DNA of 64,000 nucleotides from an uncultured Gammaproteobacteria bacterium (GTDB lineage: Bacteria > Pseudomonadota > Gammaproteobacteria > CAWCPV01), in assembly GCA_963797555.1 (NCBI GenBank), contig CAWCPV010000004.1, forward strand, positions 64,001 through 128,000. The letters run 5' to 3'. The position numbers and the translations under genes are program-made. Below the pieces are notes generated by a model, which saw only the letters and a program-made list of their open reading frames with translations, searched no databases and was not told the origin of the DNA. Below are positions 1 to 64,000 of this stretch, in pieces. Position 1 is the first letter of the stretch; every line of letters starts with the position of its first letter.

Positions 1-226
1 CTCAAGGAAGGTTGTGTATACCAGGGACGCCCGCGCCGAAGGCCCCCAAACCAGGCCCGCAGGCCCGAGAGGAGACTCCTCACCGGGCAACTTTCATGGT
101 CGAGCATCGGTGGGCCCGCGAGTGCGAACTGGCTCCGGCAACCGCAGCCGTCCGGGCGCCCCCGGCCCCGGGGACGCGGAGCCCCCGGCATGGCGACGGC
201 CGCAGAAGGCCGCGCCGCCGGCTGCC

Positions 227-2164
227 TCAGCTCGGCGCTGCCCTGATCCCGCGCGCCACCAACTCCCTCACCTTCGCCTGGATCGAGTCCGGGTCCAGAC
301 CCTGGTGGTAGAACTGCTCCCACAGGCCGCCCGAGCCCTCCCTGTGGGCGCCGATGTGGTCGTACGCCGGCGCATGGCCGCGCTGCAGCAGCCATGTTCC
401 AAACCGCGAGCCCAGTCCCGTGCGCCGGCTCAGTGACTCGACGACCAGCACGAACGGCGACGATCCGACCTTCGCCAGCGCTTCCTCATCGATCACGTTC
501 AGCGTCACCTTGTTGATGAGACCGACGTCCAGCCCCTGTTGTTTCAGCCGCTCGACCGCATCGAGCGCCCGATACAGGGCGTCGCCGAAGGTGACGATGT
601 AGCCGGCCGTGCCTTCGCGCACGATCTCGTCCTTGCCGGGCTGGAAGACGTACCCGTCGCCGTGCAGATCCCTGCCGTTGGCGTCGAGGATGTTCGGCGT
701 CGTGGATCGGGTCGAAAATACGAACCGCAGCCCCGGGTCCTTGAACACCCGCCGGATGCAGGCGCTCATCTGGGCCGCGTCCGCGGGGAAATAGAGCCTG
801 GTCTCGTAGCCGTCGTCCAGCCCGTTGTCGGCGAAGAAGTTGTTCAGGCCGAAGTGGCAGGTGTTGTCGGCCATGTCGTCGATGCCGGCGTGCGAAAAGT
901 GGCACAGCACATTGGAGAAATTCAGTCGGGCCATGGTGATCTCGCTCACGCACATCTCGAGGAACGCGCTGAACGTGCCGAAGATGCCCTGCTTCCCCTG
1001 CTCGTAGCCGAATCCCGCCGCAGCGGAGAAGTTGCTGCGCTCCATGATGCCGCTGGAGACGAATATTTCCGGATGGGCCGTATGGATCTTGTTCAGCCCG
1101 GTGGAGCCCTCCAGGTCCGAGTCGATGCACATGACCGTGGCCCTGCGTGTTGCCTCGTCCATGCCGTCGAGCACCTGCGCCACCGCCGAGCCGAACACGT
1201 TGCGATTCGAGCCCCAATTGTCGCCCGAGCCGAGGAACCGGTAGCCGTGCTGCTCCTTCCGGATGGACTTGAGATAGGCGACCGCATCGCTGCGGCGCGA
1301 TCCCAGATACTGGATGGCCAGATCGACCTTGATCACGTCGTGCGCGTGCGGCGAGCCTTCGAGGCCCACGATGCCGACCGCCATCTTGCGCTTGACCACC
1401 ACGGCGACCGGGCCGTCGGTCACGGCCGCCTCGCGGAGTGCCGCGTACAGCGCGTCCAGGTCTTCGCCATCGCAGCGCAGGACCTTCAGGCCGTGCCCGG
1501 CGAGCGTCTTGCCCACATCGTAGCCGGGCAGGTACTTCGACGGGTGGCCGGCGATCGTCACGTCGTTGTCGTCGACGAGGATCTTGACGTTCAGCCCCTT
1601 CGCCACCGCGAGCCGCGCCGCCTCGGCGTCGTTGCCCTCTTGCTGCGAACCGTCGGAGCCGAGACAGAACACCGTTTTGCCTGGGTTCGCCATGGCCACG
1701 CCGTTGACGTAGGACCACATGTGCCCGAGGCGCCCCGACGAGAACTGGACGCCCGGCGTTAGCCCGCGCTCGGGATGACCTGGGAGGCGCGAGTGGGCCT
1801 CGCGGTAATGCACCAGCCGCTCAGGCTCCAGCTCGCCGTGCAGCGCCGCCATCAGGTACTGCGTCGCTACGCGGTGGCCGGCCTCGTCGAAGAAGATCGG
1901 CACGAACCTCTCCGGTGCCCCGCGGAAGAAGGCGTCCATGATCACCACCTCCGGCGCCGTGTCGTACGGCCCCCCGGTGTGTCCGCCCAGCCCCTTCGCG
2001 GCCGCCGTCGCCGTGAAGAAGACGATCGCATCGCGGCAGAGGGCGACGTTCGCTTTCAACGTCGCGCGCTGATGGTCGTCAAGGGTCTGCGTCAGCCAGG
2101 GGTTGACGGCGATCTTGCGGTACTCGCCCAGGTCGATCGGAAACGAGGTGGTCGCGGTGGTCAT
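227..2164 (-). CDS. Transketolase-like TPP-dependent enzyme
   Basis: GGHTGG, LPGHPE, SGRLGH, TPP motif GSDGSQQEG..DDN, DSDLEGST and a C-terminal transketolase domain. Start moved to MTTATT at 2164 because AGGAG lies just upstream. Confidence 0.8.
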   Translation of the reverse strand: MTTATTSFPIDLGEYRKIAVNPWLTQTLDDHQRATLKANVALCRDAIVFFTATAAAKGLGGHTGGPYDTAPEVVIMDAFFRGAPERFVPIFFDEAGHRVATQYLMAALHGELEPERLVHYREAHSRLPGHPERGLTPGVQFSSGRLGHMWSYVNGVAMANPGKTVFCLGSDGSQQEGNDAEAARLAVAKGLNVKILVDDNDVTIAGHPSKYLPGYDVGKTLAGHGLKVLRCDGEDLDALYAALREAAVTDGPVAVVVKRKMAVGIVGLEGSPHAHDVIKVDLAIQYLGSRRSDAVAYLKSIRKEQHGYRFLGSGDNWGSNRNVFGSAVAQVLDGMDEATRRATVMCIDSDLEGSTGLNKIHTAHPEIFVSSGIMERSNFSAAAGFGYEQGKQGIFGTFSAFLEMCVSEITMARLNFSNVLCHFSHAGIDDMADNTCHFGLNNFFADNGLDDGYETRLYFPADAAQMSACIRRVFKDPGLRFVFSTRSTTPNILDANGRDLHGDGYVFQPGKDEIVREGTAGYIVTFGDALYRALDAVERLKQQGLDVGLINKVTLNVIDEEALAKVGSSPFVLVVESLSRRTGLGSRFGTWLLQRGHAPAYDHIGAHREGSGGLWEQFYHQGLDPDSIQAKVRELVARGIRAAPS

Positions 2165-2481
2165 CGCAGGTGGGCTCCTGTAGATGCGTTCGGATGGAAT
2201 AAGCGCGTGCGACAACTCTGCTGCGCGTCCCGATAGCGGCGTTGCGCGCTGTGCTCGGTGCGCCCGGCTCTCCGGGCCGCGTGCGAGCATATCATCACCA
2301 GCTCCGAGCACATCGCCGTGTCGCGGCGGCCATCGGATTATCGAGAAATGATGCCGCTTCCGCAACACGGCACGGCGGAGACGACGGTCACGCGGCCGCG
2401 GCGGCCATGCGGTGACTCCGGTGCGGCGTCGGTCCCTGGCGCCGGCTACCGCACCCCAGGGGTATAAGCCGCGGCAGGCGG

Positions 2482-4245
2482 CTAGAGATCGATGACCACG
2501 TCACTGCTCGGCGTGGAGCAGCACACGAGCACATTGCCATCGGCCGGCGCGTCGAGCGGTTCGGGGAGGTAGGCGACGGTGCCATCGACCAGGCCGCTCT
2601 CGCACCGATGGCACATCCCGGTGCGGCACGACCACCCGACCGGAACGTCGCATGCCTCGGCCAGCTCGAGCAGGCTGCCGAAGGATGCATCCCAGCGCAC
2701 CGTCAGCCCCGAGCGTGCGAACGCGACCTGCGGGCCGGTGCCGGTCATGCCCGGCGGCGCGTGCGGCGGGCGCAGAGGTTGCGCGACCATTTCGGGTCGA
2801 GTGATGGCCTCGGGGCCGAATACTTCTCTGCGAACACGCTCTGGCGGGACGTCCCATGCCGCGAGTCCCGCCGCCACGTCGCGCATGAACGCCTGAGGGC
2901 CGCACAGATAGAAATCAGACTCGCGCGGCAGCCCAAGCTGGCGCATCCGCTCCGCGCTCAGGTGGCCGACAGCGTCGTAGTCGCGTCCAGGGAGGTCCTG
3001 CTCACCAGGACGACTGTAAAACACGTAGCTGCGGGCGTTACCGAGCTGGGCGACCAGCGCTCTGACTTCCTCCGCGAACGCATGCTCTTCGCGGCAACGT
3101 GCACCATGGACCCACCAAACCTCGCGCGGGCTCTTCGCCGACGCCAGCCAGGCGAGCATCGCGAGGACAGGGGTCGCACCCACGCCCGCGCTCGCCAAGA
3201 CCACCGGCGAAGTCGCCGTCGGGTCGAGCGAGAACGCTCCCCGGGGCGCGCCGACGTCGAGCACGTCACCGGCTCTCGCCACGGTGTGCAGGTAGGTGCT
3301 CGCGAGTCCGTCGCGTTCAAGCTTGACGCTGATCCGGCAGTGGTCGGGATGGGGAGGTGTCGACACCGAGTAGCTGCGCAGCACCGCGCGATCGCGCCCG
3401 GGCAGCCGCAGGCGCACGATGAGGAACTGGCCCGCCGAGAAGTCGGGTATCGGCCGTCCGTCCGCGGGCACCAGCCGGTAAGAGGTGACAGTGCGACTCT
3501 CACGGCGAATCGAAGCGATCCGAAACGGCCGGAACCCGGACCATGCGGGCAGGGGCGCGGGCGAGGGCGCAAGGCCGCGGTTGCCTTCGCGCTTGCCCTC
3601 CCGTTCGGCCTGGTCGAGCAGCGCGGAGAACGAGCCTCGCCAGCCCTGCGACAGCGCCGGGATGGAGAGGGCAAGCGTCAGCCTGTCCGGCGCGTGGCCA
3701 GGCAGGTAGAGCAGGTTGCTGATCTCCTGCACGGTCATCCCGTGGGGACCGCGCGCCATCCGTTCGACTTCGTCGCCGGGACCGACTTCCCCCTCGCGGA
3801 GAACCCGCAGATAGTAGCCGGGCCGGCCGTGGGAGACGAATAGAGCCGGCATGCGCGGCTCGTTCATGCGAATGCCGAGCCGGTAGCAGGTCACGCGGGG
3901 CTGGGTCACCTCGAACGCGGCGCTGCCGATGCGAAACCGGTCACCGATGCAGACCTCGTCGTCGGGCATCCCCTCGACCGTGAAGTTCTCGCCGAACTGT
4001 CCGTATCCGAAGTCCGTTCGCCCCAGGAACTTCTCCCAATAACGATAGGACTCGATGCTGTAGACGCACACGGCGCGGTGCTCGCCACCGTGAGCCTTGA
4101 GGTCTCCCTGGCCGTCCCCGTCGATGTTGGCCTTCCGCACCCAGCGACGCCCATCGACCGGACGCTTCCAGATGCCCGTCCGGATGGTCTTCCCTTTCCA
4201 CTGGATGTCCTGGGGTCGCCCAACGTTCACCGACAGCAGGCGCAT
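2482..4245 (-). CDS. MOSC + FAD/NAD-binding reductase + 2Fe-2S ferredoxin multidomain oxidoreductase
   Basis: MOSC motifs (HGG, FGENFT, VTQPRVTC), RSYS, AGVGATP, YLCGP, and C-terminal CRTGMCHRC..C. AAGGAGG precedes MRLLSV. Confidence 0.9.
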   Translation of the reverse strand: MRLLSVNVGRPQDIQWKGKTIRTGIWKRPVDGRRWVRKANIDGDGQGDLKAHGGEHRAVCVYSIESYRYWEKFLGRTDFGYGQFGENFTVEGMPDDEVCIGDRFRIGSAAFEVTQPRVTCYRLGIRMNEPRMPALFVSHGRPGYYLRVLREGEVGPGDEVERMARGPHGMTVQEISNLLYLPGHAPDRLTLALSIPALSQGWRGSFSALLDQAEREGKREGNRGLAPSPAPLPAWSGFRPFRIASIRRESRTVTSYRLVPADGRPIPDFSAGQFLIVRLRLPGRDRAVLRSYSVSTPPHPDHCRISVKLERDGLASTYLHTVARAGDVLDVGAPRGAFSLDPTATSPVVLASAGVGATPVLAMLAWLASAKSPREVWWVHGARCREEHAFAEEVRALVAQLGNARSYVFYSRPGEQDLPGRDYDAVGHLSAERMRQLGLPRESDFYLCGPQAFMRDVAAGLAAWDVPPERVRREVFGPEAITRPEMVAQPLRPPHAPPGMTGTGPQVAFARSGLTVRWDASFGSLLELAEACDVPVGWSCRTGMCHRCESGLVDGTVAYLPEPLDAPADGNVLVCCSTPSSDVVIDL

Positions 4246-4617
4246 CCCGTGGCCCTCCTTGCTGCTGCGCAAAACCGAGTGGGCCCGTGACTCCGCAACG
4301 GGCGCCTTGGTGCGGCGCGCCGCTCAGGGTGCGACCCTCGAAACGAGGTCAGGCGCGTGGACCCGCTCCGTTCAGGGTCGGAACACCCTCGATGGCCGGG
4401 CCAACTCGAGGGGAATCGATCTCTTCGCATCCGGCCGGCTCTCGTGCATCGGACCCCAGCCTGAACCAGCGGCGGCAGGATCGGAGAAGGGTCAGATGCA
4501 CCGCCGGGGGCCAGGAGGGCCTGATGTGGTCCTGGGCGAGGTGGGGTGTGGCCGGTTGCACATCGCGTGCTCATCGAATGTGAGCCTGCCGGGCCGATGG
4601 AGCGGGCGGGGCGGGTT

Positions 4618-4878
4618 TCATTCGAGGAAGATTTCGTCGACGTAGCACCAGCGCCAGTGCTCGCCCGGCTCGAAGGCTTCGATGATCGGATGCCGCGTCG
4701 CGTGAAAGTGTTTCGTGGCGTGCGTATTCTTGGACGAGTCGCAGCAGCCGACGTGGCCGCAAGTCTGGCAAAGGCGCAGCTCGACCCAGGTGTCGCCCAT
4801 CTCCACGCATTCCTTGCAGCCCGGGCCGCTGGGCGTAACTTCGCGAATCTCTTTGATGTGGTCGCAGAGCTGTTTCAT
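4618..4878 (-). CDS. UBP-type zinc finger protein
   Basis: CDH..GCKEC..WVELRLCQTCGHVGCCDSS..HATKHFH..HP..WCY pattern. Confidence 0.85.
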   Translation of the reverse strand: MKQLCDHIKEIREVTPSGPGCKECVEMGDTWVELRLCQTCGHVGCCDSSKNTHATKHFHATRHPIIEAFEPGEHWRWCYVDEIFLE

Positions 4879-4971
4879 GATGGTTCCCTCTGCGGCGGCA
4901 GCCCCATACACGGACCGCCGGGCTCGCACCGATGTCGCTGCCGGAACTCTTCGCCGTCTGCGGCCGAGAGC

Positions 4972-5923
4972 CTAGGCAGCCAGGATTTCTCGTTCGGCGA
5001 CCCGCAATACCAGCTTCCCGCGGGTATGGCCTTTCAGTCCGCGCTCGAAAGCCTCACGGGCGCGGTGCAAGGGCAGGAACGTCGGCCACGATCGGGCGGA
5101 GCTTGCCTGAATCGATGAGTCCGGCGATCTCCATCAATTGCGGCCGGCTCGGCTTCACGATGAAGAATACGCCGCGCACTCCGTGTGCGTCAGCCTTGTC
5201 CGCGGGTGGAGGAGCGGGAAGCGTGATCAGCACCCCGCCGCGTCGCAGGATCCCCCAGGAGCGCTCCAGGGTATCGCCTCCGATGGTGTCGAGGACGACA
5301 TCGAGGTCCTGGGTCTGGTCCTCGAAGCGCCCCGAGGTGTAATCGATGATCTCGTCGGCGCCGAGAGCCCGCAGGAACTGGAAGTTGCCGGGAGACGCCG
5401 TTGCGATCACCTGGGCCCCGCGCCATTTCCCCAACTGCACCGCGAAGGTCCCGACGCCGCCGGCTGCGCCATGGATCAGGACCCGCTGGCCGGCGCCCAG
5501 ATCGGCGTGTTCGAAGAATGCCTGCCACACCGTGAGCGCCGACAACGGGACGGCTGCGGCCTGGATGTGGTCCAGGGCCTGCGGCTTCGGCGCCAGGTCT
5601 GCTGCGCGGACCGCCACGTACTCCGCGGCGCTGCCGTCCCGGCAGAACTCGGTGAGTGCGTATACCGCGTCGCCAACCTCGACCTCCGTCACCCCGGCGG
5701 TGACCTGCTCGACCACCCCGGAGAGCTCGTGGCCCGGTATGGAAGGGATGCGCTCGGCGCCGTCGCAAGTCCGGTAGGTCTCTGCCCACGACAGCTCGGC
5801 TGGCGTGATGCTGCTCGCGTATACACGCACGAGGGCGTAGCCGGGCGGCGGGAGGGGCTTCGGCGCGTCCTCGTAGACGAGCTGCTCCGGGCCGCCCCGG
5901 CCGCGCAAACGTATGGCTTTCAT
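4972..5923 (-). CDS. NADP-dependent quinone oxidoreductase (MDR family), one-base frameshift near 5078
   Basis: IPGHELSG and IHGAAGGVG. The canonical C-terminus LPLHRAREAFERGLKGHTRGKLVLRV continues in a shifted frame to TAG at 4972. Span is 3n+1. Confidence 0.85.
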
Positions 5924-6160
5924 GTCTTCAACTCCTGAGTCCGCGGCCGCAATTCGAACCGCTGCTGCGAGCCTGCCGCCTGGCCGAGAGCGGTGGGCGG
6001 AGTGCATAGCTCGTGCTGTCCCTGGCCTGTTCGGTACGCTCTGTTCAGAATGCGTGAAAAGGTCGCTGTAGCCCTCGCCGCTCTCTCACCATAGTATAAA
6101 GACACGTTCAATTGCAGCGCCGGACTCATCCGCCCCTCCGGCAGCTCTCAACCTCGCAGC

Positions 6161-6599
6161 CTACCGGATGGGTACTACGACTTGCTCCTCCTTCTTCGAG
6201 ATCACAAAGGCCAAGAGCTTGGCCGGCTCGGTCGCACTCGCATTCCGGGAGACCAAGTGGGGCTGCTTCGGGCTCTCATACCAGCTCTGCCCGGCGTGGT
6301 ACGTGGCCGGCGCCTGTCCCTTCAGTTGAGACCTCACCGACCCTTCCAGGACGTAGGCGAATACCGGGCCGGGGTGGTAATGGGACGGCGAGCGACCTCC
6401 AGGCGCGTACTCGACCAACGCCAGCGTCGCCTCCATGCCGGGCCCGTCGGGGAGATCACGCTGTAGCAGCACCCGTGACCTTTTCGCCTTGCGCCGGGTC
6501 GGCCTGGGCTGTCACGGCGCCCGGCACTGCGATCAGGCCGGTCATGAGCGCCAATACGAGCGTGCCGGCCTTCGGTGCGTGCATTTCAGTGGATTGCAT
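6161..6599 (-). CDS. Secreted cupin domain protein, extra G near 6473
   Basis: Signal-peptide frame (MQSTE..AQA) joins the cupin frame (SHYHPG..YVLEG..WYE..PH) if ACGGGTG is read as ACG GTG. Confidence 0.8.
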
Positions 6600-6796
6600 A
6601 TCCGTTCCTCCTTGACTGGTGAGGCGACGCGCTCCGCAAGCTGTGACCACCAGCGCTCACCGACCGATCCAGGATACGCCGCACGGCCGCGCTGCTCGAG
6701 TGCCCGCGCAGCGACAGCGCTCCGATGCACGTCCGGCTCGTCGGCGCGCCCCGCTCCACGCCCCGTCTGCGGGAGTCACTACGCGGACAATGGGGG

Positions 6797-7810
6797 TTAT
6801 GGATAGCCCACGTCGCTACGTACCTTGCCGCGGAACACCCAGTAGGACCACCCCGTGTAGAGAAGAATAATCGGCAACAGGGGCAGTGTGCCCACCAACA
6901 GGAACGCTTGCGTGCTCGGGGAGGAGGCAGCCTCCCAGAGCGTGAAACGGAAGGGGACGATCATCGGCCACAGACTGATGAACAGGCCGAGATAGGCCAG
7001 CAGGAACAGTCCGACGGCGCCGATGAACGGCGCCGCTTCCGAATCGTTGTGGAGCGACCGCCAGACCCAGAGCGCCAGCAACAGCGTCAGGATCGGAACC
7101 GGCCATAGGAACGCCGGATTCGGCCAGGAGAACCAGCGTTGTGCGACAGAGGGGGAGAGAAATGGTGTCCAGACGCTGACGACACCGATAGCCGCGACCA
7201 CGCCCCAGAAGCACCGCCGTCCCATGCGGCGCGCCCACTGCTGCAGAGCCCCGTCGGTCTTGAGGATCAGCCAGCCTGCGCCGATCAACGCATAGCCGAA
7301 GAGCAGCGCGAGGCCAGTGAAGGCCGAAAAAGCGGTGAAGCAATCGAGCGAAGTTCCGCTGAAGTGCCGCCCGGCGGTCTGGAAACCCTGGACGAAGGCG
7401 CCGAGAACCGTGCCCTGGGCGAAGGTCGCAATCGCCGAGCCGGCGAAGAAACCGCGGTCCCAAAAAGTTGGGCGTTCGGCCTCCTTGGGGCGAAATTCGA
7501 ACGCCACGCCGCGAAAGACGAGCGCCAGCAGCATGACCAGGATCGGGAAATAGACCGCCGGGATGATGATGGCGAAGGCCAGCGGAAACGCGGCGAGCAG
7601 TCCGACCCCGCCCAGCACCAGCCAGGTCTCGTTGCCGTCCCAGATCGGGGCGATGGATCTCATCACCACGTCGCGTGAGGGCGCGTCGGGCGCAAAGCCG
7701 CAAAGGATGCCCACTCCGAGATCGAATCCGTCCAGCAGCACGTAAAAAAACACGCCCAGACCTAGAATGACGGTCCAAACGCCCACGAAATCCAGAACGG
7801 GTGGTGTCAT
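6797..7810 (-). CDS. cydB: Cytochrome bd ubiquinol oxidase subunit II
   Basis: LDGFDLGVG, WDGNETWL, FRGVAFEFR and YWVFRGKV. ATGA overlap with cydA. Confidence 0.95.
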   Translation of the reverse strand: MTPPVLDFVGVWTVILGLGVFFYVLLDGFDLGVGILCGFAPDAPSRDVVMRSIAPIWDGNETWLVLGGVGLLAAFPLAFAIIIPAVYFPILVMLLALVFRGVAFEFRPKEAERPTFWDRGFFAGSAIATFAQGTVLGAFVQGFQTAGRHFSGTSLDCFTAFSAFTGLALLFGYALIGAGWLILKTDGALQQWARRMGRRCFWGVVAAIGVVSVWTPFLSPSVAQRWFSWPNPAFLWPVPILTLLLALWVWRSLHNDSEAAPFIGAVGLFLLAYLGLFISLWPMIVPFRFTLWEAASSPSTQAFLLVGTLPLLPIILLYTGWSYWVFRGKVRSDVGYP

Positions 7811-9213
7811 GGTGCGTTCCTCTTGGGCTCGGCGGCGGGGGGCAGCGCATGCACCGGGGCTGCGGGCCGGCCGCTTCCCATCGGCGGCTTCTCGGCTACC
7901 GCTTCCGACGGTCCCTGACGCACGATGCGCGCCATCATCAGGAGACCGGTGGGATATACGACCAAGTAGACGAGCCCGTAACCCAGCAGAGACAGCAGGA
8001 CGTCGCTCCCGGTGAGGGACGGGGACACCGAATCCGCCGTGCGCAGCATCCCGTAAACCGTCCACGGTTGTCGGCCTACCTCGGTCGTCGTCCAGCCGGC
8101 GAGCACGGCGATGAAGCCGAGCGGCGCGGCGAACTCGCAGGTGCGCACGAACCACGCAGTCTCGAAGAGACGTCGCCGTGCCCGCAATACCCAGCTCGCG
8201 GCCACCAGGGCGAGCATCAGGATGCCTATCCCGACCATGATCCGGAACGCGAAGAACACGATGGCCACCGGCGGTCGCTCGTCGGGTCGCCATTCTTTGA
8301 GCCCGCGGACGGTGCCGTTCAGGCTATGGGTCAGGATCAAGCTGCCGAGGTACGGAATGTCGATGGCCAGCCTGTTGCGCTCCCTTTTTTGATCGGGGAT
8401 CGCGAAGAGTGTCAACGGCATCCCCGCCACGGTCTCCCAGCGCCCCTCGATGGCGGCCGCCTTGACGGGCTGATATTCGAGGGTATTGAGGCCGTGCTGA
8501 TCGCCAAGCAGCAGTTGCAGCGGCACGAGGACTGTCAGCAGCCACAGGGTCATGGACAGAGTCGTGCGGCCTTCTTGCACGAAGCGGCCGCGCCGGATCA
8601 TGTAGGCGGCTACGCCGAGCGCGACGAACCCGGCCGTTACGTAGAAGGCGGTGACGGTGTGCGCCAGCCGATAAGGAAACGACGGGCTGAATATGATGTG
8701 CAGCCAGGACTTGGGAAAGAAGCGACCGTCGATGACCTCGTAACCGGCCGGGGTCTGCATCCAGCTATTGACCGCAAGGATCCAGAACGAGGAGAACAGC
8801 GTACCGACCGCGACCATCAAGGCGGCGAGAAAATGTACCCAGCGGGGCACCAGTCTTCGTCCGAACAGCAGGACACCGAGAAAGGCCGCCTCGAGGAAGA
8901 ACGCCATGATGCCTTCGTAAGCCAGGAGCGGCCCGATCACGTTGGACGCGGCATCGGCGAAACGGCTCCAGTTGGTGCCAAACTGGAACGGCATCACGAC
9001 GCCGGATACGACACCCATGCCGAAAGACACCGCGAAAATCTTGATCCAGAAATCCGCCATCCGGAGATAGATTTCCTCTCCGGTTTTCAGGTACATGCCT
9101 TCGAGCACCGCGATATAGGAGGCGAGGCCCACGGTGAAGGCCGGCAACAGGATATGCCAGCCGATTACCCAAGCGAACTGCAGCCGCGACAGCAATACCG
9201 GGTCGAGATGCAC
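7807..9213 (-). CDS. cydA: Cytochrome bd ubiquinol oxidase subunit I (short Q-loop, CioA-like)
   Basis: FQFGTNW, FFLEA, NSWMQTP, QPVKAAAIE and EVGRQPW. 468 aa. Confidence 0.95.
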   Translation of the reverse strand: MHLDPVLLSRLQFAWVIGWHILLPAFTVGLASYIAVLEGMYLKTGEEIYLRMADFWIKIFAVSFGMGVVSGVVMPFQFGTNWSRFADAASNVIGPLLAYEGIMAFFLEAAFLGVLLFGRRLVPRWVHFLAALMVAVGTLFSSFWILAVNSWMQTPAGYEVIDGRFFPKSWLHIIFSPSFPYRLAHTVTAFYVTAGFVALGVAAYMIRRGRFVQEGRTTLSMTLWLLTVLVPLQLLLGDQHGLNTLEYQPVKAAAIEGRWETVAGMPLTLFAIPDQKRERNRLAIDIPYLGSLILTHSLNGTVRGLKEWRPDERPPVAIVFFAFRIMVGIGILMLALVAASWVLRARRRLFETAWFVRTCEFAAPLGFIAVLAGWTTTEVGRQPWTVYGMLRTADSVSPSLTGSDVLLSLLGYGLVYLVVYPTGLLMMARIVRQGPSEAVAEKPPMGSGRPAAPVHALPPAAEPKRNAP

Positions 9214-9273
9214 TGGTTCCTCTATTCGTCCCTGCCGCTATGGCCCATTGGCCTGCGGCAGCGGCGCCTCGCG

Positions 9274-10077
9274 TCAGCGCCGAGCGGGGCCTGCCGACTG
9301 CTCCCCGAGCGCTGCCCGCGCGCGCAGAAACCCCTGGGAGGACTTGACGGCGAAGCGCGGAACCTGCAGAAGCATCTGCTGCAGGGCGCGGGCCCTCTCC
9401 GGGTCGGCCAAATGAGATGCCCCATCGGCGCCGGGAAGGCGCCGGGCGACCGTGAGCATGGCATGGGGGTCGAAGCCGGCGTTCGAGAGGAGCCGCACGG
9501 CGTAGCGGTCTGCTTCGCGCTCCTTGGAGGGCTCGATCACCTGCGTGAGGGAGCCGATGGCGGCATAACGGGTGCCGCCGTCTTCCCGATTCCCTCCGCC
9601 GAACACGTCGAGGAGTTGCTCCCACAGCGTTGGTGGCGGGCCCGCACACAGATGCCCGGCGAGCTCGTGACCCATCTCGTGGCCAAGCACCGCGGCGAGC
9701 TCGGACTCGTTGTGCGCAAAAAGGAGGGTGCCGTCCGTTACGAACACGTGCCCATCGCCTACGGCGAAGGCATATACGGACCGGTCGCGGATGACGTGAA
9801 ACCGCCACCTCGGGGGTAGCTGCCCAGGGACTGGGGAAGCAGCGCGCGCGAGCCGCAACCCCAGCCCCTGCACGTAGGCCGCGATGGGATCCCCGGATGC
9901 TCGCAGCGGCCACTCTTCCTGAACCCTGCGCACCGTCGTTTGGGCTCCCTGCTCGTCACAGGGGGTGCCCGCAAGCGGCCATCCCAGACCACCGACGCCG
10001 CCCACCGCGAGCCACCAGACCGCGCCGACCCGAACGCCAGCCCGGCGTTGCAAGGCCCCTCGGGGAGCCGCCCTCAT
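9274..10077 (-). CDS. M48 family metallopeptidase
   Basis: YAFA..G, ELAAVLGHEMGH, EREADRY and SH(L) motifs. Proposed ATG overlaps the upstream TGA. Confidence 0.8.
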   Translation of the reverse strand: MRAAPRGALQRRAGVRVGAVWWLAVGGVGGLGWPLAGTPCDEQGAQTTVRRVQEEWPLRASGDPIAAYVQGLGLRLARAASPVPGQLPPRWRFHVIRDRSVYAFAVGDGHVFVTDGTLLFAHNESELAAVLGHEMGHELAGHLCAGPPPTLWEQLLDVFGGGNREDGGTRYAAIGSLTQVIEPSKEREADRYAVRLLSNAGFDPHAMLTVARRLPGADGASHLADPERARALQQMLLQVPRFAVKSSQGFLRARAALGEQSAGPARR

Positions 10078-10694
10078 CCCGCCCCGACGTAGAAGACCGA
10101 AGTCTGGGAATCGGAGACGGTTCCGGCCTGAACCTTGTGCTCGATAACGTAAGTTCCGTGGGGGGCGTTCCCTGGTATCGGAATCCCGGCTTGTGCCACG
10201 TAGCCGCCGGCAGAGCGTTGTACGGGGGGCTGCGCGAGGTTGGCGAGCACTTTGCCGTCTTTGGTCAGCGCCCACGACTCGACCACATCGACCTGCGAGG
10301 TCCCAGGGGGCAGGATGACCGAGTAGTCCGTCGATACGTTGACTTCCTGGCCGGGCTGCACGTTCTGGGGCGCAGCGCTGGACTTGCGCACGACCACCGA
10401 GGTGCTGTCGGGTGGAGCCGTCAAGCCATAGATCCGGTTGTCCGACTGCGAAGAACGTACTTGAGCTGAACGATACTGGCTCACCTTCACGGTTCCCCAG
10501 CCGATGGCCGCTCCGGCCGCGGCGGACGCCAGGCATGCTGCCGTGTTACCATGCAGCGCGGTACAGAGCAGTCCGCCCGCCAGGCCGCCGACTGCCGCCC
10601 CCCCGAGCTGTTGGTTCTGTTCGGTGGTTGCGCAGCCTGCGGCGAGGCTTAGAGAAAGCGCAACCACGACTGCGCACTTCACTGGTCCAGACAT
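10074..10694 (-). CDS. Glycine-zipper lipoprotein
   Basis: Lipobox LAAG-C, then GGAAVGGLAGG..AAAGAAIGWG and a beta-rich C-terminal domain. Confidence 0.75.
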   Translation of the reverse strand: MSGPVKCAVVVALSLSLAAGCATTEQNQQLGGAAVGGLAGGLLCTALHGNTAACLASAAAGAAIGWGTVKVSQYRSAQVRSSQSDNRIYGLTAPPDSTSVVVRKSSAAPQNVQPGQEVNVSTDYSVILPPGTSQVDVVESWALTKDGKVLANLAQPPVQRSAGGYVAQAGIPIPGNAPHGTYVIEHKVQAGTVSDSQTSVFYVGAG

Positions 10695-10745
10695 CGCTTT
10701 TCCTCCCTCAGTCATGAAGATGGGAATTCAGGATTGCGGCAACGC

Positions 10746-11924
10746 TCACTCGTGCCTAGTGCCCGCTGGCGCCGCGGCCGGGGACTCGAAGTATGGATCG
10801 CCGTCGGGAACAGCGGGAATGATCTCGGCGAGGCGATCCAACTGCTGCTTTATACCGCCGACCGGGGGCGGCTCGATGGCCTCGAAGTGTGCCCCCTCGT
10901 AGCTGAACTTGCCGCTGCCGGAGGGATACTCTATGCCTATCTTCAGCGCGTGGGACTCCCCGTCGGGGGGAATGTAGGAGCGGAATGTCAATACGTAATC
11001 ACTCTGCAGAATATTTTGGATGTCTTCGACGATGGCCTGCATCCGGTCGACTGTTTTCCCAACCGGAAAGTAGAGGCCGAAGGAGTTCTTGGAAAGCGCC
11101 TCCAGGTTCTTGAAGTGTTCCGGGCTGAGGTGGGAGTAGGCTATGGAATAGATCGGAATGGGAATGGCCAGGCTGGTGATTCGATTGTTGAGCTCTTCCC
11201 GGGACAGGGCGCTTCCCTCGTCTTTGCCGTCGGAGAGGACCACCACCGAGCAAGACACGACGAAGTTCTCCGGGCTAGGCGTCACCGATCCCTGTGCAGT
11301 CATGGCGCACATCTGCATCGCCGCACCGATCGCGTCGTACAGCCGAGTCCTGTGGCCATCCGCTTTAACGTCCATGAGGCGGCGCCCGAGTGCGGCGGCA
11401 TCCCGCTCGAACAGGGAGACCACCTGGTAGCCCTCAGGCGTGTCCCGGACTGACAGGATCGCCACCTCGTCCTGGGGCCGCTTGCTGTCGATGAACCGGG
11501 CGGCGGCGCGAAGGGCTGCATTGAACGGCGCGCCGGCCATGGATTTGCTCGCGTCCAGGACCAACACCGAGCGTATGGCCTCCTGGCGCTGCCTCAAAGT
11601 GTTCACGAGATACTGGCGCTTGGTCGGATCATAGGCCCGGCCCTTGACCATCAGCCCGATATTCCGTTCGTTCAGGTTCACGAGCGGCCGCATATTCGCG
11701 TCGAAGGTCCGGAAGTAGACCTGGACGAAGGGATACAGACCGTAGTTCACGGAATAGATCTTGAGGCCGTAGCCACCAGGAGCCCCGGGGGCGAAGGTCT
11801 GCGCCGCGCTCGGCGAGACACACAAGGGTGCCAGTAGGAAGAGCACCGCGGCGCAAATTGCGCGCAGCCATGTGTTCCTGCTGAAAACTTGGAAAGCAGG
11901 GGCGTCATCGGTGCACATCGGCAT
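10746..11924 (-). CDS. Exported von Willebrand factor A (VWA) domain protein
   Basis: Signal peptide (..SPSAA-Q) and MIDAS motif DASKS..T..LSDG. Confidence 0.85.
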   Translation of the reverse strand: MPMCTDDAPAFQVFSRNTWLRAICAAVLFLLAPLCVSPSAAQTFAPGAPGGYGLKIYSVNYGLYPFVQVYFRTFDANMRPLVNLNERNIGLMVKGRAYDPTKRQYLVNTLRQRQEAIRSVLVLDASKSMAGAPFNAALRAAARFIDSKRPQDEVAILSVRDTPEGYQVVSLFERDAAALGRRLMDVKADGHRTRLYDAIGAAMQMCAMTAQGSVTPSPENFVVSCSVVVLSDGKDEGSALSREELNNRITSLAIPIPIYSIAYSHLSPEHFKNLEALSKNSFGLYFPVGKTVDRMQAIVEDIQNILQSDYVLTFRSYIPPDGESHALKIGIEYPSGSGKFSYEGAHFEAIEPPPVGGIKQQLDRLAEIIPAVPDGDPYFESPAAAPAGTRHE

Positions 11925-11959
11925 TTCCTCCCGGTTGGTGTGGTGTTGGATGCGTCGCT

Positions 11960-13711
11960 TCAATAGACCTTTTCCGTGCGCTTTGGAATGATCGTCCATT
12001 GCGTGTTCTCCTCGGACTTGGGCGAGTGTGCAGTCGACCGTCTCGGGGGCGCCTTCCGTTCCGCCCTGGCGCCGGTGGCGACGTCTCTGTCTCGCGACGT
12101 GCTGATCTGGGCCTGGACGGTCTGGCCCTTTGCCGCGGGACGAGTGTCGGGTCGGGGGGCTGGTGGAGGCTCCGGCGCCTGGGGGCCCGCAGAAGGTGGT
12201 AGCTCGTCCTCCCGCTTCAGATGCTGCTCGAGAATTTCCATTGCGGTCGGCTCGGACGGCGCCGTGGCGGAGGTCGAGGCTGTCTCGGCGCTGACGGGCG
12301 GCTTCGCTGCTACGGGCGCAGGACCGGTCTTTGTAACCGGTGCGGGGCCGCTTTTTGCGCCGGCGGTCTGGGGAAGCGCAGGCGTCTCGACCGGATGGGT
12401 CTCCTGTGGGAGCTCAGGTCCGCGCCCGGCGGCGGGGGGGACCTGCGGGGTTGGGCTGGGCCGCCGCTCGACCGAAACCGGGTGCGGACCGCTCTGGTAG
12501 TTCCACCAGATACCGATGGACGCCGCGGCGGCGACCGCGGTCAGCACGGTCACCGTCACCCATGGCCTTCGGGTTCGGGTTACCGGCCTGGATGGCCGGG
12601 CCACCCCCGGCGCCGTTGTCGGGATTCTGAGGCTGTGAGGTGCGGTCACGGGCCGCGCCGCGGCTCCCGTCACCCGGACCGTCTTGGTATTGGGGACAGA
12701 AACGTTCACCTCTCCCGCCTGAAGTGCTTCCGTGAATTCCCGGATCGACTGCTGGCGGTTGTTGGGGTTCAGCTCCAAGGCCCGCAGGAGCGTCTCATCG
12801 AGCGTCGACGGCAGACCGGGTACCTTGGACGACGGCGGGGCAACCTCCTTGCCGGCCAGCCGTTCGTTCACGGCTGGTGGAGTGTCTCCGGTCAAGAGCA
12901 TGTAAACCGTTGCGGCGAGCGCGTAGATGTCCGACCGCGGGTCGGTGCCGGTACCCATGACCTGCTCGGGCGGGCTGAAGCCATAGGAGGCCGCACGGGC
13001 CTGCAAGCGGGTCATGGAGGAGGGAGTCGACTCCTTGGCGATGCCGAAGTCGATGAGCATGACCCGGTCGCTGTCGTCGAGCAGAATATTCTCCGGCTTG
13101 AGGTCCCGATGGACGATGGGGGGCTGCTGGGAGTGCAGGTAGGCGAGCACCTCGCAGAGCTGGCGCATCCACGGGAGCAGAACAGGCAGCGCGATGCGGC
13201 CCCCCACGCGGATCCTCTCGGTTTCCAGGGTGCGACTGCCTCCGAACTCGAGCACCAAGTACATCATCTCCCCGACAGTGAAGCGGTCGATGATGTCCGG
13301 TATCGAGGGATGGCTGAGTCGGCTGAGAACCTCGATTTCCTGCTCGTCGAATTGAGGCTTGGGGATCTCCTTCAGGGCACGTTTCTTGTCCTTGAGGCGC
13401 ATGTCCTCGACGAGGTAGGTCGCCGCGAACCCACCTTTCCCGAGGATTCCTTTTATCCGATAGCGGTCTTGGATGACGTCCCCGGGGGGGTGGAGCCACC
13501 CAAGAATGCCGCGTACCGAGCCATTCGGTGCAACGTCGAGATGCGCGAGATCGAAGCCGCAGTGCTGGCAGCGTGTGTTGGACGGACCCAGGGCCGCCGG
13601 ATCGTTCGCCCCGCCGCACTTCGGACAGGTTCTCCCCCCGGAGTCTGGCTCGAGGGTCCGAACGCCGTCCTTCGAGCTCCCCTCGGGCGCGGCGTCAACG
13701 ATCTGGTTCAT
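11960..13711 (-). CDS. Membrane Hanks-type Ser/Thr kinase with N-terminal zinc ribbon and Pro-rich extracytoplasmic tail
   Basis: CPKC..CQHC, GKGGFA, ALKE, HRDLKPEN, DFG, PPEQ and one TM helix. Its own ATG (13711) overlaps the corrected stop of the upstream transporter. Confidence 0.9.
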   Translation of the reverse strand: MNQIVDAAPEGSSKDGVRTLEPDSGGRTCPKCGGANDPAALGPSNTRCQHCGFDLAHLDVAPNGSVRGILGWLHPPGDVIQDRYRIKGILGKGGFAATYLVEDMRLKDKKRALKEIPKPQFDEQEIEVLSRLSHPSIPDIIDRFTVGEMMYLVLEFGGSRTLETERIRVGGRIALPVLLPWMRQLCEVLAYLHSQQPPIVHRDLKPENILLDDSDRVMLIDFGIAKESTPSSMTRLQARAASYGFSPPEQVMGTGTDPRSDIYALAATVYMLLTGDTPPAVNERLAGKEVAPPSSKVPGLPSTLDETLLRALELNPNNRQQSIREFTEALQAGEVNVSVPNTKTVRVTGAAARPVTAPHSLRIPTTAPGVARPSRPVTRTRRPWVTVTVLTAVAAAASIGIWWNYQSGPHPVSVERRPSPTPQVPPAAGRGPELPQETHPVETPALPQTAGAKSGPAPVTKTGPAPVAAKPPVSAETASTSATAPSEPTAMEILEQHLKREDELPPSAGPQAPEPPPAPRPDTRPAAKGQTVQAQISTSRDRDVATGARAERKAPPRRSTAHSPKSEENTQWTIIPKRTEKVY

Positions 13712-16015
13712 CGTCCCTCGCGATCCTTTAGTTTCAGCCCCAGGAGGGCAACGACCAGGAACACCAGTCCCAGTGCGGCGACTGCCGCCAGGTCGCCCCA
13801 GTAGCCGCCCGATAGCGGCACCACCGGCTGACCCGCGAGATCTCGCGCCGAGGGTGCCCGGGCCGAGGGTCGCTTTGGCGGCGTCGAAGGCCCAGAACGA
13901 TATCATCGTGACCTTTGCGGTGGCGAGGGCCAGTCCCTGCAACCTCACGACGGCGTCCGCCAGGACCACCTGGGGGACGAGCAGAATGGGAACGACCGCG
14001 ATCGCCTTGTCGTTGGTGCCGACAAACGCGCTGACAGCCAGCCCCATGTTGGTTGCGGCCATCGCGGCGGCGAATAGCGCGAGCAGGCGCTTCCCGGTAT
14101 CGCCTTCGAGCGGTACGAACGGCGCAACGACGCAGAGCAACAACACGCACTGGATACCACAAAGAACCGCAAGCGGGATCAGCTTGCTGGCCACATAGGG
14201 CGCAATGCGGAGATTGACCGACCGCTCCCGCAGGTAGACGGGAAGCTCCTTCACGATCTCCCGGGCGGAGTTGAGGCATCCGAACCAGATCGCGGCCAGA
14301 ACGAGGACGAACGTGACTTGGCCGTGCAGCGCTGCGGGGAGGGGGCCATCGGTGTGGAAGACCAGAGCCACCACGCCCGCGATCGCCGGCGCCTGCAGCA
14401 GCAGGATTGCCAGGTTCCGCCGGTCCGCCAGCAGGAGGTCGAGATACCGCCGTATCAGGATCCCGGCCTGAGACAGAGCAAACGAGCCTCCGGGCTCGCT
14501 GACGATTGTGGCCGGAACCCCTGCCGCTGCGTCGTTATCGGCGCCGCTCGGCAGCGCCATGCGCGCCGCGACGTATTTTTGATAGTGCTCGCTGCCGGCG
14601 AAGCGCCCCGCCCACTCGGGCCCAGGGGCCGTCTCGAGCACATCATAGACCTCCGCCAGCCGCCGTACGCCGAAGAACTCCGGGGCATCTCCGGGAGGCC
14701 CGAAAAACACCAGACGTCCCTGATGGAGCAGCGCCACGAGGTGGCAAGCGTCGATGTTCTCGAGGCTGTGCGTGACGCAGATCACCGTCTTGTGGTCCGA
14801 GGCCAGATCGGCGAACAAATGCATCATGCGCTTGTCGGTAGCGGCATCCAGGCCACTCGTGACCTCGTCGAGGAATAGCAGATTCGGGTTCGCAACCAAC
14901 TCCACGGCCAGGCTGACTCGTTTGAGCTGACCGCCGCTCAACGGCGCGGGCGTATCGATGCGAAACGTGGCCTTCTCGCCGAGACCCACCCGCTCCAGCA
15001 CTCGGGCGATGTGGTCGTCGATCTCTCCGTTCGACGTATCCGGAGGCAGCCGGAGCCGAGCGGTGTAGCGCAGAGCGTGATCGATGGTAATCCGCCGGTG
15101 AACGATGTCCTGCTGGGGCACGTATCCGATGGCCGAGCGGAACTGGTCGAAGGCATCGTACAGACTGGACCCGTTGTAGAGCACCCGGCCGCCGGTCGCC
15201 GCGCGGCGTCCGCTCAGAGCATCGAGCAGCGTAGACTTGCCGGAGCCGCTGCTGCCAAACACGCCCACGAACTCGCCCGGCTCTACGGTCAGGTCGATAT
15301 CGTCGAGGAGACGACGCGTGGACTGCCCCGTGCGGTCACGAACCTCCTTGTAGAGCCCCTGGGCCTGCACGCGCACGGTTCCGCTGAGGTCTACCGGCTC
15401 CAGGGCCTCTCCCGTGAAGGAGAAGACGAACGTCGCGATCTCGACACGATCGCCGGGTTGAAGCGCTGTCCTGTCCGCGACACGGCGCCCATTCACGAAC
15501 ACGCCGTTGGTGCTCTGCAGATCCTCCAGGATGACTCGCGAGGGCTCGCAGATGAGCCTCGCATGGTGTCGCGACACCAAGGGCGAGGGGAGAGTGAAGT
15601 CGCACTCGGGGAGTCGTCCGATGGTGAGCACCGTGCTGGCGCGAGGACCCTGCGGGCTGGCGTCGGAGGGCCAGGTCGGCGCGGTGGTCTTGTCGGTGAC
15701 CACCCTTAGCTGAAAGGGCGTTTGTCCGAGGAGCAGCCAGTCCCCGTCGCCGATGGCCGAGGGGGCACGGATGGACAGGCCATTCACGGCGATAGCGTCG
15801 CTACCTACCGGCTCGACGGACAGCGCCGCGCCGGTGAAGCGAAACCGGGCATGCCGGGCCGCGATCCCAGCGCCCCCGAGAACGATATCGCTCCCGGCAT
15901 CGCTGCCGAGCACGTAGTCCCTTCCGGCAGACAGGTCCACACGGGTCCGCTGGCGGGTGAAGGAGCTCAGGAGTTCGACCTGCGCGCCTGGCTCACTCGC
16001 CGTGTTGTCCGCCAT
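13708..16015 (-). CDS. FHA-FHA-ABC ATPase-permease transporter (Rv1747-like), one-base frameshift near 13841
   Basis: Two FHA domains (the second with GR..SRHHA..STNG), Walker A GSSGSGKS, LSGGQ, LDE and an ABC-2 membrane domain. The last TM helix (GYWGDLAAVAALGLVFLVVALLGLKLKDREGR*) is in a shifted frame ending at 13708. Confidence 0.88.
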
Positions 16016-16527
16016 GTAGCCGTATCCTCGCTATACGGGGATCATGCGCACGCGGAGCCTCCGGCGGACTCGCGCGAACCGCTTCGGGCAAGGGACGACA
16101 GCGGGCTGTGCGGTGTGTGGGTCCCGCCGGCGCTGTTCGTTCGTCCCGATCTCTTCGCCGCGCGGGCTGCCGCTGCGCCGGGCATCTCCCCTGACAGCCC
16201 GGTTTCGACGGGTCGGTCCACGGCGGACACGCTGGCGGATGGACCGGAGCTTCGGCATCGGAGTCCTCCCTGGCATTGGGGACCTCCTCCGATGCAAAAC
16301 AGCGGCTGAGTGCGCACGGCCGGTGCGTTGCGGGAAGGAGATCAACCCGGTCACCTGCCGGAGCCTCCAGTGACCGCCGAGACATCCGGCCGCCATGCTC
16401 TTCGGGTTCCACCCGGACGGCCTCGCGCACGGCGGCTATGGGGAGGCCACCCCCTCATTTGCCGGATGAACCCCAAAAAGGCCAAGTTCCTATCCGTCAG
16501 CACGCGACATCGGTCCGTCGCCACACT

Positions 16528-17352
16528 TCACGACAAGAACTGCCCGACCAGAATAAGGACGAGCATCATCAGGCCAAAAGTCACTAAAACAAATCCGAAG
16601 GACTTGCCGCCCACGCGAAGCCATTTTGGAGGAGGTCCGGTTCTCCGCTTGTCAAGCTCCCGGGTGTCTCTGAGCCTCTGAAGCTCCAGGGGCTTGTCGT
16701 GCTCCATTTCCTCCAGGGAGAGCCTCCCCGTAAAAATAACCGTGTCCATGGGAAATTTTTCCGGCCTAAGGTGAGTGTTAAAGAAGTGTATGGTGAAGAT
16801 GAAGCCGGCGGCAAGCAGCGCCTCTTCGCTGTGTATTATGTGCGCCACATTGAATATCCATCCAGGCAGAAACCGGCTGAAGAGATCCGGAAACCAGAGC
16901 AGGAGCCCCGAGAGTCCTATCATTCCTACGCCCCAGAAGACTGCCCAATAGTCGAACTTCTCCCAGTACGTCCATCTGTCGAAAACGGGCCGAACGCCCA
17001 GGCCCAGGAACCACTTGAAGCTTTGATAAACGTCCTGGATGTCTCTCCAATTTGGCACCATGGACTCGGGTCCAAAAATATCGAAGCGAAATCTCTTTTT
17101 GACAGCGATGAAGTAAGCCACGAACAGGAGGTGAGCACTGAAGTACCCGAAGGTTATGACAGCACATGCTCTGTGGATAAGACCCGCCATCTTGTACCCG
17201 CCGAGAATCCTCATGAATGGCGCCGCCCAGGCCGCGTAATGGTATTTGAGGGGCATCCCGGTTATGACCAGACCGAGGAAACTAATGGCCACGAAGACGT
17301 GCAGGACCCTGTGGTAGGGGCTCAAGCGCTTTATGTAGACGGCTTCATCCAT
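16528..17352 (-). CDS. Di-heme cytochrome b membrane subunit (FdnI/CbcL b-domain-like)
   Basis: [43 protein letters not shown] and several TM helices. Confidence 0.85.
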
Positions 17353-18319
17353 TTCCTTCACCCCGTTTCCGTTCGAGAAGCGTGCGTAATATCCACAGAA
17401 AAGTATGCAGCAGGAAAAAAGCAAATACGCCGATGAGAAGGATCTTCATGAACCAGTGCGTGTAGAAAAGAACGGGGTATTTCGCCCTATTGTGTTCGTC
17501 GGGGTGAGGATGGTACTCGGTGATGCCCCGGCCTGCGAATAGGTGGCATGTTCGGCAGGTGCCGAGGATTTTGCCGCTCGAGATGGTCGAAGCCGCCGCG
17601 CTTTTTGGCAAGATCTCGTGGAAGCCGTGACAGTCCGAACATTTGGCAACGGTGGTGTATCCGAGGTGGGTAACCTCGCCGTGTATTGTCTTACGGTAGG
17701 TCTCCAGCCTGTGCTTGTGGCAGCCACCGCACTCCTCGATTAGCCAGAGCTTCCAGCGATCTTCCGTCACTCGAGGCGCCGCGTGCTCCATGTGGCAGTC
17801 ATAGCAAATGGCAGCCTTCAGATCGCCCTTCTCGAGGACCTCGGTGCCATGGATACTGCGGCTGTATATCTTATATTCGAAATAATGGCAACCGGAGCAC
17901 AGCTTAGGGACATTTTGCCTGTAAGTCCTCGAATCAGGGTTGTCAGATGGAAGGATTTGGTGCGTGCCGTGGCAGGTCTTGCACGCAGGCCCGGACCCTT
18001 TTCGCACCGCTTCTGCATGAGGGCTCTGGCTGTAGGCACGGGCCGCTTTCTGTGAGGCGCCCAGACCGCCGGTCAGGTGGCAGGAGTCGCAGTCCACCCT
18101 GTGGACCGTCCCGTGAGGGTAGCCCTTGACCCTGGTGTGGCATTGGGTGCACTTGAGGGCTTTGTGGACAGACTGGCGCAAAAGGGACTCATCTATATAT
18201 GGCGTCATCCCTTTCTGGCCGTGGCACGAAAGGCAGGACTCCTGTGCGCGAGCTTGGTGAGGAACAGAGAGTGCAATGAGCCCTGAGGCGAACAAGACCG
18301 CCGATGCGATATAACGCAC
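17345..18319 (-). CDS. Nine-heme periplasmic cytochrome c with C-terminal membrane anchor
   Basis: Signal peptide and 9 CxxCH motifs (CLSCH, CTQCH, CDSCH, CKTCH, CSGCH, CYDCH, CGGCH, CSDCH, CRTCH). GTG start with GGAGGAGG. Confidence 0.9.
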   Translation of the reverse strand: MRYIASAVLFASGLIALSVPHQARAQESCLSCHGQKGMTPYIDESLLRQSVHKALKCTQCHTRVKGYPHGTVHRVDCDSCHLTGGLGASQKAARAYSQSPHAEAVRKGSGPACKTCHGTHQILPSDNPDSRTYRQNVPKLCSGCHYFEYKIYSRSIHGTEVLEKGDLKAAICYDCHMEHAAPRVTEDRWKLWLIEECGGCHKHRLETYRKTIHGEVTHLGYTTVAKCSDCHGFHEILPKSAAASTISSGKILGTCRTCHLFAGRGITEYHPHPDEHNRAKYPVLFYTHWFMKILLIGVFAFFLLHTFLWILRTLLERKRGEGNG

Positions 18320-18576
18320 TTATCCTCCTCCCCGGCCCCGTGATGGCAAAATAGGAAACCGGGTTCCCTTATCCCTTAGGCTTCAAGAAAGGGGCGAGCG
18401 CCGTGGCCTTGCCCTTACAAGACTGCGGCACTCTCGCGCGTGTCCAGTTTCAGGCGGAGGCCGGTCGGCCGCACCCTGGCATCGATGAGAACGTCGACGA
18501 TCCCCGCGGCCCCCGGCAAGCCCACCTGCGCGACTCCCCCGGCGGGCTGGGCTCGGAGACCGCATCATATCCCAAT

Positions 18577-18732
18577 CTAGGCTGTAGTGCCTGCGGCGCT
18601 TCGCACCCCCTGCTTGCAGGACCCCTGACGAGTGAGCTTCATGAAGCGAAGGGACAGCATCATGAACCGCCAGATCTGGCGCACGAAGCTAGTCTGACGA
18701 CGCTTGTCGGCCTTGGTGATGATGTATTGCAT
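18577..18732 (-). CDS. Small basic protein (51 aa) immediately downstream of sqr
   Basis: ATG 14 nt after the corrected sqr stop, preceded by AAGGAGGAG. Sequence MQYIITKADKRRQTSFVRQIWRFMMLSLRFMKLTR.. looks amphipathic. Confidence 0.6.
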   Translation of the reverse strand: MQYIITKADKRRQTSFVRQIWRFMMLSLRFMKLTRQGSCKQGVRSAAGTTA

Positions 18733-18745
18733 GGCTGCTCCTCCT

Positions 18746-20180
18746 TCAGGGAAGGTGCTTCCACATGGGCTTGGCACTCAGCTTGTAAAGGAACGCATGA
18801 TGGAGGCCTTTTTTGAGCCACGCGCCGGCAAGCCCCATTTCCACTGTGCTCCCACCGAACGTCTCGGCCGTGTTCCGGATAGAGCTGACGGTTGCGCACG
18901 ATGGGGTAGATTCCGATCACCGCGGCCGAGCCCCGGGTCCAGGAGTTCTTCATAGAAGCGATGCACATGCCCGCGGTTTCTGCCAACGAGGCCGAGTGGC
19001 ATGGCTCGCGTCCCTGGATCATCTCCGCGACGTTCAGTGCCGCCGCCTTGCCAGTCAGCTCGGAGGTGTAACCGGTACGGGGAATCGCGGGACTGATCGG
19101 AGTGCCATGGGAGGAGACACAAGGCTTGGACATGCAGCCAGGCGGCGCGAAGGCGATGCCTACGGCGAACAGGTTCTTGTAGGTTGGGTTCTGGTAAGTC
19201 GAGGGCCAGTCACGGGCATCCAGCTCCTTGTAAGGTTTGCCGTAGACCGCGTCCACCTTCATGAAGCCGGCCGGGTTCAGCAGCTTGTCGGATAGATCGT
19301 TCCCTTCCCGGTCAAGATAACGTATCGGCTTTCCCCTGAACGGAGGGATGAGCATGGCGAAGTCGTAGGGGATCTCACCGTACTCGCCGTCTTCGTTCTC
19401 GGTGTAAATGCGCTGCTCGTCCACTTTGTGGACAGCGGTCTTCACCTGCCATTGGATGCCGTAGTCAGCGAACACGGCCCGGCACATATCCTCCGAAGTG
19501 AACAGAACCGATCCCATCCGAGCCTCGAACCCGTCGATCCCGAAGTCGCCCGGGCACGGTTCGTTGGAAACCCACTTGAGATCGACCTGATCTCGGACTT
19601 TGCGATCCACCAAGTCGTTGTGAACCAGGGAAATGAACTCGAAGGCGGCACCCTGGCAGGTGCAGGCGCCGTGCCCGGTACCGACGACAATGGTGGCACG
19701 TCGGCCCCTCTTGAGCTCTTCCACCAGCTCCAGATAACGCTGGGCTGTCTGCTTGGCGTGGTCCGGGGTGCAGACGGAGTACGTGTGGCCTTTTTCGGGC
19801 CCGAGCCCAGGGGTCGCATCGAAGTTGAGGTGCGGACCCGTGGCGTTGATGAGGTAATCGTAACTGAGGCGGAGAGGTTCCGTGCTTGCATTGCCGCGCG
19901 GCTCCACGACCACATACTGCTCGTCCGGATGCACCTCGGTGGCGAGGCCCTGAACGAAAGAGATACCCAGTCGGTCGTACACGGGCTTCAGCTCGAACTG
20001 GGCTTTTTCCGGCTCGATCTGGCCGATGCCAACCCAGATCATTGACGGGATGTACGTGAACATCGGCGTCGGGTTGACCACTACGATCTCGTGGTTACCC
20101 TTGCCTTTCAGAGCATCTTGCAGAATCAGCGCGGCATACTGGCCGGCGAAGCCGGCACCCAGAATAACTGTCTTCGACAT
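18746..20180 (-). CDS. sqr: Sulfide:quinone oxidoreductase, SqrD/type IV-like, extra G near 18852
   Basis: GAGFAG, YIPSMIWVG, NATGP, SVCT, GTGHGACTCQGAAFE, GIAFAPP, PRTG and GMCIAS. The C-terminus EMGLAGAWLKKGLHHAFLYKLSAKPMWKHLP* is in a shifted frame. Confidence 0.88.
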
Positions 20181-21016
20181 GTTACATCCTCCTCCTGATG
20201 GCCGGTCGTCGGCGACAACCGGCGTCCTCTTCATCTATCGCGATCCCCTGGCCCCCTGGAACTCCGCCAAGGCGACCGCCGTATCTGTTTCACGCATTTT
20301 CTTATGGCGGGGGCAGGCGCGGACGCGACCTTAGTCCCCCCTCCTGGTGGACAACTGAGCCTCGTTCATTCAAGACCGCCGGCACGTATGCCATAGGACT
20401 GCCCTGACCCCCGGAAGCGGGCTCCGCCAGGCAACCGCGGCGAACTGGAACTCCGAGACCACGGTGGCGGACCCTGTCCGAGTGCGATGCGCTTGGCTCC
20501 GGAACCCCGCGCCATCGACCCTCGGCCCGGTTTTTGCGCAGCCTGGATTGCCACGGACTCGCGAGCGCCCCTCCATCGTTCGCACCCAATGGGAGAAGCG
20601 CCCTCTGGGCCCGACTCGCGCGCTTGCGGGTGAGGCGAAGCTGAATGTGCCGACCCACCCGGGACGGGTCGCGCGCGTGGACGAGCCAGAGGGTGCGGCA
20701 CGAACTTGCCGTGCGGTGCCGCCCGGCACCAGCACTACGATGGCACAGCCAGCGACTAACTGAGGGCACTGCCGTCGTGCCGGTCCGAATCTGCTGCAGG
20801 AATTTTCCCGCACGGTCAACATGCGAGCAGTTGTCTGGCCAGCAGCACTCCCCGCTTCGCTCGACGCGCCGCGAAACGTACTCGCGGCGCTACCGCGGTC
20901 TCCAGGGCTCGCCGCTTCCTGCCTTCCATGGCTCCCCATAGCAAACTCTGCGACCCACCGTCTCAACGAGAGGTTAGTCCCTGGAGAGGGCGTGGTCAAG
21001 GCTCGCGCATCCCGCG

Positions 21017-21120
21017 TGTAGCGCCAAAAGTCCTAATATCCCCTTTTGGCGCTCGGAGGGGGACGCATGAGAGAAGGGGTCATTACGATGAGCCGGAGAG
21101 AGTTGGAGCGGCTGCAGAGG
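21017..21120 (+). mobile_element. Left-end remnant of an IS1202/ISNCY-like element
   Basis: Starts TGT, has an 11-bp inverted repeat AGCGCCAAAAG/CTTTTGGCGCT, a GGAGG RBS, and transposase-like N-terminus MREGVITMSRRELERL which then breaks off. Confidence 0.5.
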
Positions 21121-21221
21121 GGGCAAAACACCCTTGCAAGTCACGAAGGACGGGTATCAATCGCACTCTCAGCTCTTTTTCGCAAGCTGCATGATCGTGC
21201 GGGACTTGATACCAACGCCAA

Positions 21222-21914
21222 TCACGCTTGCGCGCCCGCCGGCCTCAGCACCTGCACCCGGCGCATGGACCGGCGAGCCAGCCGTCTGTCGATGATGTTT
21301 TTCAGCGCGATGATTAGTCCCAATCCGATAAAAGCACCGGGCGGCAGAACCGCCAGCAGGAAGCCCCGGTAGTTCTCGATCAGGGTCACCGTCAGCCACT
21401 CCGTGCCGTGCCCGAACATGAGGTACGCATGATCCAGGAGGGTGCCGTGGCCCAAGACTTCTCGCAACCCGCCGAGCGCCACCAGTACGCCCGTGAAACC
21501 GAGCCCTATGCTGAGTCCGTCCAAGAAGGCACAGTCCACCGGGTTTTTTGAAGCGAACGCCTCGGCCCGCCCGATGACCGAGCAGTTGGTCACAATCAGT
21601 GGGATAAAGATGCCCAGGATCTTATAGAGTTCGTGCCAGTAGGCGTTCATCGCTAGCTCTATGGCCGTGACGAAGCAGGCGATGACCAGCACGAAGACCG
21701 GAATCCGCACCTCGGGCGGGACCAGATGGCGTATGAGGGACACCGTGACGTTGGTGCCGACCAGCGTGAGGGTCGTGGCGAGTCCCAGACCGAGCCCGTT
21801 GATCACGGTGCTGGAAACGGCGAGCAGCGGACACAGGCCGAGGAGCTGTACCAGCCCCGTGTTGTTGGTCCACAACCCATCCCGGGCGATGCGTGCGTAT
21901 TCCCCACTGCTCAC
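21222..21914 (-). CDS. rnfE: Rnf/Rsx electron transport complex subunit E
   Basis: [30 protein letters not shown] and operon position. Confidence 0.95.
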
Positions 21915-22558
21915 TGACCGGGCCTCTCGTGGTGGGGAGCGGCAAAAAGCTCATCGCGGTGGGACACGAAGTATTCTAGGGTTCGATGAACGGCGTTTAC
22001 AACCGCTCGGGGGGTGATGGTGGCGCCGGCGAATTGGTCGAACGCACCCCCGTCACGCTTCACCTTCCACTGCTTGGGTGGCGGATTCCCCAGCGAGTGC
22101 CCGTTGAACCCCAATATCCAGTTGGAGCGCTGCTCTTCGATGGCATCGCCCAGTCCAGGGGTCTCTTGGTGGGAGACCACCCGAACTCCGGCGACCACGC
22201 CGTCGTAGCCGACTGCCACCAGCAGAGAGATGGGTCCGCCGTAACCGTCCGGAGCGACCGGGGTTAGGATCGCGGCCACGGGCTTTCCGTCCTTACGCGC
22301 CCGGTAGACGGTCACCGGCTGACTGGTGCCCAGCGCCTGCGGCGCCTTCACCCGAACGGTGTCCTGGAGCAGATTGTTGTCGTAACGCTGAGGCGGCACC
22401 AACGCCTGGAGCTCCCGGAGCAACGCCTCACGCTGGTTTCGCACAATGCGTTCTTTGGTCGTCTCGTAGGTCGTCGCAACGAGACCCGCGCCGACCAGCG
22501 CGAACGCAGCCAGCAGCAGCGCCGTCTGCAGCATATGACGCAGCGCAGAAGCAGTCAC
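21911..22558 (-). CDS. rnfG: Rnf subunit G
   Basis: GYGG, ETPGLG and FMN site AGATITP. GTG overlaps the rnfD stop. Confidence 0.92.
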
Positions 22559-23589
22559 CGCCCAGTATGACCAAACACGCGTGGCTGGGTGTAACGGTCG
22601 ATAGTGGGCGCGGCCATATTCATTAGCAACACCGCGAAGGCGACCCCATCCGGATAGCCGCCCCAGGTTCGGATGACGTACGTAAGCGCACCCACGCCGG
22701 CCCCGAAGATCAGTTGACCGTGTGGCGTCGAGCAGCCCGACACCGGGTCCGTCGCGATGAAGAACGCCCCCAGCATGGCCGCTCCGCTGAACAGGTGAAA
22801 GAGCGGCGAAGGGTGCGTGTCGGGATCCATGAGGAAGAACACCCCGGCGGCGGCAAACAGGGTGCCCAGCATCGCCGCAGGCACGCGCCAGGTGATGACC
22901 TTCCTCACCACGAGCCAGACGCCGCCGAGGAAGAACCAGTTGCCCAGCCACTCCCAACCCTTGCCGCCGAAGTCCCCGAACAGCGCGCTGGCGCGGATCT
23001 CGCTCACCGTCCGTGCCAGGCCGAGCTGCGTCTTCACCGTATCCAGCGGGGTGGCCATGGTCACGCTGTCCAGTGTGAGGCCCTGCGGGAGGCGGCCGGT
23101 GAGAATCGCGGCCAGGGTCTGCAGCGGATCGAGGGGGTGGCTGTTCAACATCTCGGGCGGTAGCCAGGCGGTCATTTCGCGCGGGAACGAGACCAGCAGG
23201 ACCACGTAGCCGATCATGGCGGGGTTGAAGGGGTTATGCCCCAGACCCCCATAGATATGCTTGCCGAACACGATCGCGAAGAGTGCTCCCAGTGCGGTCA
23301 GCCACCACGGCGACAGCGGGGGCAGCGCCAAGGCCAACAGCACGGCGGTCACGACCGCGCTGCCGTCGGTAAGATAGGAGTGCAAGGGACGACCCCGCCA
23401 GCGGAGAACCGCCGCCTCGGCAGCGAGAGCGGTGGTTGCCGCGATGGCGATGTTGATGAGCAAACCCCAGCCGAAGTAGAAGACATAGGCCGCGATGCCG
23501 GGCACCAGCGCAAGCAGCACCTGGCCCATTACCGAGGTCACAGTCGCGGGCCCGTGGATATGAGCCGAGCCGCCCGTCCCGAAGCGCAT
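22555..23589 (-). CDS. rnfD: Rnf subunit D
   Basis: GGLGHNPFNPA, FMN site MATPL, FIATDPVS and GYPDG. Confidence 0.95.
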   Translation of the reverse strand: MRFGTGGSAHIHGPATVTSVMGQVLLALVPGIAAYVFYFGWGLLINIAIAATTALAAEAAVLRWRGRPLHSYLTDGSAVVTAVLLALALPPLSPWWLTALGALFAIVFGKHIYGGLGHNPFNPAMIGYVVLLVSFPREMTAWLPPEMLNSHPLDPLQTLAAILTGRLPQGLTLDSVTMATPLDTVKTQLGLARTVSEIRASALFGDFGGKGWEWLGNWFFLGGVWLVVRKVITWRVPAAMLGTLFAAAGVFFLMDPDTHPSPLFHLFSGAAMLGAFFIATDPVSGCSTPHGQLIFGAGVGALTYVIRTWGGYPDGVAFAVLLMNMAAPTIDRYTQPRVFGHTGR

Positions 23590-25175
23590 CAGTCGACCTC
23601 GGCGCCGCGTTCCTCCCCGGCCTCCCGCGGGGTACCGGTCTCGCCCTGCCGCCGCGCTTGCGCACGAGCCAAGGCAGCCTGGATGACCGCCTTTTTCCCC
23701 TCTTGGTCCACACCGTCACCGAGCTGGGCTTTCTTCTGGGCCATGCGCGCCGCCCGGTCGGCCTTCTCCCGCTGCAGCCTTTCCTGGCGCAATTCGAATC
23801 GCCGGCGCGCGAGATCCGCCTTCTCGCGCTCGCGCTCCAACGCCCAGATCTCGGACTTGGCGTGGCGGTAGTATTGCACCAGGGGGAGGTTGCTGGGGCA
23901 CACATACGCGCAGCAACCGCACTCGATGCAATCGAAGAGCTTGTAGTCCTGCACGGTGTCGAAGTCCTTCGCCCGCGCGTACCAGTAGAGCTGTTGCGGC
24001 AGCAGCCGGACCGGGCAGACCGCCGCACACGCTCCGCAACGGATGCACGGCAGCACCGGGCGCGGAGCCGGCAAATCTGTGGCCGTGGCGGCGAGAATAC
24101 AGTTCGTCGTCTTGACCACCGGAACCTGATCGCTGTGCAGTGCGATTCCCATCATGGGTCCACCCATGACGAGGCGCTGGATGCGCTCGGTATCGGCGGC
24201 GCATTGGTCCAGCAACTCGGAGACGGGCGTGCCCAGGAGCACATCGAGATTCCGCGGCTCCGCGACCGCCCCGCCGGTCACGGTGACTACCCGCGAGACC
24301 AAGGGATGGCCGCGGTTGACCGCGCGGTGTATTGCCGCTGCGGTCCCGACGTTGTGACAGACGACTCCAACGTCCGCCGGCAGCGCCCCGCTGGGCACCT
24401 CCTTGCCCGTCAGCACCTTGATGAGCTGCTTCTCGCCGCCCGCGGGATAGAGGGTCGGCACAGCGACCACTTCCACCTCACCCGCAACTCCTTGCTTGGC
24501 TACCTCGGCGCTCAATGCTTCAATAGCGTCCGGCTTGTTGTCTTCGATCCCGATCACACAGCGCCGCGCACCGAGGACATGGCCCATCACCTGAGCACCC
24601 GACACCACCTCCTCAGGCCAGGTGCGCATGAGCATATCGTCGCAGGTGATGTAGGGCTCGCACTCCGCCCCGTTCAGAATGAGCAGCCCGACCTCTAGGT
24701 CGGGACCGGGATTGAGCTTGATGGAGCTGGGAAAGCCGGCCCCGCCGAGTCCGACGATGCCGGCCTCCCGGATGCGGTTCCTCAGGACGCCAGGATCTTC
24801 TCGCCTGAAATCGGGCACGGGCTTCGCTTCCACCCACTGATCGAGGCCGTCCGGCTCGATCAGGATGCATGGCGCGCTTAGGCCGGAGGGATGCGGAACC
24901 GGGTACTCGCCGACGGACACCACCCGCCCGGACGTGGGGGAGTGTGCGGGCACGCTGACGTACCCTCTCGCGCGGGCGACGATCTCCCCTTTGAGCACCC
25001 GTTGACCGGCCTGGACGACGGGCTCGGCGGGCTCTCCAATATGCTGCTGCAGCGGCACCATGAGGCGGGGCGGAAGGCGCGCCGGCACGACGGGAAGGCG
25101 CGTGGATTCCTCCTTGCGTGCAGGCAGATGGAGGCCGCCCGGGAAGCCCCAAAGCCTAGGCTGCATCCACGGCAT
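23589..25175 (-). CDS. rnfC: Rnf subunit C
   Basis: [29 protein letters not shown] and CIECGCC..CP. Start is 25175 or 25166. Confidence 0.93.
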
Positions 25176-25713
25176 CCAGCCGCTTCTCTGGATCAGGCCA
25201 TCTCCAGGTCTCCACGTCCGTCTTGACGGCTGCCATGTGGATGCAGTCCACCGGGCATACCGGCATGCACAGCTCGCAGCCAGTGCACTCCGAGGCGATG
25301 ACGGTATGCATCTGTTTGGCCGCCCCCAGGATAGCGTCCACGGGGCACGCTTGGATGCACAGCGTACAGCCGATGCAGAGCTGCTCCTCGATCCAGGCCA
25401 GCATGTCCGGCTTGTGCGTTCCGTGCTCGGCGCTGAGCGGCTTGGGGTCACGCCCCAGCAGGTCAGCCAGTGCCCGGATGGTGTTGTCGCCCCCGGGCAC
25501 GCACTGGTTGATGTCCGCCTCCCCGCTAGCGACTGCCTCGGCATACGGTTGGCAACCCGGGTAGCCGCACTGCCCGCACTGGGTCTGCGGGAGCAGCCCG
25601 TCGATCATGCCGGCGACCGGGTCGCCCTTCACCCGAAAACGCACCGCCGCGAAGCCCAGCAGGCCGCCCAAGACGGCCGCCAAGGCGGTAAGGGCCAGCA
25701 GCGCCGCCAGCAT
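25156..25713 (-). CDS. rnfB: Rnf subunit B
   Basis: [14 protein letters not shown] and two 4Fe-4S ferredoxin motifs. Confidence 0.95.
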
Positions 25714-25718
25714 GCCTA

Positions 25719-26300
25719 TCAGCCTCGGACCAGGCCCGAGAAACCCATGAACGCAAGGGACATCAGCCCTGCGGTGATCAGCGTTATGGGGGCGCCCACG
25801 AAAGGCCAGGGCACGTCGGCCGCCGCCAGCCGTTCGCGGATTCCTGCAAACAACGCGAGCACCAAGGCGAAACCGGCCGCGGCTCCGAAACCATAGAGAG
25901 CCGATTCCACGAAGCCGTGCTGCAGTTGAGTATTGAGGAGCGCCACACCCAGCACCGCGCAGTTGGTGGTGATGAGCGGGAGGAAGATGCCCAGCACTCG
26001 ATATAGCAAGGGGCTGGTCTTGTGCACGACCATCTCAGTGAACTGGACTACCGCCGCGATGACGAGGATAAAGGTAATGGTCCGCAGGTAGTCCAAACCG
26101 AGGGGCATGAGCAGGTACTCGTCCACGAGATAGCTGCACACCGACGACAGGGTGAGGACGAAGGTGGTTGCCAGGCCCATGCCCGTGGCGGTCTCCACCT
26201 TGCGGGAGACCCCCATGAACGGGCAAAGCCCCAGGAACTTCACCAGCACGAAGTTGTTCACCAGAACCGTGCTGATGAGGATCAGGGCGTATTCTTTCAT
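25719..26300 (-). CDS. rnfA: Rnf subunit A
   Basis: [11 protein letters not shown] and [12 protein letters not shown]. Confidence 0.95.
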
Positions 26301-26634
26301 GGGAACGCGCCGGCATACGTTCGAGCCGAGACAGGCTCACCGGTCATGGCGATATTCGCCGCCCCCCAATGTGAAAACGGGTTCCGCCGCCATGACCGGT
26401 CGCCTAACCCCGCACGTCCCGTCCCTCAGCGCCGGACTCGCCTGCCGAAGACCGGAGCGATCGTTCCCTGCTCCCTCCGGCAGAACAGCTACGGACGAGG
26501 CGAATGAGAGACACAAAGGGCACCTGCGGCGCATTCTCACGGTACGGAATAGTATGCTGTCCCCGCCGGTTCAGGACAACCGCATGCCAAGCCAGGGAAA
26601 GCGCCGACCCCGACCGCTCGCGTGATTGCTGCGG

Positions 26635-28750
26635 CTATCTGATACGCAGCCCCGGCACCGCCCCGGGATCGGGCCCAATAAGCCACAGGTCTTTCCCCCC
26701 TGGGCCCGCCGCGAGGACCATCCCCTCGGAGACTCCGAAGCGCATCTTGCGCGGTGCCAGGTTGGCCACCAGAACCACCAGCCGCCCCTGGAGGTCCTGC
26801 GGGCTGTACGCCGAGCGGATACCGGCGAACACGTTGCGGGTCTCCCCGCCGAGGTCCAGGGTCAGCCGAAGCAGCTTGTCGGCCCCCTCGACATATGCCG
26901 CCTTCACCACTCGGGCAACCCGCAGGTCGACCTTGGCGAAGTCCTCGTAGCCGATCTCCCGCAAGGACAGGCTCTCCCGGCGCCTGCGCCATGGCCTCTT
27001 TACGGGAGGCAGCCTCCTCCCGAGCAGCCGCGAGCATCGCCTCGACCTGCCTGCCCTCGATGCGCCTCGCGAGGTGCTCGTATGGCCGGATGACATGGTC
27101 CGTGAGCGGCGGGCTCGAAGCATCCGCCCACGTGAGCGGAGGGATGTCCAGGAACGCCTCCACCTTCTCCGCCATCTTCGGGAGCACGGGCTTGAGATAT
27201 AACGTCAGGAGCCGGAAGGCGTTGACGCCGATGCTGCACACGACATGCAGCTCCTGGTCTTTCGACGAATCCTTGGCCAGATCCCAGGGTTTGAATTCAT
27301 CGATGAAGCCGTTTGTCAGATCGGCCAGACGCATGACCTCGCGGAGCGCCTTGCCGTACTCGCGCATTTCGTAAAGCTGGGAAATATCCGTGCTTCGCTC
27401 ACTGATCTCCTCCAGTACCTCGACCCGCTTTACCGCCCGCGGGACTGCGGCCAGCCGCTCGCCTCCCAAGGGAGGGCTGGCCAGGCGGTCCAGGTGTTCT
27501 GGTATCCCTGGGCTTTCGAGGCTGGGTGCCAGCCGCCCTTCGAAACGCCTGGTGATGAAGCCCGCCGTCCGCGCTGCAATGTTCACGTACTTGCCCACCA
27601 AGTCGCTGTTCACCCGAGCGGCGAAGTCGTCGAGGTTCAGGTCGATATCCTCGACCAAGGGGTTGAGCTTCGCGGCGAAGTAATAGCGCAGGTACTCGGG
27701 GTCGAGGTGGTCCAGGTAGGTGCGGGCCCGGATGAAGGTGCCGCGCGACTTGGACATCTTCTCTCCGTTGATGGTGAGGAATCCGTGCGTGAAGATGGCA
27801 TCGGGCTTGCGAAACCCCGCCCCCTCCAGCATCGCCGGCCAGAAAAGCGCGTGGAAGTACACGATGTCCTTGCCGATGAAGTGATACAGCTCGGTGCCGG
27901 ACTCCCTCCCCCACCACTCGTCGAAGGAAAGATTCAGGCGAGCGCACAGATCCTGGAAGCTCGCCATGTAGCCGACCGGCGCGTCCAGCCAGACGTAGAA
28001 GTACTTGCCCGGGACGTCCGGGATCTCGAAGCCGAAATACGGCGCATCCCGCGACACGTCCCAGTCGCGCAGACCTTCCTGGAACCACTCCTCCAGCTTG
28101 TGGGCGACCTCCGGCTGCAGATGCCCGCCGTGAATCCACTCGCGCAGCATAGGAGCAAAAGCCTGCAGCTCGAAGAAGTAATGCTCCGACTCCCTCTGCA
28201 CCGGTGGAGCGCCGGACAGGACCGAGACGGGGTTCTTCAGATCCCAAGGCGAGTAGGTCGCACCGCATACCTCGCAGCTATCTCCGTACTGGTCTCGTGC
28301 TCCACAGCGCGGACACTCCCCCCGAATGAAGCGGTCCGGCAGGAACATCTCCTTGATCGGGTCGTAAGCCTGGGTGACGGTGTGCGTGGCGATGTGGCCT
28401 CCGTCCCGCAGCCGCTGGTAAATCAGATACACCAGTTCGCGGTTCTCCGGGGAGTGGGTGGTGTAGTAATTGTCGAACGCGACGGCGAAATCCTCGAAGT
28501 CGGCCCGGTGCTCGCGACCGACCCGTTCGATCAGTTCCTCCGGTGAAATGCCGTCTTGGGCGGCCCGCAGCATGATGGGCGTACCGTGGGCGTCGTCGGC
28601 GCACACGTAATAGCACTCGTGGCCGCAGAGCTTGTGGTAACGGACCCAGATGTCCGTCTGGACGTATTCCACCAAGTGACCTAGGTGGATGGGCCCGTTG
28701 GCGTACGGCAGCGCGCTGGTCACCAGTATCCTGCGGGGAGTGTCGGCCAT
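26635..28750 (-). CDS. metG: Methionine--tRNA ligase, extra G near 26959 before the C-terminal tRNA-binding domain
   Basis: [13 protein letters not shown], zinc knuckles, KMSKS. The Trbp111-like domain ([24 protein letters not shown]) is in a shifted frame ending at 26635. Confidence 0.95.
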
Positions 28751-29164
28751 CGTCGTGGAGGAGATCCCGTCAAAAGTTGTTAAATTATCACCGAGCAGGC
28801 GCGGCCGCCAATGCAGCCGGATAACCCTGGGGTCCGCAGTGGCACTGGGCGACGCTAGACCGCTGACCGTCGATTCAGCCAGCGACCCCGCAAGTCCCAG
28901 GTGGCCGAATGCCACGGGGGAAAGACCATAGTCGCGAAGCGTGCGGTCGTGAATACTTTGTTTCTCTTGGCGCGTACTGGCCACAAGGCGGCAGCACGGA
29001 GCACCGAGCCTTGACCCGACAGGAATGTCCAGAAGGTTACATCGATCTCGAACGACGGTTTCGGGACTTTTCTGACGCGGAGAGCCCGGAGGACGCCTTC
29101 GTGAGGAGTTACCTCGCCGCGGCCAGGGAGGCGAAGCCGGTCTAGGTGGAACGAGGAAGTACAG

Positions 29165-29394
29165 ATTCCTCCCGGCGGGGCCTATGGCGCCAAGGTCGCT
29201 ACTGCCGAGCTTGAAACGCATGGGTTCAGGATCTGGCCGACCAGATCGATGAGCTTTGGCGGGTGACTGCGGGGCATGCGCTGCACATCAAAGTCACGGT
29301 GGAGTTCGGGGAAGCGGGCAAGGTTGATCAGCCGGTGGTCGGTGGGGTCCATGCCATCCTGAGCAGGGTCAAACCCGGGTGGAAGGTGAGTTGA
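29165..29394 (+). pseudogene. C-terminal remnant of a larger protein, resembling DUF499-family ATPase C-termini
   Basis: Start-less frame ..[52 protein letters not shown]. The resemblance is from memory only. Confidence 0.4.
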
Positions 29395-29582
29395 ATGGAC
29401 GTTGAGAGGCAGACAAGGCCTGATGTCTATGGACGTCCGGGGAGTCTTTTGCATGACCCCGGTTTCGCGAGCGCGACCCTGGCGCGCGCATGTACCCGCT
29501 TGACGGCAGGATTGAGAGTGCCCGTTGGACAGAGAAACGACGACTAGAGTTGACTATATGATGCAGATATAAGCTTTCCAGC

Positions 29583-29611
29583 TTGACAATGTAAAATCAC
29601 TCACCGATAAT
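29583..29611 (+). promoter_or_regulatory. Sigma70 promoter of the island operon
   Basis: TTGACA-17 nt-GATAAT in an AT-rich patch, 70 nt upstream of ATG 29681. Confidence 0.75.
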
Positions 29612-29680
29612 GCAGCAACGGATATGCTCGCGAGCTGGCACTTCCGCCCGCGGCCCAACCGTCAGTTCACAGGTCTCCAT

Positions 29681-30256
29681 ATGGCGGAAAACGAGACGCT
29701 GGACCTACGACAGACCCCGCGCTGGAACCACGCCAGGCAGTTGCTGGAACGGGGTGCTTCGCCCGAGGAGGTTGCCGCCGAAGTCCGCCGCTGTCTCCAC
29801 TGGACGCTCAGGCGCTTGGGGGAGCTGATGCCGATGCCGCTCGCGGATCTCATTCGGTGCGCCGCCGCAGGCGATCCGCGGGTGGCTGCCATGGTCCGCG
29901 AAGCACGGAAGGCGCGCGACTATGTTCAGATCATCGAACGACTCGGAAGTTTCTGCCGTGACGACCCTGAGGCGCTCGCTCGCCGCGTCATCGGCACGAT
30001 CGCCGGACGCTTCTTTGACCAGGAATGCGAGCGCCTCGTCCCGAGTGAACGTCTGCCCACGTTTCAGGAGTTCGAGCGGGCGAGGCACGATATCGAGACG
30101 CGCCTGGCGGCTCCCATCAAGGCGCTCGCACGAGAACTGCTGGAGCATCCCGAGCGTTCGCATCGGATGCCGGCTTCGCTGAAAAAGGCGCCAGATGATG
30201 CCTTGCGGTCGACACTCAGCATGTCGCTCTTGGCCGAACCAGCGAAACACGGATGA
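29681..30256 (+). CDS. Hypothetical alpha-helical protein, in the QatB position upstream of the QueC-like gene
   Basis: 191-aa ORF whose stop overlaps the next ATG (ATGA). An alternative start exists at 29624. Confidence 0.7.
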   Translation: MAENETLDLRQTPRWNHARQLLERGASPEEVAAEVRRCLHWTLRRLGELMPMPLADLIRCAAAGDPRVAAMVREARKARDYVQIIERLGSFCRDDPEALARRVIGTIAGRFFDQECERLVPSERLPTFQEFERARHDIETRLAAPIKALARELLEHPERSHRMPASLKKAPDDALRSTLSMSLLAEPAKHG

Positions 30257-31606
30257 GCGCGAGGACCGCGACATATCAGGTCACGTATGACCCGCATTCG
30301 CCCCTGAGCCCCGATGTCGTGGGAGCAGCGGTGCGTTATCACCTGGACGAGGAGGGCTTCAGCCGGCGTCTTCTGTCGCAGCCGGCCGCTCGCCTCCAGG
30401 ACCTCCTCCGCATCGCTATGGGGATTTATGCGGTAGACCGACGGGAGAAGCGGTCGTACCGCTCGACGTGGGCGGGACCATCGAGGGACATCACGGTCCA
30501 GATTCAGGTTGAAGATCTCGGCTTTTGGTCCGACAAGCAGGTCGCCGGGCTGATTCAGGACATCGTCAGGTTTCTCAGCGATGACTTCTGGGATGTCTCC
30601 TTTATTCCTCGCACGGGCAAGGGCCGCTCCCGTGCCGAGTTCCTGCCCTTTCCGAGCGAGTCTGATCCCCTGGTCTGCCTGTACAGCGGTGGTCTGGACT
30701 CGGCCGCTGGACTCGCCAACCGGCTGCGCCAGCACCAAGGACCAGTTTACGCGGTGACAGCCGCCCACCGCCCGGAGCTGAAGGGGCGGTGCGAACGGCA
30801 CGCTCGGACGCTGTCGGCCCACTACCGCCGGAATGGTTCCGGCCGCTTCATCCACCACCCTACGCAATCCCCCGCGGATGGCATACCAGGAGCTGAGCCA
30901 ATGCTGCCGGGCTTTCCTGTTCACCACGCTCGGGGCCGTGACCGCCATCGAACACGGGGCCGAGAGGGTCGAGGTGTATGAGAATGGCGTCGGTGCGGCC
31001 AACCTGCCGCCCATGACGGGGATGTGGGTTGGGGGACGCAGCACCAAAGGCTGTCATCCCCACTTCCTTCGCCTCATGGGTGAGCTGGCCAGCCGGGTTG
31101 CCGAGCGCAAGGTTGGCTTCGTACTGCCCTTCGCAGACAGGACCAAAGCGCAGACGGTCCATACCCTAATAGAAGACGGCCTCGAGCGACTCGCCTTCGA
31201 TACCGTGTCGTGCGTGCACCATTCGCCCCGTGTATCAGGCGGCAAGCAATGTGGGACCTGTTTCGCCTGCCTAGGTCGAAGACAATCCATGCTGACAGCG
31301 GGATTTCAGGAGCCGGCGGGAGCGTACCTGTACGACCTCTTCGGTCCGGAGGCTGGCCGCGTCCCTGGGTCGTACCTTCACGAGCTGAAGGCCACCCTGA
31401 TGCAGGTGGACCAACTGCGCTGCATCACTTCGGAAACAGTGCTGCCCGAGCCCTTGCGGCCGTGGCTCATAGGAACCCATGTCGTCCGCGACGTGTCGGA
31501 GGTCCGCCCATGGCTGGCCGCACTGGCCCGCTATCGCGACGAGTGGCTGGCTCTGGCCGAGCGCTGTCGGCAGGAAGGTGCAGGCTGGCCGCGGTGGCTG
31601 AATTAG
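30253..31606 (+). CDS. QueC-like (QatC-type) PP-loop ATPase, one-base frameshift near 30831
   Basis: N-terminal DLL..A..YAVDR..R extension, SGGLDS, ELSQCCRAFLF, ENG, STKGCHP, T.SC and CGTCFACLGRR zinc site. Span is 3n+1. Confidence 0.85.
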
Positions 31607-31635
31607 CGACTACGACACCAACGAGAACCATCGGC

Positions 31636-32859
31636 ATGGCTCAACCGTCCAGCGTAGACCGTCACACGCTCGCGCAGCGGCTCCTTCAGGCTCGCAAGGC
31701 ATCCGGGATGACCCAGGAGCAGGCGGCGCAACACCTGGGATACAGCCGCCCCACCTTTATCGCGATCGAGAAAGGCAGCCGTTCGGTCACGCCGGAGGAG
31801 ATCGTCAAGCTCGCGGCCTTGTATCAGCGCAGCGTCCACGACCTAGTCCGTTCGGGACCCACCGCGGCGCCCTTGGAACCTCACCTGAGGGCGGCGGCCG
31901 CCGCTGTTGGCCAGGAGTCCGCCGAGCTCGAGGAGGCCATCCGCGTCCTGCAAGGATTCGCGGATGACTACCGACAGCTAGAGACTCTCGTGGGCGCCGT
32001 CGGACCGCGAGAGTTCCCTCCCGAGGTCGCCCTGTCCTCTCGAGTGCCGATCCGGGAGTTCGCGGAGGATATCGCCATTCGCGAACGAGGCCGTCTGCAC
32101 CTGGGCGATCAGCCTGTCCTGGACCTTCGTTCGCTGGCCGAGGAAGCAGGGGTGCACGTGTTCTATTGGGAGATACCGTCGCCGATCGCGGGCATGTACG
32201 CGTTCGTCCCGGACTTGGGCTACTGCATCCTCATCAACCGCAAACACCCTCCCGAGCGGCGCCGGTGGACCCTGGCCCATGAGTACGCTCATTTTCTCTG
32301 CGACCGGCACCGGCCGGGCATAGACTTCCTGGCCGAGTCCAAGCGCAAACCCCTTAACGAGCGCTTCGCCGACGCGTTCGCAGCGGCTCTACTGATGCCC
32401 GAGACCGGGATACGACGGCACTTTCTCGTCGTGACTGCTAGCACGGACGACTTCCAGACAGCGGACTTGTGCCGGTTGGCGAACACCTATTTCGTTTCGG
32501 TGCAAGCGATGGCATACCGCTTGGAGGACCTCGGCCTCCTTCCCAAGGGGGCATGGGAGGTGTTGCTGGAGCGTGGCTTCAAGCCCACCCTGGCGAGGCA
32601 GACGTTGCGGTTGGAGGCACCGTGCGCCGAATCCGGTGACGCCGTCCCGGAGCGGTACCGCTACCTCGTAGTTCATGCCTATGTTCAGGAGAAGATTACC
32701 GAGGGTCAGCTCGCCGGGTTCCTGCGGACGGACCGTGTCTCCGCTCGTGAGATGGTGCTCGCCGCCATGAGTGCTAGGGAGGTGGACAGCCAAGGTCGCG
32801 AGCAACTCCTGGAAATTCCCCTGGCACGATCCCTGTTCAAAATCGCCCCCGAGGCTTGA
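31636..32859 (+). CDS. XRE-HTH + ImmA/IrrE (M78) zinc metallopeptidase
   Basis: RL..AR..GMTQEQAA..SR..IEKG HTH, RRWTLAHEYAH, E..ADAFAAALLMP, and VS..A..YRL. Confidence 0.92.
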   Translation: MAQPSSVDRHTLAQRLLQARKASGMTQEQAAQHLGYSRPTFIAIEKGSRSVTPEEIVKLAALYQRSVHDLVRSGPTAAPLEPHLRAAAAAVGQESAELEEAIRVLQGFADDYRQLETLVGAVGPREFPPEVALSSRVPIREFAEDIAIRERGRLHLGDQPVLDLRSLAEEAGVHVFYWEIPSPIAGMYAFVPDLGYCILINRKHPPERRRWTLAHEYAHFLCDRHRPGIDFLAESKRKPLNERFADAFAAALLMPETGIRRHFLVVTASTDDFQTADLCRLANTYFVSVQAMAYRLEDLGLLPKGAWEVLLERGFKPTLARQTLRLEAPCAESGDAVPERYRYLVVHAYVQEKITEGQLAGFLRTDRVSAREMVLAAMSAREVDSQGREQLLEIPLARSLFKIAPEA

Positions 32860-32866
32860 ATGCGGC

Positions 32867-33412
32867 ATGGAGGCGGTCGTTATCGATAGCTGTTGCCTGA
32901 TCAACCTGTATGCAACGGGCAAACTGGGGCAGCTACTGGAGACCGTGGGCTGGTCTTGGAAATTACCCGAGGTGGTTGCCCGAGAGGCGCTGTACCTACG
33001 CGTTAAGGATGCAGAAGGCAACCCGGGCCGGGAGGCTATTGATCTCACCCCATTTGTAAGCACCCGCCTTCTCCAGACCGCCGCGCCGCAAACCGAAACC
33101 GAGTTCGCCGCCTACGTGGATCTGGCGGTTGCAGTCGACGACGGCAAGGCGATGGCCCTGGCCCTTGCTGTTTGCCGTGGCTGGCGCCTGGCCACCGATG
33201 ACGCCAAGGCCCTGCGCACGGCGGAGCAGAAAGGCGTGAAGTGCGTCACGACTCCGGAGATCATAAGGCAATGGGCCGAGGCCACCGCGGCACCGACCGG
33301 AGAAGTCGCGGCCATGCTGATGGCGATTCAGGAGCGGGCGCGATTCGCTCCGCCACGGAGTCACCCGCTCGGCCGTTGGTGGGCGCGTTCTTTGGAAGGG
33401 ATCGAGGGCTAA
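32867..33412 (+). CDS. PIN-domain protein (DUF3368-like), putative toxin
   Basis: VVIDSCCLIN, PEVV..E, DDG(K)AMALALA and LATDD. It lies 7 nt after the ImmA gene. Confidence 0.8.
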   Translation: MEAVVIDSCCLINLYATGKLGQLLETVGWSWKLPEVVAREALYLRVKDAEGNPGREAIDLTPFVSTRLLQTAAPQTETEFAAYVDLAVAVDDGKAMALALAVCRGWRLATDDAKALRTAEQKGVKCVTTPEIIRQWAEATAAPTGEVAAMLMAIQERARFAPPRSHPLGRWWARSLEGIEG

Positions 33413-33455
33413 TGACTGCAATCGTGCACACGCCGGGGGACGTGCGACTGCGCCA

Positions 33456-33727
33456 TCACCGCGGCATGTGTTGTTGAGCATTGATACCTTCAAGCAGCAC
33501 TACGGGAAAGGAGTCGCTGCCGAGGGTCATCAGCCCTTCGCCGGCCGTGAAGTGGTAGATCTCCTCGCTGAGACGGTGGCGGTGCAGGACGGTTCGGACA
33601 CCAGGCGCCACTGTGGCTTCGGCAAGACTCGTCGGCGATTCCCATGGCGGGCCGGGTGCATCAGTTCACGGATAACCGACCCGTCCTTGGTAACGTAGGG
33701 GGTGACCGTCGCGTAGGGGATTCTCAC
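33456..33727 (-). pseudogene. Frameshifted, apparently C-terminally truncated cupin
   Basis: YVTKDGSVIRELMHP, then a shifted frame SLAEATV.PG..TVLHRHRLSEEIYHFTAGEGLMTLG..FPV. The second cupin motif (GD....PPG..H) is missing. Confidence 0.65.
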
Positions 33728-34175
33728 ACCCGCAGTACGAGATTTACTCTACAAATTTATAATTACGGAACGTTCTGTGTGGTTTAAATTTCCTGTCACG
33801 CTTCTGGACTGGTAGAAGTAAGGATGCCGGCGCTGGCGACGCGGCGCTTGTGCAGCGCATTTTCACGGTGACGCCACTTTGCGCCGGGGTGGCTCACGGA
33901 TCAGTCCTTTATCGCACCCTCGCCCAGACATCACTTTCGGTGTCCATCGAGTAGCGCAAGTGGAGCGGCCGTTGGCGAAGGGCACGCCCCTGGTTGCCAA
34001 CATCCCGCGAAGGGTGCCCGCCATAGCCCCAGAGGGAGACCCCGCTAAAACAACTGATTAAATAACCACCGCATCGGCGCGGTTGCCAATGCCGCCGGAT
34101 GACGCCACGACTCCGATTGCACTAGAATATCGGCTAGCGGCGAGGCAGTTTCCCTCAAAAATCAGGAGGTTTCTC

Positions 34176-35267
34176 ATGGCGGACATTTCACGGCAACAGG
34201 TGGAAGCGGCGCTCAAGGAGGTTGTCGACCCTTACGTCAAAAAGGATCTGGTTTCTTCCAACGCCGTCAAGAACATTGCCATCGACGGCGGTCGGGTCAG
34301 CGTCGACCTCCATCTGGGCTACCCCGCCAAGCGCTATCATGCGGAGCTGGCCAAGGCCGTCCAGGACAAGGTCGAGGCCATCGGGGGCGTCACCGAAGCC
34401 ATCGTCAGCGTGGCCACTAAGATCGCCGCCCACAGCGTCCAGAAGGGCGTCACGCCCATGAAGAACCTGAAGAACATTATCGCGGTGGCCTCTGGCAAGG
34501 GCGGGGTCGGCAAGTCGACGGTGGCAGTCAACCTCGCCCTGGCGCTTTCCACGGAGGGCGCCAACGTGGGTATCCTGGATGCCGACATTTACGGACCCAG
34601 CCAGCCCCGAATGTTGGGCATCCACGCCAAGCCGGAGTCCAAGGACGGTAAGACCCTCGAGCCAATCGTCAGCTACCACCTCCAGTCCATGTCCATCGGC
34701 TACCTGATCGACGAAGAGACCCCGATGATCTGGCGCGGCCCGATGGTGACCCAGGCCCTGGAGCAACTGCTCAAGGACACGAACTGGAAGGATCTGGACT
34801 ATCTGGTGGTGGACCTGCCGCCGGGGACCGGCGACATCCAGCTCACCCTGGCCCAGAAGATCCCGGTCAGCGGGGCGATCATCGTCACGACCCCCCAGGA
34901 CATCGCCTTGCTCGACGCCCGCAAGGGCTTGAAGATGTTTGAGAAGGTCAACGTCCCCGTATTGGGCATCGTGGAGAACATGAGCATCTACATCTGCCCG
35001 AAGTGCGGCCACGAGGACCACATCTTCGGCGAAGGAGGCGGCCGCCGCATGGCGGAGGAGCATGAGGTGGACTTTCTGGGTTCGTTGCCGCTCGACGCCC
35101 GTATCCGCGAAGCCGTCGACAGCGGGAACCCGTCGGTGGTATCGGAGCCCGATGGGCGCGTGGCCCAGATGTACCGGGAGATCGCGCGCCACGCTGCGGC
35201 CAAGCTGTCCCAGCAGGCCAAGGACTATACGACCAAGTTCCCCAGCATCGTCATCCAGAGCAATTAG
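34176..35267 (+). CDS. apbC: Iron-sulfur cluster carrier ApbC/Mrp
   Basis: SGKGGVGKST, DADIYGPS, WRGPM, DLPPGTGD and ENMS..CPKC. Confidence 0.95.
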   Translation: MADISRQQVEAALKEVVDPYVKKDLVSSNAVKNIAIDGGRVSVDLHLGYPAKRYHAELAKAVQDKVEAIGGVTEAIVSVATKIAAHSVQKGVTPMKNLKNIIAVASGKGGVGKSTVAVNLALALSTEGANVGILDADIYGPSQPRMLGIHAKPESKDGKTLEPIVSYHLQSMSIGYLIDEETPMIWRGPMVTQALEQLLKDTNWKDLDYLVVDLPPGTGDIQLTLAQKIPVSGAIIVTTPQDIALLDARKGLKMFEKVNVPVLGIVENMSIYICPKCGHEDHIFGEGGGRRMAEEHEVDFLGSLPLDARIREAVDSGNPSVVSEPDGRVAQMYREIARHAAAKLSQQAKDYTTKFPSIVIQSN

Positions 35268-35612
35268 GGCGCACGCCACGCAGCCTAGCCACACTCGCCA
35301 CCCGGCTGCGGGCGGCTGCCGCGGGGGCCGGGTGACGCCGAGAGCCCGTCGCGGCGTCTCTTAGATAAATCGTCGCGAGGGGCCCGGGCGCAAGGCGCAG
35401 GGAGCGCAGTGGTGCTCGGGGAACCGATCCACTGCGTGGTCGAGCCGCTCTGGCTCGCCGTCGCTGAGGGGGCCAGCGTCGCTCCCCGGAATCGTAGAAT
35501 CGAGCAGCATGATCTGCGTGGCGCGGGTACGGGCGAATCGGTATCATGTCGCCAGCGCCGGCAGGGCGTGAACAGCACGGGCCTTCTCTCGGAGCGCGTC
35601 GGAATTGCGGAC

Positions 35613-36179
35613 ATGAGCGTCAAGTCAGACGGCTGGATCCGGCGGATGGCCATTGAGTGCGGCATGATCGATCCTTTCGAGCCGCGCCAGATCAAGGAAA
35701 ACCAGGCGGGGCGTATCGTCTCGTACGGCACCTCCAGCTACGGCTACGACATCCGCTGTGCAGACGAGTTCAAGATCTTCACCAACATCAATTCCGCCAT
35801 CGTCGACCCCAAGAACTTCGACGCCAGCAGCTTCGTGGACCTGCGCTCGGACGTTTGCATCATCCCGCCCAACTCCTTCGCCCTGGCGCGCACCGTGGAA
35901 TATTTCCGGATCCCCCGCAACGTGCTGACCATCTGCCTGGGGAAGAGCACGTACGCACGCTGTGGTATCATCGTCAACGTGACTCCCCTGGAGCCGGAAT
36001 GGGAGGGCCACGTGACGCTCGAGTTTTCCAACACCACCCCGTTGCCCGCCAAGGTGTACGCCAACGAAGGGGTGGCTCAGGTCATCTTCCTGGGGGCCGA
36101 CGACGTGTGCGAGATCTCGTATCGAGATCGTGGCGGGAAATACCAAGGGCAGATTGGCGTTACTTTGCCCAAGACCTAA
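35613..36179 (+). CDS. dcd: dCTP deaminase
   Basis: [27 protein letters not shown] and KYQGQ. Confidence 0.95.
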
Positions 36180-36251
36180 GCTCTGGCCGATCGAGCATCC
36201 CGACGCAACGCCCGAGAGGTCACCCCCCGGGCACAGCGTGGGGCAAACGCG

Positions 36252-36416
36252 TTAGACCTCCATCATCTCGAAATCTTCCTTCCCGACGCCGCAGTCCGGG
36301 CAACGCCAAGTGGTCGGAATGTCCTCCCAGCGGGTCCCGGGCGCAATCCCTTCCTCGGGCATGCCCGCCGCTTCGTCATACACGAAGCCGCAGATCAGAC
36401 ACAGATAGACCTTCAT
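36252..36416 (-). CDS. Rubredoxin
   Basis: [27 protein letters not shown]. An alternative start exists at 36476. Confidence 0.92.
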
Positions 36417-36641
36417 CTGCGACGCCGCCGGCAGCGTGTCAAGGGTTTGGGAGCGGACAGCGGTGTCTTGAACCATAGTGGAAACCCACACCTTCGATTT
36501 GTCGGAACTGGTTAAAGCGACGACCGCTGAGACCCCGGTGCGGTGCCGTGGCGGCCGAGGCTTCGGGGGACGGCGACCGGTTCCAGCGGTCGGGCCGGTC
36601 GGGCATAATGTTACGATTCTCTGTCCCTCAGACGCAACACA

Positions 36642-37460
36642 TTGGCAGCAGACACGCACACGGTCCCCGCTGTGCTGGTGTTCGCCGGCAACGACCCTAG
36701 CGGCGGCGCCGGCATTCAGGCCGACATCGAGGCCATCGGCAGCATGGGCTGCCATACACTGCCTGTCGTGACCGCGCTGACCGTGCAGGACACCCAGGGC
36801 GTGAAGGGGTACCTCCCGGTCGAGCCCTCCTGGGTCATCAGTCAGGCACGCGCGGTGCTGGAGGACGTACCGGTCGCGGCCTTCAAGATAGGCATGCTCG
36901 GCCAGGTGAGCAACGTCGAGGCGGTCCACACGATCCTCACGGACTACCCGAATGTGCCGGTAGTGCTGGATCCGGTGCTTGCCTCGGGTACCGGTCAGGC
37001 CCTCAGCGAGGCCGCGGTGGTCGAGGCCATGATCAGCCTTCTGTTCCCGCAGACCACGGTCCTCACACCGAACACCCTGGAAGCGCGCGCCCTCGCTTCG
37101 GGCGCTGACAACCTCGACGCGTGCGCCCAACAGCTCATGGACCGTGGTTGCGAGTTCGTACTGCTCACCGGGACTCACGAGCCGACCCCTCAAGTGGTGA
37201 ATCGGCTGTATGGCGCTCGCAGGGAGATGGAAAGCTACACCTGGGAACGGCTGCCGGACAGCTATCACGGGTCGGGCTGCACGCTGGCGGCCGCGCTCGC
37301 CGGCCTTCTGGCGCAGGGGCGGGAACCGTTCTCCGCGGTATATGAGGCCCAGCAGTACACCTGGGAGAGTCTGAAGTACGGCTACCGCCTGGGCATGGGC
37401 CAGCACATCCCCAACCGCCTGTTCTGGGGCTCGACGGACGACCAAGAGCATGCAGGCTGA
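36642..37460 (+). CDS. thiD: Hydroxymethylpyrimidine/phosphomethylpyrimidine kinase
   Basis: [29 protein letters not shown] and HGSGC. Confidence 0.88.
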
Positions 37461-38097
37461 CAGCCATGTGCACGGACTGTACGTCATCACCGGCGAGGCG
37501 GACGTTGGGGTCGAGACTCTGGTCCGGCAGACGGCTTCGGCCATCCGCGGGGGAGCATCGCTCGTGCAGTACCGGCGTAAGGGGGACGCCCCTGAGCGGC
37601 GTCGTCAACAGGCGCAGCGCCTCGGTCATCTGTGTCGGGCCCACGGGATCCCGTTCATCGTCAATGACGATATTTCCTTGGCACGGGACGTCGGCGCCAC
37701 GGGCGTCCACCTCGGTAAGGACGACCCTCCCGTCGCCGTTGGACGGCGCATCTTGGGGCAGCATGCACTCATCGGTGTCTCGTGCTACGACTCCTGGCAG
37801 CGCGCTTCAGAGGCACAGAGCGCCGGTGCGGATTACGTCGCCTTCGGCAGCTTCTTTCCCTCCCCGACCAAGCCCGAGGCGGTGCACGCCGACTTGGCGC
37901 TGTTGAGGCAGGCGAAGGCCACGCTACGAGTCCCCGCAGTCGCCATCGGGGGCATCACCCCGCAGAACGCGATAGCGCTCATCGAGGCGGGCGCCGATGC
38001 GGTCGCCGTGATCAGCGGGGTATTCGGGAGCGACGACGTGGAAGCAGCGGCGCGACGTTACGCAGAGCTGTTCGAGGACCCGTGCCGCGGCCTCTGA
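37450..38097 (+). CDS. thiE: Thiamine-phosphate synthase
   Basis: VQYRRK, VNDD, GVHLG, SPTK and AIGGI. Confidence 0.92.
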
Positions 38098-38238
38098 TAT
38101 CGCTGACTCATGGACGGGCCGAGCGACCGAACGGGCTGAGGAGCACGCGACCCCGCCGGTCCTCGGGCTGAGCGGCAGAGGAGGAGTGCGAGATCACCTC
38201 CATGTCTGCCCCCTGGCTCGCTCTGCGAGCCCACTTCG

Positions 38239-38268
38239 TTGACACCCGGGCACGCCGTAGCGTATAAA
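38239..38268 (+). promoter_or_regulatory. Candidate sigma70 promoter of the hyf-like operon
   Basis: TTGACA-18 nt-TATAAA, 50 nt upstream of the hyfB start. Confidence 0.55.
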
Positions 38269-38318
38269 ACGACGCCCGTCACGAGGACCCAGACCGGCCC
38301 GGCGCCTCGCCCAACGGG

Positions 38319-40391
38319 TTGGTCCGGTCCTTCCCTGACACCCTCGCCTTCCTCGGGGAGCGCCTCTTGGCACTGACCGTTGCCGCATGGGCGGCCGTCT
38401 TCGCTTTGGCATCGGCAGGTGCGAGCTTGGGCCTGGACACCCGGCCCCGGCTGTTCAAGCCCCTCAGCTTCGTGCTCCTCGGGATCTCCGGCGCTTGCGC
38501 GATCATCGCCGCGGGATGGGCGTTGGGGACGGCGACCGCCACGACCGGGGTACTCCCGATTGGTTTGCCCTGGATGCCCTGGCACCTGCGCCTGGACCCG
38601 CTCGCCGGCTTCTTCTTCGGCGTCATCGGGCTGGTCACGCTGGCCGTGGCGTTGTACGGCCCCGGACATCTGCGCGAATATGAGCGCGGTAAGCAACCTC
38701 TTTGGATGCTGGGGCTGTTCACCGGCTTGTTCGTAGCGGGCATGCAGCTCGTCGTGCTCGCCGACGACGCCTTCGCCTTCATGGTGTCCTGGGAGCTGAT
38801 GTCACTCGCGAGCTATTTTCTCGTCGCCTATCAGCACCAGCACGCTGCGAACCGTCGTGCGGCATACCTGTATCTGCTGATGGCGCAAGTGGGAGGCCTG
38901 GCGATCCTCCTCGGCTTCGGCGTGCTCGCCGGCTTCGCCGGCGACTTCACCTTCAACGCGATGCGCGCCGCCGACCTCTCCAAAGGCTGGGAGACGGCGG
39001 CTTTCCTGCTCGCGCTGGTCGGCTTCGGCATGAAGGCGGGGCTGGTGCCGCTCCATGCGTGGCTGCCCGAGGCGCACCCCGTGGCACCCTCCCACATCTC
39101 CGCCCTCATGAGCGGAGTGATGCTGAAGGTGGCCGTCTACGGGTTCATCCGTTTCACCTTCGACCTGATCGGGGAAGTGCAATGGGGGTGGGGACTAGGC
39201 GTGCTCCTCGTCGGCAGCGCTTCGGCGCTGCTCGGGGTGCTGTACGCCCTGATGCAGCATGACCTCAAGCGCCTGCTGGCCTATCACTCGGTGGAGAACA
39301 TCGGGATCATCTTCATCGGGCTCGGACTGGCCATGATCTTCTTCGGCACCGGCCATCCGCGCCTGGGCATCCTGGGCTTCCTCGCGGCCCTCTACCACAC
39401 CTTGAACCACGCCCTATTCAAGAGTCTGCTGTTCATGGGTGCCGGCACCATCATCCAGCACAGCCACCAGCGGGATTTGGAGCACATGGGCGGGCTGATC
39501 CACCGCATGCCGCTTACTTCGGTGTTCTTTCTGGTAGGCTGCGTCAGCATCTCCGCTCTGCCGCCCTTCAACGGCTTCGTCTCCGAGTGGCTCACCTTCC
39601 AGGCCGCTCTCCAGTCTCCGGCGCTCGAGAGCGGCGTGCTGCGCGCCATGATCCCGGTGACCGCGGCCATGCTGGCCTTGACCGGGGCGCTCGCCGCCGC
39701 ATGCTTCGTCAAGGTCTACGGAGTCGCCTTCCTCGGCCAGCCCCGCAGCCGCCACGTGCGGCGGGCGCGCGAAGCGCACTGGGGAATGCATGCGGCGCAA
39801 GCGTGGCTGGCGGCTTTGTGCGTGGTATTCGGGGTGCTGCCCACGTACGCCATCGAATTGATGGACGCTGTCCCGCGCACCCTGCTGGGCCAGGGCCTGC
39901 CCAGCGCGTGGGCCTCGGGCTGGCTGTGGTTGACCCCGGTCTCGCCGGACGTGGCCTCCTATGGAGCACCCCTCGTGCTCGTGGGCCTGTTGCTGAGCGG
40001 GGGGATCGCCTACTGGGTGCTCCACCGTCCCGGTCAGGCCGCCACGGAGCGCCGCAGCCGTCCCTGGGATTGCGGCTTCGGGCCGCTGAGCCCGCGCATG
40101 CAATACACCTCCACGGCCTTCTCCATGCCCATCCGGCGCATCTTTCAGCCGGTGTGGGAGGTGCACGAGACGGTGGACGAGACGCGCGACCCGGTCCAGC
40201 CTCTGCGCGTCGCCGCGATACGCCATGCGCTGCGTGTCGAGGACCGGTCCTGGAGCGTCGTGTACGAGCCCCTCGGGCGCGCGGTGCTGAGCGCCGCTCG
40301 TTACGTCGGACGCATCCAGACCGGGAGCCTGCGCACCTATCTCGCATACTCGTTCTTCACGCTGGTGGTGCTGTTGTGGCTCATCAGCTAA
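38319..40391 (+). CDS. hyfB: HyfB-like proton-translocating antiporter subunit
   Basis: WELMS, GMKAGLVPLHAWLPEAHP, KRLLAYHSVEN, LPPFNGFVSEW and WDCG..RMQYT. Confidence 0.9.
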   Translation: MVRSFPDTLAFLGERLLALTVAAWAAVFALASAGASLGLDTRPRLFKPLSFVLLGISGACAIIAAGWALGTATATTGVLPIGLPWMPWHLRLDPLAGFFFGVIGLVTLAVALYGPGHLREYERGKQPLWMLGLFTGLFVAGMQLVVLADDAFAFMVSWELMSLASYFLVAYQHQHAANRRAAYLYLLMAQVGGLAILLGFGVLAGFAGDFTFNAMRAADLSKGWETAAFLLALVGFGMKAGLVPLHAWLPEAHPVAPSHISALMSGVMLKVAVYGFIRFTFDLIGEVQWGWGLGVLLVGSASALLGVLYALMQHDLKRLLAYHSVENIGIIFIGLGLAMIFFGTGHPRLGILGFLAALYHTLNHALFKSLLFMGAGTIIQHSHQRDLEHMGGLIHRMPLTSVFFLVGCVSISALPPFNGFVSEWLTFQAALQSPALESGVLRAMIPVTAAMLALTGALAAACFVKVYGVAFLGQPRSRHVRRAREAHWGMHAAQAWLAALCVVFGVLPTYAIELMDAVPRTLLGQGLPSAWASGWLWLTPVSPDVASYGAPLVLVGLLLSGGIAYWVLHRPGQAATERRSRPWDCGFGPLSPRMQYTSTAFSMPIRRIFQPVWEVHETVDETRDPVQPLRVAAIRHALRVEDRSWSVVYEPLGRAVLSAARYVGRIQTGSLRTYLAYSFFTLVVLLWLIS

Positions 40392-41335
40392 CGCTCTGGC
40401 TCCTCGCCCTGCTCCAGGCAGCCCTGTTCGTTGCGGCCGCGCCGCTGCTCGCCGGCTGGGTGAAGCGCTTGAAGTGCCGCTCCCAGAACCGCTCGGCCCC
40501 CTCGCTGTTGCAGCCGTATCGGGATCTGGCGAAGCTGTTTCGCAAGGACTTGGTGCTCGCCGACAACGCCTCGTGGGTGTTCCGCGGCGCCCCTTACATC
40601 GTCTTCGGCGCCACGGTGCTGGCTGCGGCCGTCGTCCCGCTGCTGGCCGTGCACTTGCCAACCGCGGCAGTAGCCGATGTCATCGTACTGGTAGGCTTCT
40701 TTGCCCTGGCGCGATTCTTTCTGGCCCTGGCGGGCATGGACATCGGGACCGCCTTCGGCGGCATGGGTGCTTCCCGGGAGATGACCGTTGCGTCACTGGC
40801 CGAGCCGGCCATGCTCATGGCGGTCTTCACTCTCGCCATGACCGCTTCCACGACCAATCTCTCGGTGGCGATGGAGTCGATCCTGGGATCGGGCTTGGTG
40901 CTGCGCCCGTCTTTCGTGTTCGCCCTGCTGGGCCTCGCCATGGTCGCTGTCGCGGAAACCGGCCGCATCCCGGTGGACAACCCGGCGACGCACTTGGAGC
41001 TGACCATGATCCACGAGGCCATGATCCTGGAGTACACCGGCCGTCATCTGGCACTGATGGAGTGGGCGGCCCAAATCAAGCTAATGACCTATGGGGTGCT
41101 CATCGCCAACATCTTCCTCCCGTGGGGCATCGCCACGGATCTCAGCCTGAAGGCCGTGGTCATCGGGGCGCTTGCCATCACGCTGAAGTTGGCCCTGCTG
41201 TCGGTCGCCCTGGTCGTGAGCGAGACGGTGCTCGCCAAACTGCGGCTGTTTCGCGCGCCCCAGTACCTTAGCTTCGCGTATCTGCTCACGGTGCTCGGCA
41301 TGCTGAGCCACATCATCCTGGAGACGGGCGTCTGA
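40391..41335 (+). CDS. hyfC: HyfC/NuoH-like membrane subunit
   Basis: QPYRDLAKL, FGGMGASRE, ETGRIPVDNP..HLELTMIHE. The expected start position reads ACG (TAACG overlap). Confidence 0.88.
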   Translation, partial: TLWLLALLQAALFVAAAPLLAGWVKRLKCRSQNRSAPSLLQPYRDLAKLFRKDLVLADNASWVFRGAPYIVFGATVLAAAVVPLLAVHLPTAAVADVIVLVGFFALARFFLALAGMDIGTAFGGMGASREMTVASLAEPAMLMAVFTLAMTASTTNLSVAMESILGSGLVLRPSFVFALLGLAMVAVAETGRIPVDNPATHLELTMIHEAMILEYTGRHLALMEWAAQIKLMTYGVLIANIFLPWGIATDLSLKAVVIGALAITLKLALLSVALVVSETVLAKLRLFRAPQYLSFAYLLTVLGMLSHIILETGV

Positions 41336-41336
41336 C

Positions 41337-42015
41337 ATGAGCCTGATGCACCTCAGCCTCTACGAGCAGGCGATCCTCTTCTTCGCCGCCGCCATCCTGT
41401 TCACCTCGTTCGCCATGCTGGCCCAGCCCCGGTCGCTCGCGCTCATCCGCGTATTCGCTTGGCAGGGCGCGATCCTGGCGCTGACCACCGCGTTGGTCGC
41501 CGGGGTGTCCCACCATCCACATCTCTACGTCTCCGCTGTGCTCACCCTCAGCATGAAGGCCCTGCTCATCCCCTGGCTGCTACACCGGCTGGTGGTGCGC
41601 CTCGGTCTGGCTCGGGACGCGGAGCCGCTCAAGAACACCGCCCTGGTGCAGATCGGCGGGGCCAGCGTGGTGGTGTTCAGCTACTATGTCTCGCTGCCGG
41701 TCGTGGAGTTGTCCAAGTTCGTGACCCGCAACACCATCGCCATCAGCCTGGCAGTGGTGCTGCTCGGGCTCCTGCTCGATGATCACGCGGCGCCGCGCGG
41801 TCACGCAGGTGGTCGGCTTCATGGCCATGGAGAACGGGCTATTCTTCGCGGCAGTGGTCTCGACGCTCGGCATGCCCATGGTGGTGGAGCTGGGGGTCGC
41901 CTTCGACGTGCTGGTGGCGGCCATCCTGTTCGGGGTCTTCTTCTTCCAGATCCGGGAGAGCATCGAGTCGCTGGACGTGGACCGGCTCAACCGCCTGACC
42001 GAGGCGGACGAGTGA
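41337..42015 (+). CDS. hyfE: HyfE-like membrane subunit, one-base frameshift near 41778
   Basis: The N-half joins MITRRRAVTQVVGFMAMENG..MPMVVELG..FD in a shifted frame. Span is 3n+1. Confidence 0.88.
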
Positions 42016-43484
42016 CGAGCCTCCTCCTGATGCTCGGCCTGCCCCTCGCGGGTACGCTGGCACTCGCCGCGCTCGGGGGTTACCGCCGGCTCGGCGGGCT
42101 CGTCAACGTCGGCTTCTCCATCGCGACTTTCGCGGCTTCGCTGGGGCTTGCAGCGCAAGTTCTGCGGCATGGACCGCTGCTGTCCCAGGGCAAGTTCCTG
42201 TACATCGACACGTTCAATGTCTACCTGGTGGCGCTGACCGCGTTCGTGGGGATGACGACCGGGATCTTCTCGCGCCGTTACATGGAACATGAGGTGGATC
42301 GCGGGCGCGTGACCCCGCGACGCATGCAGCTCTATCACGCGATGTATCAGGCGTTCATGTTCGCCATGCTGTCGGCGCTCTCCACGAACAACCTGGGAAT
42401 CCTGTGGGTGGCGATGGAGGGAGCCACCCTCGCCACGGCCTTGCTGGTCAGCCTGTACCGTACCCCCGAGTCGGTAGAGGCCGCGTGGAAATACTTCGTA
42501 CTGTGTGGCGTGGGCATCGCACAGGCCCTGTTCGGCACGGTGTTGGTGTTCTTCGCGGCGGAGCGGGTGGCGAGCCTCCCACGGAACGACGCACTCTCCT
42601 GGAGCATCCTGCATAGCCACGCCGGCGAGCTGGACCCCACCATCATGGCCCTGGCCTTCGTCTTCCTTCTCGTCGGCTACGGCACCAAGGTGGGGCTCGT
42701 CCCGCTGCACAACTGGCTGCCGGACGCCCACTCGGAAGGCCCGACTCCCATGTCGGCGATCCTCTCGGGCTTGCTCCTCAACGTGGCGCTATACGCCGTG
42801 GTGCGCCTCAAGATGCTGGTCGACCCGGCCCTCAACGGACCCCTCGCCGGGCACCTGATGATGGGCTTTGGGCTGCTGTCCTTTCTGGTGGCCGCCCTGT
42901 TTCTGCACCGCCAGCGCGACGTCAAGCGCATGTTCAGCTACTCCTCCATAGAACACATGGGGCTCATGACCTTCGGGTTCGGCGTCGGCGGTCCGCTGGC
43001 CACCTTCGGCGCCCTCCTTCACATGACCGTGCACTCGCTCACCAAGTCAGCCATCTTCGTGACCGTTGGCCACGCAGCCCAGGTGGCCAAGACACAGGCG
43101 ATCGACCGCATCCGCGGCCTCATCCGCACCCAGCCTGCGGTGGGTTGGGGCCTGCTCGTCGGCGCGGCGGCCATCGCCGGTTTTCCGCCCTTCGGAGTGT
43201 TCACCAGCGAGTTCCTCTTGCTCACCGCCACGATGCGGAGCTGGCCTTGGCTGACCCTGCCATTGCTCGTCGGGCTCGGCATCGCCTTCGCCGGGCTGTT
43301 CCGACACATCCATCCGATGGTCTACGGAGAGCCGCCCGACCAGCAACGCGCCCTGCCCGCGAACATGCTCCCGGTCGCCCTGCACCTGTTCCTGGTCCTT
43401 TGGCTAGGTCTGTCCATTCCCGGTTTCCTCGGTCGATGGTTCGACCATGCCACCTTCCTGATCTCCGGGACGTCCCTGCTGTGA
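42012..43484 (+). CDS. hyfF: HyfF-like antiporter subunit
   Basis: EAAWKY, GYGTKVGLVPLHNWLPDAHSE and KRMFSYSSIEHMG. GTGA overlap with hyfE. Confidence 0.9.
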   Translation: MTSLLLMLGLPLAGTLALAALGGYRRLGGLVNVGFSIATFAASLGLAAQVLRHGPLLSQGKFLYIDTFNVYLVALTAFVGMTTGIFSRRYMEHEVDRGRVTPRRMQLYHAMYQAFMFAMLSALSTNNLGILWVAMEGATLATALLVSLYRTPESVEAAWKYFVLCGVGIAQALFGTVLVFFAAERVASLPRNDALSWSILHSHAGELDPTIMALAFVFLLVGYGTKVGLVPLHNWLPDAHSEGPTPMSAILSGLLLNVALYAVVRLKMLVDPALNGPLAGHLMMGFGLLSFLVAALFLHRQRDVKRMFSYSSIEHMGLMTFGFGVGGPLATFGALLHMTVHSLTKSAIFVTVGHAAQVAKTQAIDRIRGLIRTQPAVGWGLLVGAAAIAGFPPFGVFTSEFLLLTATMRSWPWLTLPLLVGLGIAFAGLFRHIHPMVYGEPPDQQRALPANMLPVALHLFLVLWLGLSIPGFLGRWFDHATFLISGTSLL

Positions 43485-43551
43485 CGGCCTCCTGCCTGCC
43501 AGCCGCACCGCTCCAGCGTGCTACCTGCTCAGGCCCCTGCGGAGAGCGGCG

Positions 43552-45141
43552 GTGACCCAGCGCTTCGCCTGGCTCCCGGCCTACCTGGCCCGGCTGCAGC
43601 GGGAGAGCATCCTGGTGCATGAGCCGGCCGCCCAGACATTGCGCCCGGCTCGGCTGCTCATGACCGACGTGGAGGACTGGGGCCGGGCGGCCAAGCAGGC
43701 CGCGGCAGAAGGTCTACGCTGGTGCGCGGTGTGGGGCGAGGACGCCGCAGAGGCCCTGGTGGTCACCGCCTGCCTGGAGAAACAAGGCGACTACCTGCTG
43801 CTGCGCGTGGGCCTCGACCGAGCGACACCGGTCCTCCCATCGCACACACCGGCCTATGCGGCGGCAGACCGGCCGGAACGCCATGTGCAGGATATGCTGG
43901 GGGTGGTCTTCGCGGACCATCCCGATGGCCGCCGCTGGACACGGCATCGCGCCTGGCAAGAAGGTGAGTATCCGCTGCGTCGCAGCTTCCCGGCGGACAG
44001 GCTTCCCGCCCACCCATCCCCGCCCGACGCCGACTACCCCTTCCTCCGGGCGGAGGGCAGTGGCGTGTACGAGATCCCGGTGGGACCTGTCCACGCCGGG
44101 ATCATCGAGCCAGGACACTTCCGCTTCCAGGCGGTAGGAGAGACTGTGCTCAACTTGGAGGAGCGGCTCGGTTACGTGCACAAGGGCATCGAGAAGCGCG
44201 CCGAGGGCCGGGACCCCGACGGGCTCGCAAAGCTTGCCGGGCGCGTCTCCGGGGACTCCACGGTAGCCCACGCCTGGGCGGCCTGCATGGCCATGGAGCG
44301 CGCAGCAGGGATCGAGGTGCCCCGGCGGGGTCTGTTCCTCCGAGCTATCCTCGCGGAACGCGAGCGGATCTGCAATCATCTCTGGGACATGGCTGCCATC
44401 TGCAACGATGTCGCCTTTGCCTTCGTGTACTACCAGCTCGGTCGGCTGCGGGAGCTGTGGCTGCGGGAGAATGCCCGCACCTTTGGTCACCGGCTGCTCA
44501 TGGACCGCGTCGTACCTGGGGGCGCCGCCGTGGAGCTGGACGCCGACGCCGCGCGCCGGCTACGCGAGCAGTCCGCAGCCCTCGCCCGGGAAATCGACTC
44601 TCTGCTCGCCATCATGGAGGACAACGCTTCTCTCCAGGATCGCCTGGTCTCCACCGGCGTCCTGTCCCCGGAACTCGCGGCGAGGTTCGGAGCGCTGGGA
44701 TACGTGGCACGCGCCAGCGGCCAGGACTTCGACCTGAGGCGCGATAACGCTTACCCGCCATACGACCGCCTCGACATCTCGGTGCCGGTGTACGGCAACG
44801 GTGACGTTGCGGCACGTGTCCAGGTTCGCGCGGCGGAGGCCAAGGTCGCCGCAGGATTGATCGTTCGACTGTTGAGCGACCTGCCCCAAGGTCCGGTGCG
44901 TGCCGCGTGGCAGACACCCGTAGAGGACGCCGAAGGGCTGGGAGCCGCGGAGGGGTGGCGCGGCGAGATCCTCGCCTACATCCGTTTTGCGGACAGCAGC
45001 CGCATCGCCCGCTACTTCCCCCGCGACCCGAGCTGGCTGAATTGGCCGGCGCTGGAGCACCTGATCCGGGACAACGTCGTGCCGGACTTCCCGGTGTGCA
45101 ACAAGTCCGTCAACGGCTCGTACTCCGGCCATGACCTGTAA
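43552..45141 (+). CDS. HyfG/HycE-like (NuoCD-like) large subunit lacking NiFe-binding cysteines (Ehr type)
   Basis: GPVHAGIIEPGHFRF, GYVHKG, RVSGDS in place of RxCGxC, and C-terminal DFPVCNKSVNGSYSGHDL in place of DPCxxC. Confidence 0.9.
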   Translation: MTQRFAWLPAYLARLQRESILVHEPAAQTLRPARLLMTDVEDWGRAAKQAAAEGLRWCAVWGEDAAEALVVTACLEKQGDYLLLRVGLDRATPVLPSHTPAYAAADRPERHVQDMLGVVFADHPDGRRWTRHRAWQEGEYPLRRSFPADRLPAHPSPPDADYPFLRAEGSGVYEIPVGPVHAGIIEPGHFRFQAVGETVLNLEERLGYVHKGIEKRAEGRDPDGLAKLAGRVSGDSTVAHAWAACMAMERAAGIEVPRRGLFLRAILAERERICNHLWDMAAICNDVAFAFVYYQLGRLRELWLRENARTFGHRLLMDRVVPGGAAVELDADAARRLREQSAALAREIDSLLAIMEDNASLQDRLVSTGVLSPELAARFGALGYVARASGQDFDLRRDNAYPPYDRLDISVPVYGNGDVAARVQVRAAEAKVAAGLIVRLLSDLPQGPVRAAWQTPVEDAEGLGAAEGWRGEILAYIRFADSSRIARYFPRDPSWLNWPALEHLIRDNVVPDFPVCNKSVNGSYSGHDL

Positions 45142-45202
45142 ACTCCGGCTGGTCCCTCGTTTCTTTCCCCTCAGGGGGACGGCAGGCGGGAGGTAACAAG
45201 CC

Positions 45203-45733
45203 ATCCTCCGCATCCTCGGTAGGATCTTACGACTCGGTATCGTCACCGAGCGGCTGTCACCGTCCGGCGAGCCCGCACTCCTGGAAGTGGGCGAGCGGAT
45301 CCGGGCGGCGGTCGGACGGCGTTTCGGAGGGAGCCTCGCTATACGCCACGTGGACGCCGGCTCCTGCAACGGATGCGAGCTGGAGATCCACGGTCTCAAC
45401 AACCCCTTCTACAACGTCGAGCGCTTCGGCATTCACTTCGTGGCCTCACCCCGCCATGCCGACATGCTGCTAGTGACCGGCCCGGTGTCGCGCCACATGG
45501 AGGCGGCCCTGCGCCGCACCTACGAGGCGACCCCGGACCCTAAGCTGGTGATCGCCGTTGGCGACTGCGGGGCTGACGGCGGCGAGTTCGGCGTCTCCTA
45601 TGCGAGCTGTGGCGGCGTCCGCAACGTTATCCCCGTGGACGGCGTGATCCGCGGTTGCCCGCCGACGCCGCTCGGGCTGCTGCGGGGAATCCTGGCCGCT
45701 ATCGAGGGCCAACTCGGGGAACCGCCAAGCTAG
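45203..45733 (+). CDS. HyfI/NuoB-like small subunit
   Basis: GSCNGCELE, SPRHAD, GDC and GCPP. The likely start position after GGAGG reads ATC (45203). The first canonical start is GTG 45287. Confidence 0.88.
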   Translation: MLRILGRILRLGIVTERLSPSGEPALLEVGERIRAAVGRRFGGSLAIRHVDAGSCNGCELEIHGLNNPFYNVERFGIHFVASPRHADMLLVTGPVSRHMEAALRRTYEATPDPKLVIAVGDCGADGGEFGVSYASCGGVRNVIPVDGVIRGCPPTPLGLLRGILAAIEGQLGEPPS

Positions 45734-45829
45734 CCTGGAACACTCGACCGGCAACTACTTAGAGCCCGCGGACTACCAGCCGACCTGCCCAGCCGAGAGG
45801 GAAGCTTCGAACCTCCGGAACCGGCCCGC

Positions 45830-46990
45830 CTACTGCAGTTCCCCGACCAACAGCCGTGTCTCGATCCGCTGAAGACAGCTCGACACCAGGCACGAATCGT
45901 CACTGAGACCCTCGATCAGGCTCTCCAGACTCTTCGGGTCCGAGTGCGCCTGAATCGCGGCGAAGATATCCCCGCAAGTCTCGTGCATCCGCCGGTGGGG
46001 CTGCTCCAGGGCATCGAAATCCTGGTCTCCCCGAAACGTCCGCCCCGCTCCGTAGTACCATCGCCCCAGCGGACATTCGTCGTGGGCCATGTGCAATCCC
46101 GGCGGCGCCGGCCCGGGGTTCTCCCGACTGCGGAGAAAGGCGAACACCTCGTCCATCAGCAGCTTGTGCTGCCAGCTGTGGCCGAGCTGCGCCATGCGCA
46201 GCATGCCGACTGGGCTGGAAGGCCAGCGCCGGTCCGAGCGCAAGAAACACAGATAATCGTCGAGGGGCAACGGGCGGCTGATCCAATAGCCCTGGCCTTC
46301 CGTACAACCGCAGTGGAGCAACGAGTGGTACACGCCCTCCGACTCGATCCCTTCGATGACGGTCTTGATGCCCAGCATCTGCGCCATGGCGACGCTGGCC
46401 TTCACCAAGGTCGCACTCTTGGGTGAACGCAACATCTTCAGGACGAAGCTCTGGTCCAGCTTGATGGCGGAGAATGGCAGCCGATTCAGAGTGTCGAGGG
46501 AGGAGAAGCCGGTGCCATAGTCGTCCATGGATAGCTGAATGCCGGCGGTGCGCAGGGCCGCGACGCTGCACATGGCGGAATCGGTGCCCGCCACGACCGC
46601 GCTCTCGGTGATCTCGATCTCCAGGTGAGCGCCGTCGATCTCCCCACGCCGGACGGCCTCCTCCACCAGGGTACGCAGTTTGGGGGTATCCAGGTCCTGA
46701 GCGCAGATATTGAGGGCGACCACGCTGTCCGCGCACTGTGCGCGGACGCGCTGGAAATCCTCGACCAGCCGCGGAAACATGCCCTGGGTGATGCGCGGTA
46801 CCAGGCCGTGAGCCCCGGCCGATGGGATGAACTCCTCCGGAGCAACCAGCTTGCCGTTGCTGCGCTGCCAGCGGATGAGGGCCTCCGCTCCACTTACCCG
46901 TCCGGTCAGGAACGCAACCTTCGGCTGGTAATGGAAGACAAGCTCTCCTCGTTCGATGGCGCGGTCGATATCGGCGGGCGCCATGATCAT
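45830..46990 (-). CDS. EAL phosphodiesterase with C-terminal CZB zinc-binding domain
   Basis: YQP, EALIRW, EITE, DDYGTGFSS, KLD, EGIE, QGY, then H..W..CPLGRWYY..H...H. Confidence 0.85.
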   Translation of the reverse strand: MIMAPADIDRAIERGELVFHYQPKVAFLTGRVSGAEALIRWQRSNGKLVAPEEFIPSAGAHGLVPRITQGMFPRLVEDFQRVRAQCADSVVALNICAQDLDTPKLRTLVEEAVRRGEIDGAHLEIEITESAVVAGTDSAMCSVAALRTAGIQLSMDDYGTGFSSLDTLNRLPFSAIKLDQSFVLKMLRSPKSATLVKASVAMAQMLGIKTVIEGIESEGVYHSLLHCGCTEGQGYWISRPLPLDDYLCFLRSDRRWPSSPVGMLRMAQLGHSWQHKLLMDEVFAFLRSRENPGPAPPGLHMAHDECPLGRWYYGAGRTFRGDQDFDALEQPHRRMHETCGDIFAAIQAHSDPKSLESLIEGLSDDSCLVSSCLQRIETRLLVGELQ

Positions 46991-47195
46991 GGCGAGCGGC
47001 CTCCGAGCAGCAGCGCGACCGTGCCGCCATTCGCGTCTCCGCTCTGCCTCGACTGCCTCATCGCTTCCTGTGGCGGTCGCCTGCGCATGTGGACAGTGTA
47101 GCCGAAAGCCGCAACACAGAGGTGGGCACCTCGCGTCGATCGACGCCTTGAACTCGGGCCGCTCGCGACGATTTCTTCGCAAATTCCGGGGCAAC

Positions 47196-48023
47196 TCAGG
47201 GCGGCAAACTCCTCTCGAGAAACCCACGCAGGCCCTCGGTGTAGCTGGTACCGCTGACCAGAAACCCGTCGTTGTGTCCGCCGCGGATGCGCAGCAACTC
47301 CTTGGGCTCCCGGGCGCGCGAGAACAGCTGAAGGCCATAGCTGAAAGGGACGATCTCGTCCTCGGGGCTGTGAACGATCAGCACAGGACAGGAAACCCCT
47401 CGCAGGTGCTTCTCGGTGGAGTACCGGAAGCGGGAGAGCCATCGCGCCGGCAGGAATGGATAAAGCTGCGCGGCCAAGTCCGGCACGGAGGTGAACGTGG
47501 ACTCCAGGACGAGGGCGCCCGGCCGGTGCCGGTTGGCGAGCGCCGCGGCTACGGCGCCGCCCAGCGAGCGCCCGAATACCACTATCCGGCGCGGGGCAAC
47601 CCCGTGCTTGCGCGTCAGATGTTCCCACGCGGCTTCCGCGTCCCGGTATGTACCCTGCTCCGAGGGTGTCCCCTCGCTCTCGCCGTAGCCCCGGTAGTCG
47701 AAGATGAAGGTGTTCAGGCCGAGCTGGTGTAGGATGCGCAGGGAGTCCACACGGTGCGAGATGTTGCCCGCGTTTCCGTGAAGGAACAGGACCGTCGCCC
47801 GTGCCGTCTCCACGGGCACCCACCAGCCGCGGAGCCGCGGACCGTCCGACGCGCGGATCACCTCCGCGACATAGGCCAGGCCGGCATCGGCTGGCGTTGC
47901 CTCGGTGCGGCAAGAGGGGACGTTGGGGAGATAGAGCAGGTGGGCCTGCCCAAGGTACACCGCCAGCAGCAGCACGCCATAGCCTGCAGCCATGACCAGC
48001 ACGATGGAGAGCACTGCGCCCAT
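47196..48023 (-). CDS. Alpha/beta hydrolase with N-terminal TM helix
   Basis: HGNAG, DYRGYG, GRSLGG, D..VP and GGHN. Confidence 0.9.
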   Translation of the reverse strand: MGAVLSIVLVMAAGYGVLLLAVYLGQAHLLYLPNVPSCRTEATPADAGLAYVAEVIRASDGPRLRGWWVPVETARATVLFLHGNAGNISHRVDSLRILHQLGLNTFIFDYRGYGESEGTPSEQGTYRDAEAAWEHLTRKHGVAPRRIVVFGRSLGGAVAAALANRHRPGALVLESTFTSVPDLAAQLYPFLPARWLSRFRYSTEKHLRGVSCPVLIVHSPEDEIVPFSYGLQLFSRAREPKELLRIRGGHNDGFLVSGTSYTEGLRGFLERSLPP

Positions 48024-48103
48024 GGGAGTCCGTGCGCCCACGACCTTCAGAGCCGCCCGCGCTGCGTTCTCGAACTCAATGCCGACACGCCCGGCCTCAG
48101 CGG

Positions 48104-48811
48104 CTACCTGCTCGTTGACGCGTCGTTGGCATCCTCCGCGGGGGTCACCGGCTGAATGAGGTCGACCCCATCGTTGGAGGCCCTATTGACCCCGAACCCC
48201 ACCGGAAACGCCTCCAGCCTCTCCGCCGGATAAGGCCTGAGCAGCCTCTGTACGCGAGGGGGGTTCTCGACGGCAGGATCCAGCCACAGCGAGTAATCTT
48301 CCGGGCGCACGATGACCGGCATGCGCTCGTGAATGATCTCCACCCCCTTGCTCGCCTGCGTCACGACGATGGCGCAGGACTCGATGACGTCACCTTCGAT
48401 CCCTTGCCACCGTTCCCACAGCCCCGCGAAGGCGAACGGCCTACCGCCCTTCACGCGGATGAAGTAGGGCTGTTTATGCCGCATTCCCGCTCTCCACTCG
48501 TAAAAACCGTCTGCAGCGATCAGGCAGCGGCGCCGCCGCAACGCGGAGCGGAACGCCGGCTTGACGGCAACGGTCTCGGCCCGTGCGTTGATCATCCGGT
48601 GCCCTTTCTTGGGGTCCTTTGCCCAGGGCGGCACCAGTCCCCACGTCAACACCACCAACTCCCGCCCGCCGCCTGGGTCCGCTCGGCACGCAAGCACCGG
48701 ACTGGACGGAGCCACGTTGTAACGCGGCGCCAGATCCGGCATCCCGGTGCGTGCACCGAACAGGCGGGCGAACTCGCGGACTGGAGTAAAATTGGCATAG
48801 CGGCCGCACAT
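48104..48811 (-). CDS. SOS response-associated peptidase (SRAP/YedK)
   Basis: MCGRY N-terminus, YNVAP, WGLVP, INARAE, FYEW and HERMP. Confidence 0.92.
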   Translation of the reverse strand: MCGRYANFTPVREFARLFGARTGMPDLAPRYNVAPSSPVLACRADPGGGRELVVLTWGLVPPWAKDPKKGHRMINARAETVAVKPAFRSALRRRRCLIAADGFYEWRAGMRHKQPYFIRVKGGRPFAFAGLWERWQGIEGDVIESCAIVVTQASKGVEIIHERMPVIVRPEDYSLWLDPAVENPPRVQRLLRPYPAERLEAFPVGFGVNRASNDGVDLIQPVTPAEDANDASTSR

Positions 48812-48990
48812 CCGAACAGGATAGCGGACGCACACCCCGTCGAGACAGGGGTACCGGACCCGGCAGCAGGTGAGACACGGCGCGGCGCTGGGGATGCTGC
48901 CGGGAGGAGAGGGGGCATAGACACCGAGTCGGGTGCGACGGCGAGCACCACCGCCGAGCCTCACACGTACCGGCCGCGCCGGGAGCCATT

Positions 48991-49500
48991 ATGACCAAGC
49001 GACTGTATTTCCTCCTGCCGGACGTGGATAGCTGCAAGGCGGTGGTGGGGGGTTTGCTGCAGCGCGGGGTGAAGCAGCGTCACATCCACGCCGTCGCCAA
49101 CCGCTTCACCCCGCTGGAGGGGCTCCCGCACGCCTCACTGCTTCAGACCAGCGAGTTCGGCCGCGGTATCGATCTGGGCCTGGGGCTCGGGGGCATCGCG
49201 GGCCTGCTGGGCGGGCTGATAGCGGTCACGTTCCCTCCGGCTGGACTCGTGCTTGGCGGCGGCGCGCTGCTCGTGGCGGCCGCCGGAGGAGCCGGAGCGG
49301 GCGCCCTGGTATCCGCGATGGTGGCGTCGGATATACCCAATCACAAGCTGAAAACATTCGACGACGCCATTTCCGCAGGGCAGGTGCTGCTGCTGGTGGA
49401 CATCCCGAGGGGGCAGGTGGATGCGACCGTGCAGTTGATCCAGCAGCGCCATCCGGAGGTGGAGATCGGCGTGTCCGAGCCACGAGGCAACCCTTCCTGA
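48991..49500 (+). CDS. DUF1269-like glycine-zipper membrane protein
   Basis: KRLYFLLPD, a Gly/Ala-rich hydrophobic hairpin, and G.VLLLVD.P. Confidence 0.7.
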   Translation: MTKRLYFLLPDVDSCKAVVGGLLQRGVKQRHIHAVANRFTPLEGLPHASLLQTSEFGRGIDLGLGLGGIAGLLGGLIAVTFPPAGLVLGGGALLVAAAGGAGAGALVSAMVASDIPNHKLKTFDDAISAGQVLLLVDIPRGQVDATVQLIQQRHPEVEIGVSEPRGNPS

Positions 49501-49585
49501 CGGCCCTTCGGCCGCGGTTGGAGATGTTCTCCATGTCGCCTCGCAACGCATCGCTCGCTCCGGCGTCCGGGCGGCGTACACGTGC

Positions 49586-50149
49586 TCAATAACGGACTAT
49601 CGTCACCTGTCGATCCGGCCCGCGGATGACGTCTCCGAGGTGCACGGGGTAAACCCCCGCTCGACGGTCCTGGAAGTAGAGCTCGAGGGTTTCTCTCACG
49701 ACGGGGAAGGCCAGTTGCGCCCACGGGATGTCCTCCTCGTCGAACAGCGCCACCTCGAGGCTTTCGTCTCCGGGACTGGCCTTACCCTCGCGAAGCCGTC
49801 CCCGGAACATCAGGTATACCTGGCTCACGTGGGGAATGTTGAAGAGCCCGTAGAGAGTCAGGTCCTCCACTCGGGCATTGGCCTCTTCGAGGGCCTCCCG
49901 CGCAGCCGCCTGCGCCGTAGTCTCGCGGTTCTCCATGAAGCCCGCCGGCAGGGTCCAGAGACCATAACGCGGCTCGATGGACCGACGGCAGAGCAAGATC
50001 CGTTCCCCCCACTCCGGGATGCACCCTGCGACGATCTTGGGGTTCTCGTAATGGACCGCACCGCAAGCATCGCATACATACCGTGGCAGCGTGTCCCCCG
50101 GTGGAATGCGCGAAGCGACCCGTGCCCCGCACCGGCTGCAAAAGTTCAC
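49586..50149 (-). CDS. NUDIX hydrolase with N-terminal zinc ribbon
   Basis: FCSRCG..C..CG..HYENPK and Nudix box PAGFME..E..AAAREALEEA. Confidence 0.92.
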   Translation of the reverse strand: MNFCSRCGARVASRIPPGDTLPRYVCDACGAVHYENPKIVAGCIPEWGERILLCRRSIEPRYGLWTLPAGFMENRETTAQAAAREALEEANARVEDLTLYGLFNIPHVSQVYLMFRGRLREGKASPGDESLEVALFDEEDIPWAQLAFPVVRETLELYFQDRRAGVYPVHLGDVIRGPDRQVTIVRY

Positions 50150-50304
50150 TGGCCCCTCTGCGCTCGTGCAATGTCAGTCGAACATATCAGAAAGCGCGGG
50201 AAACCGTTAAGGACACTCGCGAGGTTCACCCTCTCGCGCGGTTACGGACGCGTGGTGCGCCCCTCGGCAGATCTCGATGGTCCGCCGCCTGCCCGGCGCT
50301 CCGG

Positions 50305-51168
50305 CTAGCCCGCACTCGGCGCCCCGAGGAAGCGTCGGACGAGCCTCGCGAGCCGCGGCACCAGCATCGGCCGGGGCAGCCGCGGATTGAGCATCGCCAT
50401 GCGGCGGTCGTTCTCCCGCAGGCACAGGTCGACAAGCTCGCGCACGCGCATGTCGCCGGCGCCGAGCGACTCATGGCCCTTGACCGTGAAATTCTCCCCG
50501 CCGCCCACATTGCGGGCGGTCTTGAGCCGACCCCAGATCTGGTGCACGAACGCTGCCAGGCAGCGCAGTGTAAACAGCGGTCCGCGCCACCAGGGCAGGT
50601 TGCGCCGGTGCCAGGTTACCCAGTTTACGAAGAACAGGATGTGCCGGCACTCCTCTTGGATGACGGGCTCGAAGGTCTCCACGAGCTCTTGCGGGAAAAA
50701 GCCCGAGCGCTGGGCCATGGCGAATAGACCGAAGGCGAAGAAGCTGTCGAGGCACTCCGCGTAGCCGGTGCGCAGGAAAGCCCATTCGCCGTCCCTCGGA
50801 TAGAAGTACTCCGGCTCGGGCCGCAGCCCTATGCCGTAGAAGCGGACCATGTGCGAGAGCACTTCCTTGTGGCGCCTCTCCTCGAACGCGTCGAGCCGCA
50901 CCGCCTCGGCGAGCAACGGGTCCATGATGGTGTCGGCATAGGACTGGACGTTGATAGCGGCCTGTCCTTCGGTCGCTACGGCCATGTCCCAGATTGGCAG
51001 GCTCGTGAGTCGCGCGAGCGCATCCCCTTCGAGCTGAGGCCATGCCATGACCGCCGGCTTGTAAGGGTCGTGAGTATCGAGCAGCATCCGACAGAACGCC
51101 TGCTTATGCTCCTCGGACCCGAGCCGGAGCGCCGGCATGCTTGTCTGAGCGTCGGCGAGTTCAGCCAT
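50305..51168 (-). CDS. Ferritin-like di-iron domain protein
   Basis: Paired E..EERRH and E..EECRH motifs. Confidence 0.75.
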   Translation of the reverse strand: MAELADAQTSMPALRLGSEEHKQAFCRMLLDTHDPYKPAVMAWPQLEGDALARLTSLPIWDMAVATEGQAAINVQSYADTIMDPLLAEAVRLDAFEERRHKEVLSHMVRFYGIGLRPEPEYFYPRDGEWAFLRTGYAECLDSFFAFGLFAMAQRSGFFPQELVETFEPVIQEECRHILFFVNWVTWHRRNLPWWRGPLFTLRCLAAFVHQIWGRLKTARNVGGGENFTVKGHESLGAGDMRVRELVDLCLRENDRRMAMLNPRLPRPMLVPRLARLVRRFLGAPSAG

Positions 51169-51286
51169 AAAAGGATTTCCTTTATCCGGCAGTCCCTCAA
51201 GACTGCGAATGTCTTCCGGGCCCGGCGAGAGTGCCCGCCGAGCAAAATGTGGTCGATAGTCAGCTTTGGACCATCGGCTGCGGAAA

Positions 51287-51600
51287 GGCGTTGTCGATCA
51301 AATAAATTTATGGGCGCATTAAATGTACTATGGGCTTGGCCCCAGGAGGGGTTTCCCCGGTTTTCCCCCTATTTGGCGCGTTTGGGCAGACCGAGCCTGT
51401 TCATGCGGTTGAGCACGGAGACACCCACGTAGGCCTCGGTGATCTGGGTGTGTGGCAGACGGGCGCTGAGGCAGGGGCCGAGGATCTGTTTGTAGCGAAA
51501 CATGGCGGTCTCGGCGTTACTGCGCCAGTGATAGCCGACGGTGCGTTTCCAGGCTGAACGGCCTTGGGTGCGGCAAGCCTCGATGCCGCTGCCGAGTTTT
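51287..51600 (-). mobile_element. IS5 family (IS903 group) right-end remnant
   Basis: WKRTVGYHWRSNAETAMFRYKQILG..L.AR..Q..E..LNRM..LG.P and a terminal GGCGTTGTCG resembling IS903-group ends. Confidence 0.75.
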
Positions 51601-51807
51601 GTCGCAGGCGGTCTTTCACCCATCACAATGATGGTCCTCACGCATCTCAATACGGTCGCGCTCAGCGAGGACTGCAGCGGCGGCCGGGAGTCTCACCACC
51701 GGAGCCGAGGTGAATCGTGAGGCCAGCAGGCCGGCTCGTCAACCCTCGCGTGCCGGGCGCAAGACACGCAAGCCGCCGGTCGGGTCCGCAAGCGAAGGAG
51801 TCAGCTC

Positions 51808-51862
51808 ATGGAACTGGGTATTTCGGGCAGGAAGGTGCGATCGTTTGCGCCGCCAGCAGGGT
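51808..51862 (+). pseudogene. 5-prime stub of an SDR oxidoreductase
   Basis: AAGGAG RBS, then MELGISGRK/AIVCAASR, then unrelated sequence. Confidence 0.4.
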
Positions 51863-52328
51863 ACGCGAGACCGCCCAACAGGTCGCCCCCGAAGAGAAAC
51901 CGGAAGTCCGGGGGAAGAGATTGCGGAGCACTCGCGCCAGCGAGAGCGCCGCCATCGCGAGGATGAGGTCGTGGGGAGCTTGCGGGCTAACACGTGCGGG
52001 TCTCCCTTTTTGGGGCGGCTATCCCCCCGAGGAGCGCCCACAAGGTTCAGCATCAGAACGGTTTCTCCATGTGTCTGGGTGGAATCGCTCTGCTGGGCAC
52101 GCGGTAACTGGCACTGCCATCGAAGCGGCGGCGCATAGGGTCTTTACCGAGCAGCCGCAGAGGGAGGTACGCTATGGGCATCGGACAACGCTGCTGGTGG
52201 GGCGCGCGGCAGATTGATTCACAGGCTCCCAGGGGAGCAGGGAACGAAACGGCCGGCTGCGGAATCTACAGCTACTGTCCGGGTCGGGCACATACACTCG
52301 GACCCCAACGACAGCGAGGCATACGACG

Positions 52329-53186
52329 ATGGCACTTCGGAAAGTCCTTCAGCTCGTGGCCGCGACCTCCGTCTCCGAGGGCGCCGGGGTCACCGTGCGG
52401 CGCAGCATCGGGACGCCGGCCCTGCGCCACCTGGATCCGTTCCTGATGCTAGACCATTTCAGCAGCGAGGACCCCAACGACTACATCGCGGGATTTCCGG
52501 ACCATCCCCACCGTGGGTTCGTGACCCTTACCTATATGCTCAACGGCCACATTCTGCACCGGGACAGCATGGGCAACCGCGGGGATCTGCGCTCCGGCGG
52601 GGCGCAGTGGATGAAAGCGGCGAGCGGCGTCATCCACTCCGAGATGCCCCAGCAGGCAGAGGGCCTGATGCGCGGCTTCCAGCTCTGGGTCAACTTACCC
52701 GGGCGCGAGAAGATGAGCGACCCCGCTTACCAGGAGATCCCCCCTGAGGCCATCCCGGAGATCGAGACGGAAGGGGTGCGCGTGCGGCTGCTGAGCGGGC
52801 AGCACGACGGGCGCCGCGGCCCGATAGACGATCCCCACACCGCCGTAATGTACCTGGACGTCCGTTTGGAGCCCGGCCGCAGCTTCGCACATACGCTCAG
52901 TACCGAGCTGAGCGCCTTTCTTTACGTCTTCGAGGGCGATGCGACCGTGGCCGGCAAGGCCGTGCCACTTCACTGCCTTGCCGTGCTCGGTACGGGCGAC
53001 GAGGTGAAGGTGACCGCAGGCCCCAACGGTACGCGCTTTATCCTGGTTGCCGGGCGTCCGCTCCGCGAGGCCATCGTCCAGTACGGGCCGTTCGTGATGA
53101 GCGCCCGCGAGGAGATTGAGCAGGCTGTCGAGGACTACCGCGACGGACGGCTGGTGCGAAAGAAGGCCGACGTCCTTGGAAAGTAG
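52329..53186 (+). CDS. Pirin family protein
   Basis: DPFLMLD, FPDHPHRG, HRDSMG, QWM..GVIHSE, QLWVNLP and GPFVM. Confidence 0.93.
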   Translation: MALRKVLQLVAATSVSEGAGVTVRRSIGTPALRHLDPFLMLDHFSSEDPNDYIAGFPDHPHRGFVTLTYMLNGHILHRDSMGNRGDLRSGGAQWMKAASGVIHSEMPQQAEGLMRGFQLWVNLPGREKMSDPAYQEIPPEAIPEIETEGVRVRLLSGQHDGRRGPIDDPHTAVMYLDVRLEPGRSFAHTLSTELSAFLYVFEGDATVAGKAVPLHCLAVLGTGDEVKVTAGPNGTRFILVAGRPLREAIVQYGPFVMSAREEIEQAVEDYRDGRLVRKKADVLGK

Positions 53187-53589
53187 AGAAACGAAGCCGG
53201 AGGAGGAGGGTGTCTCTGACTGCCGAGTCGGGCTCCATGACCTGAAAACGCTTCCCCTCGATTGCTCTCATCGCCACGCAGCCGAAGTCTGCCGGCAATC
53301 CCAGTGCCGGAAAACGGCACACCGGGTCTGACGGGGCGGGCGCTGGAAACCCGGCCCGGCTGGTCCTGTACTGCTGAGGGAGGGCTGGCACACGGCGCCC
53401 AGCTTCCTCCACCTGGGAAACCGCCCTCGAAGCCATGAGGAGCTGCCTCTCAGCCGAAGGGCGGGTCCCGAGGCCGGGGATGAGGTGCGCTTTTCGAAAC
53501 CGTGTCGAATGTACGCTCGGCCGTGGCTGGTGATCGTGGTTCTTGGGCTTGCGTCAGCGGTGCAGAGCGCGCAAAAGGAGTCTAGGTAC

Positions 53590-54694
53590 ATGCCGGATCC
53601 GCGCACTCAAGACGCCATCGCGCTCATGCTGGGCTTCGCGGAGCGTACCGGGCTCGTCTCCGAACGCCCTCCGCGGCGCTACCTGTGGACGGACGCCTTT
53701 GCGGTATGCAATTTCCTCGGCCTGGCGCGTCTGACCGGGGAGCAGCGGTACATGGATCTCGCTCTGCGGCTGGTCGATCAAGTGCATCACACGCTGGGAC
53801 GGCATCGGGAAGACGATCCGCGTACCGGCTGGATCAGCGGGCTGACCGAGCGCGACGGTGAGGCCCATCCCACCCGAGGCGGGCTTCGGATCGGCAAGAA
53901 GCTCCCCGAACGCGGTCCCAGCGAGCCTTTCGACGAGGCGCTGGAGTGGGATCGCGACGGGCAGTACTTCCATTACTTGACCCAGTGGATGCACGCCCTG
54001 GATCAGGTGACACGTTCGACCGGGCGGCCGCAGTTCAATGCATGGGCGCGCGATCTCGCCGGAACCGCGTATACGGCGTTCACTTATGTGCCTGCCGCCG
54101 GGCGTCCCCGCCGCATGTACTGGAAGATGAGCATCGACCTGAAGCGGCCGCTCGTGCCTGCCATGGGGCAGCACGATCCGCTGGACGGATACATCACTTA
54201 CGTCCAGCTCCGTTCGACCGCAGCGAGGTTCCCGAATTCCTTCGGCGCGGTAAACCTTGAAGACGAGACCCGCCAATTCGCAGCGATGGTCGAGAGAGGC
54301 GAGTGGGAGACCCCCGATCCGCTAGGCATCGGCGGTCTGCTGATCGACGCTTACCGTGTGAAGCAGTTGATGCAGCAGGGTGCATTCTCGGACGAGCGTC
54401 TTCTCGAGACTTTGCTCACGGCGTCGCTCGCGGGGCTGCAGTCTTACGCCAAAGGCGGCGAGTTACAATCGCCGGCCGAATACCGGCTTGCTTTTCGGGA
54501 TCTCGGTTTGGCGATTGGGCTGCACGCGATAAGACTCATGTGGCAAGCCGCCGAGCGCGATCCGAAGCGCTCTGCCGCGAGCTCCGCGGTGCATGCACGC
54601 CTTCAAACGCTGATGCAATATGCGCCTCTCGGCGAGCAGATCGAATCGTTCTGGCGGGACCCCGAGCATCGACGCGCTACTACTTGGTCTGAGC
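53590..54694 (+). pseudogene. Conserved hypothetical protein (RYLWTDAF family) cut at its 3-prime end by an IS4 end
   Basis: RRYLWTDAFAV, DGQYFHYLT.W, MYWKMSIDL, GQHDPLDG and RLAFR.LGL. The frame runs into IS sequence at 54695. The start could be further upstream. Confidence 0.65.
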
Positions 54695-55450
54695 CATGTC
54701 GTTATACACATCTCGGGCTCTGTGAGGCCCGTTGTGCGTCCATGGCGAGCACGAAGTCGCGGGTTCGCTGCAGCCCGATCCACAGGCTTTGCGGACCCGG
54801 GAAGCCGTCGCCCTTGCGATTGAGGAGGCCGCCGAAGCTCGCCACCATACGCACCATCGCATCGAGCGGGGGGGGTGTCTCAGGCGGGGGCTGGCGCTTG
54901 GTGACGATATACACCGCGCGCCATTCCTCCTCGGCGAACACCACGTTGCAGGGCATCTGCGGGCAGTCGCGCCCGAGCAGGGTGAGGTAGAGCACCCGCC
55001 AGGCGATGATGAGGTAGAAGGCGAGCGCGGGCTCCAGGCGTTCGAAGGTCTCGAGCTGCAGCTTCTCGATGCGGCAGCCGCTTTTGAGGATCTTGAAGAA
55101 CACCTCGATTTGCCACCGGCAGAGGTACCATTGGAGCTTCTCCAGGGCCTGCTCGGCGGTCTCGACGGGGAGGCTGGTGAGGAGCAGCCACTCGATGGGC
55201 TCCTCGCCCTGGGGCGGGTCCACCTCGCGGGCCAGCACGGCGCTCACCTCGATGTCCGCCAGGGTGCGGTCCGAGCGATGCGGGGCCTTGAAAGTGACGC
55301 GTGCGACGCGCAGCTGCTGGTGGATGCGCCGCGCTGGACGCCTAGCGGTGGCGGGCAGGTCGAATTCGGCCTCGGCCAGCACCGGCGTAGAGGTCGGCCT
55401 CGCGGTCGGCGACATAGACCAACCGGGTCTCGGGCAGGGACTCGATCGAG
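54695..55450 (-). mobile_element. IS4 family (IS50/Tn5-like) transposase C-terminal half and terminal repeat
   Basis: WLLLTS, Y..RWQIEVFFKILKSGC (YREK motif), GG.L.RKGDG.PG..LW.G and end sequence CATGTCGTTATACACATCT. Confidence 0.88.
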
Positions 55451-55459
55451 CTCCGAGAC

Positions 55460-55850
55460 GCGTGCCCGCGAACCGGCCGACCTCGACAAAGGTCTCCAGC
55501 AGCACCGGGCGTACCCCGTAGCGCTCTTCGAACTCGCCCGGCACCTGCCGCGCGGCCAGCCCGAGAACCGCGCATGGTTCAGCACCTGCCCCAGGTGCTG
55601 CGCACGGCTTGGCGCATCCCAGCCAATCCAGCGGTCGCGCACGCCCACCTTCCAGGCCGCGGCCCGAAGCCCATGGCCCCCACCACACCCCCGTCCCAGC
55701 GAATCAGATAGCGCAGCTGGGCACCGGGCAGCGGCCGGTAGCCCAGATAATGGTACCGGTCGATGAGCCCATTCCACAGCGCCGAGTCCGCCGGGTCAGC
55801 AACCGGCGCCAAGTGCAGACCCTGCAAATCCCGCACTGCGCCCACCACCG
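55460..55850 (-). pseudogene. DUF4338 (DruA-like) fragment
   Basis: WNGLIDRYHYLG..GAQLRYL, AAWKV..RDRWIGW and RYGVRPVLLETFVE..RFAGT spread across frames. Confidence 0.7.
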
Positions 55851-57032
55851 GTACCTCAGCGGGTACCGGCTGCCGGGAACCGAAGCGCTCGAGCTCCACC
55901 ACCTGTACCGGGCCATGGCCTGGCTGGGGGAGGCGCTGCCGGCGGAGGCGCAGGCCGGGCGCACACCGTTCGCCCCGCGGTGCATCAAGGACCTCATCGA
56001 GGAGGACCTGTTCGCCTACCGCCGCACTACCCTGGACGTGGTGTTCTTCGACACCACCTCCTTGTACTTCGAGGGCGAGGGCGGAGGGAGCCTCGGTCAG
56101 TACGGGCACAGCAAGGATCACCGGCCGGATCTCAAGCAGATGGTGGTGGGTGCGGTGTTGGACGGTGCCGGCCAGCCGGTGTGCTGCGAGCTGTGGTCAG
56201 GCAATACCTGCGATGTCACTCTCTCTGGTGCCCATCGTGGAGCGGCTGCGCAGGCGCTTTGCCATCGGGGAGCTGTGCGTGGTGGCCGACCGCGGCATGA
56301 TCAGCCAGCCCCACGCTCGGGGAGGGCGCGGATGCGCCGGCACAAGGAGGTGCGCGAGGAGGTCCTGGCCCGAGCCGGCCGCTATCACGTGGTCCATCCA
56401 CCCGGTGCCCACGCCCAGGACCCTGCCCCCCTGCGGGTCAAGGAGGTGAACGTCGAGGGCCGCCGCTATGTGGTCTGTCTCAACGAGGCCCAGAAGCGCA
56501 AGGACGAGGCGGACCGTGCGGTCATCCTGGCGGCGTTGCGCGAGAAGCTCAAGCAGGGCGACAAGGCGCTCATCGGCAACCGCGGCTACCGCAAGTACCT
56601 CGCGGGCCAGGGCGAGCGCTTCGTCATCGACGAGCAGGCGGTGCGCCGCGAAGCGCGCTACGACGGCAAGTGGGTGCTGCGCACCAACACCGACCTCACT
56701 GCCGCCGAGGTGGCACTGAAGTACAAGCAGCTGTGGATGGTGGAGGAGCTGTTTCGCGAAGCCGCTGCTCGCCACCCGGCCCATCTTCCACCGCTGCGAC
56801 GAGACCATCCGCGGTCACGTGTTCTGCTCGTTCCTGACGCTCATCTTGCGCAAGGAGCTCCAGGCGGGTCTGGAAGCCCGCGGCGAGCCCCTGGAGTGGG
56901 ACGACATCGTGCGCGATCTCGACGCCCTTACCGAGACCGAGGTCGTACACGAGGGCAAGCGCTTTCGCCTGCGAGCCGAAGCCAAGGGCACCTGCGGCAA
57001 GGTCTTCCAGGCCCTCGGCGTGGCCCCCCCTC
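55840..57032 (+). mobile_element. IS1634 family transposase, degraded
   Basis: HHLYRAM.WL, VFFDTTSLYFEG, GHSKDHRPDLKQ, VADRGM, DGKWVLRTN, YKQLWMVE and HVFCSFL. Several frameshifts or deletions. Confidence 0.85.
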
Positions 57033-58545
57033 TGTGCCAATAATGACTGAGACACGGGTTTCCTGGAATGTAAGTATGATTCGAGGGCGGACTGGAGGAT
57101 GTCATGCCCAAGCCTGTTTCAGTTGGAAGTGGTACTGAGGTGGTAGCCAACCCTGAGCATGATCGGGGGCTGCATCGGCGCTTCTCGGCCGAGGACAAGC
57201 AACGTCTTTTGGCCGAGGCCGAGGCTTGCACTGAGCGTGGAGCACTGGCGGCGCTGCTGCGTCGAGAGCGGCTGTACAGCTCCCAATTGGCGGCCTGGCG
57301 TGTGCAGCTCGAGCGTGAAGGCGAGGCCGGGCTCGCACCCAGGAAGCCGGGTCGCAAGGCGCTCAAGGATGCCAAGGACCGGCGCGCATCGAGGCGCTGG
57401 AGCGCGACAAGGCGATCCTCACGCGCAAGCTCCTCATCGCCGAGAAGCTCCTTGAGCTCCAAAAAAAAGCCCAGGAGTTGTTGGCGGCCACCGAGAGCGA
57501 GCACGTGCCATGAGTGCGCTTCACTCGAAGCGTGTGACCCGGTGGTGCCGCTCAAGTCCGCCTGTGCGGCCCTGGGGCTTGCGCGGGCGACACTCTATCG
57601 GCACCGACCGCGGGTTACTCGGCCTGCCAGCGGTCCACGGTGTAGCCCACGGCGCCTGAGCGAGGCGCAGCGCCGGGAAGTGCTCGAGGTGCTCCACGAG
57701 GAGCGCTCATCGACCAGCCCCCGGCTGAGGTCTACGCCAAGCTTCTGGACGAGGGGCGGTATCTGTGTTCTGTTCGCACCATGCATCGGCTGTTGGCCGA
57801 ATCCGCAGAGTCGGGCGAGCGGCGCGCCGTGCGCCCCAAAACTCACCATCCCGTGCCGCGCTTGGAGGCAAGCGCCCCCAACCAAGTCTGGACCTGGGAC
57901 ATCACCAAGCTCGCCACCCTGAGCCGAGGCGTGTTCCTGAATCTCTACGTGGTGCTCGACCTCTACAGCCGCTTCGTGGTGGCTTGGCTGGCGGCCCGCG
58001 AGAACAGTGCACTCGCCAAACAACTGCTGGCAGAAGCCATCCATCGCCATGGCATCGAGCCACGCAGCCTGCGGGTCCACCAGGACCGCGGTGCCCCCAT
58101 GACCGCACGGGGCTTTCTCGACCTCCTGGCGGAGCTGAAGGTGGAGCCCTCTCACTCCCGCCCCAGGGTGAGTAACGACAATCCCTTCTCCGAGTCTCAG
58201 TTCAAGACCCTCAAGTACCAGCCGGACTTTCCCAGTCGCTTCCGAGGTCTCGAGCAGGGGCGGGCTTGGTGCACCGAGTTCTTCGACTGGTACAACCACC
58301 ACCATCAGCATTCGGGGCTCGCCCTGTTCACGCCGGCTGATGTGTTTCACGGACGGGTCAAGGAGCTCTTGGCGGTGCGCCAGGCGGCGCTCGATGCCGC
58401 CCACCAGGCACATCCCGAGCGCTTCGTGCGGGGGCGCCCAGTCGCAGCCCAGCCCCCCAAGCTGGTCGCCATCAACCCGATAGTCCCCGAGCAGGATCTG
58501 CCCACGGCCAGTACCCTGCTCCTCGAGCAAGCCAACACGCTCGGC
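57033..58545 (+). mobile_element. IS3-family element (orfA + rve integrase orfB), frameshifted, right end lost
   Basis: TG start, RRFSAEDK..LLRRE.LYSS, PNQVWTWDITKL, DLYSR, HQDRG, SNDNPFSESQFKTLKY and WYN..H.HSG. Confidence 0.85.
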
Positions 58546-58550
58546 CATTG

Positions 58551-60838
58551 CAGAACTCCTGACTTGGCGCTAAATTCAATGCGACTGGACGGTGTCGTAG
58601 ACCAGGCGCAGGTGGGTGCCAGGGTATTTCATCGGCTGGGTATTCAGATATTCGCAAAGAGCGATGAGAGCTTGTTGAGATCGATTATTGGCCAAGCCGT
58701 AGAGACGCACCCGCAATTCATGGCGCTGGTAATCCGGGATAATATCGCCGGGTAAGCAGAACACGGCTTTGAGGAAGGCGCGAACTTCGTCGTCGTGGCG
58801 CACGAAAAAGGGTTCGACAATGCTCGCGAGACAACTCTCACTGCGATAAGCGACGACCTTGATGAGCTGGGTAATGGTTTTTCGTTCGCGTTCGTGATGT
58901 ACGATCTTGTCCGCCTCATAAATGCTCTTCAATGGCACGCGCTTTTCCATCGCGTTGATGCGTTCGCTGAGTTGCTCGCATTGCCTTTCCAATCGTTCGA
59001 TGGCCTCTGTCGCCTTCTCTTGCTTCGCCGTCGATGCCCTGTTACGTTGGTGCTTGCCACGCTGGGCGTAGGCTCTGCCGAGCTGCGCCTTGGTTGCCTG
59101 GAGCGATTTTATCAGCGCTCGGCGCTCAGGATCGGGAACCATCCGCTCAGGATCGGCTGGTTCGGTGGCATAGGTGCTCAAGTGGTCGATGTTGAATTCG
59201 TCCTGCAGGTATTTGAAGAAGTTCTCTTGGCGCCAACGGCCGAACATGCGATGGGCGATCTCTGCGGCAGGTAAGTCCTGCCGGGTCGTCAGGATCGCGC
59301 TCTGATGTCCGTTTTTGCATAAGCGGCGGATCTCGCGCATCCACAAGGCGGGTTGTTTGCGATTGGCAGCGATGACCTGCACGCTGCACTCGGCCAGACT
59401 ATAGGTCACAGACTTACCGTGGTGCTCGACGCTTAAGGGGCGGAAGTCCTCCGGGTCCCAGGGCGTTTGTTTACCCTTGCGATACGTGATGACTTCGGCC
59501 CCTTGGCTGTGCCACTGCTGGAAGGACTGGGGGCTCCAAGCCTCACGGTCAAACACCAAGGTCAGCGTCCGGTCGGGGCCGATCTGCTGGCGCGCCTGGG
59601 GAATGACCTCCTGCTCGATCAGCGCCAAGAGGTGTCCATTGAGGGGGCTGGTGACGAAGAACACCGGCTCGGCCGCTCCGTTATGCACCCAAACATCCGT
59701 CGAGGCGGGCAGACACTGGCGGCGTTTCTGCACCAACGTCTTAGGCAGCGGATGCTTGCGCCCCGTGTAGGCATGGACGTGACCGTCGACGTACAGTATG
59801 CCCAGCTCATCGGGCTCCCCCTGCGCCCACTGGGCGGTCAACGCCGCGGCTAGTTGCGCCGCCTGTTGGCGAGCTCCCAGTTGCGCGAGCTTACGCCGCA
59901 GCGTTTTGACTTCCGGCACGCGATCCAGTCCCAGCAAGATGCCCAGCTCACCAGGCGCTCAATGCTCTTGATGCGCAACAACGCCATCATGACCAGGCAC
60001 CACAGGATCGAATGCAGACCATAGAACCCGGCTTTGAGCGGCGCGTAAACACGCTCGGCGTGGCACAGCAGACCTTCACCAATCATGGCCGGTAAGGCAA
60101 GCAAGACGCCGGCGTTCGCCACGCCCTCCGCAGGCTCAAAGTGGGGGGCTGCTTCGCCGAGCATCCCTTGGCAGGCGAGGACGCGTTCCTCCAAGCGTTT
60201 GACCGCGGTACCCGCCCCGCGGGCCTGCGCGGCGTCACGCTCAGCCCGCTCGCCTGGCAAGAGCGCGGCGCGGTGTTGTCGAGGCCGCTGGCGGCGCAGC
60301 CGTCCGGTCTTGATCGCATGGCGCACCGCCGTCTCACTCACACCGAGCGCACGCGCGGCCTGCGACTGCGAGCACCCTTGGTCCAAGCACGCCTGAGCGA
60401 TCGGCAAAACCTCATCGGTGAGCTTAATGCCCACGACGCGGCGCACCATGGCCTCGGCCATCGCGTATGGCATCAAGACCCCCTTCGCGATACAGCGTCT
60501 GGTTGCGAAATACCGTCGAGCGGTGAACACCCAACACCGCCGCCAAGTCCTCACCCTTCGCTAAACCCTGCGTCATGAACACCGCCCCGAGGTAACGCTT
60601 AGCCGTCGTATCCGTACGCGCGCAGCTCATCAACGGACCGGAGGCATTCATGAACACGAGTTCCTTGGGCGTTTCGATGACCGTCAACCGCAAACCCAAT
60701 GTCACAGCCTGTTCGGGCAGCAGGGGAAGCTCAATGGTGCCTGGCATAGCATTCCTCTGGTCTCGTATTTATATTTCGATACCAGCATCGATTATAGCGC
60801 CTTCTCAATCGGTTAGGTAGCGCATGTCAGGAGTTCTG
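58551..60838 (-). mobile_element. Unclassified (ISNCY-like) DDE insertion sequence with both terminal inverted repeats, transposase frameshifted
   Basis: Perfect 13-bp TIR CAGAACTCCTGAC (58551) and GTCAGGAGTTCTG (60826). HTH region, PEVKTLRRKL, YVDGH, VFDRE and RWRQENFFK over three frames. Confidence 0.8.
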
Positions 60839-61482
60839 CAGTGGTTCTTGTGGCTTGTCGTGTTGGTCAGGCAGCGGCGGAGGAGTCATTGGTGGTAGGG
60901 CGCATATCGCATTGGAGGGATAGTTGCTGCGCTATGTCCCCGCCACAAGAAACTGGGTCGCTACCGTCAAGGATGCACCGTTTGGGATGGACGATGCTTT
61001 CTTTTCGGACGAACACGGGAAAGCAGAGTTCATCATGCCCAATAACACCTGGATTAGGATCGGCGGGAGCACGCAGATCCAGTTCATCGCCTTGAAGAAC
61101 GATGTGACCGAGGTCGACGTGGCTCAGGGTGTGGCTCGGTGTTACAACGGTCCTGTTTCACCCTAGAGTGCTCATGCAGAAACCGAAGCGAGTGGAGGCG
61201 CCGAGCCCGGGTGTGACAGGACGGCCAACCATAGGACCAGCGAAGGGAATTCCGGGCACACGCGATGAGAGGCTGCAGCCGACCGAGTCGGGACAACCGG
61301 GCCAGAGTCCCATACGGCCTCCGAGACACGCCGAAAGAGTCGGCCCGAAAGAGCCAACGCAAGCGCCGGAACCGGGACGCCCCCCCCGCGAAGCCAGAGC
61401 CAAGACTCCGGCTGCCGGTCCTCAGCCTCTGAGCAACCCAATCCCGCGCGCGGGCCAGGTGTTCTGGAAGAAACGCCGATGA
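60839..61482 (+). pseudogene. Remnant of a FecR-like exported protein with Pro-rich tail
   Basis: VGRISH..LLRYV..W...VKDAPFG..D...KAEFIMPNNTWIRIG..TQIQ with stop and frameshift. The 5-prime end is cut by the IS. Confidence 0.45.
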
Positions 61483-61495
61483 GGTACAAGGTGAG

Positions 61496-61673
61496 CGGCA
61501 GCGCCGAGAATGACCGACACGTCATGGGTGCGAGCCCGCGGCGTTAGCCGACGCCTTGGTGCGAGCTCGTCTCTGAGCATGGTCCGGGAATCGTCGGTGA
61601 CATGGGTGAGCGGCGCGAGCCGCATCCCGTTTGAGAGATCGAGTCGATTTCGATGCTTCCCATGGCGCTGCCG
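61496..61673 (+). ncRNA. Candidate IS110 bridge RNA (structured non-coding left end)
   Basis: A 10-bp closing stem CGGCAGCGCC/GGCGCTGCCG encloses two stem-loops (ACCGAC/GTCGGT and CATGGG/CCCATG). It lies directly upstream of an IS110 recombinase start. Confidence 0.6.
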
Positions 61674-61698
61674 TTCCTCAACGATAGTGGAGCAGGCC

Positions 61699-62930
61699 AT
61701 GGCGATGCGCAAGCGAGAAGAGGAGGTTTTTCCCAACGCGGCGGCGGTGGAGGTAGGGGCATCGAGTCACTGGGTGGCAGTGCCTGCGCATCGCAGCGAT
61801 GCCCCGGTGCGCGAAGTCGCTACGATGACCGATGACCTCAACGCCCTGGCCGACTGGCTACTCGCCTGCGGGGTCGATGGGGTGGCGCTGGAGTCCACTG
61901 GGGGGTACTGGGTCCCGGTGTACGAGGTGTTGGAGAGCCGCGGCTTGAAGGTGTGGCGGGTTGATGCGCGGCAGGTGAAGTACGTGCCGGGGCGCAAGAG
62001 CGACGTGCAGGACTGCCAGTGGCTGCAAAAGCTCGTGAGCCATGGGCTGCTGCGCGCAGCGTTGCGACCCGCGGCTCACCGAGCAGGCCAGTTGGGTGCA
62101 GCGCATGCAAAAGGCGCTAGTGCAGATGAACATCCAGCTCACCGAGGTCATCAGCGACGTGACGGGCCAGGCGATCATCGGCGACATTGTGTCCGGCCAG
62201 CGCGATGCGCGGGTGCTGGCGCGGCACCGTCAGCCGGCGCATCCGGGCCAGCGAGCAAGACATCGCGCGAGCGCTGACGGGCAACTGGCGCGAGGAGCAC
62301 CTGTTCGTGCTCAAGCAGGCGCTGGGGATGTATGAGGACGATGCCCAGTGGCTGGCCATGTTGGCTCGCGCCGGTCTGTTGCGCGCCTCCTTCGTGCCGA
62401 AGGCCAAACTGCGCGAGCTGCGCCTGATCGCCCGGCAGCGACAGAAGCTCGTGGGCTTGGCTGCCTCGGAGAAGAACCGGCTGCACAAGGTGCTCACCGA
62501 TGGTGGCATCCGCCTGGGGGTGGTGGTGAGCGATATCCACGGCCAGTCGGCCCGTGCCATGCTGAAAGCCCTCATCCAGGGGGCTGCTGCCCACGAGGTC
62601 CTCCCCCTGGCCAGCCGCCGGCTGAAGGCGAGCCGCGAGGAGCTGCTCGATGCCCTGCAGGGGGACCTGACCGAGTCTCATCGCTTCGTCCTCGATGAAT
62701 TGATGCGCCACATCGAGGAGCTCGAAGCCCGCATCGCCCGCTTCGATGCTCGCTTGCTCGAAGGCCTGAAGGAGGAGGCCAACAGCCTGCTGTTGTTGCA
62801 GACCCTACCAGGGGTCAATGTCATCGGTGCCGCCATGCTGCTGGTGGAAATCGGTAGCGACATGAGCGCCTTCGGTCATGCCGAGCGGCTCGCTTCCTGG
62901 GTGGGTATCTGCCCCGGCAACCACGAGTCG
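61699..62930 (+). mobile_element. IS110 family recombinase pseudogene, chimera of two different elements
   Basis: LESTGGYW and GRKSDVQDCQWL, then a second DAQWLA.L...GLLRASFVP at ~62340 and GICPGNHES. Confidence 0.85.
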
Positions 62931-62934
62931 CCTG

Positions 62935-63752
62935 CGCATCCCAACCTGCGCGGCCCCGAGTACTACCACTGAAGAGGACCTCCGAGATGCTCACTCATCC
63001 CACCCTAGAGAAACTCTCCGCCCTGCGGCTCAACGGCATGCTGAAGGCAGGACCAACAGCATACCCCGGACATCGAGGCGCTCTGCTTCGAGGAGCGCCT
63101 GCGTGGAGGACATCGACTACCGCGCCCCGCGGGGGCTGGACAAGGCGCTGATGGCCACTCTCGCCTCCTGCCGCTGGGTGGACGAGCACCTCAATGTGCT
63201 GATCACCGGTCCCACGGGGGTGGGCAAGAGCTATCTCGCCTGCGCACTCGCCCACAAGGCGTGCCGAGAAGGCCACAGCGCGCTCTACCAGCGTCTGCCG
63301 CGACTGCTCCAGGACCTCTCGCTCGCCCGCGGCGATGGGCGTTACGGAGCATTGCTTACCAGCCTTGCCAAAGTGGATGTCCTGGTGCTCGACGACTGGG
63401 GGCTCGCCAAGCTGACCGAGGAGCACCGCCGCGATCTGTTGGAGCTACTCGATGACCGCCACGGCCTGCGCTCCACCCTGGTCACCAGTCAGCTCCCCGT
63501 GGAGCACTGGCACGAGCGCCTCGGCGACCCCACGCTCGCCGATGCCATCCTGGACCGCTTGGTCCACAACGCCTACAAGCTCACTCTCAAAGGAGACTCG
63601 ATGCGAAAGAAACGCTCACCCTTGACCCAAACCGCTCAGTTGCAGTAAAAGTGAACGGCCCTGCGTCGCTTCGCTCCGACCACCGATCGGTTTCACCGGT
63701 CTGGGTGATCACTTTGCCGTGGACCAGGCGATCGATTTGCGTGGAATACGCA
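62935..63752 (+). mobile_element. istB: IS21 family remnant: istA tail, internally deleted istB (62987-63648), right end
   Basis: [40 protein letters not shown] and [10 protein letters not shown]. The right end has spaced GATC repeats finishing GGAATACGCA. Confidence 0.85.
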
Positions 63753-64000
63753 GATCGGTCGAGAAGCTTCTGCTGGCGACGATCCTGTTCTACGTTGGCT
63801 CCCGTTGAGGAAGGGCGCAGCCGACGCGGGCCCGTCTCGGATAACGCGTAAGTCTGGGACCGCGAGGTGCGGAGGCTCACTGACCGGGGCTTGTAACACT
63901 TCGAGCCTCCCGTTGGATGGGGGTGGGGCATCGCCGAATCGCGCACGGTAGCCGGGAACTATTGCCCGTTGCCCGGCTTTGACAGGCTCGAAGCCAATCT

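Follow-up and report, generated by a model that had tools for sequence, protein, structure and literature searches.

A conserved four-gene cassette, a putative sister of the Qat anti-phage system, joining a QatC-like enzyme to an M78 peptidase and a PIN-fold protein and present as a probably inactive copy

Two bacterial defence systems use QueC-family enzymes that reportedly attach a deazaguanine to the N-terminus of a partner protein. In QatABCD, the enzyme QatC carries N- and C-terminal extensions, and the small helical protein encoded just upstream of it, QatB, has a conserved extreme N-terminus that is predicted to dock at the active-site region of the enzyme, with helices resting on the C-terminal extension (PMC13279940, PMC13639016). 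According to PMC13279940, QatB together with QatC is enough for protection from certain phages, and the 2026 Qat papers leave the route from QatB modification to phage restriction as a question still to be answered. In type IV CBASS, the enzyme Cap9 likewise acts on the conserved N-terminus of a partner from the same operon, the CD-NTase CdnD; Cap9 is a minimal protein of ~185 aa that keeps the Tyr/Asp pair binding CDG (PMC13329287, PMC13279940). A different type of module is formed by fused XRE-HTH/M78 proteins, for which a PIN-like gene following directly is a described three-component toxin-antitoxin layout (PMC5499597), and by the two-gene RosmerTA module, in which an RmrT toxin adjoins the HTH and Zn-peptidase antitoxin RmrA. 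Similarly, M78 peptidases and HTH repressors together control defence or stress operons in the CapH/CapP, IrrE/DdrO and ImmA/ImmR switches.

The window analysed here, a 64,000 nt stretch of DNA from an uncultured gammaproteobacterium, contains parts of both kinds in one locus, the genes of which encode P1 (29681..30256), a QueC-like enzyme (30253..31606), an XRE-HTH/M78 peptidase (31636..32859) and a PIN-fold protein (32867..33412), in that order and all on the forward strand. We consider it about 60% probable that these four genes are a decayed example of a conserved unit, travelling and evolving as one, with anti-phage defence as the most likely role; we infer a sister of Qat, with the function and wiring set out below. 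A preliminary description of the locus had reported a near-consensus sigma-70 promoter ahead of four genes on one strand, spaced by -4, 29 and 7 nt, and the same gap values were obtained on recomputation. The first is an ATGA start/stop overlap of P1 with the QueC-like gene, also present in several relatives' loci. The promoter (29583..29611, forward strand), TTGACA-17 nt-GATAAT, agrees with the consensus at 11 of 12 positions and is the best of three promoter-like sites in 29000-34200, against 0.8 +/- 1.0 in shuffled sequences; its position would imply a 5' leader of ~60 nt upstream of the P1 start. Among 41 larger ORFs spanning 0.2-63 kb, Pfam searches recovered no queD, queE, folE, dpdA, TatD, KAP ATPase or cyclase gene, in line with the absences noted earlier. 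Rfam gave no match at E<=1 over 28800-34300, preQ1 and other riboswitches included, no tRNA gene was found within the window, and no convincing pair of direct repeats borders the island.

A profile of the QueC-like enzyme recovered 63 loci, 59 of which belong to its clade and three of which (L060-L062) are canonical Qat. The window's gene, of about 450 codons, is broken by a +1 frameshift; full-length relatives measure 440-475 aa. Both of its halves match QatC in PADLOC (N half 4.3e-17, C half 9.4e-19), as the comparison suggested in the preliminary description had anticipated, and against the curated NCBIfam QatC model they score 68 and 78 bits, for a cut-off of 280. Four intact enzymes of the clade reach 164-187 bits (E 4e-48 to 6e-55), also below that cut-off, and the canonical QatC of L060 reaches 365 bits. 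Searched against the PDB, the family profile matches the solved QatC 9vlk at 7e-44, and the N-terminal extension is alignable with that of the solved protein. This extension had been remarked upon at the outset together with a PP-loop and zinc cysteines, both of which were located: the pyrophosphate loop SGGLDS (30685..30702), invariant in the family, and the zinc site at 31208..31285, comprised of SCVHH (31208-31222) and CGTCFACLGRRQ (31250-31285), all on the forward strand. The clade consensus includes the whole QatC motif set, for which PMC13329287 is the reference list, RxRxxxF included: SGGxDS, the N-domain D..R..R, DxWxxxF, RxRxxxF, ExG, HP, P(x)4TK and the Cys/CGxCxxC..RR zinc site. The Tyr/Asp with which QueC and Cap9 bind the nucleobase has not been retained in the clade, our alignment placing T-[RK]-[SG] at this site, close to the T-x-T of QatC; the chemistry may consequently not be deazaguanylation. 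By sequence, the enzyme is a relative of QatC that lies outside the curated cut-off for that family. The genes are currently annotated as 'hypothetical protein' and '7-cyano-7-deazaguanine synthase', the latter probably being the wrong functional label for the clade enzyme.

P1 is a 191 aa, all-helical protein that represents a new family, with 93 cluster representatives at E<=1e-3. An alternative ATG start exists at 29624, and relatives' alignments begin at residue 1 of the start at 29681. Its AF2 model (pLDDT 90.6) comprises eight helices, and a comparison with PDB structures matched it to no fold (best E 0.54, TM no higher than 0.22). No family was assigned to it, and no QatB match obtained, from Pfam, PADLOC or NCBIfam; hhalign against three canonical QatB sequences gave a probability of 0.3%, and QatB was absent from the matches of the P1 profile to PDB sequences. 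The ESM Atlas held no usable match, and tblastn against plasmids and phages found none. A match of the profile to NccX/CnrR among PDB sequences (E 0.0016) covers only a 50-residue helical stretch and was taken as chance. The most conspicuous feature of P1 is its N-terminal motif M-A-E-N-E-T-L-D (29681..29704, forward strand), the presumed acceptor end, for which the family form M-A-E-N-E-x-L-D is almost invariant: in 51 aligned sequences M1, A2, E3, N4, L7 and D8 are each conserved in at least 90% and E5 in all, and the copies at 52 of 56 loci begin xAENE. The corresponding end of QatB is G-T-S (MGTS), and the residue after Met is Ala or Pro in clade P1 as against Gly for Cap9 and QatC. The tails also differ, that of P1 being about 12 residues long and that of QatB 30-90. 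The P1 tail includes an S-L-L motif (30224..30232, forward strand) in which S182 is invariant.

Complex prediction suggests that P1 and the enzyme bind each other as QatB and QatC do. The model of the pair from locus L004 scored 0.79, a value that 116 of 157 solved complexes reach, as do 2 of 215 mismatched pairs, and the best of three controls scored 0.00; at least 67% of contacts agreed between runs, with partner pLDDT of at least 76. In this model, P1 residues 3-9 contact enzyme residues 68, 74-75, 108, 209-211, 248-259, 316 and 333-334, and helices 79-131 of P1 contact the C-terminal extension, which supports binding with the P1 N-terminus in the active-site region. Part of this result may reflect likeness to the QatBC complexes, which have already been solved. 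The preliminary description had assigned the first protein to the position of QatB, an assignment that holds for its upstream place, invariant N-terminus and predicted complex; the homology itself is undetectable in PADLOC, NCBIfam and hhalign. P1 is best described, from its sequence, as a QatB analogue with no detectable homology. Nor does the pair resemble type IV CBASS beyond the parallel in layout, as P1 is not a CD-NTase, and no CD-NTase, Cap10 or cyclic-nucleotide effector was found among the four genes or the scanned ORFs.

The third gene encodes 407 aa in which an XRE-HTH is fused to an M78 (ImmA/IrrE) metallopeptidase and a C-terminal domain, bearing out the protease first proposed. 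Pfam matches are to Peptidase_M78 (8.1e-21), HTH_31 (2e-12) and HTH_3 (3.1e-10), and PADLOC matches to RmrA, capP (1.9e-21) and capH (0.001); 16 RmrA models match, most strongly with 7.3e-25 across residues 13-304. PADLOC matches to PDC-M69A/B were too weak for assignment to those families. The zinc-binding HEYAH motif lies at 32278..32292 on the forward strand, H215, E216 and H219 being invariant in 52 sequences. Near the C-terminus, an S-L-F motif (32830..32838, forward strand; family consensus S-L-L, S399 invariant) repeats the tail motif of P1, which is absent from the QueC-like enzyme and the PIN protein; this suggests that both proteins dock at one common site. The fourth protein (181 aa) had likewise been named correctly as a PIN, as judged from its fold: the AF2 model (pLDDT 96.8) has PIN/VapC proteins as all ten of its best PDB matches (prob 1.00, best E 1.5e-3), and D7, E40, E79 and D111 are invariant in the family, with D92 nearly so. 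It has no match in Pfam, PIN models included, or in NCBIfam, and none to the PADLOC RmrT models at E<=1; a PADLOC match to PDC-S70 (2.7e-5) was too weak to name a family, and a clade PIN sequence had no match on plasmids. The suggested comparison with QatB, RmrA and RmrT models gave matches to RmrA and none to the other two.

The four genes occur in one order and on one strand at 54 of the 54 clade loci whose contig extends to the fourth gene. P1 was called upstream of the enzyme gene at 56 of 63 loci by HMM and at one more (L033) by eye, and the remaining two clade loci lacking a P1 call lie on contigs that begin too close to the enzyme gene. QatA, a KAP ATPase, and QatD, a TatD nuclease, are both encoded at canonical L060-L062 and in no clade locus; their downstream place is taken by the peptidase and PIN at all 54, as the positional part of the original proposal had it. 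The distribution is patchy, hosts being found in Planctomycetota, Acidobacteriota, Xanthomonadales and Burkholderiales. In a more distant branch on alphaproteobacterial plasmids, the enzyme, peptidase and PIN remain together behind another first protein, the N-terminus of which reads S-D-G-P-H-K. Each enzyme clade has its own partner N-terminus (G-T-S for Qat, A-E-N-E for the present clade, S-D-G-P-H-K on the plasmids), which would point to a family of enzymes each matched to its substrate and perhaps differing in chemistry. Across 43 loci, pairwise identities are correlated among the four proteins (rho 0.72-0.86; Mantel p = 0.001), a pattern that can come from shared descent alone, and the enzyme-peptidase value of 0.86 is as high as those within each pair. 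PADLOC-DB 2.0, NCBIfam and a literature search hold no name for the combination, which the preliminary description had also failed to recognise.

This recurrence bears directly on the reading that two independent modules simply lie side by side, a minimal QatBC-like defence pair and a RosmerTA-like toxin-antitoxin pair with a role in island stability or a defence activity of its own, with no functional link. Each half could plausibly act alone, given the protection attributed to QatB and QatC, the HTH-M78 and PIN pairs that stand by themselves elsewhere (PMC5499597) and the description of RosmerTA as a stand-alone defence system (bioRxiv 10.1101/2022.05.11.491447). Such independence is nevertheless unlikely, as both pairs keep the same arrangement, closely spaced or overlapping, in several phyla, the enzyme and peptidase diverge together as closely as the members of a pair, the plasmid branch retains the union with a different first protein, and the tail motif is common to P1 and the peptidase and missing from the other two proteins. 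Unlike the two-gene RosmerTA, the clade's peptidase and PIN always accompany P1 and the enzyme, and this PIN matches no RmrT model. The proposed link between the halves of the cassette draws on synteny and the shared tail motif.

We also regard as improbable a role for the peptidase as a transcriptional switch only, of CapH/CapP type, in which the HTH would repress the promoter until a damage or ssDNA cue led to self-cleavage and induction of the four genes, with no protein antitoxin holding the PIN in check and a separate part, as effector or helper, for P1 and the enzyme. The capP and capH matches fall on one protein, a promoter so near consensus suggests a need for repression, and self-cleavage of HTH-DUF955 fusions has been proposed by Matelska et al. 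(PMC5499597). Against this, no palindromic operator is evident near the promoter, the only operator-like repeat around it being an 8-nt palindrome inside the leader; the best PADLOC matches of the peptidase are RmrA antitoxins; and a conserved C-terminal domain and tail extend beyond the M78 domain. The cassette also departs from CapH/CapP, IrrE/DdrO and ImmA/ImmR in having HTH and peptidase in one polypeptide, with a nuclease gene after it.

The surroundings of the cassette favour defence as the role of the four-gene unit. Non-kinase PADLOC matches (E<=1e-25) lie within 8 kb of 12 of the 23 scanned loci, a raw count made with no background control; three others have a kinase match only and eight no PADLOC match nearby. 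The neighbours include HerA, a GmrSD-like gene with type I RM, DpdF, DpdA, Old, type III RM with Hhe, PDC-M03, ShosA with ThsB, and BilBCD, as well as DISARM in two cases, the cassette lying inside the DISARM locus both times, and the plasmid copies adjoin Shedu and AbiE genes on conjugative plasmids. A role outside defence, in the response to stress or DNA damage and with a nuclease under the control of an N-terminally modified protein, would suit the housekeeping neighbours in the window (rnf, metG, apbC, dcd and thiDE, with no defence island around this copy) and the DNA-damage regulons that IrrE-type peptidases control, as cited in PMC5499597, and is made very unlikely by these defence neighbours, the patchy distribution and the codon usage of the window cassette, which looks foreign (GC3 of its genes 0.72-0.77 vs 0.82-0.85).

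As a Qat-like defence unit, the cassette might work as follows. The QatC-like enzyme would bind P1 and modify its invariant N-terminus using ATP, the modified residue being Ala2 after removal of Met, in a reaction paralleling those of Cap9 on CdnD and QatC on QatB. On family knowledge, the peptidase would serve as repressor, antitoxin or both, silencing the operon and the PIN until an infection cue triggered proteolysis; the freed or induced PIN nuclease would then cut nucleic acid, halting growth of the infected cell. A more specific version, tentative and rather unlikely, would make this the first case of a QueC-type N-terminal modification feeding directly into a protease-gated nuclease: the A-E-N-E end of P1 would be marked on infection, and marked P1, through its peptidase-like hydrophobic-x-x-S-L-L tail, would compete for, or be cut at, a common docking site, so freeing the PIN. 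The cassette keeps the enzyme-partner core and has a peptidase switch and PIN nuclease, roles easier to read, in place of QatA and QatD, and hence gives experiments direct access to what follows from protein modification of the QueC type, along with a second acceptor motif in which the first residue is not glycine and a mutable shared tail motif. Intact copies are available in cultured bacteria that are harmless and on conjugative plasmids.

The window's own copy appears to have decayed. Comparison of both frames of the enzyme gene with 25 intact relatives places the frameshift at about 30829..30838 on the forward strand, where the frame of 30253 (open over 30253-30981) gives way to that of 30833 (open over 30833-31606); the break implied by the earlier mention of a repaired operon is real in the sequence. 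Four other split genes in the window, metG, a cupin remnant, a Transposase_29 gene and an IS110 transposase, hint at indel errors in the assembly. Genuine decay is indicated by changes of another type, substitutions at two positions that are otherwise invariant: a Cys codon at 30902..30904 replaces the first Arg of RxRxxxF, found in 25 of 25 relatives, and the Lys94 codon of the PIN gene at 33146..33148 replaces the Glu of the DDGEA motif, found in 49 of 49, both on the forward strand. Taken with the frameshift, these changes suggest that the window cassette is probably inactive.

The four-gene cassette, which we file as a variant of the Qat kind, occupies the + strand of the window, with intergenic gaps of -4 (an ATGA overlap), 29 and 7 nt. 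A promoter-like site, TTGACA-17 nt-GATAAT (29583-29611), matching 11 of 12 consensus positions, lies upstream of the gene for P1, the first-gene product in the QatB position (29681-30256, 191 aa). This is overlapped by the QueC-like enzyme gene (30253-31606), followed by those encoding an XRE-HTH/M78 peptidase (31636-32859, 407 aa) and the fourth, PIN-fold protein (32867-33412, 181 aa). In Pfam, the peptidase matched Peptidase_M78 (8.1e-21) plus HTH_31/HTH_3, and the C-terminal half of the enzyme matched QueC (2.2e-6); no Pfam family was found for P1, the N-terminal half of the enzyme or the fourth protein. PADLOC identified both enzyme halves as QatC (4.3e-17 and 9.4e-19) and the peptidase as either RmrA (7.3e-25) or capP (1.9e-21), yielding only weak PDC-S70 matches for the fourth protein and nothing for P1; NCBIfam results were consistent with this picture of the four genes.

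When one genome per species was scanned with a profile of the enzyme, 63 loci were recovered, 59 of which belong to the clade of the window's enzyme. The remainder are L060-L062, canonical QatABCD loci by PADLOC (QatA 9e-219, QatB 3e-84, QatC 1e-112, QatD 5e-94), and L063, a weak partial match to the profile. Homologues of the peptidase and PIN protein were present, in the same order and on the same strand, in all 54 clade contigs long enough to include the fourth gene's position; the other five are too short, ending within or just past the enzyme gene (L001, L011, L016 and L056) or inside the peptidase gene (L018). Directly upstream of the enzyme gene, HMM searches found a P1 homologue in 56 of the 59 clade loci. 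A further homologue, starting VAENEML, was missed by the HMM in L033, and the contigs of L003 and L049 start too near the enzyme gene for the presence of P1 to be judged. According to their records, the hosts are in the majority Planctomycetota, accompanied by Vicinamibacterales, a Verrucomicrobia MAG, Xanthomonadales/Lysobacterales and Nevskiales genera, and Burkholderiales. Intact copies include those of Planctomicrobium sp. SH527 (L031), Lysobacter enzymogenes ATCC 29487 (L058) and Dyella acidiphila (L037) and, in the plasmid branch described below, that of Agrobacterium radiobacter pAoF64/95 (L065). Frameshifts or stops break a few others, in the gene for P1 (L007), the enzyme (L020), the peptidase (L010 and L059) or the PIN protein (L017). 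In the L007 locus, from Vicinamibacterales, the QueC-like and peptidase genes are also separated by approximately 1.1 kb of additional sequence (9449-10597).

Co-divergence was assessed by correlating pairwise-identity matrices over the 43 loci in which all four genes are unbroken. The enzyme gave rho values of 0.81 with P1, 0.86 with the peptidase and 0.76 with the PIN protein; those for the other pairs were 0.83 (peptidase-PIN), 0.81 (P1-peptidase) and 0.72 (P1-PIN), with a Mantel p value of 0.001 in each of the four pairs tested. These correlations, of a size that common descent alone can yield, contain no sign of module shuffling.

The clade enzyme profile matches the solved QatC chains 9vlk_A (7e-44) and 9zee_B (5e-42), with the alignment beginning inside the QatC-specific N-terminal domain. 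Judged against the motif list for QatC in PMC13329287, clade members retain the PP loop, DxWxxxF, RxRxxxF, ENGxG, HP, P(x)4TK and the zinc cysteines. Because four intact clade enzymes scored 164-187 bits on the NCBIfam QatC model, below its cut-off of 280, as against 365 for canonical QatC, the clade is, on the evidence of its sequences, a sister of QatC and not canonical QatC. The nucleobase-binding Tyr/Asp site of QueC and Cap9 is described in PMC13279940 as two invariant Thr in QatC, and the clade enzymes appear to have T-[RK]-[SG] at this site.

Relatives of P1 were sought among 1.84 billion representatives by full HMMER search, which returned 93 proteins at E<=1e-3, mostly 180-200 aa in length and aligned from residue 1 to residue 1; a word-indexed search found just two proteins besides P1 itself. 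Column identity averages 34% over 51 aligned sequences; E5 and S182 nevertheless never vary, and at least 90% of the sequences keep M1, A2, E3, N4, L7, D8, R14 and W15. The start is xAENE in 52 of the 56 locus copies (43 ATG, eight GTG and one CTG), the others being MPENE (three) and MENES (one). In an AF2 model (pLDDT 90.6), the first dozen residues are free, the body comprises eight helices and confidence drops in the C-terminal tail; the model had no fold match in the PDB. Similarly, QatB was not among the matches of P1 to PDB sequences, the NCBIfam QatB model did not match P1, and hhalign comparison with three canonical QatB proteins gave a probability of 0.3%, from a thin profile. The canonical QatB of L060-L062 starts MGTS and has the P..W element described in PMC13279940. 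At the sequence level, P1 is without apparent likeness to QatB.

The complex of P1 with the enzyme was predicted for the clade locus L004, with an alignment supplied for each protein. The model scored 0.79 (0.79, 0.79 and 0.86 across runs), the best of three controls scoring 0.00, and so passed a mark reached by 116 of 157 solved complexes and two of 215 mismatched pairs; the runs had at least 67% of contacts in common and a partner pLDDT of at least 76. In this model, P1 residues 3-9 contact enzyme residues 68, 74-75, 108, 209-211, 248-259, 316 and 333-334, and the P1 helices at 79-131 contact 368-401 and 439-443. The prediction supports binding of P1 to the enzyme with its N-terminus at the catalytic core. 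These contacts agree with the published QatBC arrangement, in which, according to PMC13279940 and PMC13639016, the interface lies on the C-terminal extension and a core loop and the N-terminus sits in the active site. Since QatBC structures exist, the passing score may partly reflect likeness to them.

Among 52 peptidase sequences, H215, E216 and H219 of the HEXXH motif and E242 are invariant, as are residues in the HTH and C-terminal domain. The AF2 model of the fourth protein (pLDDT 96.8) matched PIN/VapC structures with weak E values (best 1.5e-3), a probability of 1.00 and TM scores of up to 0.67, and all ten of its best fold matches are PIN proteins. Residues D7, E40, E79 and D111 are invariant in this family, and D92, G93, E94 and D112 nearly so. 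A three-component toxin-antitoxin layout in which an HTH-DUF955 fusion precedes a PIN-like gene is described in PMC5499597, and the antitoxin of the defence system RosmerTA is a Zn-peptidase according to bioRxiv 10.1101/2022.05.11.491447. P1 and the peptidase also have in common a hydrophobic-x-x-S-L-L motif that stops a few residues short of the C-terminus. Counted as S[LIVM][LIVMF] within the last 16 residues, it occurs in 43 of 51 P1 sequences, 52 of 52 peptidases, two of 50 PIN proteins and two of 42 enzymes, against a background of 3-6% in windows drawn at random from the interior of these proteins. The tail Ser is invariant in both the P1 and peptidase families, and the P1 tail lies outside the enzyme interface predicted for L004. 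The common motif is a sign that the two tails may dock at one common site.

Locus anatomy, recurrence, co-divergence, family relations, folds and defence-gene association were computed for the cassette; in the mechanism proposed alongside them, P1 would be modified at its N-terminus in an ATP-dependent reaction, the peptidase would repress or neutralise, the PIN protein would act as a nuclease, and the P1-enzyme and peptidase-PIN halves would be linked. An NDG-modified QatB N-terminal peptide is reported in PMC13639016, and the QatBC reaction and its route to restriction are stated as open questions in PMC13279940. The text of a QueC-family survey places qatA and qatD near only about one third of its QatC cluster and describes no other partners for it (PMC13329287). 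A search of full-text literature found no paper joining QueC/QatC with ImmA, M78, PIN or Rosmer.

A distant branch of the cassette is found on plasmids. The window's peptidase matched 34 PLSDB plasmids (E<=1e-20) at 26-38% identity, the majority from Rhizobiales and 22 of them conjugative, and a clade enzyme matched 96, of which 60 were listed. Among the matches listed, the peptidase gene is immediately preceded by a co-oriented QueC-like match in at least 23 of the 34 (22 by coordinates, one by annotation). Three records were examined, from Roseomonas mucosa, Agrobacterium radiobacter (pAoF64/95, L065) and Methylocystis rosea (L066), and all have the order hypothetical (approximately 185-192 codons), QueC-like, XRE/ImmA, hypothetical (approximately 200-210 codons). 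The clade HMMs matched the enzyme (7e-62 and 3e-52 for the two full-length copies, 9e-23 for the Methylocystis fragment), the peptidase (2e-86 to 4e-97) and the PIN protein (6e-12 to 2e-20), and the P1 HMM left the first gene unmatched in all three. This gene begins MSDGPHKSLP in Agrobacterium (L065 1005-1583) and Methylocystis (L066 1021-1587); the N-terminal motif of the partner therefore varies by branch. RefSeq labels these genes 'hypothetical protein', '7-cyano-7-deazaguanine synthase' and 'XRE family transcriptional regulator', and canonical copies from the same search carry the label qatC. The Roseomonas mucosa copy adjoins a Shedu gene, and that of Methylocystis rosea adjoins AbiE genes. 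In the latter, the QueC-like gene is annotated for its C-terminal 237 codons only, with 680 nt unannotated before it (L066 1587-2268), and may be another broken copy.

Flanks were surveyed in 25 of the 54 complete loci, hand-picked for near-full 8-kb flanks; ORFs were called by a simple heuristic, and 288 of 307 were scanned against PADLOC, completing 23 loci and leaving out L022 and most of L025. A non-kinase match at E<=1e-25 was present in 12 of 23 loci, a raw count uncorrected for background, three having Ser/Thr-kinase matches only and eight none. In two Planctomycetota loci, L013 (3658-17289) and L017 (528-17221), the cassette lies inside DISARM, between drmA/drmB and drmD/drmMI. The neighbours of the window's cassette are housekeeping genes, with a GC3 of 0.82-0.85 against 0.72-0.77 in the cassette. 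The nearest relative of the host RnfA is from Thiohalobacter (87%), whereas the cassette proteins are nearest to Planctomycetota and Vicinamibacterales copies (peptidase 54-57%), those of Xanthomonadales being farther (41-48%); this fits acquisition by horizontal transfer. Elsewhere in the window, a gene on the - strand (10746-16015) encodes a 1351-aa protein with FHA, ABC-transporter ATPase, membrane and Ser/Thr kinase domains, adjoined by a gene for a VWA-domain protein, and the stretch at 16500-18320 (- strand), carrying multihaem cytochrome c and cytochrome b561-like genes, is where the window's G+C is lowest (0.54 at 17-18 kb).

The window's own QueC-like gene is divided between two frames, 30253-30981 and 30833-31606, with the frameshift placed at approximately 30829-30838 by alignment with 25 intact relatives of 440-475 aa; the motifs past it are all intact in the second frame. 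Taken alone, the frameshift could be an assembly error, because other window genes, namely metG, a cupin remnant, a Transposase_29 gene and an IS110 transposase, are also split. Each protein was further compared at positions at least 90% conserved in its own family. None of 12 was changed in P1, and five of 89 in the peptidase, all conservatively, including L168A and A345V at sites where 51 of 51 relatives agree. The enzyme codon at 30902-30904 encodes Cys in place of the first Arg of the QatC RxRxxxF motif, present in 25 of 25 relatives, and PIN residue 94 (33146-33148) is Lys as against Glu in 49 of 49. These two substitutions, unlike indels in kind, point to probable real decay.

The metG split (- strand, 26537-29221 and 26635-27123) separates the catalytic and anticodon-binding parts from the C-terminal tRNA_bind domain in a different frame, and reflects either an indel introduced in assembly or a genuine truncation. 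The split Transposase_29 (58576-59934 and 59850-60551) and IS110-type (61510-62274 and 62187-62969) genes stand in an IS gene cluster at 57781-62972 that includes an rve integrase. Between the PIN gene and apbC, two short - strand ORFs in different frames (33456-33727), with no Pfam match, look like one broken cupin-type gene.
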